Shown here: piece by piece, positions 1 through 64,000 of the stretch | How positions within the stretch are numbered: position 1 is the stretch's first letter | How the letters are laid out: every line of letters starts with the position of its first letter | Source of the DNA: Thermoplasmata archaeon | Lineage (GTDB): Archaea; Thermoplasmatota; Thermoplasmata; Lutacidiplasmatales; UBA184 | Direction: 5' to 3' | Length of the DNA stretch: 64,000 nt | Assembly (NCBI GenBank): GCA_021817605.1 | Contig: JAKAUN010000002.1 | Location: forward strand, 3,676 to 67,675 | The notes under the pieces: model-generated | The model's database searches: none | Told to the model about the DNA's origin: nothing | Seen by the model: only the letters and a program-made list of their open reading frames with translations | Position numbers and translations under genes: made by a program

Positions 1-1606
1 CTTCGACCCCGTCGGACGTGCCGACGAACTGGATGTGGATGTCGTAGCGGGAGATGTCCTCTCCCGTGTACTTCTTGATGAGCGCGCTCACGTTCTGCAC
101 GGCCTCCTTGGCGATCTCCCCGAGCTTGCCGGTCGCGACCACGACCCCGCCGTCCCGGGTCTGGGCCGGGGTCACCTCCGCGACGATCGGGAGGACGATG
201 CCCGAGAACTCCGCCATGCCTGTTTGGGCGTTGATCGCGGCGAGGCCGTTCACCACGCCCACCGCGGCACCCTCGGTGGAGAACATCCGGTACTCCTTGC
301 GCCGCTCGATGTAGCGGTCGGCGATCTGCTGCTCGAGCGAGCGGCTGGCGCGCTTCGCCTTGACCACGTGCTCCGCACGGACGATCGGCGAGCCCTCGGC
401 GAGAGCGATGTCACCGGCGACGCGGACCAGGCCGCCGAGCTCGCGGAGGCGTAGCGTGAGCTGCCCCGAGCGGCCGGACCGCCGCTGGGCCTCGCGGATG
501 ACCTCGACGACCGCGGGCTTGTCGAACTGGCCGATCTTCTTGTCCTTGGCAATCTCCTGGGCGATGAACCGCACGAGCTTGAGCCGGTTCTCCGGCACGT
601 CCGGCATCGTCGTCTTGACGTAGAGCTCGTAGCCGTAGCCACGGATGCGGGAGCGCAGCGCGGGATGCATCGACTGGACCGAGTCGACGTTGCCCGCGGC
701 GACCAGGACGAAGTCGGCGGGGACCGGCTCGGTCTTCACCATCGCGCCGGCGGAGCGCTCCGACTGTCCGACGATAGGGAACTTGCGCTCCTGCAGCGCG
801 GTGAGCAACGAGTGCTGGCTCTCGATCTTGAGAAGGTTGATCTCGTCGACGAACAGCACCCCGCCGTTCGCCTTGTGGATCGCCCCGACCTCGACCCGCT
901 CGTGGGGCGGGGTCTCGAGCCCGCCGGACTGGAAGGGGTCGTGCTTCACGTCACCCAGGAGCGCGCCGGCATGGGCGCCGGTGGCATCGACAAACGGCGG
1001 CCTCTCGTCCGAGGTATGCGAGACGAGCAGTTTCGCCACCCCGCTCGCGGAATCCGGCCGCCCACCGGAAAAGCGGGCGAGCGCGTAGATGAAGACCACG
1101 ATGAGCACGCCGAGGAGCAGGGCGGTGAGGTCCCGGGTCGTCCATACGATGTAGAGGACCACGGCGAAGATCGCGAGGGAGATCGCGACGAAGACGAAGG
1201 TGCGGGTCTCCTTCTTCTGGGCCGCTTCGACCTTCTGGGCCGCGACGATCTCCTTGCCTTTGCCCGACGGAACGACCCGTATCTTCGGCTCGTTCGGGTC
1301 CTCGTTGTTGGGGTAGGCCAGGATGTCCTGGAGCGGCTCGTGGGGAAGGAAGTCGACCATCGCCCGGGCGAGCATGCTCTTGCCGGTCCCGGGCTCGCCG
1401 ATGAGGATCATGTGGCGCTTCTGCGTCGCCGCCTTGCGCGCCACCTCGACGGCATCGTCCTGCCCGATCACCTGGTCGAGCAGGCGCGGCGGGACCTCGA
1501 CGTCGGCGGTCGTCTGGTAGGGAAGGGTCTTTGCCCAGGAGTCGAGGTCGGCCGCTGGCGCGGGCTCCCCGACCTGCCCCGACGGTGTATCCGCGCCTTC
1601 TGCCAT
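1..1606 (-). CDS. lonB: Archaeal-type Lon protease LonB, membrane-anchored AAA+ protease. N-terminal ~535 codons are in the window and the C-terminus runs off the window start
   Basis: Minus-strand translation from ATG at 1604-1606 gives [33 protein letters not shown]...[25 protein letters not shown], with the Walker A motif GEPGTGKS. A hydrophobic two-helix insertion follows ([19 protein letters not shown]...[14 protein letters not shown]), which is diagnostic of archaeal LonB. Further on come LFVDEINLL and Lon protease-domain motifs ([13 protein letters not shown]). There is no stop in the window, so the ORF is missing from the track. Confidence 0.9.
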
Positions 1607-1801
1607 GGTGGCGTCTCGCCCCTTCGTCCCGAAGGACCGTTGCGCCAGTCAAAGAAGGCGGGAGTCGCTATAAATGCTCTCGGTGGCCGGAGCGCCACCC
1701 CAGGGTCCCGGCGCGGCCAAAGGCGCGTCGGGAGCCGTGCGACGCCCGCTACCGGCCCGTTGTTATCTACCGAGCGCGGCTCGGTCGCGAGAGCACCGCC
1801 G

Positions 1802-2695
1802 ATGACGCTCCGTCTGGAGGGCCGGCCCGTCACCGAGGCGATCGACAGGGAGACCCGTTCGATCCTCGCCTCCCTCGGCATGGGAGCCCCACCTCCGCTC
1901 CTCGTCAGCGTGCACCGGGGGGTCGACAGCCCGTTCCGTTTCTACCTAAAGCGCCAGGCGAAGGCCGCCCAGGCGCTCGGAATCGGCTTTCGGGACGACA
2001 CCCTCGCCCCCGGCAACGGGACGGACGAGCTCGCGGCGCGCCTGCGATCGCTCGACCGCGACCCTTCGGTCCACGGCGTGATCGTGGAGCACCCGCTGCC
2101 CGCCCCCTTCGACTTCTTCCGGGCACTCGAGGAGCTTCGTCCCGAGAAGGACATCGACGGCGTCGGCGCGCGGAACTTGGGCAGGCTCCTCGCCCAGCGG
2201 CCGCTCCATGTTCCCGCCGTCGCCCGCGCCGCCCTCGCCATCGCGCGCCACTACCGCCTCCCGCTCGAGGGGCAACCGACGGCGGTCGTGGGCCGCTCCC
2301 CGACCGTCGGGCTCCCTCTCGCGGTCCTCTTGGCCTCGCGGCCCCCGGGCGGCAACGCGAGCGTCCGGCTGCTCCACTCGCAGAGCCGGGACCTCGTCGA
2401 GGGCCTTGCGGGCACCCGGACCATCTTCTCCTGCGCGGGGCGCCCCGGGCTCCTCGACCGTCGCCTGGTGCCCGAGGGGGCGCACGTGGTCGACGTGGGC
2501 CTCTCCAGCGTGCCGGACCCCGGGCGACCGGGCGGCGCTCGGGCGGTCGGCGATGCCGACCCGGACTCCCTGGACGGCTGGGCGGCCTCGCTCACTCCCG
2601 TGCCAGGAGGGGTCGGACCGGTGACCGTCGCCGAGCTGATGGCGAACACCGCGCGAGCCTGGCAGGTTCAGCTTAAGGGAACGGGCGACGCATGA
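1802..2695 (+). CDS. folD: Bifunctional methylenetetrahydrofolate dehydrogenase/cyclohydrolase
   Basis: This is the C-terminal 297 codons of the read-through ORF 665..2695: MTLRLEGRPVTEAIDRETRSILASLGMGAPPPLLVSVHRGVDSPFRFYLKRQAKAAQALGIGF...VHGVIVEHPLP...GGVGPVTVAELMANT. These are FolD family hallmarks. Confidence 0.88.
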   Translation: MTLRLEGRPVTEAIDRETRSILASLGMGAPPPLLVSVHRGVDSPFRFYLKRQAKAAQALGIGFRDDTLAPGNGTDELAARLRSLDRDPSVHGVIVEHPLPAPFDFFRALEELRPEKDIDGVGARNLGRLLAQRPLHVPAVARAALAIARHYRLPLEGQPTAVVGRSPTVGLPLAVLLASRPPGGNASVRLLHSQSRDLVEGLAGTRTIFSCAGRPGLLDRRLVPEGAHVVDVGLSSVPDPGRPGGARAVGDADPDSLDGWAASLTPVPGGVGPVTVAELMANTARAWQVQLKGTGDA

Positions 2696-2870
2696 GCCCG
2701 CCCCGGCCCGCCCGACGCGCTCGCTCCGCTCGGCCGCCCCCTCCCCTGCACTGCCGCGACTGCCCGATGTGGTACGGGGCGGAGGACGGGGGCTGGGGAC
2801 CCTGTTCGATCAAACACCGGCGCGGAGACCCCCGCTACCTCACCTTCGGGGGCCACCCGTGCGACGAGGG

Positions 2871-4010
2871 TTACGTGCCGCCCGAGCCGACGCCCAGCTG
2901 GGATCTGGCCGCCTCGTTGAGCGGCGAGCGCTCGACCTCGAGCGCGTCGGCGGTGGGGTACTCCTCGACCTCGAAGGCAGGCCAGGGGAGCCGAGCCGCC
3001 ACGCGGCGCAGGCGGGCCGGGGCGAGCTCGACGCGGCGGCGAGCCAGGTCGAGGCGGTAGCTCCCCGTCGGAAGCTTCGAGCGACGCGCCACCCGTGTCG
3101 CCCAACGGCCCAGCTCGCCGACCGGCCCCGCCTCGACCACGCCGAGGACGATCGTGCCGTCCTCGGTGGTCTCGGCAAAGGTCGGGGCCGTCCGTTCGGC
3201 CCTCCGCAGCAGTCGCCGGCGGAGCTGCACGCCGTCCTTGAACCGGGAGGAGCAGTAGTGGACCGGGAGCCCCGGGGGAGCCTCCCGCACGAGACGCTCC
3301 GCCACGGAGCGGCTTCCCCGGACCCCCCAGCCGTTGCGGGCATCGGTGCGGTAGCCGCGGTCGAGCAGCAAGGCCTCGTTGGTCTCGGAGAACTCGAGCT
3401 CGTTGAGGTTGACGAAATCGACCCCGATCTCCCGCAGGGTCCGCAGAAGACGGCGCAGCTCGGCCTCCTTCTCGGGGAGGACGGGGATCTCCACCCCCCG
3501 GCGGATCCCCCAGCGTGGCGCCTCCTCGAGGACCTTGCGGTAGGCGCCTCCCGACGACGCGAGCGGCCCCCAGAGGTAGTGGGGAACGTGGAGGCGGAAC
3601 TCGTCCAGACCCGCGGCGGCGAGCCGCCTAAGCTTCTCGGCGTTGGGCTCGTGCGTGTAGAGATGGATGTGGTGGTCCGGCCCGAACTCGCGCTTGAGCA
3701 GGCGCACGTAGTGCTCCACGCGATCGACGACCCCAAGCGGGTCCCCTCCCGTGATGCCGGTGCCCGCGGCGCCGATCGCCCGGGCCTCCTCGAGGAGGTC
3801 GGAGTCGCTGCGGACCCGCCGTTCGTTGGCGTAGACGACGTCAATCTGGTTGCGTGAGGGGGAAACCGGGCAGTAAAAGCAGCGGAACCTGCAGAGCCCC
3901 GTGACGAAGAGCACCATCTTACGCCCCTCGCCGCACTGCGTGCACGCCGGCGAGAGCGCCCCCCGGTGGCTCGACGCCATCGGCAGAAGCGCAAGGCCCG
4001 TGGTCTCCAT
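2871..4010 (-). CDS. Radical SAM protein, PFL-activating-enzyme-related uncharacterised archaeal family
   Basis: CxxxCxxC motif in GLCRFRCFYCPVS, preceded by a Cys-containing N-terminus (CTQCGEG). The start could be M1 (4010), M11 or M32 (MVLFVTGLC..., 3917). Confidence 0.75.
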   Translation of the reverse strand: METTGLALLPMASSHRGALSPACTQCGEGRKMVLFVTGLCRFRCFYCPVSPSRNQIDVVYANERRVRSDSDLLEEARAIGAAGTGITGGDPLGVVDRVEHYVRLLKREFGPDHHIHLYTHEPNAEKLRRLAAAGLDEFRLHVPHYLWGPLASSGGAYRKVLEEAPRWGIRRGVEIPVLPEKEAELRRLLRTLREIGVDFVNLNELEFSETNEALLLDRGYRTDARNGWGVRGSRSVAERLVREAPPGLPVHYCSSRFKDGVQLRRRLLRRAERTAPTFAETTEDGTIVLGVVEAGPVGELGRWATRVARRSKLPTGSYRLDLARRRVELAPARLRRVAARLPWPAFEVEEYPTADALEVERSPLNEAARSQLGVGSGGT

Positions 4011-4195
4011 GGGAGGGAAGCGAGCGGCGCGCCCGCTCTAAGGATTTCCGCCCGCTCGGCGGCTCCTCCGGAGGCGGCGTCGGGCCCGGTCCGGTTGCGT
4101 CGGGCCACCTGGTGGGGTCAGGGCGAGAGCTAGGCGCAGGCTCAAATGCCCCACCTGATTCGCCGCCACCACTTCGGGGGCCGCTAGCGATGGAG

Positions 4196-4954
4196 ATGCA
4201 ACCGGGCCAGATGGCGTACGACCGTGCGAGCACCGTGTTCTCGCCGGACGGGCGGCTCTTCCAGGTCGAGTACGCCCTCCAGGCGATCCAGATGGGAGGC
4301 ACGGCGGTCGCCGTGACCTACGACACGGGGATCGTCTTCGTCGCCTACCGCAACCTGCCGGTGAGCACGCTCGCCGAGGCCAGGTCGATCGAGAAGAGCT
4401 TCGCCGTCGACAGCGGCCTCGGCTGCGTCACCGCCGGCCTCATCGCCGACTCGCGGGTCTTGGTCGAGTTCCTCCGCGTCGAGGCCCAGCGCCATCGCCT
4501 CACCTACGGTGAGACGATCCCCTACAGCCTTCTCGGCCATTCTCTCGGGACCCTTCTCCAGCAGTACACGCAGTTCGGAGGGACCCGGCCGTTCGCCGTG
4601 TCGCTCCTCCTCGGAGGCTTCACGGGCAGGGCCCCGGGCCTCATCGAGCTCGACCCGAGCGGCGCGACGATCGGCTGGAGGGCATATGCCATCGGCCGCA
4701 ACCGCCGCGCGGTCGCCGACTTCCTCGAGGAGAAGATGCCCGAGCGGCCGAACGAGGAGGCGGCCTTCAAGCTCGCCGTCCAGGCGGTCGCCGAGGGGTC
4801 GCCCACGCCGTTCCAGCCCGAATCTCTGGACGCTGCGATCCTCGAACCCGACTCGGAGCTCCGTCGCCTGCCGACGGCCGATATCGCCCGCCGAGTCCAG
4901 GGGCTGCCGTTCATCGGCGCCCCGGAGCGCAAGGGAGCCGCCCGCGGGGCGTGA
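4196..4954 (+). CDS. psmA: Proteasome subunit alpha
   Basis: [40 protein letters not shown]... is a near-identical N-terminal signature to Thermoplasma PsmA ([27 protein letters not shown]). The track ORF 4112..4954 contains upstream in-frame Met codons, and the start was chosen by homology. Confidence 0.95.
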   Translation: [252 protein letters not shown]

Positions 4955-5511
4955 CGTCCCGACGCGCTCCGGTGGCTGCTCCTCGCCTCGCTTTCGGCAA
5001 GGACGACGCGCGCGCGCTCGTCGCCTACAACGAGGCCGTCTTCGAGAGGTACGCCCGTCGGCTCGCGCGCCTTCCCCGGGACGCGGCGACGCGCCGACGG
5101 GAGATAGGGCACCAGAGCCTCTTCGACACCCTCGTCCACATCCTCAACGTCCACGAGGTCTGGCTCGTCTACATCGTGCCGGGCCGGCAGCGCGAGCTGC
5201 CCGGGCTCTTCCGCCAGAGCTACCGGCGCCCGAAGGATCTCGCCGGCCTTCGCAGCTACGCGCGGCAGGTCTGGGAAGGGGCCCGTTCGACCGTCGAGGG
5301 GCTCACCGAACGCACGCTCGGAGAGCGGGTGAAGGCGCCGTGGATGCCCGGCCGCTACACCGTCCGCGACGCGCTCCTCCAGACCACGCTCGAGCAGGCG
5401 CACCACCTGGGGGAGGTCATCGCGGCGCTCTGGCAGGACGACATCGAACCTCCCGAGATGACCTGGATCGACACGCGCCGCTCGGCGGCCCGCACGCGGC
5501 GCCGCCCTTGA
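4951..5511 (+). CDS. DinB/YfiT-like (DinB_2 superfamily) metal-dependent hydrolase-like protein
   Basis: 186 aa, with a four-helix-bundle-like pattern and a QAHHLGEV motif. ATGA overlap with the psmA stop suggests co-transcription. Confidence 0.55.
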   Translation: MTSRRAPVAAPRLAFGKDDARALVAYNEAVFERYARRLARLPRDAATRRREIGHQSLFDTLVHILNVHEVWLVYIVPGRQRELPGLFRQSYRRPKDLAGLRSYARQVWEGARSTVEGLTERTLGERVKAPWMPGRYTVRDALLQTTLEQAHHLGEVIAALWQDDIEPPEMTWIDTRRSAARTRRRP

Positions 5512-5545
5512 CGGCCGGCGCCCCTTCCTGACGAGGCGTCGGGGG

Positions 5546-7273
5546 CTACGGCGCGTCGGCACGGCCGGCAGCGCGGGACGCGCCGTCGAACTCCTCGTGG
5601 AGACGCATGCGACGGCGGGTCCTGTGGTAGCTCACCGCGAAGCGATGCGCCTCGTCGCGCACCGCGCGAAGGAGGAGCATCGGCGGGGAGTTCGGGTTCG
5701 GGCGGATCGGATCGCGTCGGTCAGGCAGGTAGACCTCCTCCTCGCGCTTGGCCAGCCCGATCGCCGGAAGTCGGTCGGCGAGCCCCAGCGCCGCGAGCGA
5801 GGAGAGGGCCGCAGAGAGCTGGCCGGCCCCGCCGTCCACCACCAGGAGGTCGGGGAGACGTTCCTCCTCGGCCAGGCGGCGGAGGTAGCGGCGTCGGACG
5901 ACCTCGGCGATCATGGCAAAGTCGTTGGTCCCGGCGACCGAGCGGATGCGGAAGCGGCGGTACTCCGAGCGCTTGGCCACCCCGCGCTCGAAGACGACCA
6001 GCGAGCCGACGGCCTCGGAGCCCTGGAAGAGCGAGATGTCGGTCCCCTCGATGTGGGTGGGCAGGGTCGGCAGTTCGAGCAGGCTCTGGAGGGCGGCGAG
6101 GACCTCGCGCGGGGCCGGCCGGGCGACGACCTGGTCGACGGTCGCGCGCGCGAGACGCTCGGCGAGGCGGGCGAGCGACGCGTAGCGGCCCGTCGGGCGG
6201 AACTGTACCTCGACCCCCCGCGCGCCGAGAAGCTCGTCGATCGTCACGTCGATCCCCGCGGGCCGCGGCCCCGAGAGGTAGATCCTCCCGGGCAGCTCGA
6301 TCCGGCCGCCGTAGAACTGCGTGAGGAACTGCCGCCAGAGCTCCCCCGGTTCGGGGATGTCGTCCGCCGGCACCGCCATGAGGTGCGGCTCGGTCGCGCG
6401 GACCTCGCCGTCCTCCACGTGGAGAAGGCCGACCGCGACCCGGAGCGTGGACGGCTCGTTGGGATAGGCTAGGGCGAGGACGTCGACCCGTCCGGAGCCG
6501 GGACCGACGACCGACTGGCGCTCGCGCAGCGCCCCGAGGCCGGCGAGGGCGTCCCGGAGGAGACCCGCGCGCTCGAACTCCTCGCGACGGGCGGCCGAGC
6601 GCATCTCGGACTCCACCTCCTGGCGGAGGCCGGCGGTCTCGCCGCGGAGGACCTCGGTCGCCCGGTCGATCTGGGCACGGTAGCCCTTCGGGTCGATCGC
6701 GCCGATACACGGCGCGCTGCAGACCCCGAGGTGGTAGTAGAGGCACGCCGCCTTGGGGAGGCGCACGCACCGCCGCAGCCGGAACAGGTCCCCGAGCAGG
6801 CGCTCGACGCCGCGCGCCTCGCGCACGCTCGTATACGGCCCGAAGAGGACGAGCCCGCGGCGACGGCGCGGGCGGCGGACGAGCACGATCCTCGGGAACT
6901 CCTCCTCGAGGGTGACGGCGAGGTACGGGTAGCTGCGATCGTCCTTGAGGAGGGCGTTGTACGCCGGCTGGTACTGGCGCACCAGGCTCGCCTCGAGCAG
7001 GAGCGCCTCGCGCTCGCTCGCGGTCGGGACGAACTCGACGCTCGCGCTCTTGGCGAGGATCGTCCCGTCCTTCTCGACGCGCGCGCGGAGGTGGTCGAGG
7101 ACCCTCCGCCGAAGGTTGCGCGACTTGCCGACGTAGACGACCTCGCCGGTCGGCGAGCGGAACAGGTAGACTCCCGGCGAATTCGGGCCGGCCTTGAACC
7201 CCTCCTGCTGGACGGCCGCGAGCTCGCTCGCCCGCACGAAGCCGGCGGCCTCGGTCGCCCCGGGCTCGCTCAT
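5546..7273 (-). CDS. uvrC: Excinuclease ABC subunit C
   Basis: Internal Met at codon 342 of track ORF 5546..8296: [62 protein letters not shown], a GIY-YIG domain. The UvrBC-interacting and RNase H-like/HhH C-terminal regions follow. The ATG at 7271-7273 overlaps the uvrA stop (ATGA). Confidence 0.9.
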   Translation of the reverse strand: MSEPGATEAAGFVRASELAAVQQEGFKAGPNSPGVYLFRSPTGEVVYVGKSRNLRRRVLDHLRARVEKDGTILAKSASVEFVPTASEREALLLEASLVRQYQPAYNALLKDDRSYPYLAVTLEEEFPRIVLVRRPRRRRGLVLFGPYTSVREARGVERLLGDLFRLRRCVRLPKAACLYYHLGVCSAPCIGAIDPKGYRAQIDRATEVLRGETAGLRQEVESEMRSAARREEFERAGLLRDALAGLGALRERQSVVGPGSGRVDVLALAYPNEPSTLRVAVGLLHVEDGEVRATEPHLMAVPADDIPEPGELWRQFLTQFYGGRIELPGRIYLSGPRPAGIDVTIDELLGARGVEVQFRPTGRYASLARLAERLARATVDQVVARPAPREVLAALQSLLELPTLPTHIEGTDISLFQGSEAVGSLVVFERGVAKRSEYRRFRIRSVAGTNDFAMIAEVVRRRYLRRLAEEERLPDLLVVDGGAGQLSAALSSLAALGLADRLPAIGLAKREEEVYLPDRRDPIRPNPNSPPMLLLRAVRDEAHRFAVSYHRTRRRMRLHEEFDGASRAAGRADAP

Positions 7274-10128
7274 GGGGCGCGAGCGCGCGCCCGGGGCGCC
7301 GGGCCGTGGCCCACAAGCCCGCTCAGGAACCGACCGGTGTGCGAGCGGCTCTCGCGGGCGACCTCCTCGGGGGTCCCCGAGGCGACGACGTGGCCGCCGC
7401 CCGGCCCGCCCTCCGGACCGAGGTCGATGAGCCAGTCGGCGCTCTTGAGCACGTCCAGATGGTGCTCGATGACGACCACGGTGTTGCCCCCCGCGCGCAG
7501 GCGCAGGAGGACCGAGAGCAACCGCTCGACGTCGGCGAAGTGAAGGCCCGTCGTCGGCTCGTCCAGAAGGTAGAGGGTCCGGCCCGTCGGCGGCTTGGCG
7601 AGCTCGAAGGCGATCTTGATCCGCTGGGCCTCCCCGCCCGAGAGGGTGGTCGCGCTCTGGCCGAGCCGGACGTAGCCAAGGCCGACCTCGCTCAGCAGCT
7701 TGAGCCGCGAGGCGATGCGCCGGTGGTTGGCGAAGAACGCGAGCGCCTCGTCCACGGTCATGTCGAGGACGTCGGCGATCGTCTTCTCCTTGAACGTCAC
7801 CTCGAGGGTCTCGGAGTTGAACCTCTTGCCGTGGCACTCCTCGCAGACGACGTAGACGTCGGGAAGGAAGTGCATCTCGTAGCGCAGCACCCCGTCCCCG
7901 TCGCACGCCTCGCAGCGTCCGCCGGCGACGTTGAAGCTGAACCGCCCCGGCGCGAAGCCACGGGCCTTCGCCTCGGGGAGGCTCGCGAAGAGCTCGCGGA
8001 CCGGGGTCATCACTCCGGTGTACGTCGCCGGGTTCGATCGCGGGGTCCGGCCGATAGGCGACTGGTCGATGAACAGGACCCGGTCGATCGTCTCGATCCC
8101 TTCGATGAACTCGTGCTGTCCGGGACGCTCCCGCCCCAGACCGAGGTGGCGGCGGACCGCCTTGTAGAGGATCTCCTCGAGGACCGTGGACTTCCCGCTT
8201 CCCGAGACCCCCGAAAGGGCCACGAGGAGGCCGAGCGGGATGCGGACGTCCTCTCCCTTGAGGTTGTGCTCCGTGGGGCCGTGGATCGTCAGCCACCGGC
8301 CGGTCGGCCGCGCCCGGGTCGCGGGGACGAGGATCGACCTCCGTCCCGAGAGGAACTCGGCGGTGAGCGAGCGCGGGGTGCCTCCGACCGACTCGGGCGG
8401 GCCGGCGTAGAGGAGCTCGCCGCCGTGGACGCCGGCTCCCGGTCCCAGGTCGAGCAACCAGTCGGCCTCGCGCATCGTCATCTCGTCATGCTCGACGACC
8501 AGCAGGGTGTTGCCCAGATCGCGCAGCGTCTTGAGGGTCGAGAGCAGGCGCGCGTGATCGCGGGGATGGAGCCCGATCGACGGCTCGTCCAGGATGTAGA
8601 GGACACCGACGAGCCCCGAGCCGATCTGCGTCGCGAGCGCGATGCGCTCCGCCTCGCCTCCCGAGAGCGAGCCGGAGGCACGGTCGAGCGAGAGGTAGTT
8701 GAGCCCGACGTTCTCGAGGAAGGAGAGGCGGGAGCGGATCTCCTTGACGACCGGTCCCACGATCTTGAGGTCCCTCTCGGCCAGCCGAAGGTCGCGGAAC
8801 AGCTCGATGGCGTCGCTGACGGTCATCGAGGCGATCTCGGCGACCGACCGACCCTCGACCGTCACGGCGAGGCTCGCCGGTTTTAGACGACGACCGGCGC
8901 ACGAGCGGCAGGTGACGAAGGAGAGGAAGCCGAGGTAGTACTCCTTCGCCCCCTCGCTCTTGGTCGTGCGCCACCGCCTCTCGACCGCCGCGACCAGGCC
9001 TTCCTTGCGCCAGCCGCCGACCCACCAGTGCTCGGGCCCCCGGGCGGAGGGGACGGCGGCGCGCTCGGAGCCGTACATGAGCGCCTTCCACCCCTTCTCG
9101 GAGAGCTCGCGGATCGGACGACGGGAGTCGGAACCGAACTCCCGCGAGAACCTCGCGAGCGACTCGGAGGCCGGCGTGAGCCCCCAGACGGCGATCGCGC
9201 GTCCGATCGGCTTGTCCTTGTCCGGGACGATCCGGTCCGGGTCGCCGTGGAGCGTGGCGCCGATGCCGAGGCATTCCGGGCAGGCGCCGATGGGGTTGTT
9301 GAACGAGAACATCCGCGGCGTGAGCTCCTCGATGGAGAAGCCGCAGGTCGGGCAGGCCCGGCGGCTCGAGAAGGTCGTGCGCTCCCCGCCCGCCCGGCGG
9401 ACGACGAGGAGCCCGTCGCCGAGCTCGCGTGCGAGCGCGACGGACTCGGAAAGCCGGCTCTCCTCCTCGGGGCCGACCTCGAGGCTGTCGACGAGCACCT
9501 CGATCGTGTGCTTCTTGTTCTTGCCCAGTCGGATCTCCGGGCCGGGGAGGCGGACCTCGACACCATCGATGACGAAGCGCCGGTAGCCCTGGGCCCTCAG
9601 CTTGGCGAGGAGCTCGCGATGCTCGCCTTTCATCGCCCGGACGACCGGGGCGATGAGGTCGACCTTCTCGCCGCGGGCGGTGCGGGAGATCGCCTCGACG
9701 ATCCGGTCGATCGACTGGGGAGCGATCTCCTCTCCGTCGTTCGGGCAGTGCGGTACTCCGACCCGGGCGAAGAGGAGCCTCAGGTAGTCGTAGATCTCGG
9801 TGACGGTCCCGACCGTCGAGCGGGGATTGCGGCTGCCGGCACGCTGCTCGATCGCGATCGCCGGCGAGAGCCCCTCGATCGAGTCGACCTCGGGCTTGTC
9901 CATCTGGCCCAGGAACTGGCGGGCGTAGGCCGAGAGGCTCTCGATGTAGCGGCGCTGCCCCTCGGCGTAGAGGGTGTCGAAGGCCAGCGACGACTTTCCC
10001 GAGCCGCTCACTCCGGTGACGACGACGAACTTGCCTCGGGGGATGTCGACGGAGATGTTCTTGAGGTTGTGCTGGCGTGCGCCGCGGACCCGGATCCCGT
10101 CAAGGTCGGCGGCCATGGACGTTCTCAC
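7270..10128 (-). CDS. uvrA: Excinuclease ABC subunit A
   Basis: 952 aa. [50 protein letters not shown]..., two ABC ATPase modules (second Walker [10 protein letters not shown]), zinc-finger Cys motifs and an LSGGEAQR signature. Confidence 0.95.
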
Positions 10129-10847
10129 GCGGCCAGCAGCTTGCCGACCGTCTCCACGAGGCGGTCGAGCACGTAGCCCTGGACCTTGCGTCCGAGCTCG
10201 GCGCTCGCGGGCCGGCTGTCACCGATGACGCTCTCGGGCCAATCCTCCTCGCGGGGGGAGCCCGGGACGAACGGGCTGTGGCGGTACTCCCCGACCGGAC
10301 GCGCGTCGCCGACGGTCTCGGGGGCGAGGGCGAGGACGCGAGAGGTCTCGAGCAAGCCCCCGTGACCGTCGGTCGGAGGGCTCTCCTTGCCTCGAAGCTC
10401 GTAGACGAAGTCGTAGTCGGAAAGGACGACCACCCGCGTCCCCGGGTGCTCCCGCATCGTGGACTCCCCGGCCTCGCGCAGCGCGGCCATGTGGCCTCGC
10501 TCGGCGTGGCCCGAGAGGACGAGGAGCCGGCGGGCACCGGAACGGGCGAGTTCGCCGAGTACGGCGCTCACGTAGCTCCCGAGCTCCCCGAGGCGCAGCG
10601 AGACGGTCCCGGGGAAGCGGCGGGCCCCAGGCGCGGAGCCGTAGGCGACGCTCGGCGCGACAAGCGCGTCGATCCGCTCGGCGAGGGCGTCGGCGGTCGC
10701 CTCGGCCTGGATCTGGTCCGCGCCGAGGGGCAGGTGCGGCCCGTGGGCCTCGAGGGCACCGACGGGCAGGATCACCACCGGGTTGGACGCGAGCCGTCGC
10801 TCGAACGTCCGCGAGTCCATCCCGAGGAGTTTTCGGGCTCCGACCAC
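10125..10847 (-). CDS. Creatininase-family amidohydrolase, possibly the ArfB-type formamide hydrolase of archaeal pterin/riboflavin biosynthesis
   Basis: [19 protein letters not shown] motif and ~240 aa size are characteristic of the creatininase fold. Its stop overlaps the uvrA start by 4 nt. Confidence 0.75.
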
Positions 10848-10868
10848 GAGCGTTCGAGCGGGGGGCGC

Positions 10869-10876
10869 TATTTAAC
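10869..10876 (-). promoter_or_regulatory. Candidate archaeal TATA box (TTAAATAG on the minus strand) ~25-30 nt upstream of the creatininase-uvrA-uvrC operon start
   Basis: An AT-rich octamer in otherwise ~75% GC intergenic DNA, at the canonical -26/-30 distance for a leaderless archaeal mRNA. Confidence 0.35.
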
Positions 10877-11156
10877 GCGGGGCGAGAGGTAGGGAAACGG
10901 TCTCCCGCGTCGTGGCGCGGGGGGACCTTTTGGGCGAGCGCCGCGTTGCGTTCGGCTTCGCTCCCCGTCGGGGCGCGAGGCGCTCCCGGGACCCCTCGGG
11001 GCGGTCCGGAGCCTCGGGCGGACTCCCCCGCACCCTGACGGCGGCCCGGAGGCCGTGAACCCCCGGGACGGGGAGGCGAGGCGGCACCGGCCCCGACAGC
11101 CACGAGCTCCTGTCGCCGTCGCCCCGTGCTCCCCGGCGAGGGAGGGCGGAGAGCCG

Positions 11157-13607
11157 CTAAGGAGGCGTGGCCACGGGCCCGGAGCCTTCGGGAGCCGCGG
11201 GTGACGGGCTCCCACCGGTCCGTGGTCGGGACCGACCGCCGGTGGCCCGTTTGCCCGACGGGGCCTTGCGGGGGGCCTTCTTCGTCGAACCTGCGGCGCG
11301 GGAGGTCTTGCTCCGCTTCTCCTGGGCGGGCTCCTTCTTGCGGGACGGGCACTCCGGGTTGATGCACAGGGTCCAGGGGGGCCGACCGGCCTCGATGGCG
11401 GTGACGACCGGCGCCTTGCAGACCGGGCAGGGCGGCTGGTCCTTGAGGAGCTTGCCGCGCTGGGGAAGCGGATAGGTGACGCGGCACTCCGGATAGCCCG
11501 AGCAGCCGACGAACCGCTTGCCGGCGAACGAGTAGCGGATCTGCAACGGATGCCCCGAGCTCGGGCAGGTGCCGATGCGGAACGCCTTCTGGTTCTCGGC
11601 GCACTCCGGATTGATGCAGTAGAGCTCGGGCCGCTGGCCGCGGAAGGTGATCTTCACCCGCGGGACCTGGCAGGCCGCGCAGAGGAACTCCGGCGCGGGC
11701 TCGACGAATCCGGCCGGCGGCAGCGAATAGCTCACGGTGCAGGAGGCCGGGTTGTTCGAGCACTGCACCCAGCGCGACCCGCGCGGGCTCCTTCCCAGGC
11801 GGAGAGCGCCGCCGCAGCGAGCGCACGGTCCGACGAAGTGCTGCGCGTCCAGCGCGCCGGTGAGGGTCGCCCGTACCCCCTCGGAGTTCTTCGCGAGGAG
11901 CTCGTAGGCATCCCGAAGCATCTCGCGGGAGTCGGCAAGCACGTCCGACTTCGCCTTCTTCGTCTCGGCGACCAGCTCCATCTCCTCCTCGAGGCGGTGG
12001 GTCATCTCCGGCCGGGTGATGAGAGGCGCATGGGCACGGAGCGCCTCGGTGACCGCGATCCCCGTCGACGTCGGCTCGAGCTGGCGCGCGCTCACGTAGT
12101 GGCGGTCGAAGAGCTTCTGCAGGACGTCGTGACGGGTGCTCTTCGTCCCGAGCCCGAGGCGCTCCATCTCCTGGATGAGGGAGCCCTGCGTGTAGCGACG
12201 CGGAGGCTTGGTCTGCTCCTCCCGTAGTTCGACCGCGTCCAGCACCACCGTCTCGCCGACGGCGAGGGCAGGCATCGGGCTCTCGTCCGGCTGGGAATAC
12301 GGGTAGATCCGGTACCAGCCGGGGTCGGTAAGGCGATGGCCCTTCCCCTCGAACCGCTCCCCGCGTACGTCGACCGCCACGGTGCGGCTCCAGCCCAGAG
12401 CGTCCGGGCCCAGCGTCGCGAGGAACCGCCGCACGACGAGCTCGTAGAGCTGGGCGGCCTCCGGCTTGAGCTTCTTCGGGTCGATGGCCGCGGTCGGGTA
12501 GATCGGAGGGTGGTCGGTCGTCTCCGTCCTACCCCGCGTGGCCCTAAACGTCGGCTGGGAGAGGACGAGTTCGGCGGCGGAGGCGAACGGGGTCTCCTTG
12601 AACTTCTCGGCGAGCGTCCTGAGCCCGAGGCCGCGCGGGTAGACGGTGTTGTCCGTCCTCGGGTAGCTGATGATCCCCTGGGTGTAGAGGTCCTCGGCGA
12701 TCCGCATCACCCGCGCCGCCCCGAGACCGAGACGGGTCGCCTCCGCGACGAAGAGGGTCGTGGAGAACGGCACCGGCGGCCGACGTCGGGTCTCCTCCTC
12801 GGAGAACTCTCGGACGCTCCCGTCCCTTGCGTCCCGGACGCGGGCGAAGACCGCTTCGGCCTCCTCCTTCTTCTCCCAGATGCCGTGGGCGTGGTGGAGG
12901 GTGAACGCCTCCTCGCCTTTCGAGGCGCGGGCGACCAGCTCCCAGTAGGGGGTCGGCTCGAACTCCTTGATCGACTGGTCGCGTTCCACGAGCAGCGCGA
13001 GGGTCGGGGTCTGCACCCGTCCCACGGAAAGGAACCCTCGGCCCTGCGTGCCGGCGGTGAGGGAGAGGTAGCGGGTGAGCAGCGCTCCCCAGACGAGATC
13101 GATCTCCTGCCGGGACTCCGCCGCCTCGGCGAGAGCTCGGTCGACCTCGACCAGCTGGGTGAAGCTCCGCTCGATCTCGTCGCGCGTGAGCGCGCTGTAG
13201 CGCGCGCGCTTCACGTCGATCCCGGGGTGGATCTCCTGGAGGAGGGTGAGCGCCTCGAGGCCGATGAGCTCGCCCTCGCGGTCGAAGTCGGTCGCGATGA
13301 TGACCCGATCGAACTCTCGCACGATCTCCTGGAGCGCCCCGACGATCGCCGGCTCGGTCACCCGCTTCTCGGGGGCGGCGTCCAAAAGCCGGGGGAGGCC
13401 CGCGAGGCTCCACTGGGAGTGCTCTTCGGGGTAGTCGAGCTCGACGATATGCCCGCGAAGCCCGACCACGGCGTAGGGCCCCTCGCTCCGCTGGAACCGG
13501 AACACCGGGGTCCCGCGCACGCGCGCGCGCTCCATCCGGCCGTCGGAGAGGACGATGGCGATCCGCAGGGCCGTGCTGAACTTCTCGGTGACGACGAGGG
13601 TGCGCAT
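11157..13607 (-). CDS. topA: DNA topoisomerase I (type IA) with C-terminal zinc-ribbon repeats
   Basis: 816 aa. Toprim N-terminus (VVTEKFSTALRIA, IIATDFDREGELIG), catalytic-Tyr region (GIISYPRTDNTVYP), and several C-terminal CxxC...CxxC zinc ribbons. Confidence 0.9.
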   Translation of the reverse strand: MRTLVVTEKFSTALRIAIVLSDGRMERARVRGTPVFRFQRSEGPYAVVGLRGHIVELDYPEEHSQWSLAGLPRLLDAAPEKRVTEPAIVGALQEIVREFDRVIIATDFDREGELIGLEALTLLQEIHPGIDVKRARYSALTRDEIERSFTQLVEVDRALAEAAESRQEIDLVWGALLTRYLSLTAGTQGRGFLSVGRVQTPTLALLVERDQSIKEFEPTPYWELVARASKGEEAFTLHHAHGIWEKKEEAEAVFARVRDARDGSVREFSEEETRRRPPVPFSTTLFVAEATRLGLGAARVMRIAEDLYTQGIISYPRTDNTVYPRGLGLRTLAEKFKETPFASAAELVLSQPTFRATRGRTETTDHPPIYPTAAIDPKKLKPEAAQLYELVVRRFLATLGPDALGWSRTVAVDVRGERFEGKGHRLTDPGWYRIYPYSQPDESPMPALAVGETVVLDAVELREEQTKPPRRYTQGSLIQEMERLGLGTKSTRHDVLQKLFDRHYVSARQLEPTSTGIAVTEALRAHAPLITRPEMTHRLEEEMELVAETKKAKSDVLADSREMLRDAYELLAKNSEGVRATLTGALDAQHFVGPCARCGGALRLGRSPRGSRWVQCSNNPASCTVSYSLPPAGFVEPAPEFLCAACQVPRVKITFRGQRPELYCINPECAENQKAFRIGTCPSSGHPLQIRYSFAGKRFVGCSGYPECRVTYPLPQRGKLLKDQPPCPVCKAPVVTAIEAGRPPWTLCINPECPSRKKEPAQEKRSKTSRAAGSTKKAPRKAPSGKRATGGRSRPRTGGSPSPAAPEGSGPVATPP

Positions 13608-13767
13608 CGGGGGACGTAGAGAGGAGGAAGGGGTTAGATAAGGTATCAGGCGACCCGATGCCCTGCCGGCGGCCCGAACGCGGGCGCGCGCGTTCGTCCT
13701 TGGGCGACGGGGCTCGGAGCCCCCTCGCCGTTGTGGCCACGACGCCGGGCCGGTCGGGTTGGCACGC

Positions 13768-13774
13768 TTTATAC
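13768..13774 (+). promoter_or_regulatory. TATA box (TTTATAC) centred ~28 nt upstream of tRNA-Phe
   Basis: Canonical archaeal promoter spacing; the flanking sequence is GC-rich. Confidence 0.5.
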
Positions 13775-13798
13775 TGGGCTCGTGGTCGGGGCCACCGC

Positions 13799-13872
13799 GC
13801 CGCGGTAACTCAGTTTGGGAGAGTGCAAGACTGAAGATCTTGAAGCCGCCGGTTCAAGCCCGGCCCGCGGCA
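13799..13872 (+). tRNA. tRNA-Phe (anticodon GAA), CCA not encoded
   Basis: Acceptor stem GCCGCGG/CCGCGGC with discriminator A. D-arm ACUC-AGUUUGGGA-GAGU, anticodon arm CAAGA-CUGAAGA-UCUUG (U33 followed by GAA), 5-nt variable loop, T-arm GCCGG-UUCAAGC-CCGGC. Confidence 0.9.
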
Positions 13873-13911
13873 TCCCCTTCGGCCCGGTAGCTCGCGAGAT
13901 CCCCTGAGAGA

Positions 13912-13937
13912 GGCCGACCGGAGACGGCCGGTCGGCC
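13912..13937. repeat. Perfect 10-bp GC-rich inverted repeat (GGCCGACCGG-agacgg-CCGGTCGGCC) between tRNA-Phe and the convergent DUF35 gene
   Basis: Read directly from the sequence. It is a possible bidirectional terminator-like hairpin, though no oligo-T tract follows. Confidence 0.4.
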
Positions 13938-13953
13938 GGGGCGATCGGCCTGG

Positions 13954-14487
13954 CTACCGGTGCGTTTGGTCGGGAACGAACCAGACGTCCGTGATGCGGT
14001 ACTTCGGGCGGTCGGTGAACCGCGCGACGACGGGCATCCCGACGTAGATCTCCGGCTCGGTGCAGTCCTTGAGGCGGCCGAGAAGGAGGCTGCCGACCTT
14101 GTCGAACTCCACCAGGGCGAGGTTGTACGGCGTCTCGGAAAGGAACGCCTCGCTCCCGAAGTGGCAGGTGGTCCAGGAGTGGACCCGGCCGCTCTTGGGC
14201 AGCTCGAACCAGTCGGTCGGCTCCCCGCATACCATGCAGTTCGACCGCGGCGTGGCGTAGCGGAAGCCGCAGCTCCCCGACGTACAGCGCGAGCCGAGCA
14301 GCTTGCCCTCGGCCAGGCCGAGGAAGAACGGCGAGTCCTCGGCGTAGCTGTGGATGTACTCGATGGCGTAGGGATCGCGGATGACCAGGTTCTCGGAGCC
14401 CTGGGCGTCGCGGAAGATCGCCGAGCCGCTTCGTCCGAGCTCGGACTGGACGTCGCGGAACTTGTCGAAGGCGAGAGGTCGGGGCAT
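13954..14487 (-). CDS. DUF35 OB-fold/zinc-ribbon protein, the thiolase-associated scaffold subunit
   Basis: C-terminal 177 codons of read-through ORF 13954..15948: MPRPLAFDKFRD...CTSGSCGFRYATPRSNCMVCGEP..., a rubredoxin-like Zn ribbon followed by an OB fold. The ATG lies 3 nt after the thiolase stop. Confidence 0.8.
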   Translation of the reverse strand: MPRPLAFDKFRDVQSELGRSGSAIFRDAQGSENLVIRDPYAIEYIHSYAEDSPFFLGLAEGKLLGSRCTSGSCGFRYATPRSNCMVCGEPTDWFELPKSGRVHSWTTCHFGSEAFLSETPYNLALVEFDKVGSLLLGRLKDCTEPEIYVGMPVVARFTDRPKYRITDVWFVPDQTHR

Positions 14488-14489
14488 GG

Positions 14490-15911
14490 TCAGAACCCCC
14501 GCTCGAGGATCGAGACGGTCACCGACGAGCCGGTACCGGCGTGGCTGTGGATGGCTCCGCGCTTGGCCCCGGCGATCTGGAGCGTGCCGTCGCCGAAGTG
14601 CTTGTCCACCGTCCCTTGCAGCTGCCAGAGCGCGAAGACGGCCTGCATGAGCCCCGTGGCGCCGACCGGGTGCCCGCAGGCGATGAGCCCGCCGGAAGGG
14701 TTCACGGGGATCGTCCCGGCCTTGGGCACCTCGAGCCCGTAGTCGAGCCCCTTGAGGAACGGCGCTCCGGAGAGGGTGAAGTCGTAGCCTTCGCCGTAAC
14801 GGCAGAGCCCGAGGTCCTCGTAGGTCTGGATCTCGCTCGAGGCGTAGGCGTCGTGCAGCTCGACAAAGTCGAGCTCCTTGATCGGGTTGACGATCCCCGC
14901 CATCCGGTAGGCCTCGAGGCCCGCCGCGCGCCCCGCGCGGAAGGAATGCACACCGGGATAGGAGAGCCCGGCATAGTCGTTCTCGGTCTCGTGGGGGAAC
15001 CGCGGCACCTTGCCGAACGGTCGGTCGGCGAGACGCATCGTGTCGGTGCCGCAGCCGACCCCCGTGACCCGGACCGGGTGATCGGTGAACTCGCGGGCCC
15101 GCGACTCGTCGCAGAGGACCGCGACCGCGGCCCCGTCCGACATCGTGCAGATCTGCTCGCGGGTGAGCGGATAGCTGATCATCTCCGAGGCGAGGACGTC
15201 CTCGACGGTGAGCCGCTTCGGATACTGGGCGTAGGGGTTGTACAGGGCGTTGAGGTGGTTCTTCACCGAGACCCAGCTCATGATCCGCTGGCCCTCGGCG
15301 ATCGCGCGGCGCTGCGCCTCGCGCTCGTCGGTGATCCCGGCGAACTTGCCCCGGCGCAGGTACTCGTAGATGTGCCGGACGACCATGAGCGCGTAGTAGC
15401 CGGTGTAGAAGCCGCCGAGGGGGAAGTCGAAGTTCGTGTCGGAGGCGAGGGCGATGAACTCGTTGCCCTTCCAGGTCGCCACCCGGCTCATCGTCTCGTA
15501 GCCGGCAGCGAGGCAGACGTCCATCCGTCCGCTCGCCACGGCCTCGTAGGCGGCCTGGAAGCACTCGCCGCCGGTCGCTCCGCCCCACTCGATACGGACC
15601 GAACCCTTCGGGTTGAGCCCGAGGTAGTCCTGGACCATGCTCGCCGCCTTGAGCTGCCGGGAGAAATGGTCGGAGAAGTAGGAGATCCGCGAGCCGTCGA
15701 TCCGGTCCCTCGTCAGGTTCGGGGTGTCCTTGAGGGCGTAGTCGTAGGCTTTCTTCACCATCAGGCGGAAGTCCATCCCCGGATGGGCCTTGGCGAACTT
15801 CGTCACCCCGCCCGTAACGAGGTAGACCTTCCTCCCGGTCGACGCATGGGGACTTTCCGGATCGCGCCGCGACTCGGGGCGACGCTCCGGCGATGACGCT
15901 GTGGCGGACAT
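14490..15911 (-). CDS. Thiolase-superfamily protein, SCP-x/archaeal acetyl-CoA C-acetyltransferase type
   Basis: 473 aa; VYLVTGGVTKFAK...GGECFQAAYEAVASG...GHPVGATGLMQAVFALWQL are thiolase hallmarks. The N-terminal ~30 aa before VYLV may not be translated. Confidence 0.85.
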   Translation of the reverse strand: MSATASSPERRPESRRDPESPHASTGRKVYLVTGGVTKFAKAHPGMDFRLMVKKAYDYALKDTPNLTRDRIDGSRISYFSDHFSRQLKAASMVQDYLGLNPKGSVRIEWGGATGGECFQAAYEAVASGRMDVCLAAGYETMSRVATWKGNEFIALASDTNFDFPLGGFYTGYYALMVVRHIYEYLRRGKFAGITDEREAQRRAIAEGQRIMSWVSVKNHLNALYNPYAQYPKRLTVEDVLASEMISYPLTREQICTMSDGAAVAVLCDESRAREFTDHPVRVTGVGCGTDTMRLADRPFGKVPRFPHETENDYAGLSYPGVHSFRAGRAAGLEAYRMAGIVNPIKELDFVELHDAYASSEIQTYEDLGLCRYGEGYDFTLSGAPFLKGLDYGLEVPKAGTIPVNPSGGLIACGHPVGATGLMQAVFALWQLQGTVDKHFGDGTLQIAGAKRGAIHSHAGTGSSVTVSILERGF

Positions 15912-16013
15912 CTTGACGCTCCGGCGCGCGCAGACGGGTCCCCTTCATAACATGCGCACGGCGCGCTCCCGGCCGGGGCGAGACGTTTTGCCGCGGGGGC
16001 GCTGCCCTCGGCG

Positions 16014-17039
16014 ATGCCCGAGCGTTCCCCGAAACGCGACCTCCTTTCGCTCGCAGATGTCGCGGACGAGCTGCCGGCGCTCCTCGAGCATGCGACGCGG
16101 CTCAAGGCCGAGCGCGCGGGGGGCCGAGCGCGCGCGACCCTGCCGGGGAGGAACCTCGCCATGATCTTCGAAAAGCCGTCGACGCGCACCCGCGCCTCCT
16201 TCGAGGTCGCGATCGGGGACCTGGGAGGCCACGCGCTCTACCTCTCGGCGAACGACCTCCAGCTGGGGCGCGGCGAGACGATTTCCGACACGGCGCGCGT
16301 GCTCTCCCGCTACGTCGACGCGATCACCTACCGCGCCTTCCGCCACGAGAACATGGTGGAGCTCGCCCGTTCGGCGAGCGTCCCGGTCATCAACGCCCTC
16401 GACGACCTCGAGCATCCCTGCCAGATCGTCGCCGATCTCATGACGCTCCGCGAGAGGTGGGACGGAGGTTTCCGTGGCCGTCGCCTCGCCTGGATCGGCG
16501 ACGGCAACAACGTCTGCCACTCGCTGTTGCTCGGGGCGGCGGCGGTCGGGCTCGACCTGGCCGCGGCCATCCCCGAGGACTACCGCCCGCGACCCGAGCT
16601 CTTGAGCGCCGCCCGCACGCTCTCCGACAGGACCGGCGCGACGATCAGCCTCGTCGCCGATCCCCGCGAGGCAGCCCGCGGCGCGGATGCGCTCTACACC
16701 GACGTCTGGGTCTCGATGGGAGACGAGAGCGAGAAGGAAGCGCGCGAGCGCGCCTTTCGCGGCTACCAGATCAACGCCGAGCTGCTCGGTCTTGCCCGAC
16801 CCGAGGCGTTCGTGCTCCACGACCTCCCCGCCCATCGGGGGCAGGAGATCACCGACGAGGTGCTGGACGGGCCCCGTTCCGCCGCGTGGGACCAGGCCGA
16901 GAACCGTCTCCACGCCCAGAAAGCGATCCTCGAGACGCTCCTTCTCCCCAGGTCGGCCCAGGTCTCCCCCCGAGGGTCCGACCCCGGCCCGGCCACCCCG
17001 TCCCGCCGACGGGGCGGGACCGAGCGGGCAGCGCGCTAG
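16014..17039 (+). CDS. argF: Ornithine carbamoyltransferase
   Basis: STRTR carbamoyl-phosphate motif, HPCQ, and a DLP-containing C-domain. A ~25-aa C-terminal tail extends beyond the usual end. Confidence 0.9.
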   Translation: MPERSPKRDLLSLADVADELPALLEHATRLKAERAGGRARATLPGRNLAMIFEKPSTRTRASFEVAIGDLGGHALYLSANDLQLGRGETISDTARVLSRYVDAITYRAFRHENMVELARSASVPVINALDDLEHPCQIVADLMTLRERWDGGFRGRRLAWIGDGNNVCHSLLLGAAAVGLDLAAAIPEDYRPRPELLSAARTLSDRTGATISLVADPREAARGADALYTDVWVSMGDESEKEARERAFRGYQINAELLGLARPEAFVLHDLPAHRGQEITDEVLDGPRSAAWDQAENRLHAQKAILETLLLPRSAQVSPRGSDPGPATPSRRRGGTERAAR

Positions 17040-17048
17040 CCCGGCGGT

Positions 17049-17498
17049 CTATTCCGACGCGGCTCCCGCTTCCGCGCGCAGGCGGACCTTGAGAAGACGC
17101 TCGAGCTTGCGCACGAGCTCGTCCGGCGGGTGGATGCCCCCGGTCTCGACCTTGAGGACGACCGACTTCTTCTCGTTGAGACGCTTGCCGAGCTCCTCGG
17201 GGGTCCAGCCGAGGCCCTCGCGTGCCAGGCGGACCCGGCGGCCCCAGTCGGGGGCGAGCTCGAGCTCGCCGATCTCCGTGTAGAGGTCCCGCTCCTCGAG
17301 CCGACGCGGTCCGGCCGAGGCGCGCGTCGCCCCGACGGCCGGGCGGGGGCCGGAGCTCGTCGCCGCCGCGGCCGTCGCGGGGGGCGGATCGAGCGGGGTC
17401 CCGAACTTGGCGCACTCGGCGCAGAGCGAGAGCACCGAGCGCTCGATGCGCACCCGGCTCGTCGCCTCGACCTCTTTGCCGCACATCTCGCAGAGCAT
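17049..17498 (-). CDS. mbf1: Multiprotein-bridging factor 1 family transcription cofactor (N-terminal Zn ribbon plus C-terminal XRE HTH)
   Basis: MLCEMCGKEVEATSRVRIERSVLSLCAECAKFG zinc ribbon and a C-terminal HTH (GWTPEELGKRLNEKKSVVLKVETG). Confidence 0.8.
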   Translation of the reverse strand: MLCEMCGKEVEATSRVRIERSVLSLCAECAKFGTPLDPPPATAAAATSSGPRPAVGATRASAGPRRLEERDLYTEIGELELAPDWGRRVRLAREGLGWTPEELGKRLNEKKSVVLKVETGGIHPPDELVRKLERLLKVRLRAEAGAASE

Positions 17499-17987
17499 CT
17501 ACGGAACCTCCCCGCGCCGACGGGAGCGGCGCCGCTCCTCGGTCCTCCGTCGCCCCTCCTCGAACATGGCGCGCTCCTCCTCCGTGAGGGGGTGAAGCGG
17601 CGGAACCGCGGTCGGGCGGCCGTCCCGGTCGACCGCCACCATCGTGACGAACGCGTCGCCGACCTTGCGGACCGGCCCACCCTCGACCGCGCGCGAGGAG
17701 ATGCGCACCACCACTTCCATCGAGGTCCGGCCGGCGAACGTGAGCTCGCCGGAGAAGTCGACGACCTCGCCGACGTGCACCGGAGCGAGGAAATCGACAC
17801 GGTCGAAGGACGCCGTCACGCACGTCCGCTGGGCATGGCGGCTCGCCGCGACGTAGGCGACCCGGTCGACCTCGGCGAGGATCACCCCGCCGAAGACGTT
17901 CCCCATGAAGTTCGCGTCGCTCGGGACCATGAGACGAACGACCGACGCGCGGCTGGCGGCTACGGTTCCCGCGGACGGTTCGCTCAA
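17499..17987 (-). CDS. Acyl-CoA thioesterase, hotdog fold (YciA-like)
   Basis: VVRLMVPSDANFMGNVFGGVILAEVD..., cf. E. coli YciA LVLRTLAMPADTNANGDIFGG. Start is TTG at 17987 or the internal ATG. Confidence 0.8.
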   Translation of the reverse strand: MSEPSAGTVAASRASVVRLMVPSDANFMGNVFGGVILAEVDRVAYVAASRHAQRTCVTASFDRVDFLAPVHVGEVVDFSGELTFAGRTSMEVVVRISSRAVEGGPVRKVGDAFVTMVAVDRDGRPTAVPPLHPLTEEERAMFEEGRRRTEERRRSRRRGEVP

Positions 17988-18346
17988 CGACCCAGATCAC
18001 CCCGGCTTCGGGCAGGGCTCCTCAACGGTCCCCCGCTAAAATTGTTTCCGCGGGACCGGGGGCTTCCCGAACGGACCGCCACGACGACGGCCTCGGAGCG
18101 GCGCGGCCTGGGCGTGGGACGGACACCGCCGGCCCACTCCGAGCCCGAGGGCGAACGCGAGAAGCCCCCGAGCCCGCGCCGGGGCCCCCCGGCGGGAACC
18201 GCCGGAGGACGGGTCGGCCGTCCGGCCGGAATCCGACCCCGTGCCGCGACGGGGCGGGAGAGGGCTCGGGACGTGGGCGCTCTTCTCCGCGCCCGAGCCG
18301 CCGGTCCGAGAGACCGCCGCGCTCCCGGTGAGCCTCCTGGTGACTG

Positions 18347-21300
18347 CTAGGGCACTTCCTTGCGGTCTGCGCACGCCGCGTCCGTGGGACGGTCCTCGTC
18401 TCCCGCGGTCTGCCCCCCAAGAGCAGCTCCCGACCGGGAGGCGCCCGCCGCGGCCAGGAGCAACGTCGTCGCGAGAGCGGCTGCCGCGGGGAGCGCGAGC
18501 CCGGCACCGCCCACCGGCCCGCCGACCGACAACGCGGACGGAAGGCGGGGGAGCGCGGGGGGGTTCATGGTGACGTTGACGAGCTGCCTCGGAGACGGCG
18601 CGTGGAGCACCGCAATCGTTCCGCTGGCAGGGGTCGGGGCCTGCGTGTTCGCGACCCCCACGGTGTAGGTGTAGTTGCCTATCGGCAAGAGGAAACGGAT
18701 GACGCCCTTGCCGGCGAGCTTCGAAAGGGTCGTGGGGAAGGTGAGCGCCGGGGTCGAGCCGGTCGCGATCGTGACCGTCCAGGTCGCCCCAGCCTGTAGG
18801 CCCTTCTCGCGGAAGACGATCGCCTCGGTCAGTAGGCGGAACTTCACCACCTTGGTGAGGGCATGCTTGGGAACGTGGAACCCACCCTTGGCCGGCAGGA
18901 CCTTGTACTCCGCTCCCGGGCCGGCGATCGCGAAGTGGAAGGCGGCGCCGGTCGGTAGGGAGAACGATATCGAGGTGCCGGTCGATGTCTTCGACTGGCC
19001 GGCGGGTCCGCCGTGGGGGAACGCGGGGGTGAGATCAACTCCCCAGGTCGACCCCGCGTACTTCTGGAACTTCGCTAGCGAGCTCTGGTTGAAGGTGACC
19101 GTCTGGAGGTGCCCGAAGATGACCGTCCACGTGGCGACCCCCGACAGCGAGTAGGTCGGGGTCCCGTAGGTCTGGTTGGGCGACCCCGGACCCGCGATCC
19201 TGGCGACCCCCCATCCTGCGGGCCCACTGATGTTGTAGACGAGGGCGCCTGCCGCCTCCGAGAACGAGACCGAACCTGTCGACCCGGTCCCGGTCGTCAC
19301 CGTGGTGTCGCTCCTCACGATCCCGAGAACATCCACCGACCAGAGCGCCCCGGCCGGGAGGTGGAGCTCCCGGAAGCGCAAGGTGTGCCCGAGCGACGCC
19401 GTGAAGACGATGGGGATGTTCACGGGGCTCCCGCTGATCGAGAACTGCCCGCCGTAGAGGCTCGCGGCGAACCCCGGCACGAAGGGGATGGTGAAGTTGT
19501 AGCTGATGTTTTGGGCGTCCATGACCATCGCGTCGGGAGCCGGGGCGGTCGCCGTCACCGTGCCCGGAGGCGTGCCGAAAGCATGGCCGATCGAGAGCGA
19601 CCAATTCGTCCCGTTCGGGAGACCGGTCTCCGTGAACGTGGCGAGTTCGCCGGCTAGCAGGCTCGAGTTCGTCACCGCGTAGGCCTTCGACCAGTAGACG
19701 CTGGTCCCCGCGAACACGTTCTCTTGGAGGGTGATCGTGGTGAGCCCGTTGAAGCAGTCCGTCGCCTCGATGGACGCCGTCGGCACGACACTGGCGGCGC
19801 AGCTAGCCGCCGACTGGCTCGCGCCGTTGGACCCGGACGTGCTGGTCCCGATCAGCACGTTGTGGGCTGCCATCTGCGCCGTCCCGATGAGGAAGATCCC
19901 CGGCGCCCCGCTCGCCGCGTTGTTGACCACGTTCGCATCCACGGTGGTGATTCCCGTGCCTTGCGGCTCGGTCACGATGCCGTAGGCGAGGCTGTCGGTC
20001 ACGGTGTTGCCGTCGATCGTCGCCGGGGCGCCCGCGATGCCCGCGTAGCTCGAGGTGTACATCGCATACAAGATTCCGACCGAGCTCGAGCCCACGTGGT
20101 TCGCCTCGATGTTGCACGTCAAAGCCCCCGGAGCACATCCGGCCCAGATCGCCGACGATTGGGTCTGGGTGAAGTAGGAGCCGCCGGTCTCGAAGGAGAA
20201 GCCGCGGACGGTGTTGCCTGAGACGGTCACCGAGCTACCCCAGACGATGATCCCGCCCTCGGAGGCCGCCGTATCGGCTGCCCCTGGGCCGAGAACCGTG
20301 TTGCCGATCACCGAGAAGGTCCCGGTGGGCTCGACCGACGTTGCGGGGAAGATGTCGCCCGCCTCGATCCCCACCGGGCCGCCGGGGCCGGCCCCGCCGG
20401 CTCCGAGCGTGACCGTCGAGGATTCGATCGTGGCGCTCGTCAGGGCGGGGGCCACGATGATCCCGTTGACAGCGCCCGTTCCGAGCGTCGTCGCGTCCTT
20501 CACCGTGACCCCGTTCGCTTGGACCCCGATCGAGTTGCCGTCGCTCGGGTAGCCCGTCGTGTTGATCGTGAAACTCGCCCCGTTGAGCGTGCTGTCGGCC
20601 CAGTAGTCCGTAACGTTGCCCGCAAAGCTCGAGCGCAACGTGGCGACCGTGCCGGCTACCGACACCAGGCTGGCGTTCGTCGGGATCCCGCTCGAGCTCA
20701 GCACGAGCTGGCCGGGAGCCGCGTGGACGAACACGAGCACCGGCTCGACCACCGCCGAGCCGCTGACGGAGCCAACACCCGGGGTGATCAGCGTGTTCTC
20801 GTACCACCCGCCAATCGCTCCGATGCCGTAGGAGAACGATCCGTTCTGGAGATCGCCGACGATCGACGCCGGCGCGGGAACGTTGGCCGTGGTGCCGTTC
20901 ATCGTCACGGACCAGTCGAGGCCCGGGGTAAGGCCGCTCTCGGACCACGTAACATGCTCCCCACCCCGCTGGAACGAAGTCGCCGGGTAGGTCGGGAAGG
21001 TCGCCGTCCAGTCCGGCGCGTTCGTCTGAGCGAAGATGTTGGCGTTCAGCGTGACCTCGGTCGCGGGGTTGAAGCAATCGGTGGCCTCGACCGACGCGGT
21101 CGGGATCGTCGAAGCGACGCAGCTCGCCTGACCTTGGAGCGCCCCGTTGGTGCCGGTGGTGTTCGTCCCCAGGAAGACGTTCCCGGTCAGCGAGAAGGTC
21201 CCTCCAATGAGATAGGCGCCTGGGGCGCCGCTGGGAGCACTGGCGAACGTGTTGGACTCGACCAGGGAGACTCCCGCGGCCCCGGTGGGCTCAAGGACCA

Positions 21301-22240
21301 TCCCGTAGGCGAGGCTGTTGGTGATGGTGTTGTGCAGGACCACTACGGCCGATTGAGCGATGCTCCCAAAACCGGAGGTCATGAGGGCGTAGACGATGCC
21401 GATGCCGTTCGTGTTGAGGGTGTTGGAGTTGATGTCGCACGCAGGCGCGCCTACGGCGCAGCCGGCGAGGATCCCCACGGACTGGGTGTCCTGGAACCAT
21501 GAGGAGTAGGTATTCGCACCGGAGGTCGTGGTCGTGTCCAGGGAGAATCCGCTCACCGTGCTGTTGGTGATCGCGACGGAGTTTCCGTAGACGACGATCC
21601 CGGTCTCGCCGGCGGTGCCTCCCGCACCAGGACCGACGACCGTGACCGCGTTCACGACGAAGGTGCCCGTGGGCTCGACCGCCGTGGCCGGGAATACGTT
21701 GCCGAGCTGAATCCCCAGAGCCGTCGTGCTTCCGGCGGCGAGCGTCACCGTCGAGCTTTCGATCGTCGCCGAGGAGGTGACGAGCGAAGGCGCCGCAAGG
21801 ATCCCGTCCGTGCTGCCGCTCGAGATCGTCACGAAATTCTGCACCGTGATGCCGTTCGCCTCGAGGCTGAGAGCCGCGAGGTCGGTGGGATACGCCGTCG
21901 CGTTGACCACGCACCCGGAGCCGTCCAGCATACTGTTGGCAAACGAATCAGAAAGGTTGCCCGAGAAGCCCTCGAGCACCGTCACCACCGAACCGTTGAC
22001 GGAGACCGCTGTCGGGTCGCTCGAGACCCCTCCGGCAGAGATGGTGACCGTCCCGAGACTACCGGCGGAGGGGCAGGCGGCCAAGGTGGAGAAGGCAGGC
22101 CCTCCCGGCGCCGATCCGACGGAGGACCCGAGGAAGGGGCCCGCGCCGGCAATCGTGGGGGCAAGGGCGAACCCCACCACCGCGAGGAGGCCGACCAGGG
22201 CCGCCCGGACCACCACGCGTCGAGGGGCGCTCATAGCCAC
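18347..22240 (-). CDS. Large secreted surface protein, an S-layer/cell-envelope glycoprotein candidate: signal peptide, two tandem ~440-aa beta-helix-like modules, C-terminal domains and a C-terminal transmembrane anchor
   Basis: 1297 aa. N-terminal Sec signal MAMSAPRRVVVRAALVGLLAVVGFALAPTIAGAG. Composition is T/S/G/A/N/V-rich with GNTV/NTVT-like beta-helix rung motifs. About 20 N-x-S/T sequons. Conserved Cys pairs C261/C268, C374/C389 are repeated as C702/C709, C814/C829. C-terminal hydrophobic helix LALPAAAALATTLLLAAAGA followed by a charged tail. Confidence 0.8.
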   Translation of the reverse strand: MAMSAPRRVVVRAALVGLLAVVGFALAPTIAGAGPFLGSSVGSAPGGPAFSTLAACPSAGSLGTVTISAGGVSSDPTAVSVNGSVVTVLEGFSGNLSDSFANSMLDGSGCVVNATAYPTDLAALSLEANGITVQNFVTISSGSTDGILAAPSLVTSSATIESSTVTLAAGSTTALGIQLGNVFPATAVEPTGTFVVNAVTVVGPGAGGTAGETGIVVYGNSVAITNSTVSGFSLDTTTTSGANTYSSWFQDTQSVGILAGCAVGAPACDINSNTLNTNGIGIVYALMTSGFGSIAQSAVVVLHNTITNSLAYGMVLEPTGAAGVSLVESNTFASAPSGAPGAYLIGGTFSLTGNVFLGTNTTGTNGALQGQASCVASTIPTASVEATDCFNPATEVTLNANIFAQTNAPDWTATFPTYPATSFQRGGEHVTWSESGLTPGLDWSVTMNGTTANVPAPASIVGDLQNGSFSYGIGAIGGWYENTLITPGVGSVSGSAVVEPVLVFVHAAPGQLVLSSSGIPTNASLVSVAGTVATLRSSFAGNVTDYWADSTLNGASFTINTTGYPSDGNSIGVQANGVTVKDATTLGTGAVNGIIVAPALTSATIESSTVTLGAGGAGPGGPVGIEAGDIFPATSVEPTGTFSVIGNTVLGPGAADTAASEGGIIVWGSSVTVSGNTVRGFSFETGGSYFTQTQSSAIWAGCAPGALTCNIEANHVGSSSVGILYAMYTSSYAGIAGAPATIDGNTVTDSLAYGIVTEPQGTGITTVDANVVNNAASGAPGIFLIGTAQMAAHNVLIGTSTSGSNGASQSAASCAASVVPTASIEATDCFNGLTTITLQENVFAGTSVYWSKAYAVTNSSLLAGELATFTETGLPNGTNWSLSIGHAFGTPPGTVTATAPAPDAMVMDAQNISYNFTIPFVPGFAASLYGGQFSISGSPVNIPIVFTASLGHTLRFRELHLPAGALWSVDVLGIVRSDTTVTTGTGSTGSVSFSEAAGALVYNISGPAGWGVARIAGPGSPNQTYGTPTYSLSGVATWTVIFGHLQTVTFNQSSLAKFQKYAGSTWGVDLTPAFPHGGPAGQSKTSTGTSISFSLPTGAAFHFAIAGPGAEYKVLPAKGGFHVPKHALTKVVKFRLLTEAIVFREKGLQAGATWTVTIATGSTPALTFPTTLSKLAGKGVIRFLLPIGNYTYTVGVANTQAPTPASGTIAVLHAPSPRQLVNVTMNPPALPRLPSALSVGGPVGGAGLALPAAAALATTLLLAAAGASRSGAALGGQTAGDEDRPTDAACADRKEVP
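19406..22000 (-). repeat. Intragenic tandem duplication, two ~1.3-kb modules (aa 81-500 and 526-945 of the surface protein)
   Basis: Collinear matches with offset 440-450 aa: GNLSDSF/GNVTDYW; ESSTVTLAAG/ESSTVTLGAG; TVSGFSLDT/TVRGFSFET; AGCAVGAPACDI/AGCAPGALTCNI; SLAYGMVLEP/SLAYGIVTEP; SCVASTIPTASVEATDCFN/SCAASVVPTASIEATDCFN; ESGLTPGLDWSVTMNG/ETGLPNGTNWSLSIG. Confidence 0.7.
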
Positions 22241-22417
22241 CCCTCGCTTAGGTCGACCCGTTCGAACCGCGCAGAACCGCTTCGGGATTCGGGAGCAAAC
22301 ACCATCTCCGCTACCTTACCTTAGATTTGAGAGGGTCAGCTGAATAAATACCAGTTGCCCCCCGGGCCAAGGACCGGCGGTCGGCGTCCGCTTTTCGGCC
22401 CTCGGGAAGCAACAACG

Positions 22418-22427
22418 CCTAAATAGG
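22418..22427 (+). promoter_or_regulatory. Candidate TATA box (CCTAAATAGG) ~35-40 nt upstream of the tuf start
   Basis: AT-rich element in the GC-rich divergent intergenic region. A second TATA-like AATAAATA at 22344-22351 could serve the divergent surface-protein gene on the minus strand, with an ~80-100 nt leader. Confidence 0.4.
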
Positions 22428-22460
22428 GGTGATTTGTCGGCGCGCCCGGAGCGCAAATCC

Positions 22461-23738
22461 ATGGCACAGAAGCCCCACCTCAACATCGTGTTCATTGGCC
22501 ACGTCGACCACGGGAAGTCCACGACCGTCGGCCGGCTGCTCCTGGATACCGGCTACATCCGCCAGGAGGAGATCGACAAGTTCCGCGCCGAGGCCGAGGC
22601 GAAGGGCAAGGCGACGTTCGAGTTCGCCTGGGTGATGGACGAGCTCAAGGAGGAGCGCGAGCGCGGTGTGACGATCGACATCGCCCACCGACGGTTTGAC
22701 ACCCAGAAGTACTACTTCACCATCATCGACGCCCCCGGCCACCGCGATTTCGTCAAGAACATGATCACGGGGACGAGCCAGGCCGATGCGGCGGTCCTCG
22801 TCTGCTCCGCGGCCGAAGGGATCCAGGAGCAGACCCGCGAGCACATCTTCCTCTCCCGTACGCTCGGGGTAGCCCAGCTCATCTGCGCCGTCAACAAGAT
22901 GGACCGCCAGGAGGTCGCCTACTCCGAGGCGAAGTACGAGACGATCAAGGAAGAGCTCACCAAGCTGCTCAAGAACGTCGGCTTCAAGGTCGACCAGCAG
23001 GTGACGTTCGTCCCGATCTCGGCGTTCAAGGACGACAACATCAACAAGGCGAGCCCCAACATGTCCTGGTTCAAGGGCCCGACCCTGCTCCAGGCGCTCG
23101 ACGCGCTCAAGGTCCCCGAGAAGCCTACCGATAAGCCTCTCCGCCTCCCCGTCCAGGACGTCTACACGATCACCGGGATCGGAACGGTCCCCGTGGGCCG
23201 GGTCGAGACCGGGAAGCTCAAGCTCGGCGACAAGATCACCTTCATGCCCAGCGGCAAGACCGGCGAGGTGAAGACCATCGAGATGCACCACGAGGCGGTC
23301 CCCGAGGCGATCCCGGGCGACAACATCGGCTTCAACGTCCGCGGGATCGACAAGAACGACATCCGCCGCGGGGACGTCGCCGGGCCGGCCTCCAACGCCC
23401 CGACGGTCGTGGAGAGCTTCATCGCCAACATCCAGGTGCTCAACCACCCGAGCGTGATCACGGTGGGCTACACACCGGTGTTCCACTGCCACACGGCGCA
23501 GGTCGCCTGCGAATTCACCGAGCTCCAGAAGCGACTCGACCCGAAGACCGGGCAGGTCGCCGAGGAGAACCCCCAGACCTTGAAGACGGGGGACGCGGCG
23601 GTGGTGAAGATCACCCCGAAGCGCCCGCTGGTCCTCGAGAAGTACAAGGAGTTCCCCCAGCTCGGCCGTTTCGCCGTGCGCGACATGGGCCAGACCGTCG
23701 CCGCCGGCGTCGTCGTCGACGTCAAGAAGCGCGCCTAG
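22461..23738 (+). CDS. tuf: Translation elongation factor 1-alpha (aEF-1A)
   Basis: [27 protein letters not shown]...[20 protein letters not shown]...NKMD. The track ORF starts 9 codons upstream at 22434. Confidence 0.97.
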
Positions 23739-23781
23739 GCCCCGGGCACACGCACCGGGGCTTGGGAGGGGGAGGGCGTCG

Positions 23782-24093
23782 GTGGTGCAGAGGGCTCGGA
23801 TCTCGCTCAGCGGGATCGACGCCGGCAAGGTCGACTCGATCTGCAAGCAGATCCGGGAGATCTCCCAGAAGACCGGTGTCGCGATCGCGGGGCCGATCCC
23901 CCTTCCGACCAAGAAGCTCAAGGTCCCCGTGCGCAAGGGCCCGGACGGTGGCGGCACGAGCACCATCGACCACTGGGAGATGCGCATCCACAAGCGCCTC
24001 ATCGACATCGACGCGGACGAGCGGGCGCTTCGCCAGGTGATGCGCATCCAGGTTCCCGACGGCGTCAACATCGAGATCGTCCTCACGGGGTAG
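23782..24093 (+). CDS. rps10: 30S ribosomal protein S10 (uS10)
   Basis: GTG start. [101 protein letters not shown]. Conserved tuf-rps10 pairing. Confidence 0.95.
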
Positions 24094-24097
24094 GGGC

Positions 24098-24724
24098 GTG
24101 CTCGCCCCCGGGGCCGGTCGCTTTCTTCTGCCGGTCGCCCTGCTCCTTTTCCTCGACCTCGTTCTCCTCCTCCTCGGAACCCCGCCTCTCGGAGCGGCGG
24201 GCTTCGGGCTCGCGGCGGTCCTTGTCGGTCTTTTCGGCTTCTTCGCCGTCTTCTTCCGCGATCCCGAGCGGAGGGTCGGGGAGGGGATCGTTTCCGCCGC
24301 GGACGGCCGCATTCGGGCCGTCGAGCGGCTCGGGGAGCGCTGGCTCGTCTCGGTGTTCATGAACGTCACCGACGTTCACGTGAATCGCCTCCCCTTCGAT
24401 GCGACGGTCGAGGCGATCGACGCTCTGGGCGAGGGGTTCCGCCCCGCCTACCGCCACGACGCGGAGGCGAACGTTAAGCGTCGCTACCGGCTCGCCACGT
24501 CGCTCGGCACGGTGGAGGTCGTCCAGATCACCGGGATCCTGGCGCGTCGCCTGGTCCCGTTCGTCCGGGTCGGGGACTCCGTGGCGAAGGGAGCGCGGCT
24601 CGGCATGATCGTGCTCGGCTCGCGGGTGGACGTGCTGCTGCCGGCGGAGAGGACCGAGCCGACGGTCCGTGTCGGGGACCGGGTCGTCGCGGGGGTCACC
24701 ACGATCGCGAGGGTCCGGCCGTGA
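24098..24724 (+). CDS. asd: Archaeal-type phosphatidylserine (archaetidylserine) decarboxylase proenzyme
   Basis: N-terminal TM segment, FFRDPERRV...IVSAADGRI motif, and an LGS self-cleavage-type motif (MIVLGSRVD) near the C-terminus. ~208 aa, the small PSD type. Confidence 0.75.
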   Translation: MLAPGAGRFLLPVALLLFLDLVLLLLGTPPLGAAGFGLAAVLVGLFGFFAVFFRDPERRVGEGIVSAADGRIRAVERLGERWLVSVFMNVTDVHVNRLPFDATVEAIDALGEGFRPAYRHDAEANVKRRYRLATSLGTVEVVQITGILARRLVPFVRVGDSVAKGARLGMIVLGSRVDVLLPAERTEPTVRVGDRVVAGVTTIARVRP

Positions 24725-25464
24725 CGGACCGCTGGCGTGTCGGCGCGAACCTCGCCACCCTCGGCAACGGCCTTCTCGGAGTCGGCGCGGTCCTCTACAC
24801 GGTCGCGGGCAACAAGCTCTGGGCGATGCTCCTCATCACCCTCGCCATCGGGCTCGACGGACTGGACGGGCTGCTCTCCCGCCGGAGCGGCTCTGCGCCC
24901 GGGGCGTTCGGGCGCATCGCCGACTCGGCGGCGGACGCCGTCTCCTTCGGGGTCGCTCCCGCCGTCCTGGTCGCTGTGCACACCTCGGAGGTCGGCCTCT
25001 GGGCCCCGTACGCGACGCTGACGCTCCTCGCGGCCCTCGTCTACCTCGGCGCCGCCGTCGCGCGGTTGGCCTACTTCACCGCCCGAGCCCACGCGCTCCC
25101 GCACTTCCTCGGCATCCCGAGCCCCCAGGCGGCCCTCGCGGTGATCGTGACGGGGCTGTTCCTCGACACGCCGGCGCTCGCCCGGGTGGACCCGGCCGTC
25201 ACGGTCGCCGTCGTGCTCGCCATCGCCGTCCTCATGCTCGTGCCCGTGCCCTATCCGAAGATCCGGCGCGGGAGCCCGCTGCGCTGGCCGATGGCGACGA
25301 CCGCCGCCTTCGGGGCCCTCGCGCTCGTCCCCCTCCAGTTCCGCCTCGGCCGAGGGAGCCCGCTCTACGACCTCGCCTCCGCGGGGGCCTGGGGGCTCCT
25401 GGTCGGGGTGGCCGCCTATTACCTCGTGGGACCGTTCACGCTGGGTCGGCGAAAGGAGGGCTAG
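24721..25464 (+). CDS. pssA: CDP-alcohol phosphatidyltransferase, probable archaetidylserine synthase
   Basis: Multi-TM. DGLDGLLSRRSGSAPGAFGRIADSAADAV matches the D-x2-DG-x2-AR...G-x3-D-x3-D motif. ATGA overlap with the upstream decarboxylase. Confidence 0.75.
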   Translation: MTDRWRVGANLATLGNGLLGVGAVLYTVAGNKLWAMLLITLAIGLDGLDGLLSRRSGSAPGAFGRIADSAADAVSFGVAPAVLVAVHTSEVGLWAPYATLTLLAALVYLGAAVARLAYFTARAHALPHFLGIPSPQAALAVIVTGLFLDTPALARVDPAVTVAVVLAIAVLMLVPVPYPKIRRGSPLRWPMATTAAFGALALVPLQFRLGRGSPLYDLASAGAWGLLVGVAAYYLVGPFTLGRRKEG

Positions 25465-25467
25465 CAG

Positions 25468-25929
25468 GTGCGGTCGGCACGCTCGTTCCATCGGGCCCGG
25501 CTCAGCGGCCGGGAGGCGCTGCTCTTCGAGGCCGGCATCAAGCTCGGCGGGATCTTCCACCAGTACCTGGGGATCCCGGTGAGCCGCCGGACCTCCCGAG
25601 CGCTCTCCCGCTCGGTCGAGGCGGCGGTCGGCCTCCAGCCGTTCGTCACCCGCGTGCGCGTGACGATCGACCCCTCCCGCGGCGGTCGGCTCGGGCGGCC
25701 GCCGTTCGACTACCGTTACCTGACCGCGGAGATGCTCAGCGCCAAGGTCGAGCTCTCGGACGGCCCCTGGAAGGTCGTCGCGCGCCTCGGCTACCGGGCC
25801 GATCTCCGCTACCCGCTCATGCGCGTCGAGCGGCTCAGTGTCCTCGAGCGCGACCGGCCTAGCGCCGGTCGGCGATCGGCACGTAGGGAAGGTCGGTCGG
25901 GCCGACGTACTTCGCCGTCGGCCGGATGA
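25468..25929 (+). CDS. Small protein resembling the archaeal dihydroneopterin aldolase MptD family (PF04038-like); assignment tentative
   Basis: N-terminal LFEAGIKLGGIFHQYLGIPVS motif recalled from the MptD family. The R-rich C-terminal tail overlaps the convergent citrate synthase 3' end by ~70 nt, so the true stop may be earlier. Confidence 0.45.
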   Translation: MRSARSFHRARLSGREALLFEAGIKLGGIFHQYLGIPVSRRTSRALSRSVEAAVGLQPFVTRVRVTIDPSRGGRLGRPPFDYRYLTAEMLSAKVELSDGPWKVVARLGYRADLRYPLMRVERLSVLERDRPSAGRRSARREGRSGRRTSPSAG

Positions 25930-26983
25930 GGCGGAGGTCCTCGTACTCCTCGAGGACGTGGGCGGTCCACCCCACGACGCGGCTCGCCGCGAAGATCGGG
26001 GTGAACAGGTCGTGGGGGATGCCGAGGAGCGTGTACATCGACCCCGAATAGAGGTCGACATTGGGGTAGAGGCCTTTTTCCCGGTGGACGACCGCCTCGA
26101 CCTGGCGCAACAGCTCGTAGTAACGGAGCTCGTTCTTCGCCTCCCCGACCCGCCGCGACCACTCCCTCAGGATCGTGGCACGGGGGTCCTCCACCTTGTA
26201 GACGCGGTGGCCGAAACCCATGATCCGCTCGTGGCGGGAGAGCTTGCCCGTGACGACCTCCTCGGCGCGCTCGGGGTTCCCGATCTCCGCGAGCAGTTCC
26301 ATGACCCTCTCGTTCGCGCCCCCATGGAGCGGCCCCTTGAGGGTCCCGACGGCGCTGGTGATCGAGCTGTAGAGGTCCGAGAGGGTCGACGCGGTCACGC
26401 GCGCGGAGAAGGTCGATGCGTTGAGCTCGTGGTCGGCGTGGAGGATGAGCGCCACGTCCAGCGCCCGTGCCTCGAGCTCGGTGGGCTCGCGGTCGAGCAG
26501 GGCGTAGAGGAGGTAAGCGGCGGCGGAGAGGCCGGGGCGGGCTTCGGGCGGTTTCCCTCCGTTGCGCCGCCGGTGGAAGCGGCCGAGGATGGTGGGGAGG
26601 GCGGCGGTCAGCCGCTGGGCCCCGCCGATCGACGTCGGTCCCGGTCGGGTCTCCTCCGGCTCGACCAGGGCGAGGGCGCTTACGGCCGTCCTCAGGATGT
26701 CCATCGGATGGGCGGAGAGCGGCAGCTCGTCGATCTCCCGGGCGAGCGCCGGCGGGAGCTCGCGCAACGGGACGAGACGGGAGGTGAGCTCGTCCAGCTG
26801 GGACGCCGTAGGTAGGCGGCCGTACCAGAGGAGGTAGGCGACCTCCTCGAAGGTCGAACGCTCCGCGAGTTCGCGGATGTCGTAGCCTCGGTAGATGAGA
26901 CGTCCTTTCTGGCCGTCGATGAAACAGATCCGCGACTCGAGCGCGACCACGTCCTCCAAGCCCCGCTGGATCTCCGCCGCCAC
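25859..26983 (-). CDS. gltA: Citrate synthase
   Basis: 374 aa. GYDIRELAE..., LILHADHELNASTF, GPLHGGANE and MGFGHRVYK motifs. Confidence 0.95.
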   Translation of the reverse strand: MAAEIQRGLEDVVALESRICFIDGQKGRLIYRGYDIRELAERSTFEEVAYLLWYGRLPTASQLDELTSRLVPLRELPPALAREIDELPLSAHPMDILRTAVSALALVEPEETRPGPTSIGGAQRLTAALPTILGRFHRRRNGGKPPEARPGLSAAAYLLYALLDREPTELEARALDVALILHADHELNASTFSARVTASTLSDLYSSITSAVGTLKGPLHGGANERVMELLAEIGNPERAEEVVTGKLSRHERIMGFGHRVYKVEDPRATILREWSRRVGEAKNELRYYELLRQVEAVVHREKGLYPNVDLYSGSMYTLLGIPHDLFTPIFAASRVVGWTAHVLEEYEDLRLIRPTAKYVGPTDLPYVPIADRR

Positions 26984-27023
26984 GTTCCTCTACCCCTGCG
27001 CCCCGGCGTGAGGGGCGGGGGAG

Positions 27024-28412
27024 TTAATGGGGTTTCGCGGCCGGCGGCGGCTCCGGGCCCTGCGGCACGACGGCCGCGGACGAGGCGGCCGGACGTCGCC
27101 GCTCGTAGGCCAGGCTCGCCGCCGCCCAGATCGGCAAGGAGGCGAGCAGGAGCCCTCCCGAGACGAAGAAGACGAGACGGAAACTGCCGACGAGGGCGAG
27201 GGCCCAGGAGAGCGCCGCGCCGGCGACCGCCGCGGCGCCTCCGAAGGCGCTGTTGAGCCCGAGCAGGCTCCCCGGGTCGCGTCGCTGGAGCCCACGGAAC
27301 AGCATGAGGGAGCTGCCCGTCGTGTAGACGGCGATCGCACCGCCCAGGAGCGCGTAAACGAGCACGTTGGCGAGCAGGGCGTCCCGCCGGCCGAAGGCGA
27401 GCAGGGCGAAGCCGCCGGTGACCAGGTAGCCGAGCCCGCGGACGTAGGTCGCCCGCCGGACGAGGCGGTCGGCGCCGATGCGGTTGGCGAGCGGTCCCGT
27501 GACCGGGAAGACGAGCGTCTGGGTGAAGTTGTTGGTGAGGTTCACGAGGAAGATCGACGCGGGGACCAGCCCCGAGACGACGAGGAACGGCGTGTAGGAG
27601 ATGTTGAAGAGGTTGGCCGCGAGGGTGAAGAGGAACGAGCTGATCATGATGAGCGGGAGCTCGTGGTGGAGCTCCTCGCGTCCCCAGTGCGTCAGGCGGC
27701 CCAGCGGCCGAGGCCGGAGGTGCGGGCGTCGGGGGAAGAACGGGACGGCGTTCTGCAGCGGTCCGATGGGACGGATCCGGGAGAAGAGGCTCTCGGTGTG
27801 CCGGGCGACCTGGCGGGTCGTGAGCGAGCGGGAGGCCTCCGTGATCCCGAACCCGAGGGCGAAGGCGCTCGTGAGGGCGAGGGCCGAGAGGACGTAGAGC
27901 AACTCCCCGAGCGCGCCGTTCCCCAGGGTCCAGAAATACCCGATCAGGAGGCCGACGATCGAACCGACCATGCTCATCTCCTGGAAGGAGGCAAAAGCGA
28001 CGGCCCGCTCTCCCTCCGGGAACTTCTCCAGGATGAGGAGGTTCGAGGCGCTCGCCCCGGCCGGAGCGAGCACGCCGACGACCCCGTAGGCGACCAGCAG
28101 CTCGGTAAAGGAGCCCACGTGGGCGAGGAGGAGGTAGATCCCCGCGTAACCGGCGTAGTTGATGACGAGGAACAGGCGCCGCCGGGGGTAGACGTCCGAG
28201 AAGTGCCCCCAGAGCACCGAGGAGAGGGTGACGGACGCGTTGAACAGCGTCGCGGCCACCGCGACATCCGTCCACGAGCCGTGAAGCGGGAAGAGGATGA
28301 GGAGCGGGAGCGCGACCCCGAAGCCGGCGGTCGCGGAGTTGATCGGAACGAATCCCAGCAGCCAGGGCCGGGCGACCAGGCGGCCGGACCAGGTCCGAAA
28401 CGGGGCGACCAT
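27024..28412 (-). CDS. MFS transporter
   Basis: 462 aa, ~12 predicted TM helices with an MFS-like repeat pattern. Confidence 0.8.
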   Translation of the reverse strand: MVAPFRTWSGRLVARPWLLGFVPINSATAGFGVALPLLILFPLHGSWTDVAVAATLFNASVTLSSVLWGHFSDVYPRRRLFLVINYAGYAGIYLLLAHVGSFTELLVAYGVVGVLAPAGASASNLLILEKFPEGERAVAFASFQEMSMVGSIVGLLIGYFWTLGNGALGELLYVLSALALTSAFALGFGITEASRSLTTRQVARHTESLFSRIRPIGPLQNAVPFFPRRPHLRPRPLGRLTHWGREELHHELPLIMISSFLFTLAANLFNISYTPFLVVSGLVPASIFLVNLTNNFTQTLVFPVTGPLANRIGADRLVRRATYVRGLGYLVTGGFALLAFGRRDALLANVLVYALLGGAIAVYTTGSSLMLFRGLQRRDPGSLLGLNSAFGGAAAVAGAALSWALALVGSFRLVFFVSGGLLLASLPIWAAASLAYERRRPAASSAAVVPQGPEPPPAAKPH

Positions 28413-28499
28413 CGCTATGGCACGCCCCTAGACGACCCCCCTTTAAGGACGGTAGATTCCACGGGCGGTCCCGGTGGCGCCCTCACGCGCCGGCGGGAA

Positions 28500-28526
28500 A
28501 AGCGTGCTTTTCGACACGCTTATTAG
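28500..28526. promoter_or_regulatory. Perfect inverted repeat AAGCGTG-N8-CACGCTT abutting a TATA-like TTATTAG ~40 nt upstream of the RAM-domain gene
   Basis: Read from the sequence. The geometry is that of an operator overlapping a promoter. Confidence 0.4.
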
Positions 28527-28565
28527 CAAGGCACCTTCTCGCGCCCTCCGGCGGGTGCGCGACGG

Positions 28566-28799
28566 GTGGCGGTAGGATTCGTCCTCATCAGCACGGCCCC
28601 GGCCAAGGAGCACGAGGTTTACACCGAGCTCCTGCGCGTGAAGGGGATCGTGGAGCTTCATCCCCTCTTCGGGGAGTACGACCTCATCGCCAAGGTCGAG
28701 GCCGAGGATTTCAACGCCTTGGGCCAGCTCGTGGTCGACAAGATCCGCTCGGTGAGCGGAGTTATCGACACGAAGACTCTGACAGGTATCAAATTCTGA
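28566..28799 (+). CDS. Stand-alone Lrp/AsnC C-terminal (RAM) ligand-binding domain protein
   Basis: 77 aa, GTG start. VLISTAPAKEHEVYTELLRVKGIVELHPLFGEYDLIAKVEAEDFNALGQLVVDKIRSVSGVIDTKTL, the typical RAM fold sequence. Confidence 0.7.
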   Translation: MAVGFVLISTAPAKEHEVYTELLRVKGIVELHPLFGEYDLIAKVEAEDFNALGQLVVDKIRSVSGVIDTKTLTGIKF

Positions 28800-28800
28800 G

Positions 28801-29148
28801 GTGCAACGAACGATGTTTGATTGGGTGGGTACGTCGGCTCTGAATGTCGGTGCGTGGCAGTTCCTGGAGATCCTTCTCCTGGTCTTCTCGCTCTTCCTCA
28901 TCCTGGCGGGGGTCTTCACTGCCTACTTTGGGAGCGGGAAGAGCCGGACGGTCGGAGTGAGCCTCCTGGTCGCGGGTCTCGTGGTCGGGATCCTCTCGGG
29001 GTACTTCTACCACACCGGCCTGCTCAACGGCAGCTCGAGCGGCCACCTGGGCGACCTCATCTGGGAGGCGTTCCTCGTGATCGTCGCGGCGGTCATCGGC
29101 GCCCTCATCGCGGTCGGGATCTTCCTGGTCGCGATCATGAAGTCGTAG
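28801..29148 (+). CDS. Small membrane protein, 3 predicted TM helices
   Basis: 115 aa hydrophobic ORF that starts 1 nt after the RAM stop. Confidence 0.45.
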   Translation: MQRTMFDWVGTSALNVGAWQFLEILLLVFSLFLILAGVFTAYFGSGKSRTVGVSLLVAGLVVGILSGYFYHTGLLNGSSSGHLGDLIWEAFLVIVAAVIGALIAVGIFLVAIMKS

Positions 29149-29167
29149 TCCCGAGCTCCCGCGCGCC

Positions 29168-29989
29168 GTGCCGCGTCGCCACGGCGGGGTTTCCCGCCGG
29201 CGCCTCCCGCTCGTCACCCTGACGAGCGACGTGGGAGCGGAGTACGCCGCGCAGATGCGGGCCGTGCTCCTTGCCACCGTCCCCCCGGAGCGGGTCGTGG
29301 AGCTCACCCACGAGCTCCGCCCTCACGGGATCCTCGAGGCGGCGTTCCTCCTTCGGGCGATGGCGTCGGGGTTCCCGGCAGGGACGATCCATCTGGTCGT
29401 GGTCGACCCCGGTGTCGGGGGCCGAAGGGTCCCTCTGGTCGTGGAGTGTCGGGACGGCTCGCTCCTGGTCGGACCGGACAACGGGGTCCTCATGCCTCTC
29501 GCCGAGGAGCTGGGGCTCGCCCGGGCGTTCCGGATCGAGCGCTCCCGCTCCTGGCTGCCGACCCGGGTCGGCACGACCTTTGACGGCCGGGACCTCTTCG
29601 CCCCGGTCGCGGCGCGGCTCGCCCGAGGCCTGGCCCCGGAGCGGGCCGGCGCACCCACCGTGCCGGTGCCCTTCGCGATGCCCTCGCCCGAGCGGCGCTC
29701 CGGAGGAGCCCGGGGAGCCATCCTGCACTCCGACCACTTTGGCAACCTCATCACCAACGTGCCGACCGCCTGGATCCCGGCCGGGACGGTCGGTCTCCGC
29801 CTCCGCTTTGGGAGGTCGTCGCGCCGGCTCCCCTGGGTGACGAGCTACGAGGCCGGGGGAGCCGACAGGCTCGTGGCGCTGGGCTCGAGCTTCGGGACGG
29901 TCGAGCTCGCGGTCGCCGAGGGGTCGGCGGCCCGACGGCTCCGCCTCGCCGTGGGAGTGGGGGTCGAGCTCGCCTGGCGGGCCGGCTAA
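29168..29989 (+). CDS. S-adenosyl-L-methionine hydroxide adenosyltransferase (DUF62, SalL/fluorinase superfamily)
   Basis: LVTLTSDVGAEYAAQMRAVLL...VELTHELRPHGILEAAFLL...FPAGTIHLVVVDPGVGGRR are DUF62 hallmark motifs. Confidence 0.75.
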   Translation: MPRRHGGVSRRRLPLVTLTSDVGAEYAAQMRAVLLATVPPERVVELTHELRPHGILEAAFLLRAMASGFPAGTIHLVVVDPGVGGRRVPLVVECRDGSLLVGPDNGVLMPLAEELGLARAFRIERSRSWLPTRVGTTFDGRDLFAPVAARLARGLAPERAGAPTVPVPFAMPSPERRSGGARGAILHSDHFGNLITNVPTAWIPAGTVGLRLRFGRSSRRLPWVTSYEAGGADRLVALGSSFGTVELAVAEGSAARRLRLAVGVGVELAWRAG

Positions 29990-30046
29990 TGCGTAAATAG
30001 CGCCCGTCGTAGCAGTACACGGGTTCCGACGAGTCGGCCCTCTCCG

Positions 30047-31192
30047 ATGCCGAAACGCGACTACTACCAGGTCCTGGGTCTCCCACGGACCGCGAGCACG
30101 GAGGAGATCAAGACCGCCTATCGACGCCTGGCACGCCAGCACCACCCGGATGTCTCCAAGGAGAACACGAAGGTCGCCGAGGAGAAGTTCAAGGAGCTCT
30201 CGGAGGCCTACGAGGTCCTCGCCGACGAGCAGAAGCGTCACCGCTACGACCAGCTTGGCTTCGAGGGGGTCGCCTCCGACTTCGGTCCGACGGGGTTCAC
30301 ATGGCAGAACTTCACCCACGTCCAGGACCTCGAGGACCTTCTCGGCGCCTCGCCCCTCTTCGCCCAGTTCTTCGGAGGGTTCGGTGGCGCCTTCGGCGGG
30401 TTCACCCGCGCCGAGCGCAACCGCGGCGCGGACGTGGAGCTCACGGTCCGCCTTCCGCTCCTCGCGGCCGTCCGGGGTGCCCACCCGACGGTCGAGGTGC
30501 CCCGCACGAGCCCCTGCCCGGCCTGCCGGGGGACCGGCGCCAAGGACGGCACGGCCCTCGAGACCTGCCCGGAATGCCAGGGGCAGGGCCAGGTCCGACG
30601 CGTCCGCAGCCAGGGCTACACGCAGCTCATCACGATCGGCGAGTGTCCGCGCTGCCACGGCGCCGGCCGTCGCATCCTCGAACGCTGCCCGGAGTGCCAG
30701 GGCCGAGGACGCACCTCCACGGTCGAGAAGATCGAGCTCGCCGTTCCGGCGGGGGTCGAGGACGGCGCCGTGCTGCGGATCCCCGGCCACGGAGAGGCGG
30801 GGCGGCCGGGCGGCCGCTCGGGGGACCTCTACGTGCAGGTCGTCTTCGAGCCGTCCCCGATCCGTCGCGACGGCCAGGAGGCCCACGCCGAGATCGCCGT
30901 CCCGCTCGCCGTCGCGCTGCTCGGAGGGGAGGTGAGCGTGCCGACCCTCGAGGGCCACGCCGAGCTCAAGATCCCTGCCGGCACGCAACCCGAGACCCAG
31001 TTCCGCCTGCGCGGGCACGGCTTCCCGCCGCTGAGGGGAAGCTCCCGCGGCGACCTCCTCGTCACCGCCCACGTCGAGCTCCCCCGGAGCCTCTCGGCCC
31101 ACGAGCGCGAGCTCCTCAAGGAGGCGCTCGGCGAGACGTCCCGCCCGACGGCGAGCCGCCGGGAGCCGTTCTTCCGGCGACGCGGAACGTGA
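30047..31192 (+). CDS. dnaJ: Chaperone DnaJ (type I Hsp40)
   Basis: J-domain with HPD ([14 protein letters not shown]), G/F-rich linker, four CxxCxGxG repeats ([32 protein letters not shown]), and a C-terminal substrate-binding domain. Confidence 0.95.
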
Positions 31193-31971
31193 CGCCCCCG
31201 AAGAGCGACCTGGCCGGCGAGACCTACTTCAGCGAGCGACCGCGCTCGCGCTCGATCCGGCGGGAGCTGCGCTTCCTCTACCGGGGGGAGATGCTCTCCT
31301 TCACCGTGGACACGGGCGTCTTCTCCGCCCGGGGGCTCGATCCGGGGACAGCGTTGCTCATCGAGCATCTTGCGGTCGCCCCCGAGGCGCGGGTGCTCGA
31401 GGTGGGCTGTGGCTGGGGCGCGGTCGGCGTCGCGGTGGCGAAGGCCGCCTCCCGCGGCACGGTCGTGCTCACGGAGGTGAACCGGCGAGCGGCCCGCCTC
31501 GCCGTGGAGAACCTCGCCCGCAACCGGCTCACCAACGCCGAGGTGCGCGTGGGAAGCCTGTTCGAGCCGGTCGCCGACGCCTCCTTCGACCTGATCCTGT
31601 CGAACCCGCCCTACCGGGCCGGCCGCGAGCTCGTCCTGCGCTTCCTCGAAGAGGTCCCCGCACACCTGCGGCCGGGAGGGCGCCTCCTCCTCGTCGGGAA
31701 AGGCTCCCAGGGGATACGGTTCTACCAATCCTGGCTCGAGGAGCACTTCCAAGGCGGGGTCCGTGTCCTCGGCAGGAAGTCCGGCTACCGCGTCCTCGAG
31801 GCGCTCCCGCTCCGGAGCCCCCCCGCGGAGACGCCCCGGGCGGTCCCGAGAGCCGAAGGTGTTAAGAACCGAGCCCGGCTCGGTGAGCTCTCCCGAGGAC
31901 GCCGGCCCGGTCGGCGAGGGTGGAACGCCGAGCCGGACGTGCGGACCCAGGGATCCAGAACAGGGGAGTGA
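31189..31971 (+). CDS. Class I SAM-dependent methyltransferase with MTS small domain (RsmC-like) and NPPY motif
   Basis: GTG start overlapping the dnaJ stop (GTGA). [23 protein letters not shown]...[13 protein letters not shown]...[10 protein letters not shown]. Confidence 0.75.
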
Positions 31972-32711
31972 GTCCCGCGCCGAAGGAGACCAAGGACCCG
32001 GAGAAAGCAGCCGCCGCGCCGCCGGCCGACGAGGCCGCCGCGCCGGCGGAGAAGCCGGGGAAGAAGGAGCGCTCTCCGAAGGGCAAGGACTCCAAGGAAG
32101 GGAAGGAGGGCAAGGAGGCCAAGGGCAAGGGCCGTTCGGGACCCCCCTCCAAGGTGGCGAAGATCGTCTCCGACAACCCGAACTTCCGCTACATCGTGCG
32201 CGTGGCGGACACGGACCTTGACGGAACCCGGGCGGTCGGCCTGGCGCTCACGAGGGTCCGAGGGGTCGGGCTTCGGCTCGCCGAAACGAGCTGTCGGCTC
32301 GCCCGGGTGAACCCGGTCGAGCTCATCGGCAACCTCCCCGAACCGTCGGTCGAGGCGCTCGAGACCGCCCTCCGCACCCTGCCCACTGCCGTCCCGGCCT
32401 GGATGGTCAACCACCACACCGAGCCGGTCCTCGGCGATACGATCCACTACATCGGGACCGACGTGGAGACCCGACGTCGGGACGACGTGAACATGATGAA
32501 GATGATCCGCAGCTACCGCGGCGTGCGCCACGAGCGCGGCCAGAAGGTCCGCGGCCAGCGCACGCGCTCGAACGGACGGACGGGGATGGCCGCCGGCGTC
32601 CTCAAGAAGGCAGCCAAGGAGGCCGCAGCGGCCGGCTCGAAGGAGGCCGCCCCTGCGGCGGCCCCCGCAGCCGCTGCCGCACCGGCCCCCGCTGCCGTGA
32701 AGAAGGAGTGA
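31968..32711 (+). CDS. rps13: 30S ribosomal protein S13 (uS13) with low-complexity N- and C-terminal extensions
   Basis: Core FRYIVRVADTDLDGTRAVGLALTRVRGVGLRLAETSC...IRSYRGVRHERGQKVRGQRTRSNGRTG. GTG at 31968 overlaps the methyltransferase stop. N-terminal K/E/A-rich ~60 aa and C-terminal A/K-rich ~40 aa. Confidence 0.85.
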   Translation: MSPAPKETKDPEKAAAAPPADEAAAPAEKPGKKERSPKGKDSKEGKEGKEAKGKGRSGPPSKVAKIVSDNPNFRYIVRVADTDLDGTRAVGLALTRVRGVGLRLAETSCRLARVNPVELIGNLPEPSVEALETALRTLPTAVPAWMVNHHTEPVLGDTIHYIGTDVETRRRDDVNMMKMIRSYRGVRHERGQKVRGQRTRSNGRTGMAAGVLKKAAKEAAAAGSKEAAPAAAPAAAAAPAPAAVKKE

Positions 32712-32721
32712 ACCCACGGCG

Positions 32722-33318
32722 ATGGGCGACCCGAAGTTCCTTAGGCGCCGCTACGACACCCCGAAGCACCCGTGGGAAGGTAGCCGCATGGAGGAGGAGC
32801 GCAAGCTCCTCGAGCGCTACGGCCTCAAGAACAAGCGCGAGCTGTGGAAGGCCCAGTCGATCCTGCGCGGCTTCCGTCGTCAGGCCCGCGAGCTCCAGGC
32901 ACGCCTGAGGGCGCGCGAGGAGCAGGCGACGCGCGAGACCGCCCAGCTCTTGGCCCGGCTCAGCCGGCTTGGCGTGCTCTCGGTCGCCTCCCCGAGCCTG
33001 GACGACGTCCTCGCTCTTACGACGGAGGACATCCTGCGCCGACGGCTCGAGTGGATCGTCTTCTCCCGCGGGCTGGCCCCCACGCCCCGCGGCGCCCGGC
33101 AGTGGATCGTCCACGGCCACTTCGCGGTCGGCGATCACCGGGTGACCCGACCGGGCTATCTCCTGCCTTCCGGGGACGAGAGCCGACTTGCCTTCAGCCC
33201 GACGAGCCCGTATGCCGACGACGGGCACGCGATGCGCGTGGCGCTTCGGGAGCGGCAGGAGCGCCGGGAGGCCGGCGCCCAGGCCCCGGCCCCCGCGCCC
33301 GAGGGGGAGGCGTCGTAG
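32722..33318 (+). CDS. rps4: 30S ribosomal protein S4 (uS4)
   Basis: MGDPKFLRRRYDTPKHPWEGSRMEEERKLLERYGLKNKRELWKAQSILRGFR...IVHGHFAVGDHRVTRPGY. Confidence 0.92.
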   Translation: MGDPKFLRRRYDTPKHPWEGSRMEEERKLLERYGLKNKRELWKAQSILRGFRRQARELQARLRAREEQATRETAQLLARLSRLGVLSVASPSLDDVLALTTEDILRRRLEWIVFSRGLAPTPRGARQWIVHGHFAVGDHRVTRPGYLLPSGDESRLAFSPTSPYADDGHAMRVALRERQERREAGAQAPAPAPEGEAS

Positions 33319-33702
33319 ATGGTCAAGATCGGGATCGCCCACATCTTCGCCAGCTACAACAACATCCACATCACCGTCACCGACATCACCGGCGCCGAGA
33401 CGCTCGCCAAGGCGACCGGAGGCATGGTCGTCAAGGCCGCCCGGGACGAGTCGAGCCCCTACGCCGCGATGAAGGCCGCCGACCAGGTCGCCGCGGTCCT
33501 CAAGGAGAAGGGCTACGACACCCTGCACGTCCGGGTCCGCGCCCCCGGCGGCAACCGCTCGCGCTCGCCGGGGCCCGGCGCCCAGGCGGCGATCCGCGCG
33601 CTCGCCCGCGCGGGAGTCAAGATCCAGCGCATCGAGGACGTCACCCCGGTCCCGCACGACGGGACCAAGCCGAAGGGCGGGCGACGCGGTCGTCGGGTGT
33701 AA
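33319..33702 (+). CDS. rps11: 30S ribosomal protein S11 (uS11)
   Basis: [75 protein letters not shown]. Confidence 0.95.
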
Positions 33703-33707
33703 CCACC

Positions 33708-34553
33708 ATGCCGGTCCGTGTCGAGGAGCTCACTCCCCGCTCGACCTCCCTCGAGCTCGAGGGAGTCTCCGCCTCCCAGGTCAACGCCATCCGCCGCACG
33801 CTCCTCTCCGACGTGCCGAAGCTCGCGATCGAGGACGTCGAGTTCCACCTGGGACCTATCCGCGACGAGGCGACCGGCAAGGACTACGACTCCTCGACCA
33901 GCATGTTCGACGAGGCGGTCGCCCTGCGCCTCGGCCTTCTGCCGATCCCGACCGACCTCTCCCAGTTCCGCCGTCGCTCCGAGTGCACCTGCGAGGGGGC
34001 CGGCTGCCCGAACTGCCAGGTGATGTACTCGATCGACCGCAAGGGCCCGTGCACCGTCTACGCCAAGGATGTCGTCCCGCTCGGGGACGCCTCGCTGGCC
34101 ATCCTCGAGCCGAACGTCCCGATCGTCCGTCTCGGGGCGCGGCAGGCGCTGCTCGCCTACGCGACCGCGATCGTCGGGACGGCCCGCGAGCATGCGAAGT
34201 GGCAGGCCGCCCACGGGGTCGGGGTCTTCCCGAGGCCGCACGTCAACATCTCTCGCAAGGAGGGCTGCTCGGACGCCTGCCTCAAGCGCGCCGCCGCCTC
34301 CTGTCCGGTCAACATCCTCGAGTTCTCCGGCGGCAAGCTCTCGGTCACGGACGAGGTGAAGTGCATCGACTGCGACGCGTGCGAGAAGAGCTGCGAGCAC
34401 GGCTCCATCCGCGTGGAGCCGGACGAGGAGCGGTTCTTCCTCCGGTTCGAGACCGACGGCTCGCTCACCGCCCGCGAGGCGCTGCGCTTCGCCCTCAAGG
34501 ACCTCAAGCGCCGCTTCGAGGACCTTCGGGAGTCGCTCCAGTCGATCCCGTAG
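33708..34553 (+). CDS. rpoD: DNA-directed RNA polymerase subunit D (Rpo3) with Fe-S-type Cys cluster domain
   Basis: Internal ATG of read-through ORF 32844..34553: MPVRVEELTPRSTSLELEGVSASQVNAIRRTLLSDVPKLAIEDVEF... plus Cys clusters (CTCEGAGCPNC; CLKRAAASCP; CIDCDACEKSCEHG). Conserved rps13-rps4-rps11-rpoD order. Confidence 0.85.
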   Translation: MPVRVEELTPRSTSLELEGVSASQVNAIRRTLLSDVPKLAIEDVEFHLGPIRDEATGKDYDSSTSMFDEAVALRLGLLPIPTDLSQFRRRSECTCEGAGCPNCQVMYSIDRKGPCTVYAKDVVPLGDASLAILEPNVPIVRLGARQALLAYATAIVGTAREHAKWQAAHGVGVFPRPHVNISRKEGCSDACLKRAAASCPVNILEFSGGKLSVTDEVKCIDCDACEKSCEHGSIRVEPDEERFFLRFETDGSLTAREALRFALKDLKRRFEDLRESLQSIP

Positions 34554-35613
34554 CGCGCCCGGCGCTCGTCCAGTCGTAGCGAAGGATCGCGGCGATCCCG
34601 CCGAACCCGCGCAGCGTCGCCCCCGGGGTGTCGACGCTCCGCACGACGAAGAGGCGGGCGCGCGAGCCACGAGAACGCTCGAGGAGGGCCACGACCTCGG
34701 GCTCGACGAGGAGCTCCTCGGAGACGAGGAGCGTCTCGACGGCCCCGGCAGCGATCGCCTCGCCGACCTCGGCCCTGCCGACCGCGGCCCGCACCCCGGT
34801 TCCGACCGCGCGGACAAGACGCTCGACCGTCGCGGCCTCCTCTGCTGCGACGCTCGTACGCAGCTGCTCGCTCGCCCGGCCCGAGCGCAGGATCTCGTCG
34901 ACTCCCGCACGCCCGCTCTCGCTCGCGGGGTAGACCTTCACGCGACGGGCGAGCGCCGGGGCGCTCTCCGTGAGGCGGCGAAGGAGGCTCTCCTTGAAGA
35001 ACCCCGGACCGGCGAGGACGACCGCCTGGGCCTCGGCCGCTTCCCGCTCGAGGACGAGGCGGACCTCCTCGAGGTAGCTCGCCCGATCCTTCTCGGCGAT
35101 CCCGGGTTCGAAGCGCTTGCCGGCGAGGGTGCGACGGATGTCCGCGACCGGCTCGATCGCGCGCCCCCTCAGACGGACGAGCGACGAATCGCCCCAGTCG
35201 ACCGCCGCGACCAAGAGGGTCGGCTCGCCGCTCCGGGCGAGACCCTCGTCCAGGAGCGCGCGGTCCCCCGCGGTGAGCCCGGCCTTGACGACCGTGATGT
35301 CGTCGCCCTCGCCGAGGTCGAGGGTGTGGTGACGTCCGATGTCGAACGGCCCCTCGACGATCGGGCCGGTGATGCGCACGTGCTTGCTGAACCCGTGGAA
35401 CTCGACCTGCTCGGCGCGCACGGCCAGGAAGATCCGTCGCCGGGTCCGCTGCGCCCCGGGGACCTCCTCGGGGGCCTCCGGGTCGCGTCGGGTGGTGGAC
35501 GCACCGACGAGCTCGCCCGGGCGGACCAGACGGGCGAGACGCCAGAGGTCGCTCGGCGTCTCGAGACGCAGCCGGTAAAGCCCGGTCTTCGGGTCGCTCG
35601 AGATGAGGCGCAC
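34504..35613 (-). CDS. pelA: Pelota (Dom34) mRNA surveillance/ribosome rescue factor
   Basis: GTG start at codon 79 of track ORF 34504..35847: VRLISSDPKTGLYRLRLETPSDLWRLARLVRPGELVGASTTRRD... is the Pelota N-domain signature, followed by central and eRF1-like C-domains. Confidence 0.85.
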   Translation of the reverse strand: MRLISSDPKTGLYRLRLETPSDLWRLARLVRPGELVGASTTRRDPEAPEEVPGAQRTRRRIFLAVRAEQVEFHGFSKHVRITGPIVEGPFDIGRHHTLDLGEGDDITVVKAGLTAGDRALLDEGLARSGEPTLLVAAVDWGDSSLVRLRGRAIEPVADIRRTLAGKRFEPGIAEKDRASYLEEVRLVLEREAAEAQAVVLAGPGFFKESLLRRLTESAPALARRVKVYPASESGRAGVDEILRSGRASEQLRTSVAAEEAATVERLVRAVGTGVRAAVGRAEVGEAIAAGAVETLLVSEELLVEPEVVALLERSRGSRARLFVVRSVDTPGATLRGFGGIAAILRYDWTSAGRATGSTGATPEGPRSGA

Positions 35614-35747
35614 GGTCGTTCCCGGTAGCGTCGGACGGGCCGAGGCTACAAGCACGTTTCGTCCGTCCCACGCGCTTGCACAACGCCGTGCATCCTCCGT
35701 CGCCTTCGATAGTCTTATCGAGGGAGCGAAGGGTCGGGGGCCCGGCG

Positions 35748-37078
35748 TGGCGCAGCCGAGCGAGGGAGGTTTCGCCGGGGTCCTCCACCGGGAATCGTTC
35801 CCTGCCTTCCTCGCCGCCGGGGCGGCGCAGTTCGCCGGCCCGTCCACGGCCTTCGTCGTGCTGATCTTCTCGGTGGCGGTCGCCTACCCGCGCGCCGACT
35901 CCTCCTTTGTCGCCGTCGCGCTCGCCCTCATGGGACTCTCTTCGGCCCTGCCGACGCTCGCCGGGGCGTTCTTCGCCGGACCGCTGGCGGACCGGCACGA
36001 CCGGCATTTGCTCATGCGCACGGCGAACCTCGTCTCCCTCGTCGCCACCGCGCTGCTGGCGGTCGATCTGTTCTTCGCTCCCTCGAAAAAGGTCGCGCTG
36101 CCGCTGTTGCCGGGCTTCTACCTCCCCCTCTGGCTGCTCCTTCTCTATCCCGTCTGGGCAGGGCTCATCACGACGGCGACCCTCTTCCGACCCGCCTACA
36201 ATACCTCCGTCCCCAAGTTCGTCTCGACCGCCGAGCTCGGCAGGGCCAACGGCCTCATCTACGCCATCGCCGCCGCGGTGAGCGCCGGCGGCACGCTCCT
36301 GGTCGGGGTCGTCCTCACGCTCGGCGGCAGCGTGCTCGCGCTCTCGATACCGTTCGTGCTCTTCCTTGCCACGCAGGTCGCGCTCCTCCTCGTGACCACG
36401 GACCTCAAGGTCCGTCGGGAGGGTACCCCGCCGAAGATCCTCCGCTTCGCGGCCGAGGGGCTCTCCTACCTCGTCCGACGCCGCGACCTCTTCGAGGTGA
36501 CGATCGCGGCGTTGTTCGTCAACCTCCTGGCTGCGGTCGCCTTCGTCGAGCTCGGCCTCTTCGTGCGGGACTCGCTCGGACTGCTCTCGGGGATATGGTA
36601 CGGCGCCATGATCTCGGCGTCGACCGCGGGAGCGGCGTGCGGCCTGCTCGCGATCTCCCGTATCCCCTTCGAAAAGCACGCCGGCCTCTGGCTCATCGTG
36701 CTGGTCCTGGCGATGGGAGGCGCCCTGTCCGCGCTCTCGTTCGTCCGGAACATCTGGCTCGCCCTGCCGATCATCTTCGTCTACGGCCTGATGCCGGGGA
36801 TGATCCAGACCGTGTTCCTCTCCGCGGTCCAGGCGACGGTGCCGGACGAGGTGATGGGACGGGTCTTCGCCGCGGACGAGGTCGGCAGCTACATGCTCGT
36901 GCCGGTCGGCCAGAGCCTCGGCGGCCTCCTCGCCGTCGAGGTCGGGGTGGAGGGGGCCTACCTGTTCGCCGGCGGGTCGATGGTGGCTCTCGGCGTCGTC
37001 ATGCTCGGAACGTTCGGTTCGCTCCGGGGCCTCAGGATCCGCGTGGACGAGCCGGGGGCCGGGCCGACGGCGAGCTAA
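35748..37078 (+). CDS. MFS transporter; start uncertain, placed near GTG 35748
   Basis: Track ORF 35603..37078. The hydrophobic 12-TM body begins after FRESFPAFLAAGAAQFAG. The upstream 48 codons overlap the divergent pelota start and look non-coding. Confidence 0.7.
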
Positions 37079-38043
37079 CGCGCCGGCGCGCGCGACGCCC
37101 TCGAAGGTCCAAAGGGGATGCAGGCGGTGTTGTACCAGTCGCGACTCGGGCCGAGGGAACGCGCGAAACCGAGCCGCTGGTAGAGGGCGACGGCCGGCTG
37201 GTTGCCCTCCGTGACGTTGAGGTAGATCCGCTTCGCCGCCGGTGCCGCTCGGAGCCTCCGGAGGCTCTCAAGGAGCGTCCGGCGGCCGAGCCCCTGGCCT
37301 TGGTGCCCCGGGTCGACCGCGACATCGGCCAGGAGGACCCCGTCGGGCCGACGGACCGCCAGGACCTGGGCGACGGGCTTCCCCTCGATCTCGAGGACGA
37401 CCGAGCCGTCCGGGTCGAGCTCGCCGAAGCGCCCGTCCAGGATGTCGCGGACCTCCCGCAGCGCGTCCGAGGCCTCGTCCGCTTCCTGAAGGAAGAGGTA
37501 GCGGTCGAAGCGGTCGTGGTAGGCGCGGCGGTGGACCTCGGCAAGGCTCGCGAGGTCCGAGGCGACCACCCCCCTCACCCTACCGGGACCTTCCGACGTT
37601 TCCCGAGGGAGGTCCCGGGCGACGGGCAGTTGCATCTCGCTGCGACCGTAGGGGGCGAACCCGAGCCCGGTCATCAGCCGCTCTTCCTCCGCCGGGGCCA
37701 CCCCGGCGAGCGGCCCCGGAGCGAAGACGAGCCGACCCACCTCACCGATCACCGCGGCGAGGGCCGAAGCATACGCTTCCGCCGAGGCAGTGCCGGCGTT
37801 CAGGTAGAAGAGGTCCAGGTTCGTTCCCATCGCCGTCGCTGCCGACCACGCGGCCAGGCCCACCGGACGGCCGTCGAGCCGAAGGAGCCGGGCCACGAGG
37901 CGGCCGGCCCTACGGTCCGCTTCGAGCGACGCGTGCCAGGCGCTGGCATCGACCGCCGGACCCGCACGCGCCTCGACCGCCCGGAGCAACCACCGGCTCG
38001 CCACCTCGGGCGCGTCGTCCAACCCCGCGAGCTCGATCTTCAC
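37075..38043 (-). CDS. GNAT-family N-acetyltransferase, two-lobed
   Basis: GTG at codon 46 of track ORF 37075..38178. C-terminal motif A (VAVDPGHQGQGLGRRTLLESL...LNVTEGNQPAVALYQRLGF). Confidence 0.7.
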   Translation of the reverse strand: MKIELAGLDDAPEVASRWLLRAVEARAGPAVDASAWHASLEADRRAGRLVARLLRLDGRPVGLAAWSAATAMGTNLDLFYLNAGTASAEAYASALAAVIGEVGRLVFAPGPLAGVAPAEEERLMTGLGFAPYGRSEMQLPVARDLPRETSEGPGRVRGVVASDLASLAEVHRRAYHDRFDRYLFLQEADEASDALREVRDILDGRFGELDPDGSVVLEIEGKPVAQVLAVRRPDGVLLADVAVDPGHQGQGLGRRTLLESLRRLRAAPAAKRIYLNVTEGNQPAVALYQRLGFARSLGPSRDWYNTACIPFGPSRASRAPAR

Positions 38044-38272
38044 GGTGCCTCCTGTCCGCGCCGGTACAAAGGCCCTCCTTGGGAGGAGGACGACCCCCGG
38101 GTGCGGCCGCCCGAGGGACGGACACTCGCCTCGCCGAGCTCCTCGGTCGCGCTCGTCGCGATGCTTGCGGGGGAGCACGGGGGATCGAAACCGCGAGAGG
38201 AGCTTACGGTCCGTTCGGGTCGCGCCGGGTCAGGTGGCCCGCTCAAGCAGCCACACCGCGGCCGGGGCCAAC

Positions 38273-38279
38273 CTATATA
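38273..38279 (+). promoter_or_regulatory. Strong TATA box (CTATATA) in a locally AT-rich segment, ~60 nt upstream of the RHH gene ATG
   Basis: AACCTATATAGG stands out against ~70% GC flanks. The predicted TSS near 38300 gives a ~35-nt leader carrying the palindrome. Confidence 0.5.
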
Positions 38280-38301
38280 GGCGACCTCAGATATGTCAAT
38301 C

Positions 38302-38330
38302 GTCAGACAAAGAACCATATCTTGTCTGAC
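38302..38330. promoter_or_regulatory. Palindromic operator candidate GTCAGACAA-N11-TTGTCTGAC between the TATA box and the RHH start codon
   Basis: 9-bp arms with one extra A in the left arm; the spacer is AGAACCATATC. Additional CAATC direct repeats lie at 38297-38301 and 38331-38335. Confidence 0.45.
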
Positions 38331-38334
38331 AATC

Positions 38335-38700
38335 ATGTCCGACACGTCCGAGCGGGTCACCGTCCGCATCCCACAAGAGCTGCTGGAGAAGCTCAAGCAG
38401 ATTCAGCTATCCAAGGGGACGGCGACGATCTCCGACACGATACGGGAGGGGCTCGAGCAGTACATCGAGCTCAACCTGCCCCCCCAGCACATCCGCAAGG
38501 TCGTGGTCGAGCTCTCCCGCCAGGACAACAGCCGGCTCGAGGAGTTCGTCCGGGAAGGCAACTCCGTCAGCGTCGACGACGCCGTCCGCTCGGCCGTGCG
38601 GGAGTACATCCGCAGCCGGATCGATCAGCTGGCTCCGGCGTCCCGCTCCCCGCGCCGCGAGGGCGATACCGTCGCCGCCGCCGGCTCTCCGCCGGCGTGA
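38335..38700 (+). CDS. Tandem ribbon-helix-helix (CopG/Arc-like) DNA-binding protein
   Basis: MSDTSERVTVRIPQELLEKLKQIQLSKGTATISDTIREGLEQYIE forms a first beta-alpha-alpha unit. HIRKVVVELSRQDNSRLEEFVREGNSVSVDDAVRSAVREYIRS forms a second. The second ATG of track ORF 38293..38700 was chosen because the first 14 codons cover the operator palindrome. Confidence 0.7.
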   Translation: MSDTSERVTVRIPQELLEKLKQIQLSKGTATISDTIREGLEQYIELNLPPQHIRKVVVELSRQDNSRLEEFVREGNSVSVDDAVRSAVREYIRSRIDQLAPASRSPRREGDTVAAAGSPPA

Positions 38701-38714
38701 TAGGTCCCCTGTCC

Positions 38715-39740
38715 ATGTTCGACGGTCCGACGGCGGACGCCCTCCACGGCCTCTCGCTCGCCCCGTCGATCGCGGTCGTCGGGCTCGGAGGCGCCGGTTC
38801 GGAGGCGGTCGACGACCTCGTCAACCTCGGCCTGCCGGGGGCGCGCTCGCTCGCGGTGAACACCGACGCCCGCCACCTCAGCCACGTCCGGGCCGAGGAG
38901 CGGATCCTTCTCGGCCAGCGAGAGCTCGGCGGACGCGGGAGCGGCGGCGACCGTGCGGCGGTCCTTCGTGCCGCCGAGGACAGCCGCGAGGAGATCCTCC
39001 GAAGGCTCTCACGGTTCGAGCTCGTCTTCCTTCTCGCCGGCCTCGGAGGCGGAACCGGGAGCGCCCTGCTCCCGTTCCTCGTCAAGGAGCTCAGGAAGAC
39101 CGAGGCGCTCCCCGTGCCGGTCGTCTTCCTGCCGTTCCGCGTGGAGCTCGAGGCGAACCCCGGCCGTCGGCAGAACGTCGAGGAGACGATCGCCGAGCTC
39201 GAAGGACTCGGGGGCCTCCTCCTCGTCCTCGCCAACGAGAAGCTCCGCCGGTTCGAGTCGCTGCCGGTCCACCGCGTCTTCGGCGTGCGCAACGCCTACC
39301 TCCACGCCCTGATCGCCAACCTGGTCGACATCGTCGACCATCCCTCGCAACTCAACGTCGATCTCGCGAGCGTGAAGAGCCACCTTCGTCAGTCGGGGCT
39401 CTCGACCCTGATCATCGGCGAGGAGCACATCTCCGAGCCGGCCCGGCTCGTGCAGCGCGCCCTCTCCGATTCGCTCCTTGATTTCGAGCTCCCCTACCGG
39501 CCGAGCGCGCTCGTCCACCTGGAAGGGGGAACGAACCTCACGCTCCGCGTCCTGGACGAGGTGCTCCACACCGTTCGGGAGCACCTCGGCGAGCCGGCCC
39601 GCCTCACCTTCGGGGCGAGGATCCGCCCGGAACCGTGCGAGGTCGTCCGACTGACCGCTGTCCTCGGCGGGCTCAAGCCCCGCACCGTCCACGAGGCCGT
39701 CGCCCGGCTTCCCCCGTCGGCTCCGCTCGCCGCCCGCTAG
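38715..39740 (+). CDS. Short divergent FtsZ/tubulin-family GTPase, 341 aa. T7-loop Asp is replaced by Ser and there is no C-terminal linker/tail
   Basis: Internal ATG of read-through ORF 37242..39740, 14 nt after the RHH stop. IAVVGLGGAGSEAVDDL (G1 box), AVNTDARHL, ELVFLLAGLGGGTGSALLP (the tubulin signature GGGTGSG-like), VVFLPFRVE...ANEKL, QLNVDLASVKS (cf. FtsZ NVDFADV). Confidence 0.8.
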   Translation: MFDGPTADALHGLSLAPSIAVVGLGGAGSEAVDDLVNLGLPGARSLAVNTDARHLSHVRAEERILLGQRELGGRGSGGDRAAVLRAAEDSREEILRRLSRFELVFLLAGLGGGTGSALLPFLVKELRKTEALPVPVVFLPFRVELEANPGRRQNVEETIAELEGLGGLLLVLANEKLRRFESLPVHRVFGVRNAYLHALIANLVDIVDHPSQLNVDLASVKSHLRQSGLSTLIIGEEHISEPARLVQRALSDSLLDFELPYRPSALVHLEGGTNLTLRVLDEVLHTVREHLGEPARLTFGARIRPEPCEVVRLTAVLGGLKPRTVHEAVARLPPSAPLAAR

Positions 39741-40375
39741 CCTTCGGGCCGCGCCCGAGCCTCCCGGGACCGAGCCCGGGCTTCCCGGACGTCGAGCTCG
39801 TGGTGAAAGATGTCCAGCACCTGGCTGGTCCGCAGCACCCTCGGGCCGACCGACAGCCGGGGGACCCCGCTCCGTTCGAGGACCGCGCGCTCCTCGACTG
39901 TCGGGTCGTGGGGGTCGGAGACGACCGCCGCGACCTCCGGGCCGGCCGGGAGCCCCTCCGCGAGCGGGTTTCCGTCCTCGGAAAGCCAGAGAGCGCCCGA
40001 CCGGGAGAGAAAGCTCCCGAGGTAGGCGAGGGGGTCGACCGGTCCCACGGAGAGACCCGGCGAGGACTCGAAGTCACGCTCGACGTTCGCGGCACGCACG
40101 AGGGCGTTCTTGAGCAGAGCGGCGGTCGACCGCTCGTCCGGATTGAGATAGCGGAGGCGGGCCCCGACAAGCTCCACCCGGCGGGAGGCCGGGGGAGGCT
40201 CGGCGGCGAAGAGGATCGCGACCTCGGTGTCGCGGCGAAGGGTGTTCGACAGGGTGAAGGCGGTCGAGACCGCGCGGGCGACCTCGTCCATCCGTCCCGC
40301 GCCGCCCGCGAGGTCGTTGAGAGTGAACTCCCCCCGGACCGGAACCTTGTGGGCGAGCAGGAGGAAGCGGCGCAT
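39737..40375 (-). CDS. trmY: tRNA (pseudouridine54-N1)-methyltransferase TrmY (SPOUT, DUF358)
   Basis: Met at codon 113 of track ORF 39737..40711: MRRFLLLAHKVPVRGEFTLNDLAGGAGRMDEVARAVSTAFTLSNTLRRDTEVAILF. Upstream codons are R/P-rich noise. Confidence 0.8.
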   Translation of the reverse strand: MRRFLLLAHKVPVRGEFTLNDLAGGAGRMDEVARAVSTAFTLSNTLRRDTEVAILFAAEPPPASRRVELVGARLRYLNPDERSTAALLKNALVRAANVERDFESSPGLSVGPVDPLAYLGSFLSRSGALWLSEDGNPLAEGLPAGPEVAAVVSDPHDPTVEERAVLERSGVPRLSVGPRVLRTSQVLDIFHHELDVREARARSREARARPEG

Positions 40376-40428
40376 CGCCCGCCAGCGGGGCGCCGGGCCG
40401 CTATAACTTTGGGCGGACGGAGAGTCGT

Positions 40429-41091
40429 CTACCCGACCCCGCCCGCGCGACGGCCACGCGGGGCGGCGGGAGGCTCCGGCGCGGGGCTCTGGCGTCGCTC
40501 GAGCCAGATCTCGTCGCCGAGCTCGTGGTAGACGGCGTGGTCGGCCATGCCGGTCCCCCGCTCCCCGTGGGGGAGACGGAAGCCCGAGGCCCGGTTGAGG
40601 TTCGGCGAGTAGACGACATCGGCCTCGCCGGCGGCAGCCATCGCCGCGGACTCCTCCCGAGCCAGCTCGAAGATGCGCTCCTTGCGGAACATCCAGTAGT
40701 GGATGCGCCACTCGCGCCCGTCGTAGAGGGTGGTCTCGTCCCGCTCGGTCTCGAGGATCCCGGTGTCCTCCAGCATGTAGAACGTGTCGCGGTCGTCCGG
40801 CTCTAGGACGTTGTCGATGATACGCTCGTTGAAGCCAAAGAAGTTGAGGACGTGGGCAGCGATCGAGCGGGCATCCTCGGCACGCATCCCGTCGTGCCCG
40901 ACGGAGCGGCGGATCGCCTTGGCGAGCGAGTCGAAATCGACCGGCCCGCTCGCGTCGACCAACGTCGCGTCGGTCGGCAGACCCATCCGGGTCTGCGAGA
41001 TGTCCTCCGCGGTCCTCAACGGGACCGGGTTCCTAAGAGTATAATGCGCCGTGCCCTCCGCCCGCGAAGGGCGCCCCCCCGTGCCCGTCAC
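40429..41091 (-). CDS. Hypothetical protein; start may be Met36 at 40986
   Basis: Balanced composition (..NFFGFNERIIDNVLEPDDRDTFYMLEDTGILETERDETTLYDGREWRIHYWMFRKERIFELA..). No family recognised. Confidence 0.4.
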   Translation of the reverse strand: MTGTGGRPSRAEGTAHYTLRNPVPLRTAEDISQTRMGLPTDATLVDASGPVDFDSLAKAIRRSVGHDGMRAEDARSIAAHVLNFFGFNERIIDNVLEPDDRDTFYMLEDTGILETERDETTLYDGREWRIHYWMFRKERIFELAREESAAMAAAGEADVVYSPNLNRASGFRLPHGERGTGMADHAVYHELGDEIWLERRQSPAPEPPAAPRGRRAGGVG

Positions 41092-41189
41092 GAACGAATC
41101 TATCCTCTGGTTCGCTATTTATATCTTGGCTGAGCCCCAAGGACCGAAAGGAACGACCCCATCCCGCGCGGGCGGCCGTCCGAGGCTCT

Positions 41190-41771
41190 TCAGAGCACGA
41201 CCCGACGGCCCCGTCCGACGCGCTGAAGCGCCTCGACCCCCGGACGCCACTCCTCCTCCTCGATCCGGAACTCGACCTCCGCGAGCTGGGAGAGCTCCTT
41301 CGGGAACGGCAGGAGAGACTTCGCGAGGTAGACGTGGGCGTACGGCGAGCCGGACGGGGCGCTCCAGCCCTTGCCCGTGTCCACCACGCCGCGGAACTCG
41401 TAGTACTCGGGCGCCGGCAAGAACCAGACCACGCTGTCGTCGGTCGCTCTCAGTCCCGAGGGCGGACGAGGAAGGAGCTGGAGCCCGAGGTGGTGGGCGA
41501 CCTGAGCGGGGAGCGTGAAGAGCAGCCGTTCGCCCGGGCGCGCGGTGGCGATGAGACGGTTGCGGACCGTCTCCACCGCGAGGGCCTCCCGAGCGGGGTA
41601 GGTCGCGATCACCCGCGCGATCCCCGACCCCCGGCTGAGGAAGGAGATCGAGCGGCTTGCGGGCCGACCACCCGCCCCGACCGGGTCGTAGCGGAGGAGC
41701 GCGGCGACCTCGGTGGGAAGCTGCATGGTGAGCCACGTCGGGTGCGTCGCGCGCAGGACGACGTACTCCAT
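41190..41771 (-). CDS. Hypothetical protein with two putative swapped-hairpin (AbrB/MraZ-like) motifs
   Basis: WLTMQLPTEVAALLRYDP and RLLFTLPAQVAHHLGLQLL resemble the xvxIPxxVRxxLGL beta-hairpin motifs. The competing overlapping ORFs are R-rich artefacts. Confidence 0.4.
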   Translation of the reverse strand: MEYVVLRATHPTWLTMQLPTEVAALLRYDPVGAGGRPASRSISFLSRGSGIARVIATYPAREALAVETVRNRLIATARPGERLLFTLPAQVAHHLGLQLLPRPPSGLRATDDSVVWFLPAPEYYEFRGVVDTGKGWSAPSGSPYAHVYLAKSLLPFPKELSQLAEVEFRIEEEEWRPGVEALQRVGRGRRVVL

Positions 41772-41850
41772 CGCCGGTAGCCACCGCGCCAGGCTATAAG
41801 AAATCTGTCAGAAGGACGGCCTATCGGCGGAACGTGCAGGGGCGGACGGT

Positions 41851-43173
41851 CTACTCCGCGGGAGGGGCGAGGTCGTACTCGCCGCCCTCGGGCGGAAGGG
41901 CCGTGTCGAGCCACGGCCGCAAGGCGCCTTCGGGTTCCCTGCGTCCCGCCGACCCGAGATGGCGGACGAAAGGCCGCGCTCCGATCGGGGAGAGAAGGGT
42001 GGTCGCGACGCCCACTCCCGCGACCACGGTGAACAGCTCGGGGGAGAAGATCCCCCGCACCTCGAGGATGACGGCCATGGCGAGCTCGACCGCTCCCCGG
42101 CTTGCGACCAGGAAGCCGGCGCCGAGCGCCTCGGACGGCGACCAGCCGAACAGGCGGGTCACCATCGCTCCGACGGCGACCTTGGAGAGAAGGGCGAACA
42201 GGCAGAGGGCCGCGAACGAGAATAGGACGAGAGGGGAGGAGACCAGGCTCCTCAGGTTCATGTCGAAGCCGACCAGCGCGAAGAACAGGGGGATGAAGAA
42301 CCCCCAGGTTATCGTATCGAAGACGCGGGCGATCTGGCGGTGCTCGTGGGGCCCGGCGCTCTCGGGGGTGATGAGCAGCCCGGCGTAGAAGGCGCCGACC
42401 AGGAAGGTGAGGCCGAGGGCCTGGGAGTAGAGCGCCGCCCCGAGACCGCTCACCATGAGGATGGCAAAGCCGGCCTCCCGCGAGCGCCAGCTGCCCCGGA
42501 ACCGGGCGACCCAGCGGTCCCAGATGCGCAGGTGACGGAGGCTCCGCAGCCCGTTGTGGACGGCCAGAATGGACGTGAGGAACACCCCCACGGTGAGCAC
42601 CGCGACCGCCACGGCGGTCGTGGTAGAGCCGTGCGCGCCCCAGACGCTCAGGAGGATCGAGAAGGTCGTCACCGCCGCAAGCTCGTTGAGGAGCGAGCTG
42701 TTGAGCAGGGTCGTCCCGAACTTGCTTCCGAGCAGGCCGAACTCCCGCAGCATGATCCCAAGGACGGGGAGCGCCGTGATCGAGATGGTCAGCGCGACGA
42801 AGAGGTCGGTCGTGGTGGAGAACGCCGGATAGAGCAGGTGGACGACCTCGGCCCCGGCAAGGAACGGGGCGACGAACATGGTGATCCCCAACGCCGCCGC
42901 GGGGACGCCGGTCGCGTAGACCTGCTCGGGCGTGACGGCGAGGCCGGCGGTCATCAGGATGAAGAACGTCGCCAGGAACTGCAGTCCCGTGAGCTCCGTG
43001 TTGAGGCTCAGGAAGCCGAGGGGCGCGCCGAGGAGCGTCGGGCCGAAGACGACCCCGACCGCGAGCTGGCCGACCAGCGCGGCCTGCCCGAGCCGGCTCA
43101 TGAGCTCGCCCACGAGCACCGAGCAGGCGACCAGCAGGAACAGCGCGACGATGAACAGCGTCGTGGGGTCCAT
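41851..43173 (-). CDS. Monovalent cation:proton antiporter (CPA2/Kef-NapA type)
   Basis: Met at codon 87 of track ORF 41851..43431: MDPTTLFIVALFLLVACSVLVGELMSRLGQAALVGQLAVGVVFGP... with 12-13 TM helices. Confidence 0.85.
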   Translation of the reverse strand: MDPTTLFIVALFLLVACSVLVGELMSRLGQAALVGQLAVGVVFGPTLLGAPLGFLSLNTELTGLQFLATFFILMTAGLAVTPEQVYATGVPAAALGITMFVAPFLAGAEVVHLLYPAFSTTTDLFVALTISITALPVLGIMLREFGLLGSKFGTTLLNSSLLNELAAVTTFSILLSVWGAHGSTTTAVAVAVLTVGVFLTSILAVHNGLRSLRHLRIWDRWVARFRGSWRSREAGFAILMVSGLGAALYSQALGLTFLVGAFYAGLLITPESAGPHEHRQIARVFDTITWGFFIPLFFALVGFDMNLRSLVSSPLVLFSFAALCLFALLSKVAVGAMVTRLFGWSPSEALGAGFLVASRGAVELAMAVILEVRGIFSPELFTVVAGVGVATTLLSPIGARPFVRHLGSAGRREPEGALRPWLDTALPPEGGEYDLAPPAE

Positions 43174-43444
43174 GCGATCGACCTCCTGTTGTACCAGCTG
43201 ACGGCGAAACGCCCCGGCTCGTCGTCCGCCACCCCCCACGGGACATTCCGGCGGTCGACGGGGTCCGGGCCAGCGCCTTCTTGTGCAGGCGAACCTGCCA
43301 CCCCTTTTATGGGGCGCCTTCCAGGGGGCGGACCGCTGCTTAAGCCGCCGGCGCCCTGCGGACGGGGTGACCTCGCCTTCCGCGCCCCGGCCGCGACGCA
43401 GCAAAGAGACTTCGCCCCCCGGCTCGGCCATCGACGAACGGAGG

Positions 43445-43831
43445 ATGCGCGCGCTCGCCGAGCCGCTGGATGTGCGGTGGAGGTCCCGCGAGCCCTACCC
43501 CCTTCTCGAGGTGCGCAACCCGCTCCGCGGGACGCGCTATCTCGTACTGCTGCCGGCCTACCCCGACCGGGAGAGCGCCCTGTGCACGTGCACCGATTTC
43601 GCCCGGCGGGGCCTGGGAGACTGCAAGCACATCGAGTCCGCGTGGCGTTGGCTCGGCTCCCGTTCCGAGACCGACGACCCGCTCCCCGCCGTGGAGGAGC
43701 GGCCGGCGCCTCCCGCTGTGTGGGAAGAGGTGGATCGCCGCCTTCGTGGTGATCCCCCTCTCGAGCTACGGGACATTCGCGCGCTAGGCGCTCCGGGAAG
43801 GGTGCTCTTCGAGCGGAGAAGCGAGGGCTGA
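43445..43831 (+). CDS. SWIM zinc-finger domain protein
   Basis: YLVLLPAYPDRESALCTCTDFARRGLGDCKHIESAWRW matches C-x-C-xn-C-x-H. Confidence 0.6.
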   Translation: MRALAEPLDVRWRSREPYPLLEVRNPLRGTRYLVLLPAYPDRESALCTCTDFARRGLGDCKHIESAWRWLGSRSETDDPLPAVEERPAPPAVWEEVDRRLRGDPPLELRDIRALGAPGRVLFERRSEG

Positions 43832-44202
43832 GGGCCGTCCACGGCCCAGCGGCTGCGCCCCGTCCCCGGAACGCTCGCTCCGGGGCGTTGTTGAACCGGC
43901 ACGCCGTTCCGCTCGTTCGGGGTCATCGTGCCCGGGAACCCGCAGACGATCGCACCCGCGGAGCGCCCGCTTCTGAACGCGATCCCGGTGGAAGGGTACG
44001 AGGGGGGAACCCGGCAGCGAACCGGACTTCCCGTCACGCTCCTCCGGCCCTCGGCCCTTCTGACCGCTACGGCGGAGGACTCTCGGGAACGGAGCCCGCC
44101 TGGAGGAAAGGTCCCCCAAGGCAGGGACGGGACCGCTGGCGAAAGCGGGTCGGGAGAAGGCGGAAGGAAGAGGTTCGCCCTGAGACGACCGACCGAGGGG
44201 CC

Positions 44203-45912
44203 CTAGGTCGACATCCCCGGCGCGCTCTTGAGCGCCCGGATCTTGTAGTACTCGGGGTCGACGATGACCTCGCCGTTGACGCCCATCGTCTCGATCGTCT
44301 TCAGCTTGAGGCCGCCCTGCGACTTCGCCCGCTGCCAGTCGGGGATCGGGATCGAGAACTTCTTCTCGACCTCGGTCCGGTAGATCGGCCCGGAGTTGTA
44401 CGAGCAGAACGGGATGACCCGCCCGTCCGGGACCGCGTAGTGGATGTCGCAGCGCATCAGCCGCTGGATGTCGTAGTCGTAGGCGTCCTGGAAGTGCATG
44501 TTGCCGATGTAGAGCGTCCTCCAGGTGAACTTCGCGACGGCCTCCTTGTTGCCCTCGGTGAAGATCGAGGCGATCAGCCGCACGCAGTTCTTCTCCGTCA
44601 CGCCCTCCGGCGCCTTGGTGAAGTCGAAGTACTTCGCGACGTCGTGGAGGAGCCGCGCCCCGGCGACCACCGTCCGCACGCGCGAGAACCGCGCGTCGCG
44701 GTACTTCTCGATCATCCCCTCGACGTTCTCGAAGAAGCCGTCGACGTCCATGAACCGCGGCAGCGGGGTGATCTTCTCCCCGTCCTTGGAGACGAAGGCG
44801 AAGGTCGCGCAGCCGCAGCCCGGGTGCGTCGTGAGGGTCATCTTCTCCTCGCCGTGGATGATCGAGGCGAGCTCGGAGATCGGCGCGACCGACGGCACGG
44901 GGAAGAAGTCGGACTTGTCGAAGGGCCCGTCGGTGCAGAGGATGCGGACGAGGTCGGACTGGGTGAACCGCATCTGGAAGCGGTCCTTGTCGGGGATGCG
45001 GGCGGTCAGGGCGACCGGCTGGAAGTTGACGCCGCGCACGACGTCAAGGTTGTCGATCGCGAACTTGACCGTCGGCCAGATCTCCTTCTCGTTGAACCCG
45101 CCGACCAGCGTCGGGACGAGCACGACGGAGAGAGGCTTGTCCGGCTTACCCGCGGCGAGCTCGGAGGCCGGCGAGTGGGTCTCGCGGGCCGCCTGGATCG
45201 CCTTCTGCTTCACCTTGAACAGCGGCACACCACGGACCTTGCGGTAGATCTCGTCGTCCAGACCGTCGAACTGCAGGTAGAGGGTGTGCAGGCCCGCGTC
45301 CCGGGAGGCCTGGGCGAAGCCGGGCTCGTTGGCCACGCGGATCCCGTTGGTCGCGACCTGGATCTGCTTGAAGCCGAGGTCGCGGGACATCGACACCGCG
45401 TCTAGGAACAGCGGAGAGAGGGTCGGCTCGCCTCCGGAGAACTGGACCGCGACGGTGCCGACCGGCTTCTGCTCGCGCAGGGTCTTCAGCATGAAGTAGA
45501 TCTGCTCGCGGGTGGGCTCGAAGACGTAGCCTGCGGCGTTCGCGTTCGCGAAGCAGACAGGGCACTTGAGATTGCAGCGGTTGGTCAGGTCCACCAGGGC
45601 GAGCCCGGTGTGCGACTTGTGGTGGCTGCACATCCCGCAGGTGGTGGGGCAGCCGCGGAACTTGTCGTAGTAGGGGTTCTCGTAGCCGACCCCGTCGTGG
45701 GCATAGACCTCCATCCGCAGGTAGAAGTCCACGTCGTTGGAGATGATGTCCCAGAAGTAGCCGTGGGCTCGGCAGGTCTTCTCCATGATGACCCGGCCGT
45801 CTTTCTCGCGGACGATGGCGGGAATGACCTTGATGCACTCCGGGCAGACCGAGGCGGTCTTCCGGGGGAGGCCCCGCGGGGCCTGGAACTCCTTCATCAC
45901 TCGTGCCGGCAT
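44203..45912 (-). CDS. Radical SAM enzyme resembling tetraether lipid synthase Tes (GDGT/MAS synthase); family assignment tentative
   Basis: 569 aa. N-terminal rubredoxin-like Cys ligands (CPECIK...CRAHG; GCPTTCGMCSHH). CNLKCPVCFANA is a CxxxCxxC radical SAM motif. Further Cys clusters (GCGCATF; CVRL; CDIHY; FCSYNSG) and a long C-terminal domain. Confidence 0.6.
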   Translation of the reverse strand: MPARVMKEFQAPRGLPRKTASVCPECIKVIPAIVREKDGRVIMEKTCRAHGYFWDIISNDVDFYLRMEVYAHDGVGYENPYYDKFRGCPTTCGMCSHHKSHTGLALVDLTNRCNLKCPVCFANANAAGYVFEPTREQIYFMLKTLREQKPVGTVAVQFSGGEPTLSPLFLDAVSMSRDLGFKQIQVATNGIRVANEPGFAQASRDAGLHTLYLQFDGLDDEIYRKVRGVPLFKVKQKAIQAARETHSPASELAAGKPDKPLSVVLVPTLVGGFNEKEIWPTVKFAIDNLDVVRGVNFQPVALTARIPDKDRFQMRFTQSDLVRILCTDGPFDKSDFFPVPSVAPISELASIIHGEEKMTLTTHPGCGCATFAFVSKDGEKITPLPRFMDVDGFFENVEGMIEKYRDARFSRVRTVVAGARLLHDVAKYFDFTKAPEGVTEKNCVRLIASIFTEGNKEAVAKFTWRTLYIGNMHFQDAYDYDIQRLMRCDIHYAVPDGRVIPFCSYNSGPIYRTEVEKKFSIPIPDWQRAKSQGGLKLKTIETMGVNGEVIVDPEYYKIRALKSAPGMST

Positions 45913-45999
45913 ACTTCGGTTCCTCCGTTTCCTGGTCCCTCGTTCCCGACTGGACCAAGAAGCTCACCCATCCCGCCCTACATAATCCATGTGTAGTTC

Positions 46000-46023
46000 G
46001 GACAGCGACAAATTCGGCTGTCC
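46000..46023. promoter_or_regulatory. Perfect inverted repeat GGACAGC-N10-GCTGTCC in the locally AT-richer divergent region upstream of the Tes-like gene
   Basis: Read directly. ~90-110 nt upstream of the 45912 start and ~140 nt upstream of ORF 46160. Confidence 0.35.
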
Positions 46024-46159
46024 ATGACGTGTATTCGCATGGTAGAAAGCGCTACAACTCTCGTCAGCCGGCCCGTCTTCGCTCCTCGCACGCCGCTGGC
46101 CTGCGTGCCGGTCCCGACGAGAGGTTAAGCGAGCCGACGGCTGGACCGGGGAACCTACC

Positions 46160-46744
46160 ATGGCTCCTTCGCGCACCTCCCGTCGGTCGAGCCGCCGCGG
46201 CGGCCGCTCCCGGAAAGCTGGGACCACGCGACGGGTCCGAAAGCCGCCCGTGCCGAAGTTCGTGGGGCGGGACCCTTCCCCTGTGCTGGACCGCTACCCC
46301 CCGCGGGCGCCGCACGAGGGGCGGCCGACGCCCACAGCCGCCTCCGTCGCGACACCGTCGCCGGCACCGAGCGGCCGGGTAGCCCCTCCGGCCCGCGCCG
46401 CGGCCCCCCCTGCCCCCGCCCAAGGGCCGCCGGCCGGCCTCATCCGGCTCGACCGGCCGTTCGACCTCGACGAGTTCTCCCGGCTCCTCGGGGAGACCTC
46501 GATCCGGCTGAAGGTGCCTCGGGAGAACCTCCTGGAGGTGCTCGGGCGCGTTTTGGAGTTCATGGGCTTCGGGATCTACGTCTACGCGATCTCGGTGCGT
46601 CCTGCGCCCGCCGCTCTCCTCAAGGAGTTCGAGGTGGAGCTCCAGCGCGTGGACTACTCTGCCGAGCGGAGCCGCTGGGAGCCGTTCGTGGAGAGGGGGA
46701 GCGCGTCGTCGCCCCCCGGTTCGAGCTCGGGGAGCCCTCCGTAG
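46160..46744 (+). CDS. Hypothetical protein: basic/Pro-rich disordered N-terminus plus ~90-aa globular C-terminal domain
   Basis: C-terminal LIRLDRPFDLDEFSRLLGETSIRLKVPRENLLEVLGRVLEFMGFGIYVYAISV looks structured. Start uncertain. Confidence 0.35.
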   Translation: MAPSRTSRRSSRRGGRSRKAGTTRRVRKPPVPKFVGRDPSPVLDRYPPRAPHEGRPTPTAASVATPSPAPSGRVAPPARAAAPPAPAQGPPAGLIRLDRPFDLDEFSRLLGETSIRLKVPRENLLEVLGRVLEFMGFGIYVYAISVRPAPAALLKEFEVELQRVDYSAERSRWEPFVERGSASSPPGSSSGSPP

Positions 46745-47118
46745 CCGGCGCTCCCTTCCGCGGACCTACCTCCTGCTCGCCCTTCGGAGCCGGCCGCAGC
46801 CGCTCGTCGGGGTGTTCATCTACTGGAAAGGGCTCGCCGAAGCCGAGAGGACCATGACGGCCGCTGGAGGATCCGACCGCTGGGAAGCCGAGCTCAAGGC
46901 GCTCCGGAGCGAGCTCAACGCCCTTCGGCAGGAACAGAGGGAGATGGCCGAGGCGATCAACCAGCTGCTGACGACCTTCCGGGGACTCGCGGCACATCTC
47001 GGGATCGCGACCGAGCCGTATGGCGGCCGCGGGACCCGCGCGTCGGAGCGCGACCTGCCCGGCTTCGGCTGAGCGGCTCGGACCTACGGGTTCCAAGACG
47101 GCCGTTGCCGATCGACGC

Positions 47119-48141
47119 TCAGCCCGGGGTCGGCTGGCGAACGACGGCCTTGCGCCCGTAGCGCCAGGACCCCTCGATGGCGTAGAGGCGCCGCAGCCTC
47201 GTGTCGACCCGGCCGCCTAGCCGGATCTCACCCGGCTCCGTATCGGTGAGGGCCACCGTGGCTCGGAGACCGTCGGCGAGCGCGACGAGCGCCACCCCGT
47301 AGGGCCCGACAGCGGCGACCTGCTCGTCGAACTCGGTAGGCTGGCCTCCGGGGCCGATCCAGGTGAGCGCGACGACCTCGAGCCCGTCTCGGGGGAGCGA
47401 CTCCGCGGTGAGCGTGTCCGCCCGGCCGCAGCGGCGGCAGCGACCCCGGGAAGGGAAGCTGAGTGTCGAGCAGGAGCGGCATCTCTCGCCGGAGAACCTC
47501 CAGCGGCTGGCGACGGCCTCGAGGTAGCTCGCCCGCGGGACGTAGGCGCCCTCGGAGACGGCCGCCGACGGGAACGCCGGCGGTCCCTGGGGGGGCGGAG
47601 GACGTCCCACGGCAGGGCTAGCCGCCCAGTCGCCCACCCAAGCTTTCGCCGCGGCTGCGTCGGCCCGTTGGGCGATCGGGACGAGCGCGGCGAGCTCCTG
47701 CCCCGGGAGGGGAGCTGTCCCCGCGGGGAGAAGGCTCGCCGTCGAGGAAGGGAGCTCGTCGACCAGGAGGGCAAAGGCCCCCTCGCCCGGGGGCGGGACG
47801 GCCGACGCGGGGGAGCCCGAGGCCTCCTCCACGGCACCGACCAGCAGTTCCGGTCCGGCTCCGTGGGAGGCACGTTCGAGGGCGTCGGCAAGGGGGGAGG
47901 CGGTCGGGTCGGGCGCGGGAACCACCGTCACGCTCTCGCCGAGGATCCCGGCAAGCAGCTCCGGAGGGAGGGCCCGTGCGGCGCCGACTTCCCGGATCGT
48001 CCAGGCGGGTGGCCTCGAGGTGCTGCCGGCTAGTAGCCGCTCAAGCGCCGTCGCCACCAGCGTGAAGGCGTCCTCGTCCCAGGAGCGGACGCGGCGCCGG
48101 CCGTCGGTGCGGGTGGGGAGGTAGGCGGCGGCCCGCAGCAC
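47119..48141 (-). CDS. DUF35 OB-fold/zinc-ribbon protein with ~200-aa low-complexity N-terminal extension
   Basis: C-terminal CRSCSTLSFPSRGRCRRCG zinc ribbon plus OB fold. The N-terminus AAAYLPTRTDGRRRVRSWDEDAFTLVATALERLL recalls the start of HMG-CoA synthase, but the rest is an A/P/S-rich linker. Confidence 0.7.
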   Translation of the reverse strand: MLRAAAYLPTRTDGRRRVRSWDEDAFTLVATALERLLAGSTSRPPAWTIREVGAARALPPELLAGILGESVTVVPAPDPTASPLADALERASHGAGPELLVGAVEEASGSPASAVPPPGEGAFALLVDELPSSTASLLPAGTAPLPGQELAALVPIAQRADAAAAKAWVGDWAASPAVGRPPPPQGPPAFPSAAVSEGAYVPRASYLEAVASRWRFSGERCRSCSTLSFPSRGRCRRCGRADTLTAESLPRDGLEVVALTWIGPGGQPTEFDEQVAAVGPYGVALVALADGLRATVALTDTEPGEIRLGGRVDTRLRRLYAIEGSWRYGRKAVVRQPTPG

Positions 48142-48157
48142 CCCGCGCGTCGTCCTC

Positions 48158-49321
48158 TCACCCCACCGAGTAGATCGTCACGGCGCAGGTCGCCCCGGCC
48201 CCGCCGACATTGTGCGTGAGCGCGCTTCGGGCCCCCGGGACCTGGCGGGGGCCGGCGCTCCCGCGGAGCTGGTGGAAGACCTCGTAGGCCTGAGAGACGC
48301 CCGTCGCTCCGATCGGATGGCCCTTGGCCTTGAGCCCCCCGTCGGGGTTGACAGGGATCCGGCCGTCGCGGCGCGTCGCCCCCGAGAGGGTGAGGGCTCC
48401 GGCCTCCCCACGGCCGGCGAAGCCGAGGTCCTCGAGGGCGAGGAGCTCGGCGATCGTGAAGCAGTCATGGACCTCGAGGAAGGAGATCGACCCACGCTCG
48501 GCCCCGGCGGAGCGGAAGGCGGTCTCGGCGGCCCGTCGGCTCGCCTCGAAGCCGGTGAGCTCGGCCCGCTCCTGCACGGCGAGGCGGTCGGAGGCCGCCC
48601 CGATCCCGTCGACGTAGACCGGCGTGTCGGTGTACCGTTTCGCCGTTTCGGTCGAGGCGAGGAGGACGGCGGCGGCCCCGTCGCTCACCGGACAGCAGTC
48701 GTAGAGCCCGAGCGGATCGGCGACCCGGGGGCTGCGCAGGGCCTGTTCGCGCTCGATGCGCTTCTGGAAGTGCGCGTTCGGGTTGAGCGCGCCGTTCTCG
48801 TGGTTCTTGACCGCGACCTCGGCGAGGGCCTCGCGCCCGAGCCGGTAGCGGTCGAGATAGGCCGAGGCGAGAAGCCCGTAGACCCCGGCGAAGGTGAGCC
48901 CGGCCTGGCGCTCCCACTCGGTGTCGCCCGAGACACCGAGCCAGAAGCGGCGGCGGGCGTTGGAGACGTCGGTCATCTTCTCGAGGCCCGCGACGAGGAC
49001 GAGGTCGGCCGACCCCGAGGCGATGGCGTGGACCGCCTCGTGAAGCGCAAAGCCGCCGGACGCGCAGGCGTTCTCGACCCGGACGCAGGCCAGCCCGGGG
49101 ACGCCGAGCTCCTCGGCGAGCAGGGCGGAGGAGTTGCCGATCTGCCAGCCGCCGAAGCCCAGCGACGCGAGGTAGCTGCGGTCCACCGCCGACGGCTCGA
49201 AAGCGCGGTCGACGCTGCCGAGCGCCTGGCGCACCGCGCTCCCCAGAAGGGCCCGGGGTCCCTCGGGAAGGACGCCGAACCGGGTGTGCCCCGCCCCGAC
49301 GATCGCCGCGCGATGCACCAC
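48158..49321 (-). CDS. Archaeal acetyl-CoA C-acetyltransferase (thiolase)
   Basis: 387 aa. AAIVGAGHTRFG, NACASGGFALHEA (Cys active site), GHPIGATGVSQ, NVGGAGATCAVTI. Confidence 0.9.
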   Translation of the reverse strand: MVHRAAIVGAGHTRFGVLPEGPRALLGSAVRQALGSVDRAFEPSAVDRSYLASLGFGGWQIGNSSALLAEELGVPGLACVRVENACASGGFALHEAVHAIASGSADLVLVAGLEKMTDVSNARRRFWLGVSGDTEWERQAGLTFAGVYGLLASAYLDRYRLGREALAEVAVKNHENGALNPNAHFQKRIEREQALRSPRVADPLGLYDCCPVSDGAAAVLLASTETAKRYTDTPVYVDGIGAASDRLAVQERAELTGFEASRRAAETAFRSAGAERGSISFLEVHDCFTIAELLALEDLGFAGRGEAGALTLSGATRRDGRIPVNPDGGLKAKGHPIGATGVSQAYEVFHQLRGSAGPRQVPGARSALTHNVGGAGATCAVTIYSVG

Positions 49322-49387
49322 GTCTTCCCCGTTGCACGAACCGTCTTAACGCCTCAGTCGCTGCGCCGGCCGGGCAGCGGGGCCAGG

Positions 49388-49963
49388 GTGGGCGACGATC
49401 GTCCGTTGGTCGTGGGAGTCACGGGAGCGAGCGGAGCCCCGATCGCCGTGCGGGTCCTCGAGGCCCTGCAAGGGGCCGGCGTGCCGGTCGCCCTCGTCCT
49501 CTCGGAGGCCGGGCGGGCGGTCCTCCGGGCCGAGACCGACCTCGAGCCGCTCGCCGTCGAGCACCTCGCGGGCGTCACCTACCGCGACGACGACATCGCC
49601 GCCCCGATCGCCAGCGGCTCGCGCGCCACCCGAGGGATGGTCGTGGTTCCCTGCTCGGCGTCGACCGCGGCGAAGATCGCCGTCGGGCTCGCCGACACCC
49701 TGCTGACCCGGACCGCCTTCGTCCACCTCAAGGAGCGACGGCCGCTCGTCCTGGTTCCCCGCGAGACGCCGATGCCCAGTGTCCTCCTGAGGCACCTCGC
49801 CGCGCTCAGCGAGATGGGGGCCGTCGTCCTGCCGGTGAGTCCCCCTTACTACCTGCGGCCGAGGTCGCTCGCGGACCTCACCGACTACATGGCCGGCAAG
49901 GTCCTCGACCACGTCGGAGTGCCGCACCAGCTCTACCGTGGCTGGCGCGAGCCCGAGGAGTAG
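49388..49963 (+). CDS. ubiX: Flavin prenyltransferase UbiX-like (prenyl-FMN synthase)
   Basis: GTG start. PLVVGVTGASGAPIAVRVLEAL...VALVLSEAGRAVL...MVVVPCSASTAAKIAVGLADTLLTR. Confidence 0.85.
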   Translation: MGDDRPLVVGVTGASGAPIAVRVLEALQGAGVPVALVLSEAGRAVLRAETDLEPLAVEHLAGVTYRDDDIAAPIASGSRATRGMVVVPCSASTAAKIAVGLADTLLTRTAFVHLKERRPLVLVPRETPMPSVLLRHLAALSEMGAVVLPVSPPYYLRPRSLADLTDYMAGKVLDHVGVPHQLYRGWREPEE

Positions 49964-49965
49964 GG

Positions 49966-50562
49966 ATGAGCGCACGGGTCCCCTCGCGCTCGAAAAGCCC
50001 GGCCGACCCGCTCGGTCGCTACGCGCCCGCGCCGTTCGTCGCGGCCAGCGCGGTGCTCGTCCTGCTCATCGTCTTCACCCCGGTCCTTTTGTCGACGGGG
50101 CCGAGCCCTCTGCTCACGCAGGGGGAGCTCACCATCGACCGCGTCGCGGGCCAGAACTGGACGAAGTTCTGGGTCATGCCGCTCGACCCGCACGCGGTCC
50201 TCTACCGGTCGATCACGCTCGCCGTCGGCACGGGATTCAGCTGGAACGGCACCTGCCCGACCTCTCCGCTCTCCTGGAGCACCACCTCCGACACGCAGAC
50301 CCACGCCCTCAGCGTAAACACGACCGCGGACCCGGTCGTGGTGAACGCGACCGCGGTCTACGCGATGGGCGCCGGACGCACGGTCTACGCCGGGGAGTAC
50401 GCCTTCGATGTGGTGAACCCCGGCGGCCCGAGCCCGACGATGCTCATGGTGCCGTGCACCTCCGCGACCCCGGGAGCCACCGTTCCGGAGCCCTCGGTCG
50501 CGGTGACCAACGCTTCGATCACCTTCGGCCTCGTCAACTACGGCAGCGGAGGGGTCCCGTGA
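49966..50562 (+). CDS. Signal-anchored secreted/membrane protein with N-x-S/T sequons
   Basis: N-terminal TM (FVAASAVLVLLIVFTPVLL) then a T/S-rich ectodomain (NWT, NGT, NTT, NAT, NAS). Confidence 0.5.
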   Translation: MSARVPSRSKSPADPLGRYAPAPFVAASAVLVLLIVFTPVLLSTGPSPLLTQGELTIDRVAGQNWTKFWVMPLDPHAVLYRSITLAVGTGFSWNGTCPTSPLSWSTTSDTQTHALSVNTTADPVVVNATAVYAMGAGRTVYAGEYAFDVVNPGGPSPTMLMVPCTSATPGATVPEPSVAVTNASITFGLVNYGSGGVP

Positions 50563-50930
50563 GGCCGGGGAGGGCCGTTCTCGTCGTCTGGAGCGTCGTC
50601 GTGGGGGTCCTCGTGATCCTCGAGGTCGCGGAGGTGACCCGGGTGTTCACGGTCCCCATCGCCCGCGCCGTCGCCGACCCGCTCGTGCTGCTCGTCTCCC
50701 TTCTGTTCACGACGGTCATCGCGGTGGTCGGGGCGATCTTCGTCGGGATCTCGATGTCGGCGCGCCTGCTCAATCCCCGGGGATTCACCCCCTTCGAGGA
50801 AGAGATGCTCCGGATGCGCGCCGACCTCCTCGAAGTCAAGCGGTCGGTCGAGGAGGTCCTCCGGCGGGAGGGGGCCTCGCCGCCGACGGCTCCGCCGCGC
50901 GACCCGCCGAGGCCAGGAGACCGCCGGTGA
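50559..50930 (+). CDS. Small 2-TM membrane protein
   Basis: GTG overlapping the previous stop (GTGA). Two hydrophobic helices and a charged C-terminus. Confidence 0.45.
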   Translation: MRPGRAVLVVWSVVVGVLVILEVAEVTRVFTVPIARAVADPLVLLVSLLFTTVIAVVGAIFVGISMSARLLNPRGFTPFEEEMLRMRADLLEVKRSVEEVLRREGASPPTAPPRDPPRPGDRR

Positions 50931-51490
50931 AGGTCCCCGTCATCGACAACGGCGGGCAGTGGACGCATCGGGAGTACCGGGTCCTCCGCGACCTGGGCTC
51001 GGAGAGCCGGATCGTCCCGAACACGACCCCGCTCGAAGAGCTCGACGCGGACGGCATCGTCCTCTCGGGAGGCGCGCTCAGCCTGGAGGGCTCCGAGGCA
51101 CCTCTCGGGCGGGTCGACGAGTGGATCGACCGGGCCACCGTGCCGGTCCTGGCGATCTGCCTCGGTCACGAGTTCCTCGGCCGCCACTTCGGCGGGACGG
51201 TCGCTGGCGGCGGCGCGGAGTTCGGCTCGGTCGAGCTGACCGTCGACCGCCCGGACCACCCGCTCTTTCTCGGCCTACCGAACCGTCTCACCGTCTGGGC
51301 GAGCCACAACGACCAGGTCGTCCGGGCGCCTCCGGGCTGGTCGATCCTCGCGCACTCGGCCGCCTGCCCGATCGAGGCGATGGCCAGCCCCGACCGGCCC
51401 CTCTGGGGGCTGCAGTTCCACCCGGAGGTCGAGCACACCCAGGGCGGCAAGGAGATCTTCCGCCACTTCCTCGAGGCCTGTCGCCGCTGA
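50927..51490 (+). CDS. guaAA: GMP synthase glutamine amidotransferase subunit A
   Basis: GTG overlapping the previous stop. VPVIDNGGQWTHREYRVLRDLG...VLAICLGHEFLG...GLQFHPEVEHT, a class I GATase triad context. Confidence 0.9.
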   Translation: MKVPVIDNGGQWTHREYRVLRDLGSESRIVPNTTPLEELDADGIVLSGGALSLEGSEAPLGRVDEWIDRATVPVLAICLGHEFLGRHFGGTVAGGGAEFGSVELTVDRPDHPLFLGLPNRLTVWASHNDQVVRAPPGWSILAHSAACPIEAMASPDRPLWGLQFHPEVEHTQGGKEIFRHFLEACRR

Positions 51491-51545
51491 CCGGCCACGG
51501 TGCCCTCTCGCTATGTAGGGCTCACCGCTCGGGCCTGCAGGTCGG

Positions 51546-53111
51546 ATGGCGCGGATCCGAAGAGGCTCCACAGTCCGGGAGGCGGACCTCCTTTCGCGAG
51601 CCAAGGCGCTGAGGTCGAGCGTCGAGCCGCTGCTCCCGCGGCTCACCGCCGAGTGCCCGACCGAGCGGTTCGACCGTCTTCGGCAGGAGCTCGAGGAGGT
51701 CCGGGCCGCACGCGAGGACGACAAGCGGCTCACGCGTCTCTCCCGCTGGGGGGATCCTCTCGCCCGGGCCTACGCCGGCCTGCTCAAGTTCGCCCTCGAA
51801 CCGACGGCGCCCGCGGTGGTCGCCTTCGAGATCCCGGGTGGCGAGGTCTCCTTCGCGCCGCTCGCCCGCACCGACCGGGAGGCAGAGGTCGCGGTGCAAC
51901 AGTCGGACGACCCGGGACGCCTGCTCCTCGGCTACCTCACCTGGGGGAAACGCGGCTTTCACTTCTTCGCGACCCGCAAGACGCTCTGGTGCACGGGACG
52001 CTCGCCGACCCCTCCTGAGGAGTTCCTCGCGGAACGGATCGCCGAGCAGCCGTACCGCCTCATCGAGAACGCTGCGGAACGACGGTTCGACTGCCCGCAC
52101 CTTTCCAGCGGAGAGCCTCGACCCTACCTCGAGGTCGGCTGGGTCGGCGCGGACCGGCGGTTCCGGGTCTGCCGCCGCTGCGCGAAGGAGGGCCGTCAGC
52201 TGCTCTCGAGCCTGTCGGAAGGGGCGCTCGGGCCGGACCCCGTCGCGGAGTTCCCCGTCGCGGCCTCGCTCAACGTCCGCTGCTCCGGCGGGCAGGCGTG
52301 CGTGCACGCCGTCCTCCCGGAGCTGCCCCGCCCGCTCCGCCAGAGCTACGAGCGAGGGCGCCTTTCGGACGCGCAGCTGATCGACGAGTACCTCCTCGAG
52401 CTCAGGCCGCGTCTCGAGCGGGTGAGCCGGCCGACGTTCGTTGCCGGCGGGGTCTGCTACGGCTCCGATCTCTCGGGCTTTCTCCAGGCACTAGATCCCA
52501 CCCCGGCCGAACGGGCCGCGCTCGAGACGGTCCTCGGCGGACGCCCCGGGCTCTTTGAGGTGGACGAGCCGTCCGCGAGCCGGGCGCTCGAGAAGCTCTG
52601 GGCGTCGCACGCGGAGGAGATCGTCTCGGCGATCGTCCACGACCCGAAGGAGGCCCGACGGCTCGTCGACCAAGCCCGCGGCGCCCCGGGGCGCGTCGCG
52701 GAGATCCTCAAGCGCGCCCAGCGCCAGAGCGAGACCCGGGAGCTTCTGGGGACCTTGCCACAGTACGCTTCGCTCGCCCCCGAGGCCGCGTGGGCGGACC
52801 GGATCGCCCGCGTCCATCGCACCGGAGGGGATGCGGCCGCCGAGCGCGCCGTCACCGAGTCGCTCCCCCGCGAGGGCAAGACCCGCGGGCTCGCCTACGG
52901 GATGCTCCTCGCCATCGGGCGGACCGGCCCGCATGCCTGGCAGTTCTCCCCGACGGAGAAGGAGTTCGGCCAGTCGCTCGAGCCGCGGGCCCGTGCGCTC
53001 CTCGGCTCGACGCCGGAGGGCTACCACGAGGCGCTCGGCGCCCTCCTTACCGCCGCCGGCGTCGCGGGGTGGGGAACTCTGGCGGCTCCCAACGTTCCGC
53101 GCGAAGGGTAG
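51546..53111 (+). CDS. Conserved hypothetical cytoplasmic protein, 521 aa, with central Cys-rich segment
   Basis: Protein-like composition throughout. Cys cluster FDCPHLSSGE...RVCRRCAKEG...VRCSGGQACVHA. No family recognised. Confidence 0.55.
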   Translation: MARIRRGSTVREADLLSRAKALRSSVEPLLPRLTAECPTERFDRLRQELEEVRAAREDDKRLTRLSRWGDPLARAYAGLLKFALEPTAPAVVAFEIPGGEVSFAPLARTDREAEVAVQQSDDPGRLLLGYLTWGKRGFHFFATRKTLWCTGRSPTPPEEFLAERIAEQPYRLIENAAERRFDCPHLSSGEPRPYLEVGWVGADRRFRVCRRCAKEGRQLLSSLSEGALGPDPVAEFPVAASLNVRCSGGQACVHAVLPELPRPLRQSYERGRLSDAQLIDEYLLELRPRLERVSRPTFVAGGVCYGSDLSGFLQALDPTPAERAALETVLGGRPGLFEVDEPSASRALEKLWASHAEEIVSAIVHDPKEARRLVDQARGAPGRVAEILKRAQRQSETRELLGTLPQYASLAPEAAWADRIARVHRTGGDAAAERAVTESLPREGKTRGLAYGMLLAIGRTGPHAWQFSPTEKEFGQSLEPRARALLGSTPEGYHEALGALLTAAGVAGWGTLAAPNVPREG

Positions 53112-53194
53112 GCAGAAATAGAGCCGATCGCCTATTCGACGCCGTCTGCCGTCCGGGGACCCGGGTCGGGCCGGTAGCGGCAGGCGCTAGGACG

Positions 53195-53596
53195 GTGCGC
53201 GCTGCGGAGTCGGGAGGCCCCAGTGCGGTCGTCGCGGCGGGAGACGAGGAGACTCGCATCCTGCTGCGGGGCCTGCTTCGGCTCCATCACGTGCGGGTCG
53301 AAGGAGAGGCGCGCAACGCTTCCGTGGCTCTCGAGCTGCTTCGGCGCGTCCGTCCGTCGCTGCTCGTGCTCGACGTCGATCTTGCCGACGGCGGCTTCGA
53401 GAAGCTCTTGGCCGGCGCCCGCGCGCAGCTTCCCGGCCTCAGGATCGTCCTGGTCGCCCCGTCCTCCCGTCCCCCGCCGGCCCTGCCCGACGGCCCCGCG
53501 CCGGACGTGACGCTCCTGCGCCCGTTCCGCATTCGGGCCTTCGCCGAGGCGATCGCCCCGTCGGCCGGCGGCGCCCCGCCCGGCCCTCCTCCCTAG
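53195..53596 (+). CDS. Stand-alone response-regulator receiver (CheY-like) domain protein
   Basis: AVVAAGDEETRILLRGLLRLHHVRVEGEARNASVALELLRRVRPSLLVLDVDLADGGFEKLLAGARAQLPGLRIVLVAP follows the receiver pattern with a phospho-acceptor Asp in LLVLDVDL. GTG start chosen. Confidence 0.55.
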   Translation: MRAAESGGPSAVVAAGDEETRILLRGLLRLHHVRVEGEARNASVALELLRRVRPSLLVLDVDLADGGFEKLLAGARAQLPGLRIVLVAPSSRPPPALPDGPAPDVTLLRPFRIRAFAEAIAPSAGGAPPGPPP

Positions 53597-54360
53597 AGCT
53601 TGCGGAACCGGGCGAGAGCGGCGTCCTCCTCGAAGTGGAGGGTCGGCGCGAGGACGACCACGCAGTGCATCGGCGGGCCAAAGTCGCGGCCGACCAGGCG
53701 CGCGAAGGTCCCGACGTAGCCTCGTGCCTCCGGGCGGCCGACCCGGGCGGCCACGGCGAGCTCCTCGTCGTCGCCGACGACCTTCCCGTCGGGATCGCGC
53801 TCGCGCAGGAGCGCGAGCGCCCTGCCCGCCAGGAGGAACTCTCCGCGCTCGGGGGCGAGGTCGAGCAGGAGGAGGGTGTGCAGCCCCGCGCGACGGTTCT
53901 CGGCGATCCGCTCGAGAGGCGAGGTCGGGGAGAACCTCGGATCCGGTAGAGGCAGCGAGACCGGCCGGCCGAACCGGTAATGCATGAGCCCGAGGAAACC
54001 GGCCGCCGCGGAGAGGATCGAGGCGTTCGGAAGGTAGCTCCAGGTGTGGCCGGCGCGCTCGGCCGCGAGCCGCAGCGCGACATGCGTGGTCGCCGCGAAC
54101 GGGTCGCCGACCGCGAGGAGCGCCACGGAGGCCGAGCGCCCGAGAGCGGCGAGCACCGGTGCCTCCCCCTCGAGCGCCCCCCGCGCGAGAGTGACGATCG
54201 GCCGTCCGAGCTCCTGCGACAGGCGGTCCATCGACCCCGGGGCGGCGACCGCGGTGTACTCCTCGGCGAAGACCTCCGAGCGGGAAAGGACCTCGAGGGC
54301 CCGGCGCGAGAGCCCGCGCTCGTCATCCAGGCCCAGCCCGACGAACCAGAGCTCGGACAC
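53593..54360 (-). CDS. dphB: Diphthine synthase
   Basis: MSELWFVGLGLDDERGLSRRALEVLSRSEVFAEEYTAV..., tetrapyrrole-methylase fold. Confidence 0.85.
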   Translation of the reverse strand: MSELWFVGLGLDDERGLSRRALEVLSRSEVFAEEYTAVAAPGSMDRLSQELGRPIVTLARGALEGEAPVLAALGRSASVALLAVGDPFAATTHVALRLAAERAGHTWSYLPNASILSAAAGFLGLMHYRFGRPVSLPLPDPRFSPTSPLERIAENRRAGLHTLLLLDLAPERGEFLLAGRALALLRERDPDGKVVGDDEELAVAARVGRPEARGYVGTFARLVGRDFGPPMHCVVVLAPTLHFEEDAALARFRKL

Positions 54361-54377
54361 GGCCGCTCGGCCCCTCG

Positions 54378-55181
54378 CTAGGCCCGCACGGCCATCACCG
54401 GGCAGGGAGCCGCCCTAAAGAGCGCCTCGAGGAAACGCCGCGTCAGCAGCCGCCCGCCGGCGAACTCCTCCTCGCCGACGATCACCAGCCCGTAGCGCTC
54501 CGCCGCGGCGGCCTGGAGCATGAGCTCGGGGAGGCGGCGGCGTCGGCCGAGCATCGCGGAGGGGAGCGGGCTGACGCGCCTCATGATCGGCACCCCTCGC
54601 GCGGTCCAGTCCTCGCCCGGGGCGGCCGCGGCCCGTCCGGCCGACGCTCCGACCGCGAGCGCGATCACCTGGACCCCGCCGGCCTTGACCGAGAGCTCCT
54701 CGGCGAGGGCGAGCGCCCGCGGCGGGGGGCTCTCGCGGAACGTGGGCAAAAGGATGCGCGGGAGAGCGTCGGTCGCCAGGGCGAGGCGGTTGACGACCAG
54801 CACGTTGGCGCGGGCGTGCTGGAGCAGCGCGCTCGCCGTCCGGCCGACGAACGGGTTGCGGCTGCGCCGGTCGCCTCGCAGCGTGAAGAGGATGGCATCG
54901 ACCCCGTGGGCCTCGGCGCTCTCGAGGATCTCCCCCGCGACGTCGGAGGCCGCGCGCACCTCGGGCTCGACGCGGATGTCGAGGACGGCGCCGGCCTCGT
55001 GCGCGGGGACGACCAGGTTGACGGACGCCCGCCACTCGCGCGTCACCTCCGGGAGGGTCGTGGTCGGGATGACGTGGAGCACGCGCACCTCGCCGTCCGG
55101 CTCCAGCAGCCGGGAAGCGAAGCGGACGAGCGGCTCGACCTCGGCTGCGACCTGGACGGGGACGAGGATCTTGCGGTACAC
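54378..55181 (-). CDS. Tandem universal stress protein (UspA) domain protein
   Basis: Two USP-like halves (MYRKILVPVQVAAE...ANVLVV and LPRILLPTFRESPP...CPVMAV). Confidence 0.8.
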   Translation of the reverse strand: MYRKILVPVQVAAEVEPLVRFASRLLEPDGEVRVLHVIPTTTLPEVTREWRASVNLVVPAHEAGAVLDIRVEPEVRAASDVAGEILESAEAHGVDAILFTLRGDRRSRNPFVGRTASALLQHARANVLVVNRLALATDALPRILLPTFRESPPPRALALAEELSVKAGGVQVIALAVGASAGRAAAAPGEDWTARGVPIMRRVSPLPSAMLGRRRRLPELMLQAAAAERYGLVIVGEEEFAGGRLLTRRFLEALFRAAPCPVMAVRA

Positions 55182-55182
55182 G

Positions 55183-55845
55183 CTAGCACTTCCCTACGAG
55201 GCTCAGCAGAGCCATGTCGAGCTCAAGAACGTTCACGAAGGACTCGCCGAGGTAGGGAAGGGGTGGGGAGCTAATGTGGGCGTTCACCAGCGCGAGGACC
55301 TCCGCGACGGAGAGGTTGTTCTCCTGGGCGACCCGGGGGACCTGGACGAGGACGGCCTCGGGGACGAGGTCGGGGTCGACGGAGGAGGCGGACGGAGCGG
55401 CGTACCAGAAGGGGACGGTCGCATTGACCGAGAGGTTGCCGTAGAGACGCATGTAGTCGATCGTCTCGTTGAGCAGGCGGCCAAGAGCCGGGTCGCTCGG
55501 CCCGGGAGGGACCGCGGCGCCGAGAGTGGTGTTGTAGTCGGTGAGCGACGGACGGGCCCAGAACAGCGACGGGCCGAGCGTGCCGGCCGAGAGGTTCTGC
55601 GCGATGTCGACCGAGCCGACCACGGTCCCGTTCGGGCAGCGCAGCAGCGAGCCGCCGGCGCTCCCCGGGACCAGGAGCTCCGCCACGGCGCTCACCGCCA
55701 GCGGGTAGACGACGCCGGAGAGGAGGAGGGCGAGGACGAGGAAGATCCCGGCGGCCCGTGCGTGGGTCCTCAGCCGGTGCTCGGTCGGGACCGCCGGCTC
55801 GGTGGGCGGGCCGAGAGGCGCCGGCGGGCCCCGCGGGGCGCTCAC
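55183..55845 (-). CDS. kdpC: K+-transporting ATPase subunit C
   Basis: GTG overlapping the kdpB stop (GTGA). After a Pro-rich 25-aa N-terminus: AAGIFLVLALLLSGVVYPLAVSAVAELLVPGSAGGSLLRCPNGTVVGSVDIAQNLS is the KdpC signature. Confidence 0.8.
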   Translation of the reverse strand: MSAPRGPPAPLGPPTEPAVPTEHRLRTHARAAGIFLVLALLLSGVVYPLAVSAVAELLVPGSAGGSLLRCPNGTVVGSVDIAQNLSAGTLGPSLFWARPSLTDYNTTLGAAVPPGPSDPALGRLLNETIDYMRLYGNLSVNATVPFWYAAPSASSVDPDLVPEAVLVQVPRVAQENNLSVAEVLALVNAHISSPPLPYLGESFVNVLELDMALLSLVGKC

Positions 55846-57977
55846 GGGCCTCCGAGGGGAAGGTGGCGGACGACGAGCCGGGCGACCGTGGCGAACGCGG
55901 GCTCGCGGACGAGCCAGGCGAGGAAGTGGTAGCAGAGCCAGATCCCCACGAACGCGCTCACGAGGCCTCCCAGGCCGTAGCTCACCAGGTTGCGCCGCAA
56001 CAGGTCGATCGCGCTCCGAGGCCGGAACGGCACGCCGGCGAGCGCGAGGGGGATGAGCAGGGGGATGATGAGCGCGTTGAAGACGAGGGCCGCGAGCACC
56101 GCGAGGTACGGGTTGGAGAAGCCGAGCAGGTTGAGCAGCGCGATCCCCGGTAGCGCGACGGCCCCTCCGCCCAGGAAGATCGCCGGGATGATGGCGAAGT
56201 ACTTCGCCACGTCGTTCGTGATCGAGAACGTGGTCAGCGCCCCGCGCGTGATGAGCAGCTGCTTGCCGATCGAGACGACCTCGATGATCTTGGTGGGGTC
56301 GTTGTCGAGGTCGACCATGTTGCCGGCCTCCTTCGCCGCGCTGGTCCCCGAGTTCATGCACAGGCCCACGTCCGCCCGTGCGAGCGCGGGGGCGTCGTTG
56401 GTCCCGTCGCCGGTCATCGCCACGAGCCTCCCGGCGCTCTTCTCCCGCTGGATGAGCTCGAGCTTGCTCTCGGGCTTCGCCTCGGCGACGAACTCGTCGA
56501 CGCCGCTCTCCTCGGCGATCGCCGCCGCGGTGAGACGGTTGTCGCCGGTGCACATGATCGTCCGGATCCCCATCGTGCTGAGCTCGTGGATCCGGTCGCG
56601 GATGCCCGGCTTCACCACGTCCTTGAGGATGACGAGGCCGACCACGCGCTTGTTGACGGCGATCGCCAGAGGGGTCATCCCCTTGCGCGCGGCCTCCGCG
56701 GCGGCAGAACGGGTCGGGGCCGGGAGAGGCGCCCCGTAGGCCTCGATCGAGCTGAGCGCCCCCTTGAAGACCTCCGTGCCGTCGGCGAGCGTGAGCCCGC
56801 TCATGCGCCGCTCGGCGGTGAACGGCATCACCTTGTAGGAGCCCGGCTCCAGGCGACGCGAAGGAGCGCTGCGCCGGGCCGCGAGGCGCACGATCGAGCG
56901 GCCCTCGGGGGTCTCGTCCAGGGTCGAGGAGAGCAGCGCGGCCTCGAGCAGCTCGGACGCCGGCACGTCGGGGGCCTGCACGAACTGCACGGCGAGACGG
57001 CTCCCCACCGTGATCGTCCCGGTCTTGTCGAGGATGAGCACGTCCAGATCGCCGGAGGCCTCAACCGCCTTACCGGATTTGGCGATGACGTTCGCCCGCG
57101 CCACACGGTTGACCCCCGAGATGCCGATCGCCGGGAGGAGCGCTCCGATGGTCGTCGGCATGAGGCAGACGAACAGGGCGATGATCGTCGCGAGGTCGAC
57201 CGTGACCTCGCCGGAGAAGTTGGCGAGGTAGACGAAGCTCAGGACGACCACGAAGAGCGTGACCGTGAACGCCGCGAGGAGGACCGAGAGCGCGATCTCG
57301 CTGGGCGTCGGCTCGCGTCCGAGCCCTTCGACCAGGCGGATGAGCCTATCGAGGAACGATTCGCCGCGCGCGGCGCTCACCCGCACGCGGACGGTCCCCT
57401 GCAACACCCGGGTCCCGCCGAGGACGCTCGTCTTGTCGCCTCCGCTCTCGCGGGTGACCGCCTCGGACTCGCCGGTCATCATCGACTCGTCGATGAGCGC
57501 CACGCCCTCGATGACGTCACCGTCCATCGGGATCGGTTCGCCGGGGGCGACCTCGACCGTGTCCCCGACATGCAGCACGTCCGAGGGGACCCAGCGGAGC
57601 GCGCCGTCCGGCAGGACCTGGCGGGCGCGGATCCCGCTGCGGATCGCCCGCAGGCTCTCGGCCTGCGCGCGACCCTGCGCCTCGGCGATCGCTTCGGCGA
57701 GGTTGGCGAACCAGACCGTCAGGAACAGGATGATCGCGACGGCGACGTAGTAGCCGGCCTGGTAGCTTGCCGCGATGTCCGGGAACGCCCGCGGGTAGAG
57801 GGTGACCAGGCTCACGAAGAGGAAGAGGACGAAGACGCAGAACATGAGCGGGTGGCGCATCTGGCGGCGCAGCCCGAAGTGCTTGACCGAGTCGACCAGG
57901 ACCCGACGGACCGAGGTATGCGGCCTACGCCGCACCGAGACGCGGGCGCCGGGTTCGACGGGATCGGGGGCGGCCAC
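55842..57977 (-). CDS. kdpB: K+-transporting P-type ATPase subunit B
   Basis: DKTGTIT phosphorylation motif, GDGTNDAPALA and TGES motifs. Confidence 0.95.
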   Translation of the reverse strand: MAAPDPVEPGARVSVRRRPHTSVRRVLVDSVKHFGLRRQMRHPLMFCVFVLFLFVSLVTLYPRAFPDIAASYQAGYYVAVAIILFLTVWFANLAEAIAEAQGRAQAESLRAIRSGIRARQVLPDGALRWVPSDVLHVGDTVEVAPGEPIPMDGDVIEGVALIDESMMTGESEAVTRESGGDKTSVLGGTRVLQGTVRVRVSAARGESFLDRLIRLVEGLGREPTPSEIALSVLLAAFTVTLFVVVLSFVYLANFSGEVTVDLATIIALFVCLMPTTIGALLPAIGISGVNRVARANVIAKSGKAVEASGDLDVLILDKTGTITVGSRLAVQFVQAPDVPASELLEAALLSSTLDETPEGRSIVRLAARRSAPSRRLEPGSYKVMPFTAERRMSGLTLADGTEVFKGALSSIEAYGAPLPAPTRSAAAEAARKGMTPLAIAVNKRVVGLVILKDVVKPGIRDRIHELSTMGIRTIMCTGDNRLTAAAIAEESGVDEFVAEAKPESKLELIQREKSAGRLVAMTGDGTNDAPALARADVGLCMNSGTSAAKEAGNMVDLDNDPTKIIEVVSIGKQLLITRGALTTFSITNDVAKYFAIIPAIFLGGGAVALPGIALLNLLGFSNPYLAVLAALVFNALIIPLLIPLALAGVPFRPRSAIDLLRRNLVSYGLGGLVSAFVGIWLCYHFLAWLVREPAFATVARLVVRHLPLGGP

Positions 57978-57980
57978 GGA

Positions 57981-59693
57981 CTAGCCGACCCCCACGATCT
58001 GGGCGAGAGGCCCCAGCGCCATCACCGGCAGGAATACCAGCGCCGTGACGACCACGACGAAGAGCGCCAGGTAGACCGCGAAGGTGCCCGTGGCGGTGTT
58101 GAGCGTCCCGGGGCCCTGCGGCAGCGTCGCCTCTCCGGCGAAGTAGCCGCCCACGCGAAGCATCACGTAGATCGGGACGAACCGACCGAGGAGCATCACG
58201 AGGCCGCCGACCACGTTGAAGTAGGGGGTCGTGTCGTTGAAGGCGTTGGACGAGAGCGCCGAGCCGTTGTTCGCCGACTCGCTCGCGAACTCGTAGAGGA
58301 CCGAGCTGAAGGTGTGCGCCGTCACTCCTATCGATGCCCCGCCCACGGAGACCCAGCCGCCCACGACGGCGATGGAGAACGGGACCAGGATGAGCGCCGG
58401 GTGCAGGATGAGGGCGAGGGCCGCCCAGCGCACCTGGCTCGTCCCGATCTTCTTGCCCAGGTACTCGGGGGTCCTCCCGACCATGAGGCCGCCGACGTAG
58501 ATCGCCAGCACCGTGAACACGAGCAGCATGGCAAACCCGGTCCCGTCGCCCCCGGGGGTCGCCTGGGTGAACATGCCGAAGAGCAGGACGAGCTGGGCGA
58601 TCGGGGAGATCGCCCCGATCTGCATCGAGTTCGCGCCGACGTTGTTGTAGACGCTCACCACCTGGAAGAACGCCGTCTCCGGAAGGCTCCAGCGTGTCTC
58701 CTGGCCGACCGGATAGCCGTTGGTCGACGGACCGAGGCCGGGGATGCCCCCGAGGAGGGGGTTGGCGGCGGCCTGGTAGGCGACGAAGAGGCCCACCGCG
58801 ATCGCGACGATCAGCACGATGACGGCCACGAAGGGCCACGCTTCGGCGCGTCGGCGCACCATCGTCCCGAAGGCGAACGGCGTGGAGAACGGCACGAGGA
58901 GCATCAGGAACGTCCCGAGCAGCAGGCTCGCCGAGGACGGGTTGGCAAGCGGGCTCGCTGCGTTCGCGGTGTAGTAGCCCCCTCCGTTCGTCCCGAGGAG
59001 GCTGATCGCCTGGAACGAGGCGACCGGGCCGAGGTAGATCGTCTGGGTCCCTCCGGTGAGCGGGTGGGCCCTCACCGCTGCGACAAGCGTCTCGGGCACC
59101 CCAAGAGCGACAAAGACGAGCGCCCCGAGCACCGCGACCGGAAGGAGGATGCGCGTGATCGAGCGGGTGAGGTCGACGTAGAAGTTGCCGAGACGCCCGT
59201 CCTTGCGGACGAAACCCCGGATCATCGCGGCGGCGACGGAGAGGCCGGTCGCCGCCGAGAGGAAGAGCGCGAGCTGCCAGGCGATCATCGCGGAGCCAAG
59301 GCTCAGCTGCGACTCGTTGACGAAGTGGGTGAAGTCGGTGTTGGTCGTGAAGCTCGCCGCGGAGTGGAAGGCGAGGTCCCACGGCATCCCGGGCGCGCCG
59401 GTCGGGTCGAGCGGGAGCGCGTGCTGGAGGAGGAAGAACAGGAAGAGGAAGGCGAACGTCCCCCCGTTGACGAACAGGACGGCGACCATGTACTCGCCGG
59501 CGCGCATCGGCCGACGCGGCGAGGTGCCGAGGAGCCGGTAGACCGCCCGCTCGAGCGGGAGGAGGAGGCTGTCGCCCGCCACGGGCCGCTCGAGGTAGAC
59601 CTTCCCGACGTAGCGGCCGAACCAGGGAGCGACGGCGAGCACGACCCCCAGAAGGACGAGGACGTCCCAGAGCGACTGGAGGGCGAAGGCCAT
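57981..59693 (-). CDS. kdpA: K+-transporting ATPase subunit A
   Basis: 570 aa, multi-TM. MAFALQSLWDVLVLLGVVLAVAPWFGRYVGKVY is a KdpA-type N-terminus. Confidence 0.95.
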   Translation of the reverse strand: MAFALQSLWDVLVLLGVVLAVAPWFGRYVGKVYLERPVAGDSLLLPLERAVYRLLGTSPRRPMRAGEYMVAVLFVNGGTFAFLFLFFLLQHALPLDPTGAPGMPWDLAFHSAASFTTNTDFTHFVNESQLSLGSAMIAWQLALFLSAATGLSVAAAMIRGFVRKDGRLGNFYVDLTRSITRILLPVAVLGALVFVALGVPETLVAAVRAHPLTGGTQTIYLGPVASFQAISLLGTNGGGYYTANAASPLANPSSASLLLGTFLMLLVPFSTPFAFGTMVRRRAEAWPFVAVIVLIVAIAVGLFVAYQAAANPLLGGIPGLGPSTNGYPVGQETRWSLPETAFFQVVSVYNNVGANSMQIGAISPIAQLVLLFGMFTQATPGGDGTGFAMLLVFTVLAIYVGGLMVGRTPEYLGKKIGTSQVRWAALALILHPALILVPFSIAVVGGWVSVGGASIGVTAHTFSSVLYEFASESANNGSALSSNAFNDTTPYFNVVGGLVMLLGRFVPIYVMLRVGGYFAGEATLPQGPGTLNTATGTFAVYLALFVVVVTALVFLPVMALGPLAQIVGVG

Positions 59694-59702
59694 GGGCTCC
59701 GC

Positions 59703-59816
59703 TCAGAACCGCTCGGGGTGGATCATCACTCGGACGAGATAGGTGACCAACCCCGCCGCAAGAACGCTCAGGACCAAGAGTCCAAGGTTCGTCTCTACCC
59801 ACGCCAACGGACCCAT
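59703..59816 (-). CDS. kdpF: K+-transporting ATPase subunit F, small hydrophobic peptide
   Basis: A 37-codon ORF not in the track: MGPLAWVETNLGLLVLSVLAAGLVTYLVRVMIHPERF, directly upstream of kdpA. Cf. E. coli KdpF MSAGVITGVLLVFLLLGYLVYALINAEAF. Confidence 0.6.
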   Translation of the reverse strand: MGPLAWVETNLGLLVLSVLAAGLVTYLVRVMIHPERF

Positions 59817-59850
59817 CGCGTGCCCGGGCAGGGTCGAGCCGGCCTTCCGT

Positions 59851-59857
59851 ATTTAGC
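59851..59857 (-). promoter_or_regulatory. Candidate TATA-like element (TATTTAG / CTAAATA) ~35 nt upstream of kdpF
   Basis: Only AT-rich heptamer in the 80-nt GC-rich intergenic region. Confidence 0.3.
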
Positions 59858-59898
59858 GTGCCGGACCGAAGGGCAACGGCTCCCCCCGGCGGGCCGCC

Positions 59899-61590
59899 CT
59901 ACGCCGCGTCGGGGGACGGGGGATCCTCCCGCCGCTGTCGCGCCTCGGCGGAGAGGCGGCGGACGATCCGTTTCATCGCCTTCTCCCGTCGCGCCTCGGC
60001 GACCTGGTAGGAGACGTCCCGGGTCTCTCGCGTGAGAAGGACCGTCACCTTCCCCTCCGAGCTCCTCCCGGTCCTCCCGCGGCGCTGGATCGCGCGGATC
60101 TCGCTCGGGACCGACTCGAAGAAGACCACGCGGTCGACATCCGGCACGTCCAGTCCCTCCTCCGCCACGCTGCTCGCCACGAGGATGGGGAACGCCCCCT
60201 GGCGGAAGCCGGCCAGCACGCGGCCCTGCTCCTTCTGGTCCATCCCCGGGTCGTCCTGGTCGCGGGTCGACTGGCCGACGAACCGCCCGACCGTCCAGCC
60301 TTCGCCTTCGAGCCTCTGCTGGATCGTGCGGATCGTGTCACGGTACTGCGCGAAGACGAGCAGCCGGCCTCTCCCCTCTCCCGGCGTTCCGAGCGTCTCC
60401 CGGGCCAGCTCGGCGAGGGCGTCGAGCTTCGGATGGGACGGCTCTCGGCCGGAGGAAAGGAACTCCGTGGCGATCCGCTTCGCCTCGAGGACCCCGGGAA
60501 GCTTGAGGAAGGCGAGGTCGCCGCGGCTCGGCTTCTCCTTCGCTCCGACGCGCTTGAGGTACTGCACGAGCGGCTCTATCCCCTGGGTCTCGAGCCGCTC
60601 GAGCGCGTGGTGGAGGTGAAGGAGAACGAGCTGGTGGAACAGGGGGCCGAAGCGCCGCACCATCGGGCCGGGACGGGCGAAGATCTCGGCCCGGAGGGCG
60701 ATGAGGTCCTTCACCGAGATCGAGGCGATCGGCTTCTTGCGCAGATAGCCCATCTTCTGCAGCTTGCGCGCGGTGGCCCCCGCGGCCTCCCTAAGGCCGT
60801 CGCGGATCGCCTCGGCGGTCGGGGAGAGCTCGACCCAGCGGTACTCGACCTCCACCGGCTGGACGTGCTCGCGCACCCCCTCGTCCTCGCGGGCGCGCGC
60901 CTCGATCCGTCGGACGCCGAGCGCGCCGACCACCGCCTCGATCCGCTCGTCCTTTCCCCCGGGCGACGCGGTGAGCCCGAGCACGCGGCCGTCCGCGGGC
61001 CGGTCGGTGAGATACTGCCGCGCGATGGGGACGTAGGCGTACTTCCCCACCGCGTGGTGGGCCTCGTCGAAGACCAGCAGCTCGACCTCCCCGAGCGTGT
61101 AACGTCCCGCGGCCAGGTCGTTCGCCACGATCTCGGGCGTCGCGAAGACGAGGTCGGCCGGCTCCCACGCCCCTTCGCGGATCGGCCGCTTGACCGTCCC
61201 CGTGAAACGGGCCGTGGTGAGAGGCGCGAGCAGGCGGGCGAACGACTCGGCGTGCTGCTGCACCAGCGGGCGCGTCGGCGCGAGGACGAGGACCTTTCCC
61301 GGCGAGCGGCGAAGGACCTCGGCCGCCACGAGCGCGGCGATGACGGTCTTGCCGAGCCCGGTGGGAAGGACGACCAGAAGGTCCTCCGAGAGGCCGACGC
61401 GGGCGAGGTCGAGCTGGAACGGAAGGGCGCGCGCGGCCCCGTCGGCGAGGAGGGGGTGGCGGACGAACCCGTCCTTCACCTCCCAGATCGTGGGAAGCGC
61501 CGGCAGGTCCCGGCGGAGCGTGCGCCGGGCACGTGCGAGGGGCGCCGGGGTTTCGCCCTCGAAGTCGTTGAGGGTACGCTGGAGGCCCAC
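59899..61590 (-). CDS. Hef/FANCM-family SF2 helicase, helicase core only; no ERCC4 nuclease domain in this ORF
   Basis: GTG start. LVVLPTGLGKTVIA (motif I), LLVFDEAHHAVG (motif II), GLTASPG (motif III), an inserted domain, VASSVAEEGLDVPDVDRVVFFE and QRRGRTGR (motif VI). Confidence 0.8.
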   Translation of the reverse strand: MGLQRTLNDFEGETPAPLARARRTLRRDLPALPTIWEVKDGFVRHPLLADGAARALPFQLDLARVGLSEDLLVVLPTGLGKTVIAALVAAEVLRRSPGKVLVLAPTRPLVQQHAESFARLLAPLTTARFTGTVKRPIREGAWEPADLVFATPEIVANDLAAGRYTLGEVELLVFDEAHHAVGKYAYVPIARQYLTDRPADGRVLGLTASPGGKDERIEAVVGALGVRRIEARAREDEGVREHVQPVEVEYRWVELSPTAEAIRDGLREAAGATARKLQKMGYLRKKPIASISVKDLIALRAEIFARPGPMVRRFGPLFHQLVLLHLHHALERLETQGIEPLVQYLKRVGAKEKPSRGDLAFLKLPGVLEAKRIATEFLSSGREPSHPKLDALAELARETLGTPGEGRGRLLVFAQYRDTIRTIQQRLEGEGWTVGRFVGQSTRDQDDPGMDQKEQGRVLAGFRQGAFPILVASSVAEEGLDVPDVDRVVFFESVPSEIRAIQRRGRTGRSSEGKVTVLLTRETRDVSYQVAEARREKAMKRIVRRLSAEARQRREDPPSPDAA

Positions 61591-61609
61591 GGCCGCCCCG
61601 GGCTCGGGC

Positions 61610-62944
61610 CTAGCCCGCCCCGCCGGCGGGCGTCACGCCCGGGGCCGGTCGGGAGGCAGGCGTCGCGGCCGTGATCGTGCCGAGGCCTCCGAGGTACGGC
61701 CGCAGCACCTCGGGAACCGTCACCGAGCCGTCGGGCTGCTGGTACTGCTCGAGGAGCACGGCGAGGGCTCTCGAGGTGGCGACGGCCGTCGAGTTGAGCG
61801 TGTGCGGGACGAGCTTACCGGGCTTACCGGCCTTTCCGCAGCGGATCCCCAGCCTCCGGGCCTGGTAATCGGTGCAGTTCGAGCAGCTCACCACCTCCCG
61901 GTAGGCCTGCTGACGGGGGAACCAGGCCTCGATGTCGTACTTCTTCGCGGGGACGCTGCCGAGATCGCCGGTGCAGACGTTGACGACGCGGTAGGGGACC
62001 TTCAGGCGACGGAAGACCTCCTCGGCGTTGGCACGCAGCTCCTCGTGGAGGCGGGGAGAGTCGCCGGGGAGGCAGAAGACGAACTGCTCGACCTTCTCGA
62101 ACTGGTGGACCCGGAAGATCCCCTTCTGGTCGACCCCGTGGCCGCCGATCTCTTTTCGGAAGTTGGTGCTCACCCCCGCGAGGCGGAGGGGGAGCTCGGA
62201 CTCCTCCAGGATCTCGCCCATGTGCAGGGCGGCGAGCGGGTGCTCGCTGGTGGCGATGAGGTAGAGGTCCTCCTGGTCGATCTTGTACATCACGTTCTCG
62301 AAGTCCGCAAGGTCCGTCACGCCCTCGTACGGTTCGCGTCGGAGCATGTAGGGAGGCAGCACCGGCGTGAACCCGCGGTCCGCCAGGAGGTCGAGGGCGA
62401 AGTGCTGGAGCGCGAGGTCGAGCAGCACGATCGGTCCCTTGAGGTAGTAGAACCCTGCGCCGCTCGCGCGGCGGGCGCGCTCGAAGTCAGCGAGGCCGAG
62501 GGTCTCGAGCAGCTCTCCGTGGGCGCGCAGCCCCTCGGCGGCGCGCATCGGCTCGCCCCAGCTCGCGACGACGACGTTCTCCCGGTCGTCGACGCCGTAG
62601 GGGACCGAGTCGTCCAGGAGGTTGGGGACCCGGCGGAGCAGCGTGTCGCGGGTGCGCCGAAGCTCCTCCTCCCCGGTCTCGATCTCCTTGAGACGGGCCG
62701 CGAGCTGCCGGGCCTCCGTCTCGAGCTCGGAGCTCGCCTCCCCCTTCGCCCGCGCCGCGGAGACCTTGCGGCCGAGCTCGTTGCGCTGCTGGCGGACCAT
62801 GTCGGCCTCACGACGGGCCTTGCGCCAGGCCTCGTCGCGCTCGCGGACCGAGGCCAGGAGAGTGAGGAGCTCGGGCCGCCGTCGCCGAGCGAGGTTCGCC
62901 TCGACCTGCTCCGGCCGGTCCCTCAGGAGCTCGATGTCGATCAT
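61610..62944 (-). CDS. serS: Seryl-tRNA synthetase
   Basis: Met25 of track ORF 61610..63016: MIDIELLRDRPEQVEANLARRRR... N-terminal coiled coil plus class II motifs (FRKEIGGHGVDQKGIFRVHQFEKVEQF; TGDLGSVPAKKYDIEAWFP). Confidence 0.95.
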   Translation of the reverse strand: MIDIELLRDRPEQVEANLARRRRPELLTLLASVRERDEAWRKARREADMVRQQRNELGRKVSAARAKGEASSELETEARQLAARLKEIETGEEELRRTRDTLLRRVPNLLDDSVPYGVDDRENVVVASWGEPMRAAEGLRAHGELLETLGLADFERARRASGAGFYYLKGPIVLLDLALQHFALDLLADRGFTPVLPPYMLRREPYEGVTDLADFENVMYKIDQEDLYLIATSEHPLAALHMGEILEESELPLRLAGVSTNFRKEIGGHGVDQKGIFRVHQFEKVEQFVFCLPGDSPRLHEELRANAEEVFRRLKVPYRVVNVCTGDLGSVPAKKYDIEAWFPRQQAYREVVSCSNCTDYQARRLGIRCGKAGKPGKLVPHTLNSTAVATSRALAVLLEQYQQPDGSVTVPEVLRPYLGGLGTITAATPASRPAPGVTPAGGAG

Positions 62945-63067
62945 CGTCCCCGGGGAGGAGCCCCCCTCGAAAGTCTTTGTCCCTGCGTCCCGAGGCCGCC
63001 GGGGAGGGCCCGGCAACCCCTATGTAGGTTCGTCGGGGGTCGCCCGACCGGAGCTTCGGAGCGGTCC

Positions 63068-64000
63068 ATGGAGACGGAATACGGCCTGTTTGTAGGCGGC
63101 AAGTGGACCACACCCGCGCATGCGGGTCGGTTCCAGACGACCAACCCGGCGACCCGCGAGACGGTCGCCTCCTTCGTGTCGGCGACGGCCGACGAGGTCG
63201 CGCGCGCTACCTCGGAGGCGGCGAAGGCGTTCTCCGCTTGGCGCGATACCCCGGCCCCGAAACGGGGCGAGATCCTGCTCAACGCTGCGTCGATCATGAA
63301 GCGGCGCAAGGCCGAGCTCGGACGCATCGTCACCCGGGAGATGGGCAAGGTCATCGCCGAGGGTCTCGGGGACGTCCAGGAGTCGATCGACTTCATCGAG
63401 TACATGGCCGGGGAGGGCCGTCGGCTCTTCGGGGAGACCGTACCCTCCGAGCTACGCTCGAAGTTCTGCCTGACCGTACGCCAGCCGAAGGGGGTCGTCG
63501 CGTGCATCACCCCGTGGAACTTCCCGACGGCGATCCCCAACTGGAAGATCGCCGCCGCCCTCATCACGGGCAACACGATCGTCTTCAAGCCGGCGTCCAA
63601 CACGGCGCAGTGCGCCGCCGAGGTCGTCAAGGTCTACGAGGAGGCCGGCGTCCCGCCCGGCGTGCTCAACCTCGTCACCGGCTCGGGCGCGGTCGTCGGG
63701 CACGCCCTGGTGAGCGACCCGAGGGTCCGGACCGTCTCCTTCACCGGCGGGGTGGAGGCGGGACGCGACGTCTACGTCCGCGGGGCCGCGGGGCTCAAGA
63801 TGGTCCATCTCGAGCTCGGAGGGAAGAACCCGGTGATCCTCATGGAGGATGCCGACCTCAAGCTCGCGCTCGACGGGGTCCTCTTCGGGGCGTTCGGCAC
63901 CGCGGGTCAGCGCTGCACGGCGACCAGCCGGCTCATCGTCCACGAGAAGGTCTACGACGCGTTCCTCGGGATGCTCACCGAGCGCCTCGGCTCGTTCACG
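63068..64000 (+). CDS. NAD(P)-dependent aldehyde dehydrogenase family protein, 5' part; continues past window end
   Basis: METEYGLFVGGKWTTPAHAGRFQTTNPATRETVASFVSATADEVARA...ITPWNFP...FTGGVEAGRDV...ELGGKNPVILMEDADL...GQRCTATSRLIV, with catalytic Cys and Glu motifs. No stop in the window, so it is absent from the track. Confidence 0.85.
   Translation, partial: METEYGLFVGGKWTTPAHAGRFQTTNPATRETVASFVSATADEVARATSEAAKAFSAWRDTPAPKRGEILLNAASIMKRRKAELGRIVTREMGKVIAEGLGDVQESIDFIEYMAGEGRRLFGETVPSELRSKFCLTVRQPKGVVACITPWNFPTAIPNWKIAAALITGNTIVFKPASNTAQCAAEVVKVYEEAGVPPGVLNLVTGSGAVVGHALVSDPRVRTVSFTGGVEAGRDVYVRGAAGLKMVHLELGGKNPVILMEDADLKLALDGVLFGAFGTAGQRCTATSRLIVHEKVYDAFLGMLTERLGSFT

Follow-up and report, generated by a model that had tools for sequence, protein, structure and literature searches.

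The tes gene and its locus

The window, by which we mean the whole 64-kb stretch of DNA that was analysed, carries on its reverse strand an intact open reading frame (ORF) that begins with ATG and encodes 569 amino acids followed by a stop codon, the size given in the first-pass annotation. A Shine-Dalgarno-like element precedes it.

44203..45912, minus strand: tes coding sequence, predicted orthologue of tetraether lipid synthase (Tes/GDGT-MAS), from the ORF and the NCBIfam, PDB and Foldseek matches
45922..45926, minus strand: GGAGG, Shine-Dalgarno-like, 9 nt upstream of the tes ATG, read from the sequence

The ATG start is supported by the N-terminus MPARVMKEFQAPRGLPRK, which the tes product has in common with the homologues P0001, P0003 and P0005 in the alignment. 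Because both flanking ORFs lie on the opposite strand, tes looks like a single-gene unit. Its neighbours are a Na+/H+ antiporter gene, small ORFs without known function, and a thiolase gene together with a DUF35-like gene. No transmembrane helices were predicted in the Tes protein, for which the 19-residue Kyte-Doolittle mean peaks at 1.08.

Assignment to the Tes family

The NCBIfam equivalog model NF045702, 'tetraether lipid synthase Tes', matched the protein with 569.1 bits (E 7e-171), well above its curated cut-off of 450 bits, and the alignment covers positions 1-485 of the 486 in the model and residues 18-522 of the query. Among solved structures, the best match was the crystallised GDGT-MAS of Methanocaldococcus jannaschii, MJ0619 (PDB 7TOL/7TOM; phmmer E 1.4e-135, query residues 12-534), and the alignment with MJ0619 takes in the C-terminal cluster domain of the query. 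BLASTP against MJ0619 gave 42% identity over 522 columns with an E-value of 2e-151. These values lie beyond the thresholds by which Zeng et al. recognised Tes (E < 1e-50 and identity > 30%), the comparison being with the proven MJ0619 alone. The Tes family was thus the best match, as the first-pass annotation had proposed. The outcome that it had named as contrary evidence, a best match to another radical-SAM subfamily with a C-terminal domain unlike that of Tes, was not found: the NCBIfam models for MoaA, PqqE, viperin and SPASM proteins reached only the core (residues ~106-248), with 23-56 bits.

In Pfam, the protein matched Radical_SAM (PF04055, 2.2e-19) and Zn_ribbon_HMPTM (PF23545, 1.1e-16). 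The cysteine motifs that had been listed beforehand are all present, namely C23-x2-C26 followed by C47, C88-x3-C92-x2-C95-S-H-H, C113-x3-C117-x2-C120, and the C-terminal cysteines (C366/C368, C443, C488 and C503). Since both Pfam domains and the full-length Tes model (7e-171) were recovered, these motifs are evidently not a product of chance. Judged by its sequence, the ORF is a full-length orthologue of Tes/GDGT-MAS.

Domains, metal ligands and SAM-site residues

The following elements can be placed on the protein, all encoded on the minus strand.

45739..45867, minus strand: rubredoxin-like zinc-ribbon domain, residues 16-58 (Pfam PF23545, 1.1e-16)
45619..45651, minus strand: N-terminal auxiliary [4Fe-4S] motif, residues 88-98, C88-x3-C92-x2-C95 plus H98, mapping onto MJ0619 C73/C77/C80
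45058..45588, minus strand: radical-SAM core, residues 109-285 (Pfam PF04055, 2.2e-19)
45553..45576, minus strand: C113-x3-C117-x2-C120 motif inside the radical-SAM core
45127..45174, minus strand: lineage-specific insertion of ~16 residues, 247-262, as compared with MJ0619 and with Methanomassiliicoccales Tes, from the alignment
44404..44817, minus strand: C-terminal auxiliary-cluster region, residues 366-503, with C366, C488, C503, the labile M472 and Y492
44206..44310, minus strand: C-terminal tail of ~35 residues, 535-569, with the motif T-M/I-G-VNGEV-I/V-VD, from the alignment

Conservation of the ligands was scored across 119 homologous sequences, and every metal ligand described for MJ0619 (PMC9433317) is kept in the protein and near-invariant among these homologues. 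The predicted iron ligands C23, C26, C47 and H50 reproduce the C-x2-C-x20-C-x2-H spacing exactly, are invariant in the 119 sequences, and map onto C9/C12/C33/H36, the ligands of the rubredoxin-like iron site of MJ0619 (PMC9433317). C88, C92, C95 and H98 are likewise invariant. The N-terminal auxiliary [4Fe-4S] cluster of MJ0619 is held by three cysteines and a conserved histidine, for which no residue number was given (PMC9433317); we assign this ligand, as a prediction, to H98, the counterpart of MJ0619 H83.

Residues that contact SAM or 5'-deoxyadenosine are F121, G161, Y212, D216, R227, Q298 and R305, identical to F106, G145, Y195, D199, R210, Q268 and R275 of MJ0619. The sole change at a contact position is from Ser271 in MJ0619 to Ala301, where the contact is made through the backbone. 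In the C-terminal region, C366, C488, C503, M472 and Y492 correspond to C338, C455, C470, M439 and Y459 of MJ0619, of which M439 and Y459 were described as completely conserved (PMC9433317). C366 and Y492 are invariant in our set, and M472, C488 and C503 are each kept in 118 of the 119 sequences. This conservation suggests C366, C488 and C503 as the ligands of the C-terminal [4Fe-4S] cluster.

Predicted fold

The AlphaFold2 model of the Tes protein (pLDDT 83.8, pTM 0.88) was compared with known structures by Foldseek. It aligned with 7TOM/7TOL over all four domains with an E-value of 6e-56, a target-normalised TM-score of 0.91-0.92 and an r.m.s.d. of ~3 Å over 515-527 columns. The next fold was MoaA, which covered only the core (TMq 0.33). 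The modelled structure thus matches the four-domain fold of GDGT-MAS. The insertion was modelled with high confidence (pLDDT 91-95 in the blocks of 241-260), and the C-terminal tail, in which a helix spans 553-563, with moderate confidence.

Host and conservation of the locus

The window has a GC content of ~70% and contains archaeal genes for aEF-1alpha, proteasome alpha, Pelota, diphthine synthase and the ribosomal proteins S13, S4 and S11. The 80 closest syntenic loci that were retrieved came from soil and peat Thermoplasmata metagenome-assembled genomes; among these is Ca. Lutacidiplasma silvani, in which Tes shows 91-96% identity. Seventy-eight of these loci bear the label Thermoplasmata or Lutacidiplasma, one Methanobacteriota, and one (L053) only 'bacterium'. 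The high GC content raised the possibility of a bacterial, Acidobacteria-like origin, a finding that would have mattered for brGDGTs; this was rejected in view of the archaeal housekeeping genes and the labels of the 78 loci. Horizontal transfer, prompted by a dip in GC content to 0.656 at 44-46 kb, was also rejected, because the GC3 of tes is 0.96, in line with the other genes of the window, and because relatives show synteny at this locus.

Across the 80 loci, the median amino-acid identity of Tes is 93.7%, as against 43-82% for the neighbouring genes, which indicates strong purifying selection on Tes. Such constraint fits the report that a tes deletion was not obtainable in S. acidocaldarius (PMC8941075).

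The Lutacidiplasmatales are the former TMEG group and are widespread in acidic soils and peat. We found no lipid study in the literature on TMEG or Lutacidiplasmatales, and the genome paper on the order is silent on lipids and GDGTs (PMC9287336).

Lipid-related genes elsewhere in the window

Several genes that could be connected with lipid metabolism are found in the window.

14490..15911, minus strand: thiolase-family gene
24098..24724, plus strand: phosphatidylserine decarboxylase family gene (Pfam PF02666, 3e-31)
24721..25464, plus strand: CDP-alcohol phosphatidyltransferase gene, archaetidylserine-synthase-like (Pfam PF01066, 9e-13)
47119..48141, minus strand: DUF35/ChsH2-like OB-fold gene (Pfam)
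48158..49321, minus strand: thiolase gene (NCBIfam 'thiolase domain-containing protein' only)
49373..49963, plus strand: UbiX-type flavoprotein gene, divergent (Pfam)

The pair at 24098..25464 is best matched by the NCBIfam models for phosphatidylserine decarboxylase, archaetidylserine decarboxylase and archaetidylserine synthase, but no score reaches the curated cut-off of its model, and the pair serves as context only. The genes at 47119..49963 could possibly take part in isoprenoid precursor supply. HMG-CoA synthase is absent beside the thiolase/DUF35-like pair, where the archaeal mevalonate-entry complex would have it, and the gene upstream, on the other strand, is that for UbiX. The first-pass annotation had described the window as enriched for membrane-lipid genes. 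The asd/pssA-like genes, the two thiolase genes and the UbiX gene are indeed present, but they are only loosely co-located with tes and the enrichment was overstated, because the asd/pssA-like pair lies 19 kb away, the thiolases receive only generic names, and genes for geranylgeranyl reductase, ferredoxin and Grs are all missing next to tes. A lipid operon at tes was rejected on this last ground. Neither GrsA nor GrsB was found within the window, in which only two ORFs have a CX3CX2C motif in a plausible coding frame: tes itself and a 379-aa radical-SAM protein at 2871..4010 without a B12-binding domain.

Proposed mechanism

By analogy with the M. jannaschii enzyme, from which all steps are taken, the radical-SAM [4Fe-4S] cluster (C113/C117/C120) would cleave SAM reductively to generate a 5'-deoxyadenosyl radical, and this radical would attack a fully saturated phytanyl tail in an archaeal glycerophospholipid, taking a hydrogen from the tail's terminal carbon. 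The C-terminal [4Fe-4S] cluster (C366/C488/C503, and M472 as the labile fourth ligand) would then hold the substrate radical through a C-S bond to one of its sulfides. A second SAM would produce a radical on the second tail, allowing the two sp3 carbons to join and complete a C40 biphytanyl chain. A pair of archaeol lipids coupled twice in this way would yield GDGT with GTGT as the intermediate, and coupling inside one lipid would give macrocyclic archaeol. Electrons are presumably relayed by the rubredoxin-like iron site at the surface and by the N-terminal [4Fe-4S] cluster.

Discussion

The sequence comparisons and the structural model lead us to conclude that tes very probably encodes the Tes/GDGT-MAS of an uncultured high-GC soil Thermoplasmatota archaeon that is kin to Ca. 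Lutacidiplasmatales. We regard the orthology, the conservation of ligands and SAM-site residues, and the predicted fold as established. The annotation is an ordinary and sound one, which brings neither new chemistry nor a new type of system.

Activity is known for several members of the family. In vitro, MJ0619 formed macrocyclic archaeol as well as GDGT (Lloyd et al. 2022, PMC9433317), and either Maeo_0574 or MA_1486 was enough for M. maripaludis to make GDGT (Zeng et al. 2022, PMC8941075). The protein described here shares with MJ0619 the rubredoxin-like domain, the N-terminal [4Fe-4S] domain, the radical-SAM core and the C-terminal [4Fe-4S] domain, as well as the metal ligands, the SAM-site residues except at Ala301, the labile Met and the conserved Tyr, with 42% identity from end to end. 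However, it is 70 residues longer and has a 14-residue N-terminal lead, the 16-residue insertion at 247-262 and the 35-residue C-terminal tail, and it comes from a mesophilic soil heterotroph with high GC content, whereas M. jannaschii is a hyperthermophilic methanogen. With MA_1486 of Methanosarcina acetivorans and Maeo_0574 of Methanococcus aeolicus, it has a common family through the NCBIfam equivalog model. The gene environments are different, as MA_1486 adjoins ferredoxin and geranylgeranyl reductase genes (PMC8941075), whereas here an antiporter gene, small ORFs and the thiolase/DUF35-like genes surround tes.

Outside the clade, the nearest Tes proteins are those of Methanomassiliicoccales and other Thermoplasmata, with ~48-51% identity and with the same domains and ligands, which is consistent with vertical inheritance of tes inside Thermoplasmatota. 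Most of these Tes proteins have ~517 residues and lack the insertion and the C-terminal tail, both of which are present here; the two are missing from MJ0619 as well. We considered these two elements as unique features of the clade and rejected this idea because tails of a similar kind are found in further Tes homologues, with ~46-51% identity.

A member of the Tes family does not necessarily make GDGT. MA_1114, a bona fide Tes homologue, gave no GDGT and ~0.03% macrocyclic archaeol in M. maripaludis (PMC8941075), MJ0619 itself yields both products (PMC9433317), and the present clade carries an insertion and a tail foreign to MJ0619. The protein could be a paralogue of the MA_1114 kind that makes mainly or only macrocyclic archaeol, or couples weakly or differently, so that no GDGT monolayer is formed. 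We consider this improbable, since the protein passes the curated cut-off for the Tes equivalog and a syntenic orthologue occupies the locus in all 80 of the retrieved relatives under very strong constraint. In cultured Thermoplasmatota, among them Thermoplasma, Ferroplasma and Methanomassiliicoccus, GDGTs dominate the membrane, which also counts against a role of this kind. Moreover, the authors of the MA_1114 experiment allow for poor expression as the cause of their result (PMC8941075).

A function in methanopterin biosynthesis, where the '7,8-dihydro-6-hydroxymethylpterin dimethyltransferase', a radical-SAM methylase of class D, would methylate C7 and C9 of a pterin, is suggested by the JGI name of P0001, P0009, P0124, P0125 and others of the 90% cluster that holds this protein, by the Pfam domain Zn_ribbon_HMPTM, whose name derives from that of the dimethyltransferase, and by an archaeal-type dihydroneopterin aldolase gene (PF04038) at 25468..25929, which implies pterin metabolism in the host. 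The name, however, traces to the first assignment of MJ0619, which Lloyd et al. report that they could not corroborate and after which MJ0619 was established as GDGT-MAS both structurally and in vitro (PMC9433317). Given also that the lineage has been described as an organoheterotroph with genes for aerobic respiration and not as a methanogen (PMC9287336) and that the pterin gene lies 18 kb from tes, such a function is very hard to credit.

The idea that only the N-terminal modules are Tes-like, in a TrsS-type (seleno)protein or a MoaA/PqqE/SPASM-type maturase, draws on a match to the TrsS model NF045646 (320.9 bits), in which the zinc ribbon, auxiliary-cluster motif and radical-SAM core align at residues 18-338, and on the weak core matches noted above, yet it is exceedingly improbable and appears essentially refuted by the full-length Tes match, as the TrsS score falls below the cut-off of 490 and covers only positions 2-306 of 441 in the model and the N-terminal 60% of the protein, the MoaA-like structural match is confined to the core with TMq of at most 0.33, and the C-terminal domain, which is of the Tes type and unlike that of TrsS, aligns with GDGT-MAS and retains C366, C488, C503, M472 and Y492.

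The orthology of tes suggests that the protein is catalytically active, that GDGT is its main product and that the host makes GDGTs, and hence the host would probably have a monolayer membrane. The Tes identity corrects a weak or outdated public annotation, in which members of the cluster of 567 sequences to which this protein belongs go by '7,8-dihydro-6-hydroxymethylpterin dimethyltransferase' or simply by 'radical SAM protein'. A further outcome is a genome-based prediction for an uncultured order that is common in acidic soils and peat, whose members may build membrane-spanning tetraether lipids. This prediction is useful for assigning the sources of isoprenoid GDGTs in terrestrial proxy work and fits the acid-tolerant lifestyle proposed for Lutacidiplasmatales. 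More tentatively, and with somewhat more doubt than confidence, we suggest that the Lutacidiplasmatales, with a single Tes of ~94% identity across genera, might be a substantial and overlooked source of isoprenoid GDGTs in soil and peat, and that the insertion and the tail might alter membrane docking or the product spectrum. If Lutacidiplasmatales are such a source, this would bear on how GDGT proxies in soil and peat are read.

Family assignment and predicted fold

The minus-strand open reading frame at 44203..45912, found exactly as the first-pass annotation had described it, encodes 569 amino acids from an ATG start, and its product is the tetraether lipid synthase (Tes, GDGT-MAS) homologue proposed there. 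The protein scored 569 bits against the NCBIfam equivalog NF045702 'tetraether lipid synthase Tes' (curated cut-off, 450 bits), covering model positions 1–485 of 486. Pfam searches placed a radical-SAM core at residues 109–285 (2e-19), preceded by a Zn_ribbon_HMPTM domain at residues 16–58 (1e-16). The sole strong match among solved structures was GDGT-MAS of Methanocaldococcus jannaschii (MJ0619; 7TOL/7TOM), with an E-value of 1.4e-135 over query residues 12–534, and BLASTP gave 42% identity to MJ0619 over 522 columns (E 2e-151). A better match to another radical-SAM subfamily, the outcome that would have counted against this proposal, was not seen. TrsS, the second-best NCBIfam family, reached 321 bits against its curated cut-off of 490, with coverage confined to the N-terminal 60% of the sequence, and the MoaA, PqqE, viperin, and SPASM models matched the core only (≤56 bits); TrsS and other subfamilies were thus rejected for falling below curated cut-offs and lacking a C-terminal match.

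An AlphaFold2 model computed from a 35-sequence alignment (mean pLDDT 83.8, pTM 0.88) retrieved 7TOM and 7TOL as top Foldseek matches in the PDB, with an E-value of 6e-56, target-normalised TM of 0.91–0.92, and r.m.s.d. of about 3 Å over 515–527 columns. The next structures, MoaA, BlsE, and SuiB, matched the core only (TMq ≤0.33). No transmembrane helix was predicted in the Tes sequence.

Metal sites, active site, and possible mechanism

MJ0619 has four metallocofactors: a rubredoxin-like iron with ligands in the pattern C9-x2-C12-x20-C33-x2-H36, an N-terminal [4Fe-4S] cluster held by C73/C77/C80 and a conserved His, the radical-SAM cluster of the CX3CX2C motif, and a C-terminal [4Fe-4S] cluster with the labile Met439 (Lloyd et al., PMC9433317). 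When the query was aligned with MJ0619 and 117 homologues from the database, all mapped cofactor residues proved invariant or nearly so.

Predicted cofactor ligands of the window Tes, from alignment to MJ0619
C23, C26, C47, H50: rubredoxin-like iron
C88, C92, C95, H98: N-terminal [4Fe-4S] cluster
C113, C117, C120: radical-SAM cluster
C366, C488, C503, M472: C-terminal [4Fe-4S] cluster

The N-terminal Cys motifs had been described accurately in the first-pass annotation. The conserved residues behind its 'C-terminal Cys clusters' are also present, but they are three dispersed Cys that jointly hold one predicted cluster. Residues listed as 5'-dA/methionine contacts in MJ0619 (F106, G145, Y195, D199, R210, Q268, and R275; PMC9433317) are all kept, and the 'completely conserved' Tyr459 of the same study corresponds to Y492. 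The sole difference among contact residues is Ala301 in place of MJ0619 Ser271, whose contact is backbone-mediated.

By orthology with MJ0619 (PMC9433317), the window Tes would reductively cleave SAM to a 5'-dA radical; attack of this radical on a saturated phytanyl chain would remove a hydrogen from its terminal carbon, and the resulting substrate radical would be caught through a C–S bond to the C-terminal cluster. Another radical, derived from a second SAM and acting on a second tail, could then allow sp3–sp3 coupling to a biphytanyl chain. Two such couplings between two lipids would give GDGT through the intermediate GTGT, and coupling inside one lipid would give macrocyclic archaeol.

The clade of the window Tes differs from MJ0619 and most Methanomassiliicoccales Tes by a 16-residue insertion (247–262) and a 35-residue C-terminal tail in which the motif VNGEV(I/V)VD is conserved. 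Some other Tes homologues (46–51% identity) also carry comparable tails, and these segments are variants within the family, not a novel architecture.

Gene layout and host

The features around tes are as follows.

40429–41091, minus strand: DUF6015 protein
41851–43431: Na+/H+ antiporter, beside tes
43283–43831, plus strand: small ORF convergent with tes
44203–45912, minus strand: tes
46160–46744, plus strand: ORF divergent from tes

Because plus-strand ORFs lie on both sides, tes appears to form a unit of its own; the layout is reproduced by an independent gene call, made for an ENA contig with an identical Tes protein. A GGAGG precedes the ATG by 9 nt, and close homologues share the predicted N-terminus. 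The convergent ORF, which carries a SWIM-like CxC...CxH motif (CTCTDFARRGLGDCKH), had no match in Pfam or NCBIfam; it occurs in 25 of 80 related loci with about 51% conservation, and as a shorter, 128-residue version in the independent gene call.

The window is clearly archaeal despite its GC content of about 70%, containing genes for aEF-1alpha, proteasome alpha, LonB, Pelota, diphthine synthase, a Hef-type helicase, and an S13/S4/S11 ribosomal cluster; about 69% GC is documented for Lutacidiplasmatales (Sheridan et al., PMC9287336). Total GC falls to 0.656 at tes, which reflects amino-acid composition because the third codon positions are as GC-rich as those of other window genes (0.58/0.42/0.96 for positions 1/2/3). 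A foreign origin was rejected on the same ground.

Conservation among relatives

A scan of species-representative genomes yielded 80 loci with Tes 91–96% identical, labelled Thermoplasmata or Lutacidiplasma (78), Methanobacteriota (one), and 'bacterium' (one). The last (DAIDCO010000004.1) encodes a 94% identical Tes within the Thermoplasmata gene order. Many of the isolate names suggest a soil or peat source, and Ca. Lutacidiplasma silvani AcS3-62 is included. Synteny with these loci extends over the tes flanks, where DNA identity is about 72–76%.

Across the 80 syntenic loci, the median amino-acid identity of Tes was 93.7%, compared with 43–82% for its neighbours: 82% for the DUF6015 protein (62 loci; second most conserved in the neighbourhood), 72% for thiolase, 67% for Pelota, 63% for diphthine synthase, and 59% for the Na+/H+ antiporter. 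Within the clade, Tes is thus far more conserved than every neighbour, yet its identity to the nearest Tes proteins beyond the clade, those of Methanomassiliicoccales and other Thermoplasmata, is only about 50%. The latter pattern is consistent with vertical inheritance, and the former points to unusually strong purifying selection. Such constraint fits a core membrane function and the failure to obtain a tes deletion in S. acidocaldarius (PMC8941075).

The window Tes might instead resemble MA_1114, the Methanosarcina acetivorans homologue that gave no GDGT product in Methanococcus maripaludis. We disfavour this reading: the equivalog score counts against it, as does the fact that each retrieved relative has tes as a syntenic orthologue under strong constraint, and cultured members of the Thermoplasmatota have GDGT-rich membranes.

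Lipid genes and other genes in the window

The first-pass annotation had also proposed an enrichment of membrane-lipid genes, and the genes it named are all present, together with a DUF35-like gene.

14490–15911: thiolase
24098–24724: PS-decarboxylase family gene (asd)
24721–25464: archaetidylserine-synthase-like CDP-alcohol phosphatidyltransferase (pssA-like)
47119–48141, minus strand: DUF35-like gene
48158–49321, minus strand: thiolase
49373–49963, plus strand: UbiX-type flavin prenyltransferase-like flavoprotein (PF02441, 1e-39)

None of these genes shares a transcription unit with tes, and the arrangement is a loose co-location, not a lipid cluster. The asd and pssA-like matches fell below curated cut-offs, the thiolases received generic names only, and a window search found no geranylgeranyl reductase, ferredoxin, HMG-CoA synthase, or Grs gene near tes. 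The UbiX-type gene, which runs divergently from the thiolase/DUF35-like pair and is masked by an overlapping 583-residue ORF in the longest-ORF listing, could possibly be tied to a prFMN-dependent step of an archaeal mevalonate pathway.

Directly downstream of the asd/pssA-like pair lies an archaeal, MptD-like dihydroneopterin aldolase (25468–25929, plus strand; PF04038, 1e-27), which indicates that pterin cofactor synthesis occurs in this lineage, not described as methanogenic. An MptD-type aldolase 18 kb from tes lends little support to reading the window Tes as an 'HMPT dimethyltransferase', the JGI name for cluster members, which stems from the original MJ0619 assignment that Lloyd et al. 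could not corroborate (PMC9433317).

Several other genes were observed.

2871–4010, minus strand: second radical-SAM protein (379 residues, motif CRFRCFYC), with generic Pfam Radical_SAM and Fer4_12 matches only and no NCBIfam family match
18347–22240, minus strand: 1297-residue Ser/Thr/Gly/Ala-rich protein with internal repeated halves, a faint beta-helix match, a hydrophobic signal-like N-terminal segment, and a hydrophobic C-terminal stretch; probably a surface or S-layer-type protein
29168–29989, plus strand: SAM hydroxide adenosyltransferase (DUF62; PF01887 and PF20257), with no evident link to tes
54378–55181 and 55842–59693, minus strand: KdpA-/KdpB-like potassium-transporting P-type ATPase subunits, assigned by eye from translation and adjoined by a universal-stress-protein gene

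The Kdp-like genes and the Na+/H+ antiporter belong to ion homeostasis, which fits a life in acid soil.

Significance

The literature already covers the Tes family with its structure and mechanism, and a curated HMM recognises the window protein. Two points are modestly new. The 567 members of this Tes cluster carry, in public records, either the generic name 'radical SAM protein' or the outdated '7,8-dihydro-6-hydroxymethylpterin dimethyltransferase', and we found nothing on lipids or GDGTs of Lutacidiplasmatales in the searchable literature on the order. The abundant acid-soil and peat archaea of this group may be an overlooked source of isoprenoid GDGTs.

Follow-up and report, generated by a model that had tools for sequence, protein, structure and literature searches.

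Soil and peat Thermoplasmata, a widespread lineage (546 related genomes) that includes Ca. Lutacidiplasmatales, appear to have dismantled the archaeal thiolase/HMG-CoA synthase (HMGCS)/DUF35 machine into two copies, each holding one live and one dead enzyme, which would split the opening two steps of membrane-lipid precursor synthesis between them. An ancestral thiolase/HMGCS/DUF35 module would have been duplicated, and each copy would have lost one activity. In copy A, elsewhere in the genome, HMGCS would be the working enzyme, accompanied by a DUF35 protein and by a thiolase that is dead yet well conserved. In copy B, in the stretch of 64,000 nucleotides analysed here (the window), the thiolase would be the working enzyme and the HMGCS, fused to DUF35, the dead one. 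We put the probability of such opposite degeneration, with the thiolase of the window (T2) supplying acetoacetyl-CoA, at roughly 0.6. The original prediction had taken the locus for a single rearranged mevalonate-entry cluster. That view was abandoned, as the locus is one of two paralogous modules and T2 branches outside the thiolases of the HMGCS operons, without exception, in a crude neighbour-joining tree. The features concerned are the following.

47119..48141, minus strand: whole fusion protein, 340 aa, pseudo-HMGCS::DUF35
47542..48141, minus strand: N-terminal ~200 residues of the fusion, a truncated, catalytically dead HMGCS-like half domain (pseudo-HMGCS)
47119..47529 (stop codon included), minus strand: C-terminal DUF35 module of the fusion, Cys4 zinc ribbon and OB fold
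48158..49321, minus strand: T2 thiolase, 387 aa, archaeal acetoacetyl-CoA-thiolase type (SCP2-like), catalytic set intact
49337..49351, minus strand: conserved promoter-like element CGTTAAGACGGTTCG, 16-30 nt 5' of the T2 start codon
about 49386..49963, plus strand: UbiX-family flavin prenyltransferase, ~192 aa, divergent from T2
14490..15911, minus strand: first-pair thiolase-like protein T1, 473 aa, without the nucleophilic Cys
13954..14487, minus strand: first-pair stand-alone DUF35 protein, 177 aa (Pfam OB_ChsH2_C, 55.6 bits, cutoff 27.1)

T2 and the fusion are real genes, with a third-position GC of 0.86-0.93 across the genes of the locus and orthologues in more than 500 species-level genomes. 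The stop codon of T2 and the start codon of the fusion overlap or lie at most 16 nt apart, in the window as in the loci of relatives, which suggests translational coupling. Together they would make up a two-gene operon of a competent thiolase and a dedicated partner, the partner being a putative DUF35 zinc-ribbon/OB scaffold fused to a dead, truncated HMGCS half domain.

T2 passes the cutoff of NCBIfam PRK06064 (448 bits, cutoff 420) and matches Pfam Thiolase_N and Thiolase_C_1. Its catalytic residues are Cys86 (ENACASGG), His285-Asp-Cys287-Phe (HDCF, in EVHDCFT) and Gly-His335-Pro (GHP, in KGHPIGATG), and the CAS/HDCF/GHP set is kept in 84 of 84 orthologous loci. The top solved relatives are the P. 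furiosus thiolase 7YVY (265 bits) and the thiolase of the M. thermolithotrophicus complex, 6ESQ_A (237 bits). The orthologues from 80 species-level genomes show 66-84% identity, and a search of genome contigs with a profile built from the T2 alignment returned the 546 relatives, all from the clade itself and none from sister lineages. Within the window and the loci examined, T2 is the sole live ACAT-type thiolase seen.

The C-terminal ~130 residues of the fusion protein form a DUF35 zinc ribbon and OB fold. Foldseek matched this module to PhlB, the DUF35 protein of 6ESQ and a BbsA-type subunit (probability 1.0, target TM 0.79-0.80), the fusion-family profile matched the DUF35 chain 6ESQ_E (E=7e-17), and C221, C224, C235 and C238 are invariant across 37 homologues. 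The full 340 aa matched no NCBIfam family and, in Pfam, no HMGCS model and only two DUF35 models, both just under gathering (24.7 vs 27.1 and 20.5 vs 23.2 bits). By profile and structure comparison, the N-terminal domain is a Cys-less HMGCS homologue of about half length; it has neither a conserved catalytic Cys nor Glu, the half of the fold bearing His and Asn is deleted, and a complete five-layer thiolase-superfamily fold is not present in the protein. The second DUF35 protein had been described as fused or extended, and it is more than simply an extended DUF35: a truncated HMGCS-like half domain without the Cys makes up its first ~200 residues. Decay into a pseudogene is ruled out by an ORF that is intact in all 72 complete loci, by the invariant motifs and by a confident predicted fold.

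The earlier statement that the window contains no HMGCS is right for a canonical enzyme and misses the vestige fused to the second DUF35. Among the large ORFs whose GC3 pattern looks coding, Pfam scans turned up no canonical HMGCS. When two canonical archaeal HMGCS sequences were compared by phmmer with all 510 six-frame window ORFs of 60 aa or longer, the lowest E was 0.13. The two thiolase-DUF35 pairs that had been reported are both present as genes and are not equivalent: by alignment, T1 carries EWGGATGG with Gly at the Cys position and HDAY instead of HDCF, along with GHP. T1 and T2 are 28% identical, and T1 scores 621 bits against PRK06365, under the cutoff of 695. The fusion-family profile was too specific as a probe of the window and missed even the first-pair DUF35.

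HMGCS had been suggested to be encoded elsewhere, and a canonical HMGCS was indeed located on another contig in two related MAGs. Both carry the fusion locus and an HTH-HMGCS-thiolase-DUF35 operon on separate contigs, the two loci being on DASPSQ010000006.1 and DASPSQ010000003.1 in GCA_035623855.1 and on JBKQPJ010000017.1 and JBKQPJ010000006.1 in GCA_052326305.1. The GC content of the paired contigs agrees within each MAG; copy A is seen here in two relatives rather than in the window's own genome, and MAG binning can mix contigs. The window's own genome would presumably carry copy A as well. No canonical HMGCS was found adjoining either pair, and more than 80 genomes surveyed out to 8-10 kb from the fusion locus had none there either. 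A literature search for mevalonate or HMGCS in Lutacidiplasmatales/Thermoplasmatota returned nothing relevant.

The copy-A HMGCS scores 534 bits against PRK04262 (cutoff 244), also passes TIGR00748 and keeps GSESHPYAVKP, EFACKAGT, FHQPNGKF and GNTYS. Its best 120 database matches are all 85-100% identical, and the organisms named among them are almost all "Thermoplasmata archaeon" MAGs. The neighbouring thiolase reads VEGGGASG (Cys to Gly), has HDAY, FDGY or DDSY for HDCF and GRP, GQP or GLP for GHP, and is 75-85% identical between genomes despite the lost catalytic residues. Judged by these motifs, the HMGCS-adjacent "acetyl-CoA acetyltransferase" of these genomes is probably inactive. We dropped the idea that the window locus is a mere paralogous module unrelated to mevalonate entry, given that the HMGCS-operon thiolase is without catalytic residues. 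Catalytic residues are missing as well from about half of the thiolases of HMGCS operons that were sampled on high-GC metagenome contigs.

The thiolase/HMGCS/DUF35 complex is regarded as the archaeal way round an energetic obstacle, in which direct channelling of its product into HMGCS draws the uphill thiolase step forward; condensation without channelling is thermodynamically unfavourable. Thiolase, HMGCS and DUF35 reportedly all contribute to the CoA-binding site and to the assembly of the archaeal complex whose structure is solved. As the copy-A thiolase appears dead, T2 is the best candidate for making acetoacetyl-CoA, which makes a role in mevalonate entry plausible. T2 most likely runs 2 acetyl-CoA <-> acetoacetyl-CoA + CoA, including supply to the separately encoded HMGCS, with flux presumably towards acetoacetyl-CoA. 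Against this, a further live thiolase in the genome, for example of the beta-oxidation type, could be a source or a sink of acetoacetyl-CoA. The dead partners are probably kept because of this shared construction of the CoA site and the assembly, and T2 and the fusion would form a physical complex.

The locus resembles the archaeal complex in its Cys/HDCF/GHP thiolase and its DUF35 zinc-ribbon/OB subunit. The archaeal complex has three genes, whereas the locus has two, in which the HMGCS part survives as a dead half domain joined to the DUF35; the archaeal cluster includes an HMGCS with Glu-Cys-His-Asn, the locus only a half domain without the Cys and Glu. The live HMGCS belongs to a second module, one with a dead thiolase. 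Channelling within one complex, the essence of the known system, cannot operate here as described for archaea. In published mutants of the archaeal complex, HMG-CoA was no longer formed once the E-C-H-N tetrad, or the His of HDxF, had been replaced (PMC12960953).

A closer parallel is PfACAT/HMGS-DUF35 of Pseudomonas fluorescens, in which an active ACAT (Cys, HDxF, GHx) accompanies an HMGS-DUF35 fusion without E-C-H-N, with no PKS/NRPS neighbours. The window locus is of the same type, having a tetrad-less HMGS-like N-domain fused to DUF35 beside a Cys/HDxF/GHx thiolase. It differs from this bacterial system, whose HMGS domain is full-length, in that the HMGS is cut to half, its host needs the mevalonate pathway, and the reciprocal module with a live HMGCS and a dead thiolase co-exists. 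The bacterial ACAT with the inactive fusion still cleaves acetoacetyl-CoA, PfACAT/HMGS-DUF35 did not make acetoacetyl-CoA from acetyl-CoA in vitro, and the system has been explained as an intermediate stage of evolution whose primary function is lost (Nat Commun 2026, PMC12960953).

The only characterised complex of this design thus cleaved acetoacetyl-CoA and made none, which favours a purely catabolic or housekeeping role for T2 and the fusion as an acetoacetyl-CoA (short 3-ketoacyl-CoA) thiolase with no part in mevalonate synthesis, HMGCS being fed by beta-oxidation or another enzyme. This is the strongest competitor, with perhaps one chance in five; fatty-acid growth has been predicted for Lutacidiplasmatales (PMC9287336), and the position of T2 apart from the HMGCS-operon thiolases in the tree also fits it. 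It has to contend with the dead thiolase of the HMGCS operon, which leaves the making or delivery of acetoacetyl-CoA to a different enzyme, and with T2 being the only live ACAT-type thiolase seen, universally kept in the 546 relatives and with its motifs in every one of the 84 loci.

Fusions with the same domain order, HMGCS-like::DUF35, are found in haloarchaea (465-496 aa) and are widespread in cultured Halobacteria. They match the N-domain profile of the window family (hhalign probability 95%) and are named "zinc ribbon domain-containing protein", "ACP synthase" or, mistakenly, "HMG-CoA synthase". Their HMGCS-like domain is full-length, unlike that of the window, and matches PRK04262 at E=1e-27 to 1e-42 yet below cutoff. 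The catalytic Cys is missing in the three examined (P0222, P0225 and P0229), the last compared residue by residue. The long-form fusions, too, fall under the HMGCS family cutoffs.

DUF35 proteins also organise other thiolase-containing complexes. In S. acidocaldarius a DUF35 protein holds ketothiolase, reductase and dehydratase together, and archaea often carry several thiolase/DUF35 pairs (bioRxiv 10.1101/2024.07.05.601840). Both observations lend some weight to the pair being the core of such an assembly, for example a fatty-acid-synthase-like one in which the half-HMGCS docks a reductase or dehydratase. The Sulfolobus assembly has other partner enzymes and no HMGCS-derived domain, however, and the N-domain at our locus is HMGCS-derived, unlike any known docking module. 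Genes for a reductase or MaoC dehydratase were absent from the annotated 10-kb flanks of three relatives and from the scanned window ORFs, and we regard this assembly as improbable.

Still less probable is a C-acyltransferase of the Phl/Muc type, which would transfer acetyl to a non-CoA acceptor with the HMGS-like subunit as a structural element. The structural comparisons point that way, as the long-form fusion is closest to MucA and then PhlA, and the DUF35 part is closest to PhlB in Foldseek. The Friedel-Crafts acyltransferases PhlACB and MucABC (PDB 5M3K, 9VBO) acylate small-molecule acceptors with a thiolase-like subunit that has no HDxF; in PhlC and MucB this motif is lost and the pockets are remodelled (PMC12960953). 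T2, unlike these, is ACAT-like and keeps HDCF and GHP in every locus, is far nearer to the archaeal ACATs (237-265 bits) than to PhlC (104 bits), and has no PKS/NRPS genes nearby.

That the extended DUF35 protein itself replaces HMGCS as a catalyst, as had been proposed, is very hard to maintain: the N-domain is homologous to HMGCS, but the Cys nucleophile and Glu are not conserved, the half with His and Asn is missing, no Pfam or NCBIfam HMGCS model matched, and relatives have a canonical HMGCS.

If opposite degeneration of the two modules is correct, the universality of channelling in archaeal lipid synthesis comes into question, and the lineage offers a natural case of reciprocal pseudoenzyme retention on which the idea of a jointly built CoA site can be tested. 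There would also be a systematic annotation trap: the thiolase beside HMGCS is probably inactive, the real one is annotated next to a "hypothetical" or "OB-fold" protein, and dead haloarchaeal fusions at times bear the name HMG-CoA synthase. Split live/dead modules should be allowed for when pathways of Thermoplasmatota are reconstructed.

A bolder version is tentative at best. In it, mevalonate entry would depend on two obligately complementary pseudoenzyme complexes whose dead subunits complete the shared CoA site, the modules might dock and so restore channelling, and ubiX would be co-regulated with T2 in an isoprenoid regulon. Given the residue losses in about half of the sampled HMGCS-operon thiolases, the split live/dead design could then be common in uncultured archaea.

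The order of UbiX, divergent thiolase and fusion is kept in 80 of the 80 soil/peat Thermoplasmata genomes fetched, and wherever a relative's contig is long enough, UbiX lies upstream of the thiolase and divergent from it. Conservation is just as high for the GATase, TP-methylase, Usp, Tes and small-ORF neighbours, so the adjacency of UbiX and T2 is not specific, and synteny of the entire 15-kb block leaves the proposed link of UbiX to isoprenoid synthesis unproven. No UbiD was found among window ORFs of at least 400 aa or within 8-10 kb of the locus in the annotated flanks of three relatives, and ubiX was not seen in synteny with a ubiquinone/menaquinone-type UbiD.

The divergence of the second pair from ubiX was borne out. 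UbiX scores above its family cutoffs (TIGR00421, 203 bits, cutoff 109; NF004685, 200 bits, cutoff 188) and is separated from T2 by a 64-bp spacer, taking as its start the GTG of "MGDDRPLVVGVTGASG", picked by the length of relatives (183-193 aa). The promoter-like element lies in this shared spacer, and CG(A/T)TAAGACG(G/A)TTCG recurs at the same distance from the start in most of ~80 loci; it may represent the TATA-like box of a leaderless transcript.

The original prediction of two thiolase-DUF35 pairs in the window (G+C ~70%) was borne out at the level of the genes, which are real at both loci. Its "extended DUF35" proved instead to be a fusion of DUF35 to a predicted inactive half of HMGCS, and the thiolase-like protein of the first pair lacks the nucleophile. 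The genes concerned are:

13954-14487, minus strand: DUF35 protein of the first pair, 177 aa
14490-15911, minus strand: thiolase-like protein of the first pair (T1), 473 aa
44203-45912, minus strand: Tes, the tetraether (GDGT) lipid synthase (569 bits against NF045702), located 1.2 kb beyond the 3' end of the fusion gene
47119-48141, minus strand: fusion protein, 340 aa, starting 16 nt past the thiolase stop
48158-49321, minus strand: thiolase (T2), 387 aa
49386 (GTG start) to 49963 (ORF end), plus strand: UbiX-family flavin prenyltransferase, divergent from the thiolase

The GTG at 49386 was chosen as the UbiX start because relatives are 183-193 aa long, and the divergent spacer to the thiolase is therefore 64 bp. 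As predicted, the window holds no canonical HMGCS: Pfam scans of the large ORFs with coding-like composition detected none, and phmmer searches of all 510 six-frame ORFs with the M. thermolithotrophicus HMGCS and one Thermoplasmata HMGCS as queries gave a best E=0.13. UbiD was not found among the scanned ORFs of at least 400 aa.

Thermoplasmata MAGs encode more than 355 members of the fusion's family; they are 330-365 aa long and carry the annotation "OB-fold" or "hypothetical". In a profile built on 37 members, the C-terminal third resembles DUF35 of the M. thermolithotrophicus thiolase/HMGCS/DUF35 complex (6ESQ_E, E=7e-17), and residues 7-136 align with HMG-CoA synthase over its N-terminal half (5HWQ, E=3e-5; HMGCS of E. 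faecalis, E=0.018). The AlphaFold model of the fusion is confident (pLDDT 89, pTM 0.89), and Foldseek matched its C-terminus to the DUF35 proteins PhlB, 6ESQ DUF35 and the DUF35 subunit of benzoylsuccinyl-CoA thiolase. Surviving motifs of the N-domain are those of the HMGCS N-terminus (AAYLP for GSYIP, DEDAFT for DEDTAT). No conserved Cys occurs anywhere in the HMGCS-like domain of the window family. When residues were mapped through the haloarchaeal fusion P0229 (hhalign probability 95%) onto 6ESQ_I, the Glu82 and Cys114 positions were occupied by non-catalytic residues, and His238 and Asn270 fell in the part of HMGCS that is missing. Judged from its sequence, the N-domain is a predicted dead half of HMGCS joined to DUF35, and the proposal that the extended DUF35 replaces HMGCS is not upheld, as the catalytic Cys and Glu and the His238/Asn270 part are all absent.

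A full-library search with the N-domain profile gave 135 representatives in three groups: window-like short forms, long forms of 417-500 aa, and haloarchaeal HMGCS-like::DUF35 fusions of ~480 aa, which fall short of the cutoff of PRK04262, the archaeal HMGCS model, but still match it at E=1e-27 to 1e-42. The long forms are orthologous to the short fusion; one of them (P0147) follows a thiolase and is itself followed by the M61 peptidase that other relatives also have. A long-form model (pLDDT 89) keeps a complete HMGS-like fold, with 263-301 residues aligned, and by profile-profile alignment the short form lacks ~95 residues between its own positions ~143 and ~161. Of the 72 loci that are complete, 51 encode a short form (306-392 aa) and 21 a long one (417-482 aa).

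Full-length HMGCS-like::DUF35 fusions (P0363-P0481) are also widespread in cultured haloarchaea. Three such fusions (P0222, P0225 and P0229, the last checked residue by residue) lack the catalytic Cys. Their names vary between "zinc ribbon domain-containing protein", "ACP synthase" and "hydroxymethylglutaryl-CoA synthase", the last of which is probably an over-annotation.

HMGCS was not found within 8-10 kb of the fusion locus in any of more than 80 relatives. It was sought in metagenome contigs with the motif E-S-x-P-Y-A-V-K-P, back-translated with G+C-rich codons, and all 120 matches were canonical HMGCS genes. Wherever the flanks sufficed, a thiolase gene came next and, in most cases, a small DUF35 gene. 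One HMGCS type, of 350 aa, is 85-100% identical across its best 120 database matches, and those named to an organism are almost all "Thermoplasmata archaeon" MAGs. It retains all four catalytic motifs and scores above the cutoffs of PRK04262 (534 vs 244 bits) and TIGR00748 (522 vs 353 bits). Exact-sequence look-up tied it to fusion-bearing genomes, and the suggestion that HMGCS is encoded elsewhere proved right in two related MAGs, each with the two loci on separate contigs. In GCA_035623855.1, HMGCS (P0277) is on DASPSQ010000003.1 and the fusion locus on DASPSQ010000006.1 (G+C 0.672 vs 0.679); in GCA_052326305.1, HMGCS (P0258) is on JBKQPJ010000006.1 and the fusion locus (L012) on JBKQPJ010000017.1 (0.713 vs 0.704). 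This operon, here copy A, reads HTH, HMGCS (350 aa), thiolase (389 aa), DUF35 (162-163 aa).

The protein directly upstream of HMGCS, present in all clade members seen (L209-L230), is a conserved 225-aa protein with faint HTH_31/HTH_19 matches which may regulate mevalonate entry. A Thermoplasmata-type HMGCS (P0328), 86% identical to that of the clade, lies on a 796-kb contig that bears the name "Candidatus Acidiferrales bacterium" but is probably archaeal, with a wrong label or bin.

The copy A thiolase is 43% identical to the window thiolase by BLASTP (51-53% in a MAFFT-based identity matrix). It carries Gly in place of the nucleophilic Cys (VEGGGASG), HDAY, FDGY or DDSY in place of HDCF, and GRP, GQP, GLP or GMP in place of GHP. 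With three key catalytic residues lost, the thiolase beside the live HMGCS is predicted to be inactive. It is not decaying, since it is 75-85% identical between genomes whose HMGCS are 84-87% identical. Window-type thiolases have CAS, HDCF and GHP in 84 of 84 loci. In a neighbour-joining tree they branch as a clade of their own, outside every HMGCS-operon thiolase, and the dead HMGCS-operon thiolases group in one clade. T1, of the PRK06365 type, also has Gly at the nucleophile position (EWGGATGG) and HDAY, and therefore probably does not act as a conventional thiolase, so that only T2 of the two window "thiolases" is predicted to be catalytically competent. Published mutants of the archaeal complex with substitutions in the HMGCS tetrad, or of the HDxF His, no longer form HMG-CoA (PMC12960953).

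Among high-GC metagenome contigs (L089-L208), about half of 84 HMGCS-adjacent thiolases are missing the catalytic Cys, the His of GHP or both, with patterns such as GAC|HDNF|GQP, DAS|HDSF|GNP and GAS|...|GRP; in the thiolase tree these fall into one clade. The pairing of a dead thiolase with a live HMGCS may be common beyond this lineage.

Duplication followed by reciprocal loss of activities is the simplest account of copy A and of the window-type module (copy B). The thiolase/HMGCS/DUF35 module would have been duplicated, with copy A retaining HMGCS activity and a structural thiolase, and copy B retaining thiolase activity and a structural HMGCS remnant, which would have been fused to DUF35 first and halved later. 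In the solved archaeal complex (2018 structure paper; PMC12960953), both active-site clefts reportedly form one CoA-binding site, and DUF35 holds the enzymes together; such a joint site would be a reason to keep a dead partner. Likely, the window thiolase makes (or cleaves) the acetoacetyl-CoA of the cell and feeds HMGCS in trans, and a mevalonate-entry role of the thiolase/fusion pair is plausible. The role of the thiolase may also be purely catabolic. In the closest analogue to have been characterised, the ACAT/HMGS-DUF35 complex of P. fluorescens, acetoacetyl-CoA is cleaved and no HMG-CoA is produced (PMC12960953). The literature searched did not describe this reciprocal pseudoenzyme pattern of copies A and B.

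A search of species-representative genomes with the window thiolase gave 546 relatives, of which the top 80 share 66-84% identity with it. These 80 come without exception from "Thermoplasmata archaeon" MAGs of soil, peat and acid soil, one being labelled Ca. Lutacidiplasmatales, an order with ~69% G+C (PMC9287336). Gene order is ubiX(-), thiolase(+), fusion(+) wherever contigs extend far enough. Neighbours of the locus include a GATase gene, kept in 72 of 72 related loci, and beside it a gene for a 521-aa protein (62 of 65 relatives; 479-522 aa); TP-methylase (61/62) and Usp (59/61) are likewise kept, and Tes is no more than 8 kb from the thiolase in 43 of 44. As the remaining block is equally conserved, adjacency to UbiX says nothing specific about function. 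The thiolase is preceded, at -30 to -16, by a conserved 15-nt element, CG(A/T)TAAGACG(G/A)TTCG, which would represent the promoter TATA region of a leaderless mRNA.

Most relatives (L003-L088) have a second AT-rich box (e.g. GTTAAGAGGCTTCAACGA) on the ubiX side, ~35 nt upstream of the thiolase box. It is missing from the window spacer (49322-49385), which has only the partly palindromic CGTTAAGACG. Some relatives carry a variable insert (M61 peptidase, ABC transporter) between Tes and the fusion. The 521-aa protein of the window (51546-53111, plus strand) has no Pfam match.

At 1.1-2 kb from T1 are genes for a 4HBT acyl-CoA thioesterase and an HTH protein (17499-17987 and 17049-17498, both minus strand). 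Genes for a phosphatidylserine decarboxylase and a CDP-alcohol phosphatidyltransferase (24098-24724 and 24721-25464, plus strand) overlap by 4 nt and are probably an archaetidylserine synthase/decarboxylase head-group pair. The 1297-aa Thr/Ser/Gly/Ala-rich protein at 18347-22240 (minus strand), with an N-terminal signal-like segment, a C-terminal hydrophobic segment and an internal duplication, is probably a surface protein.
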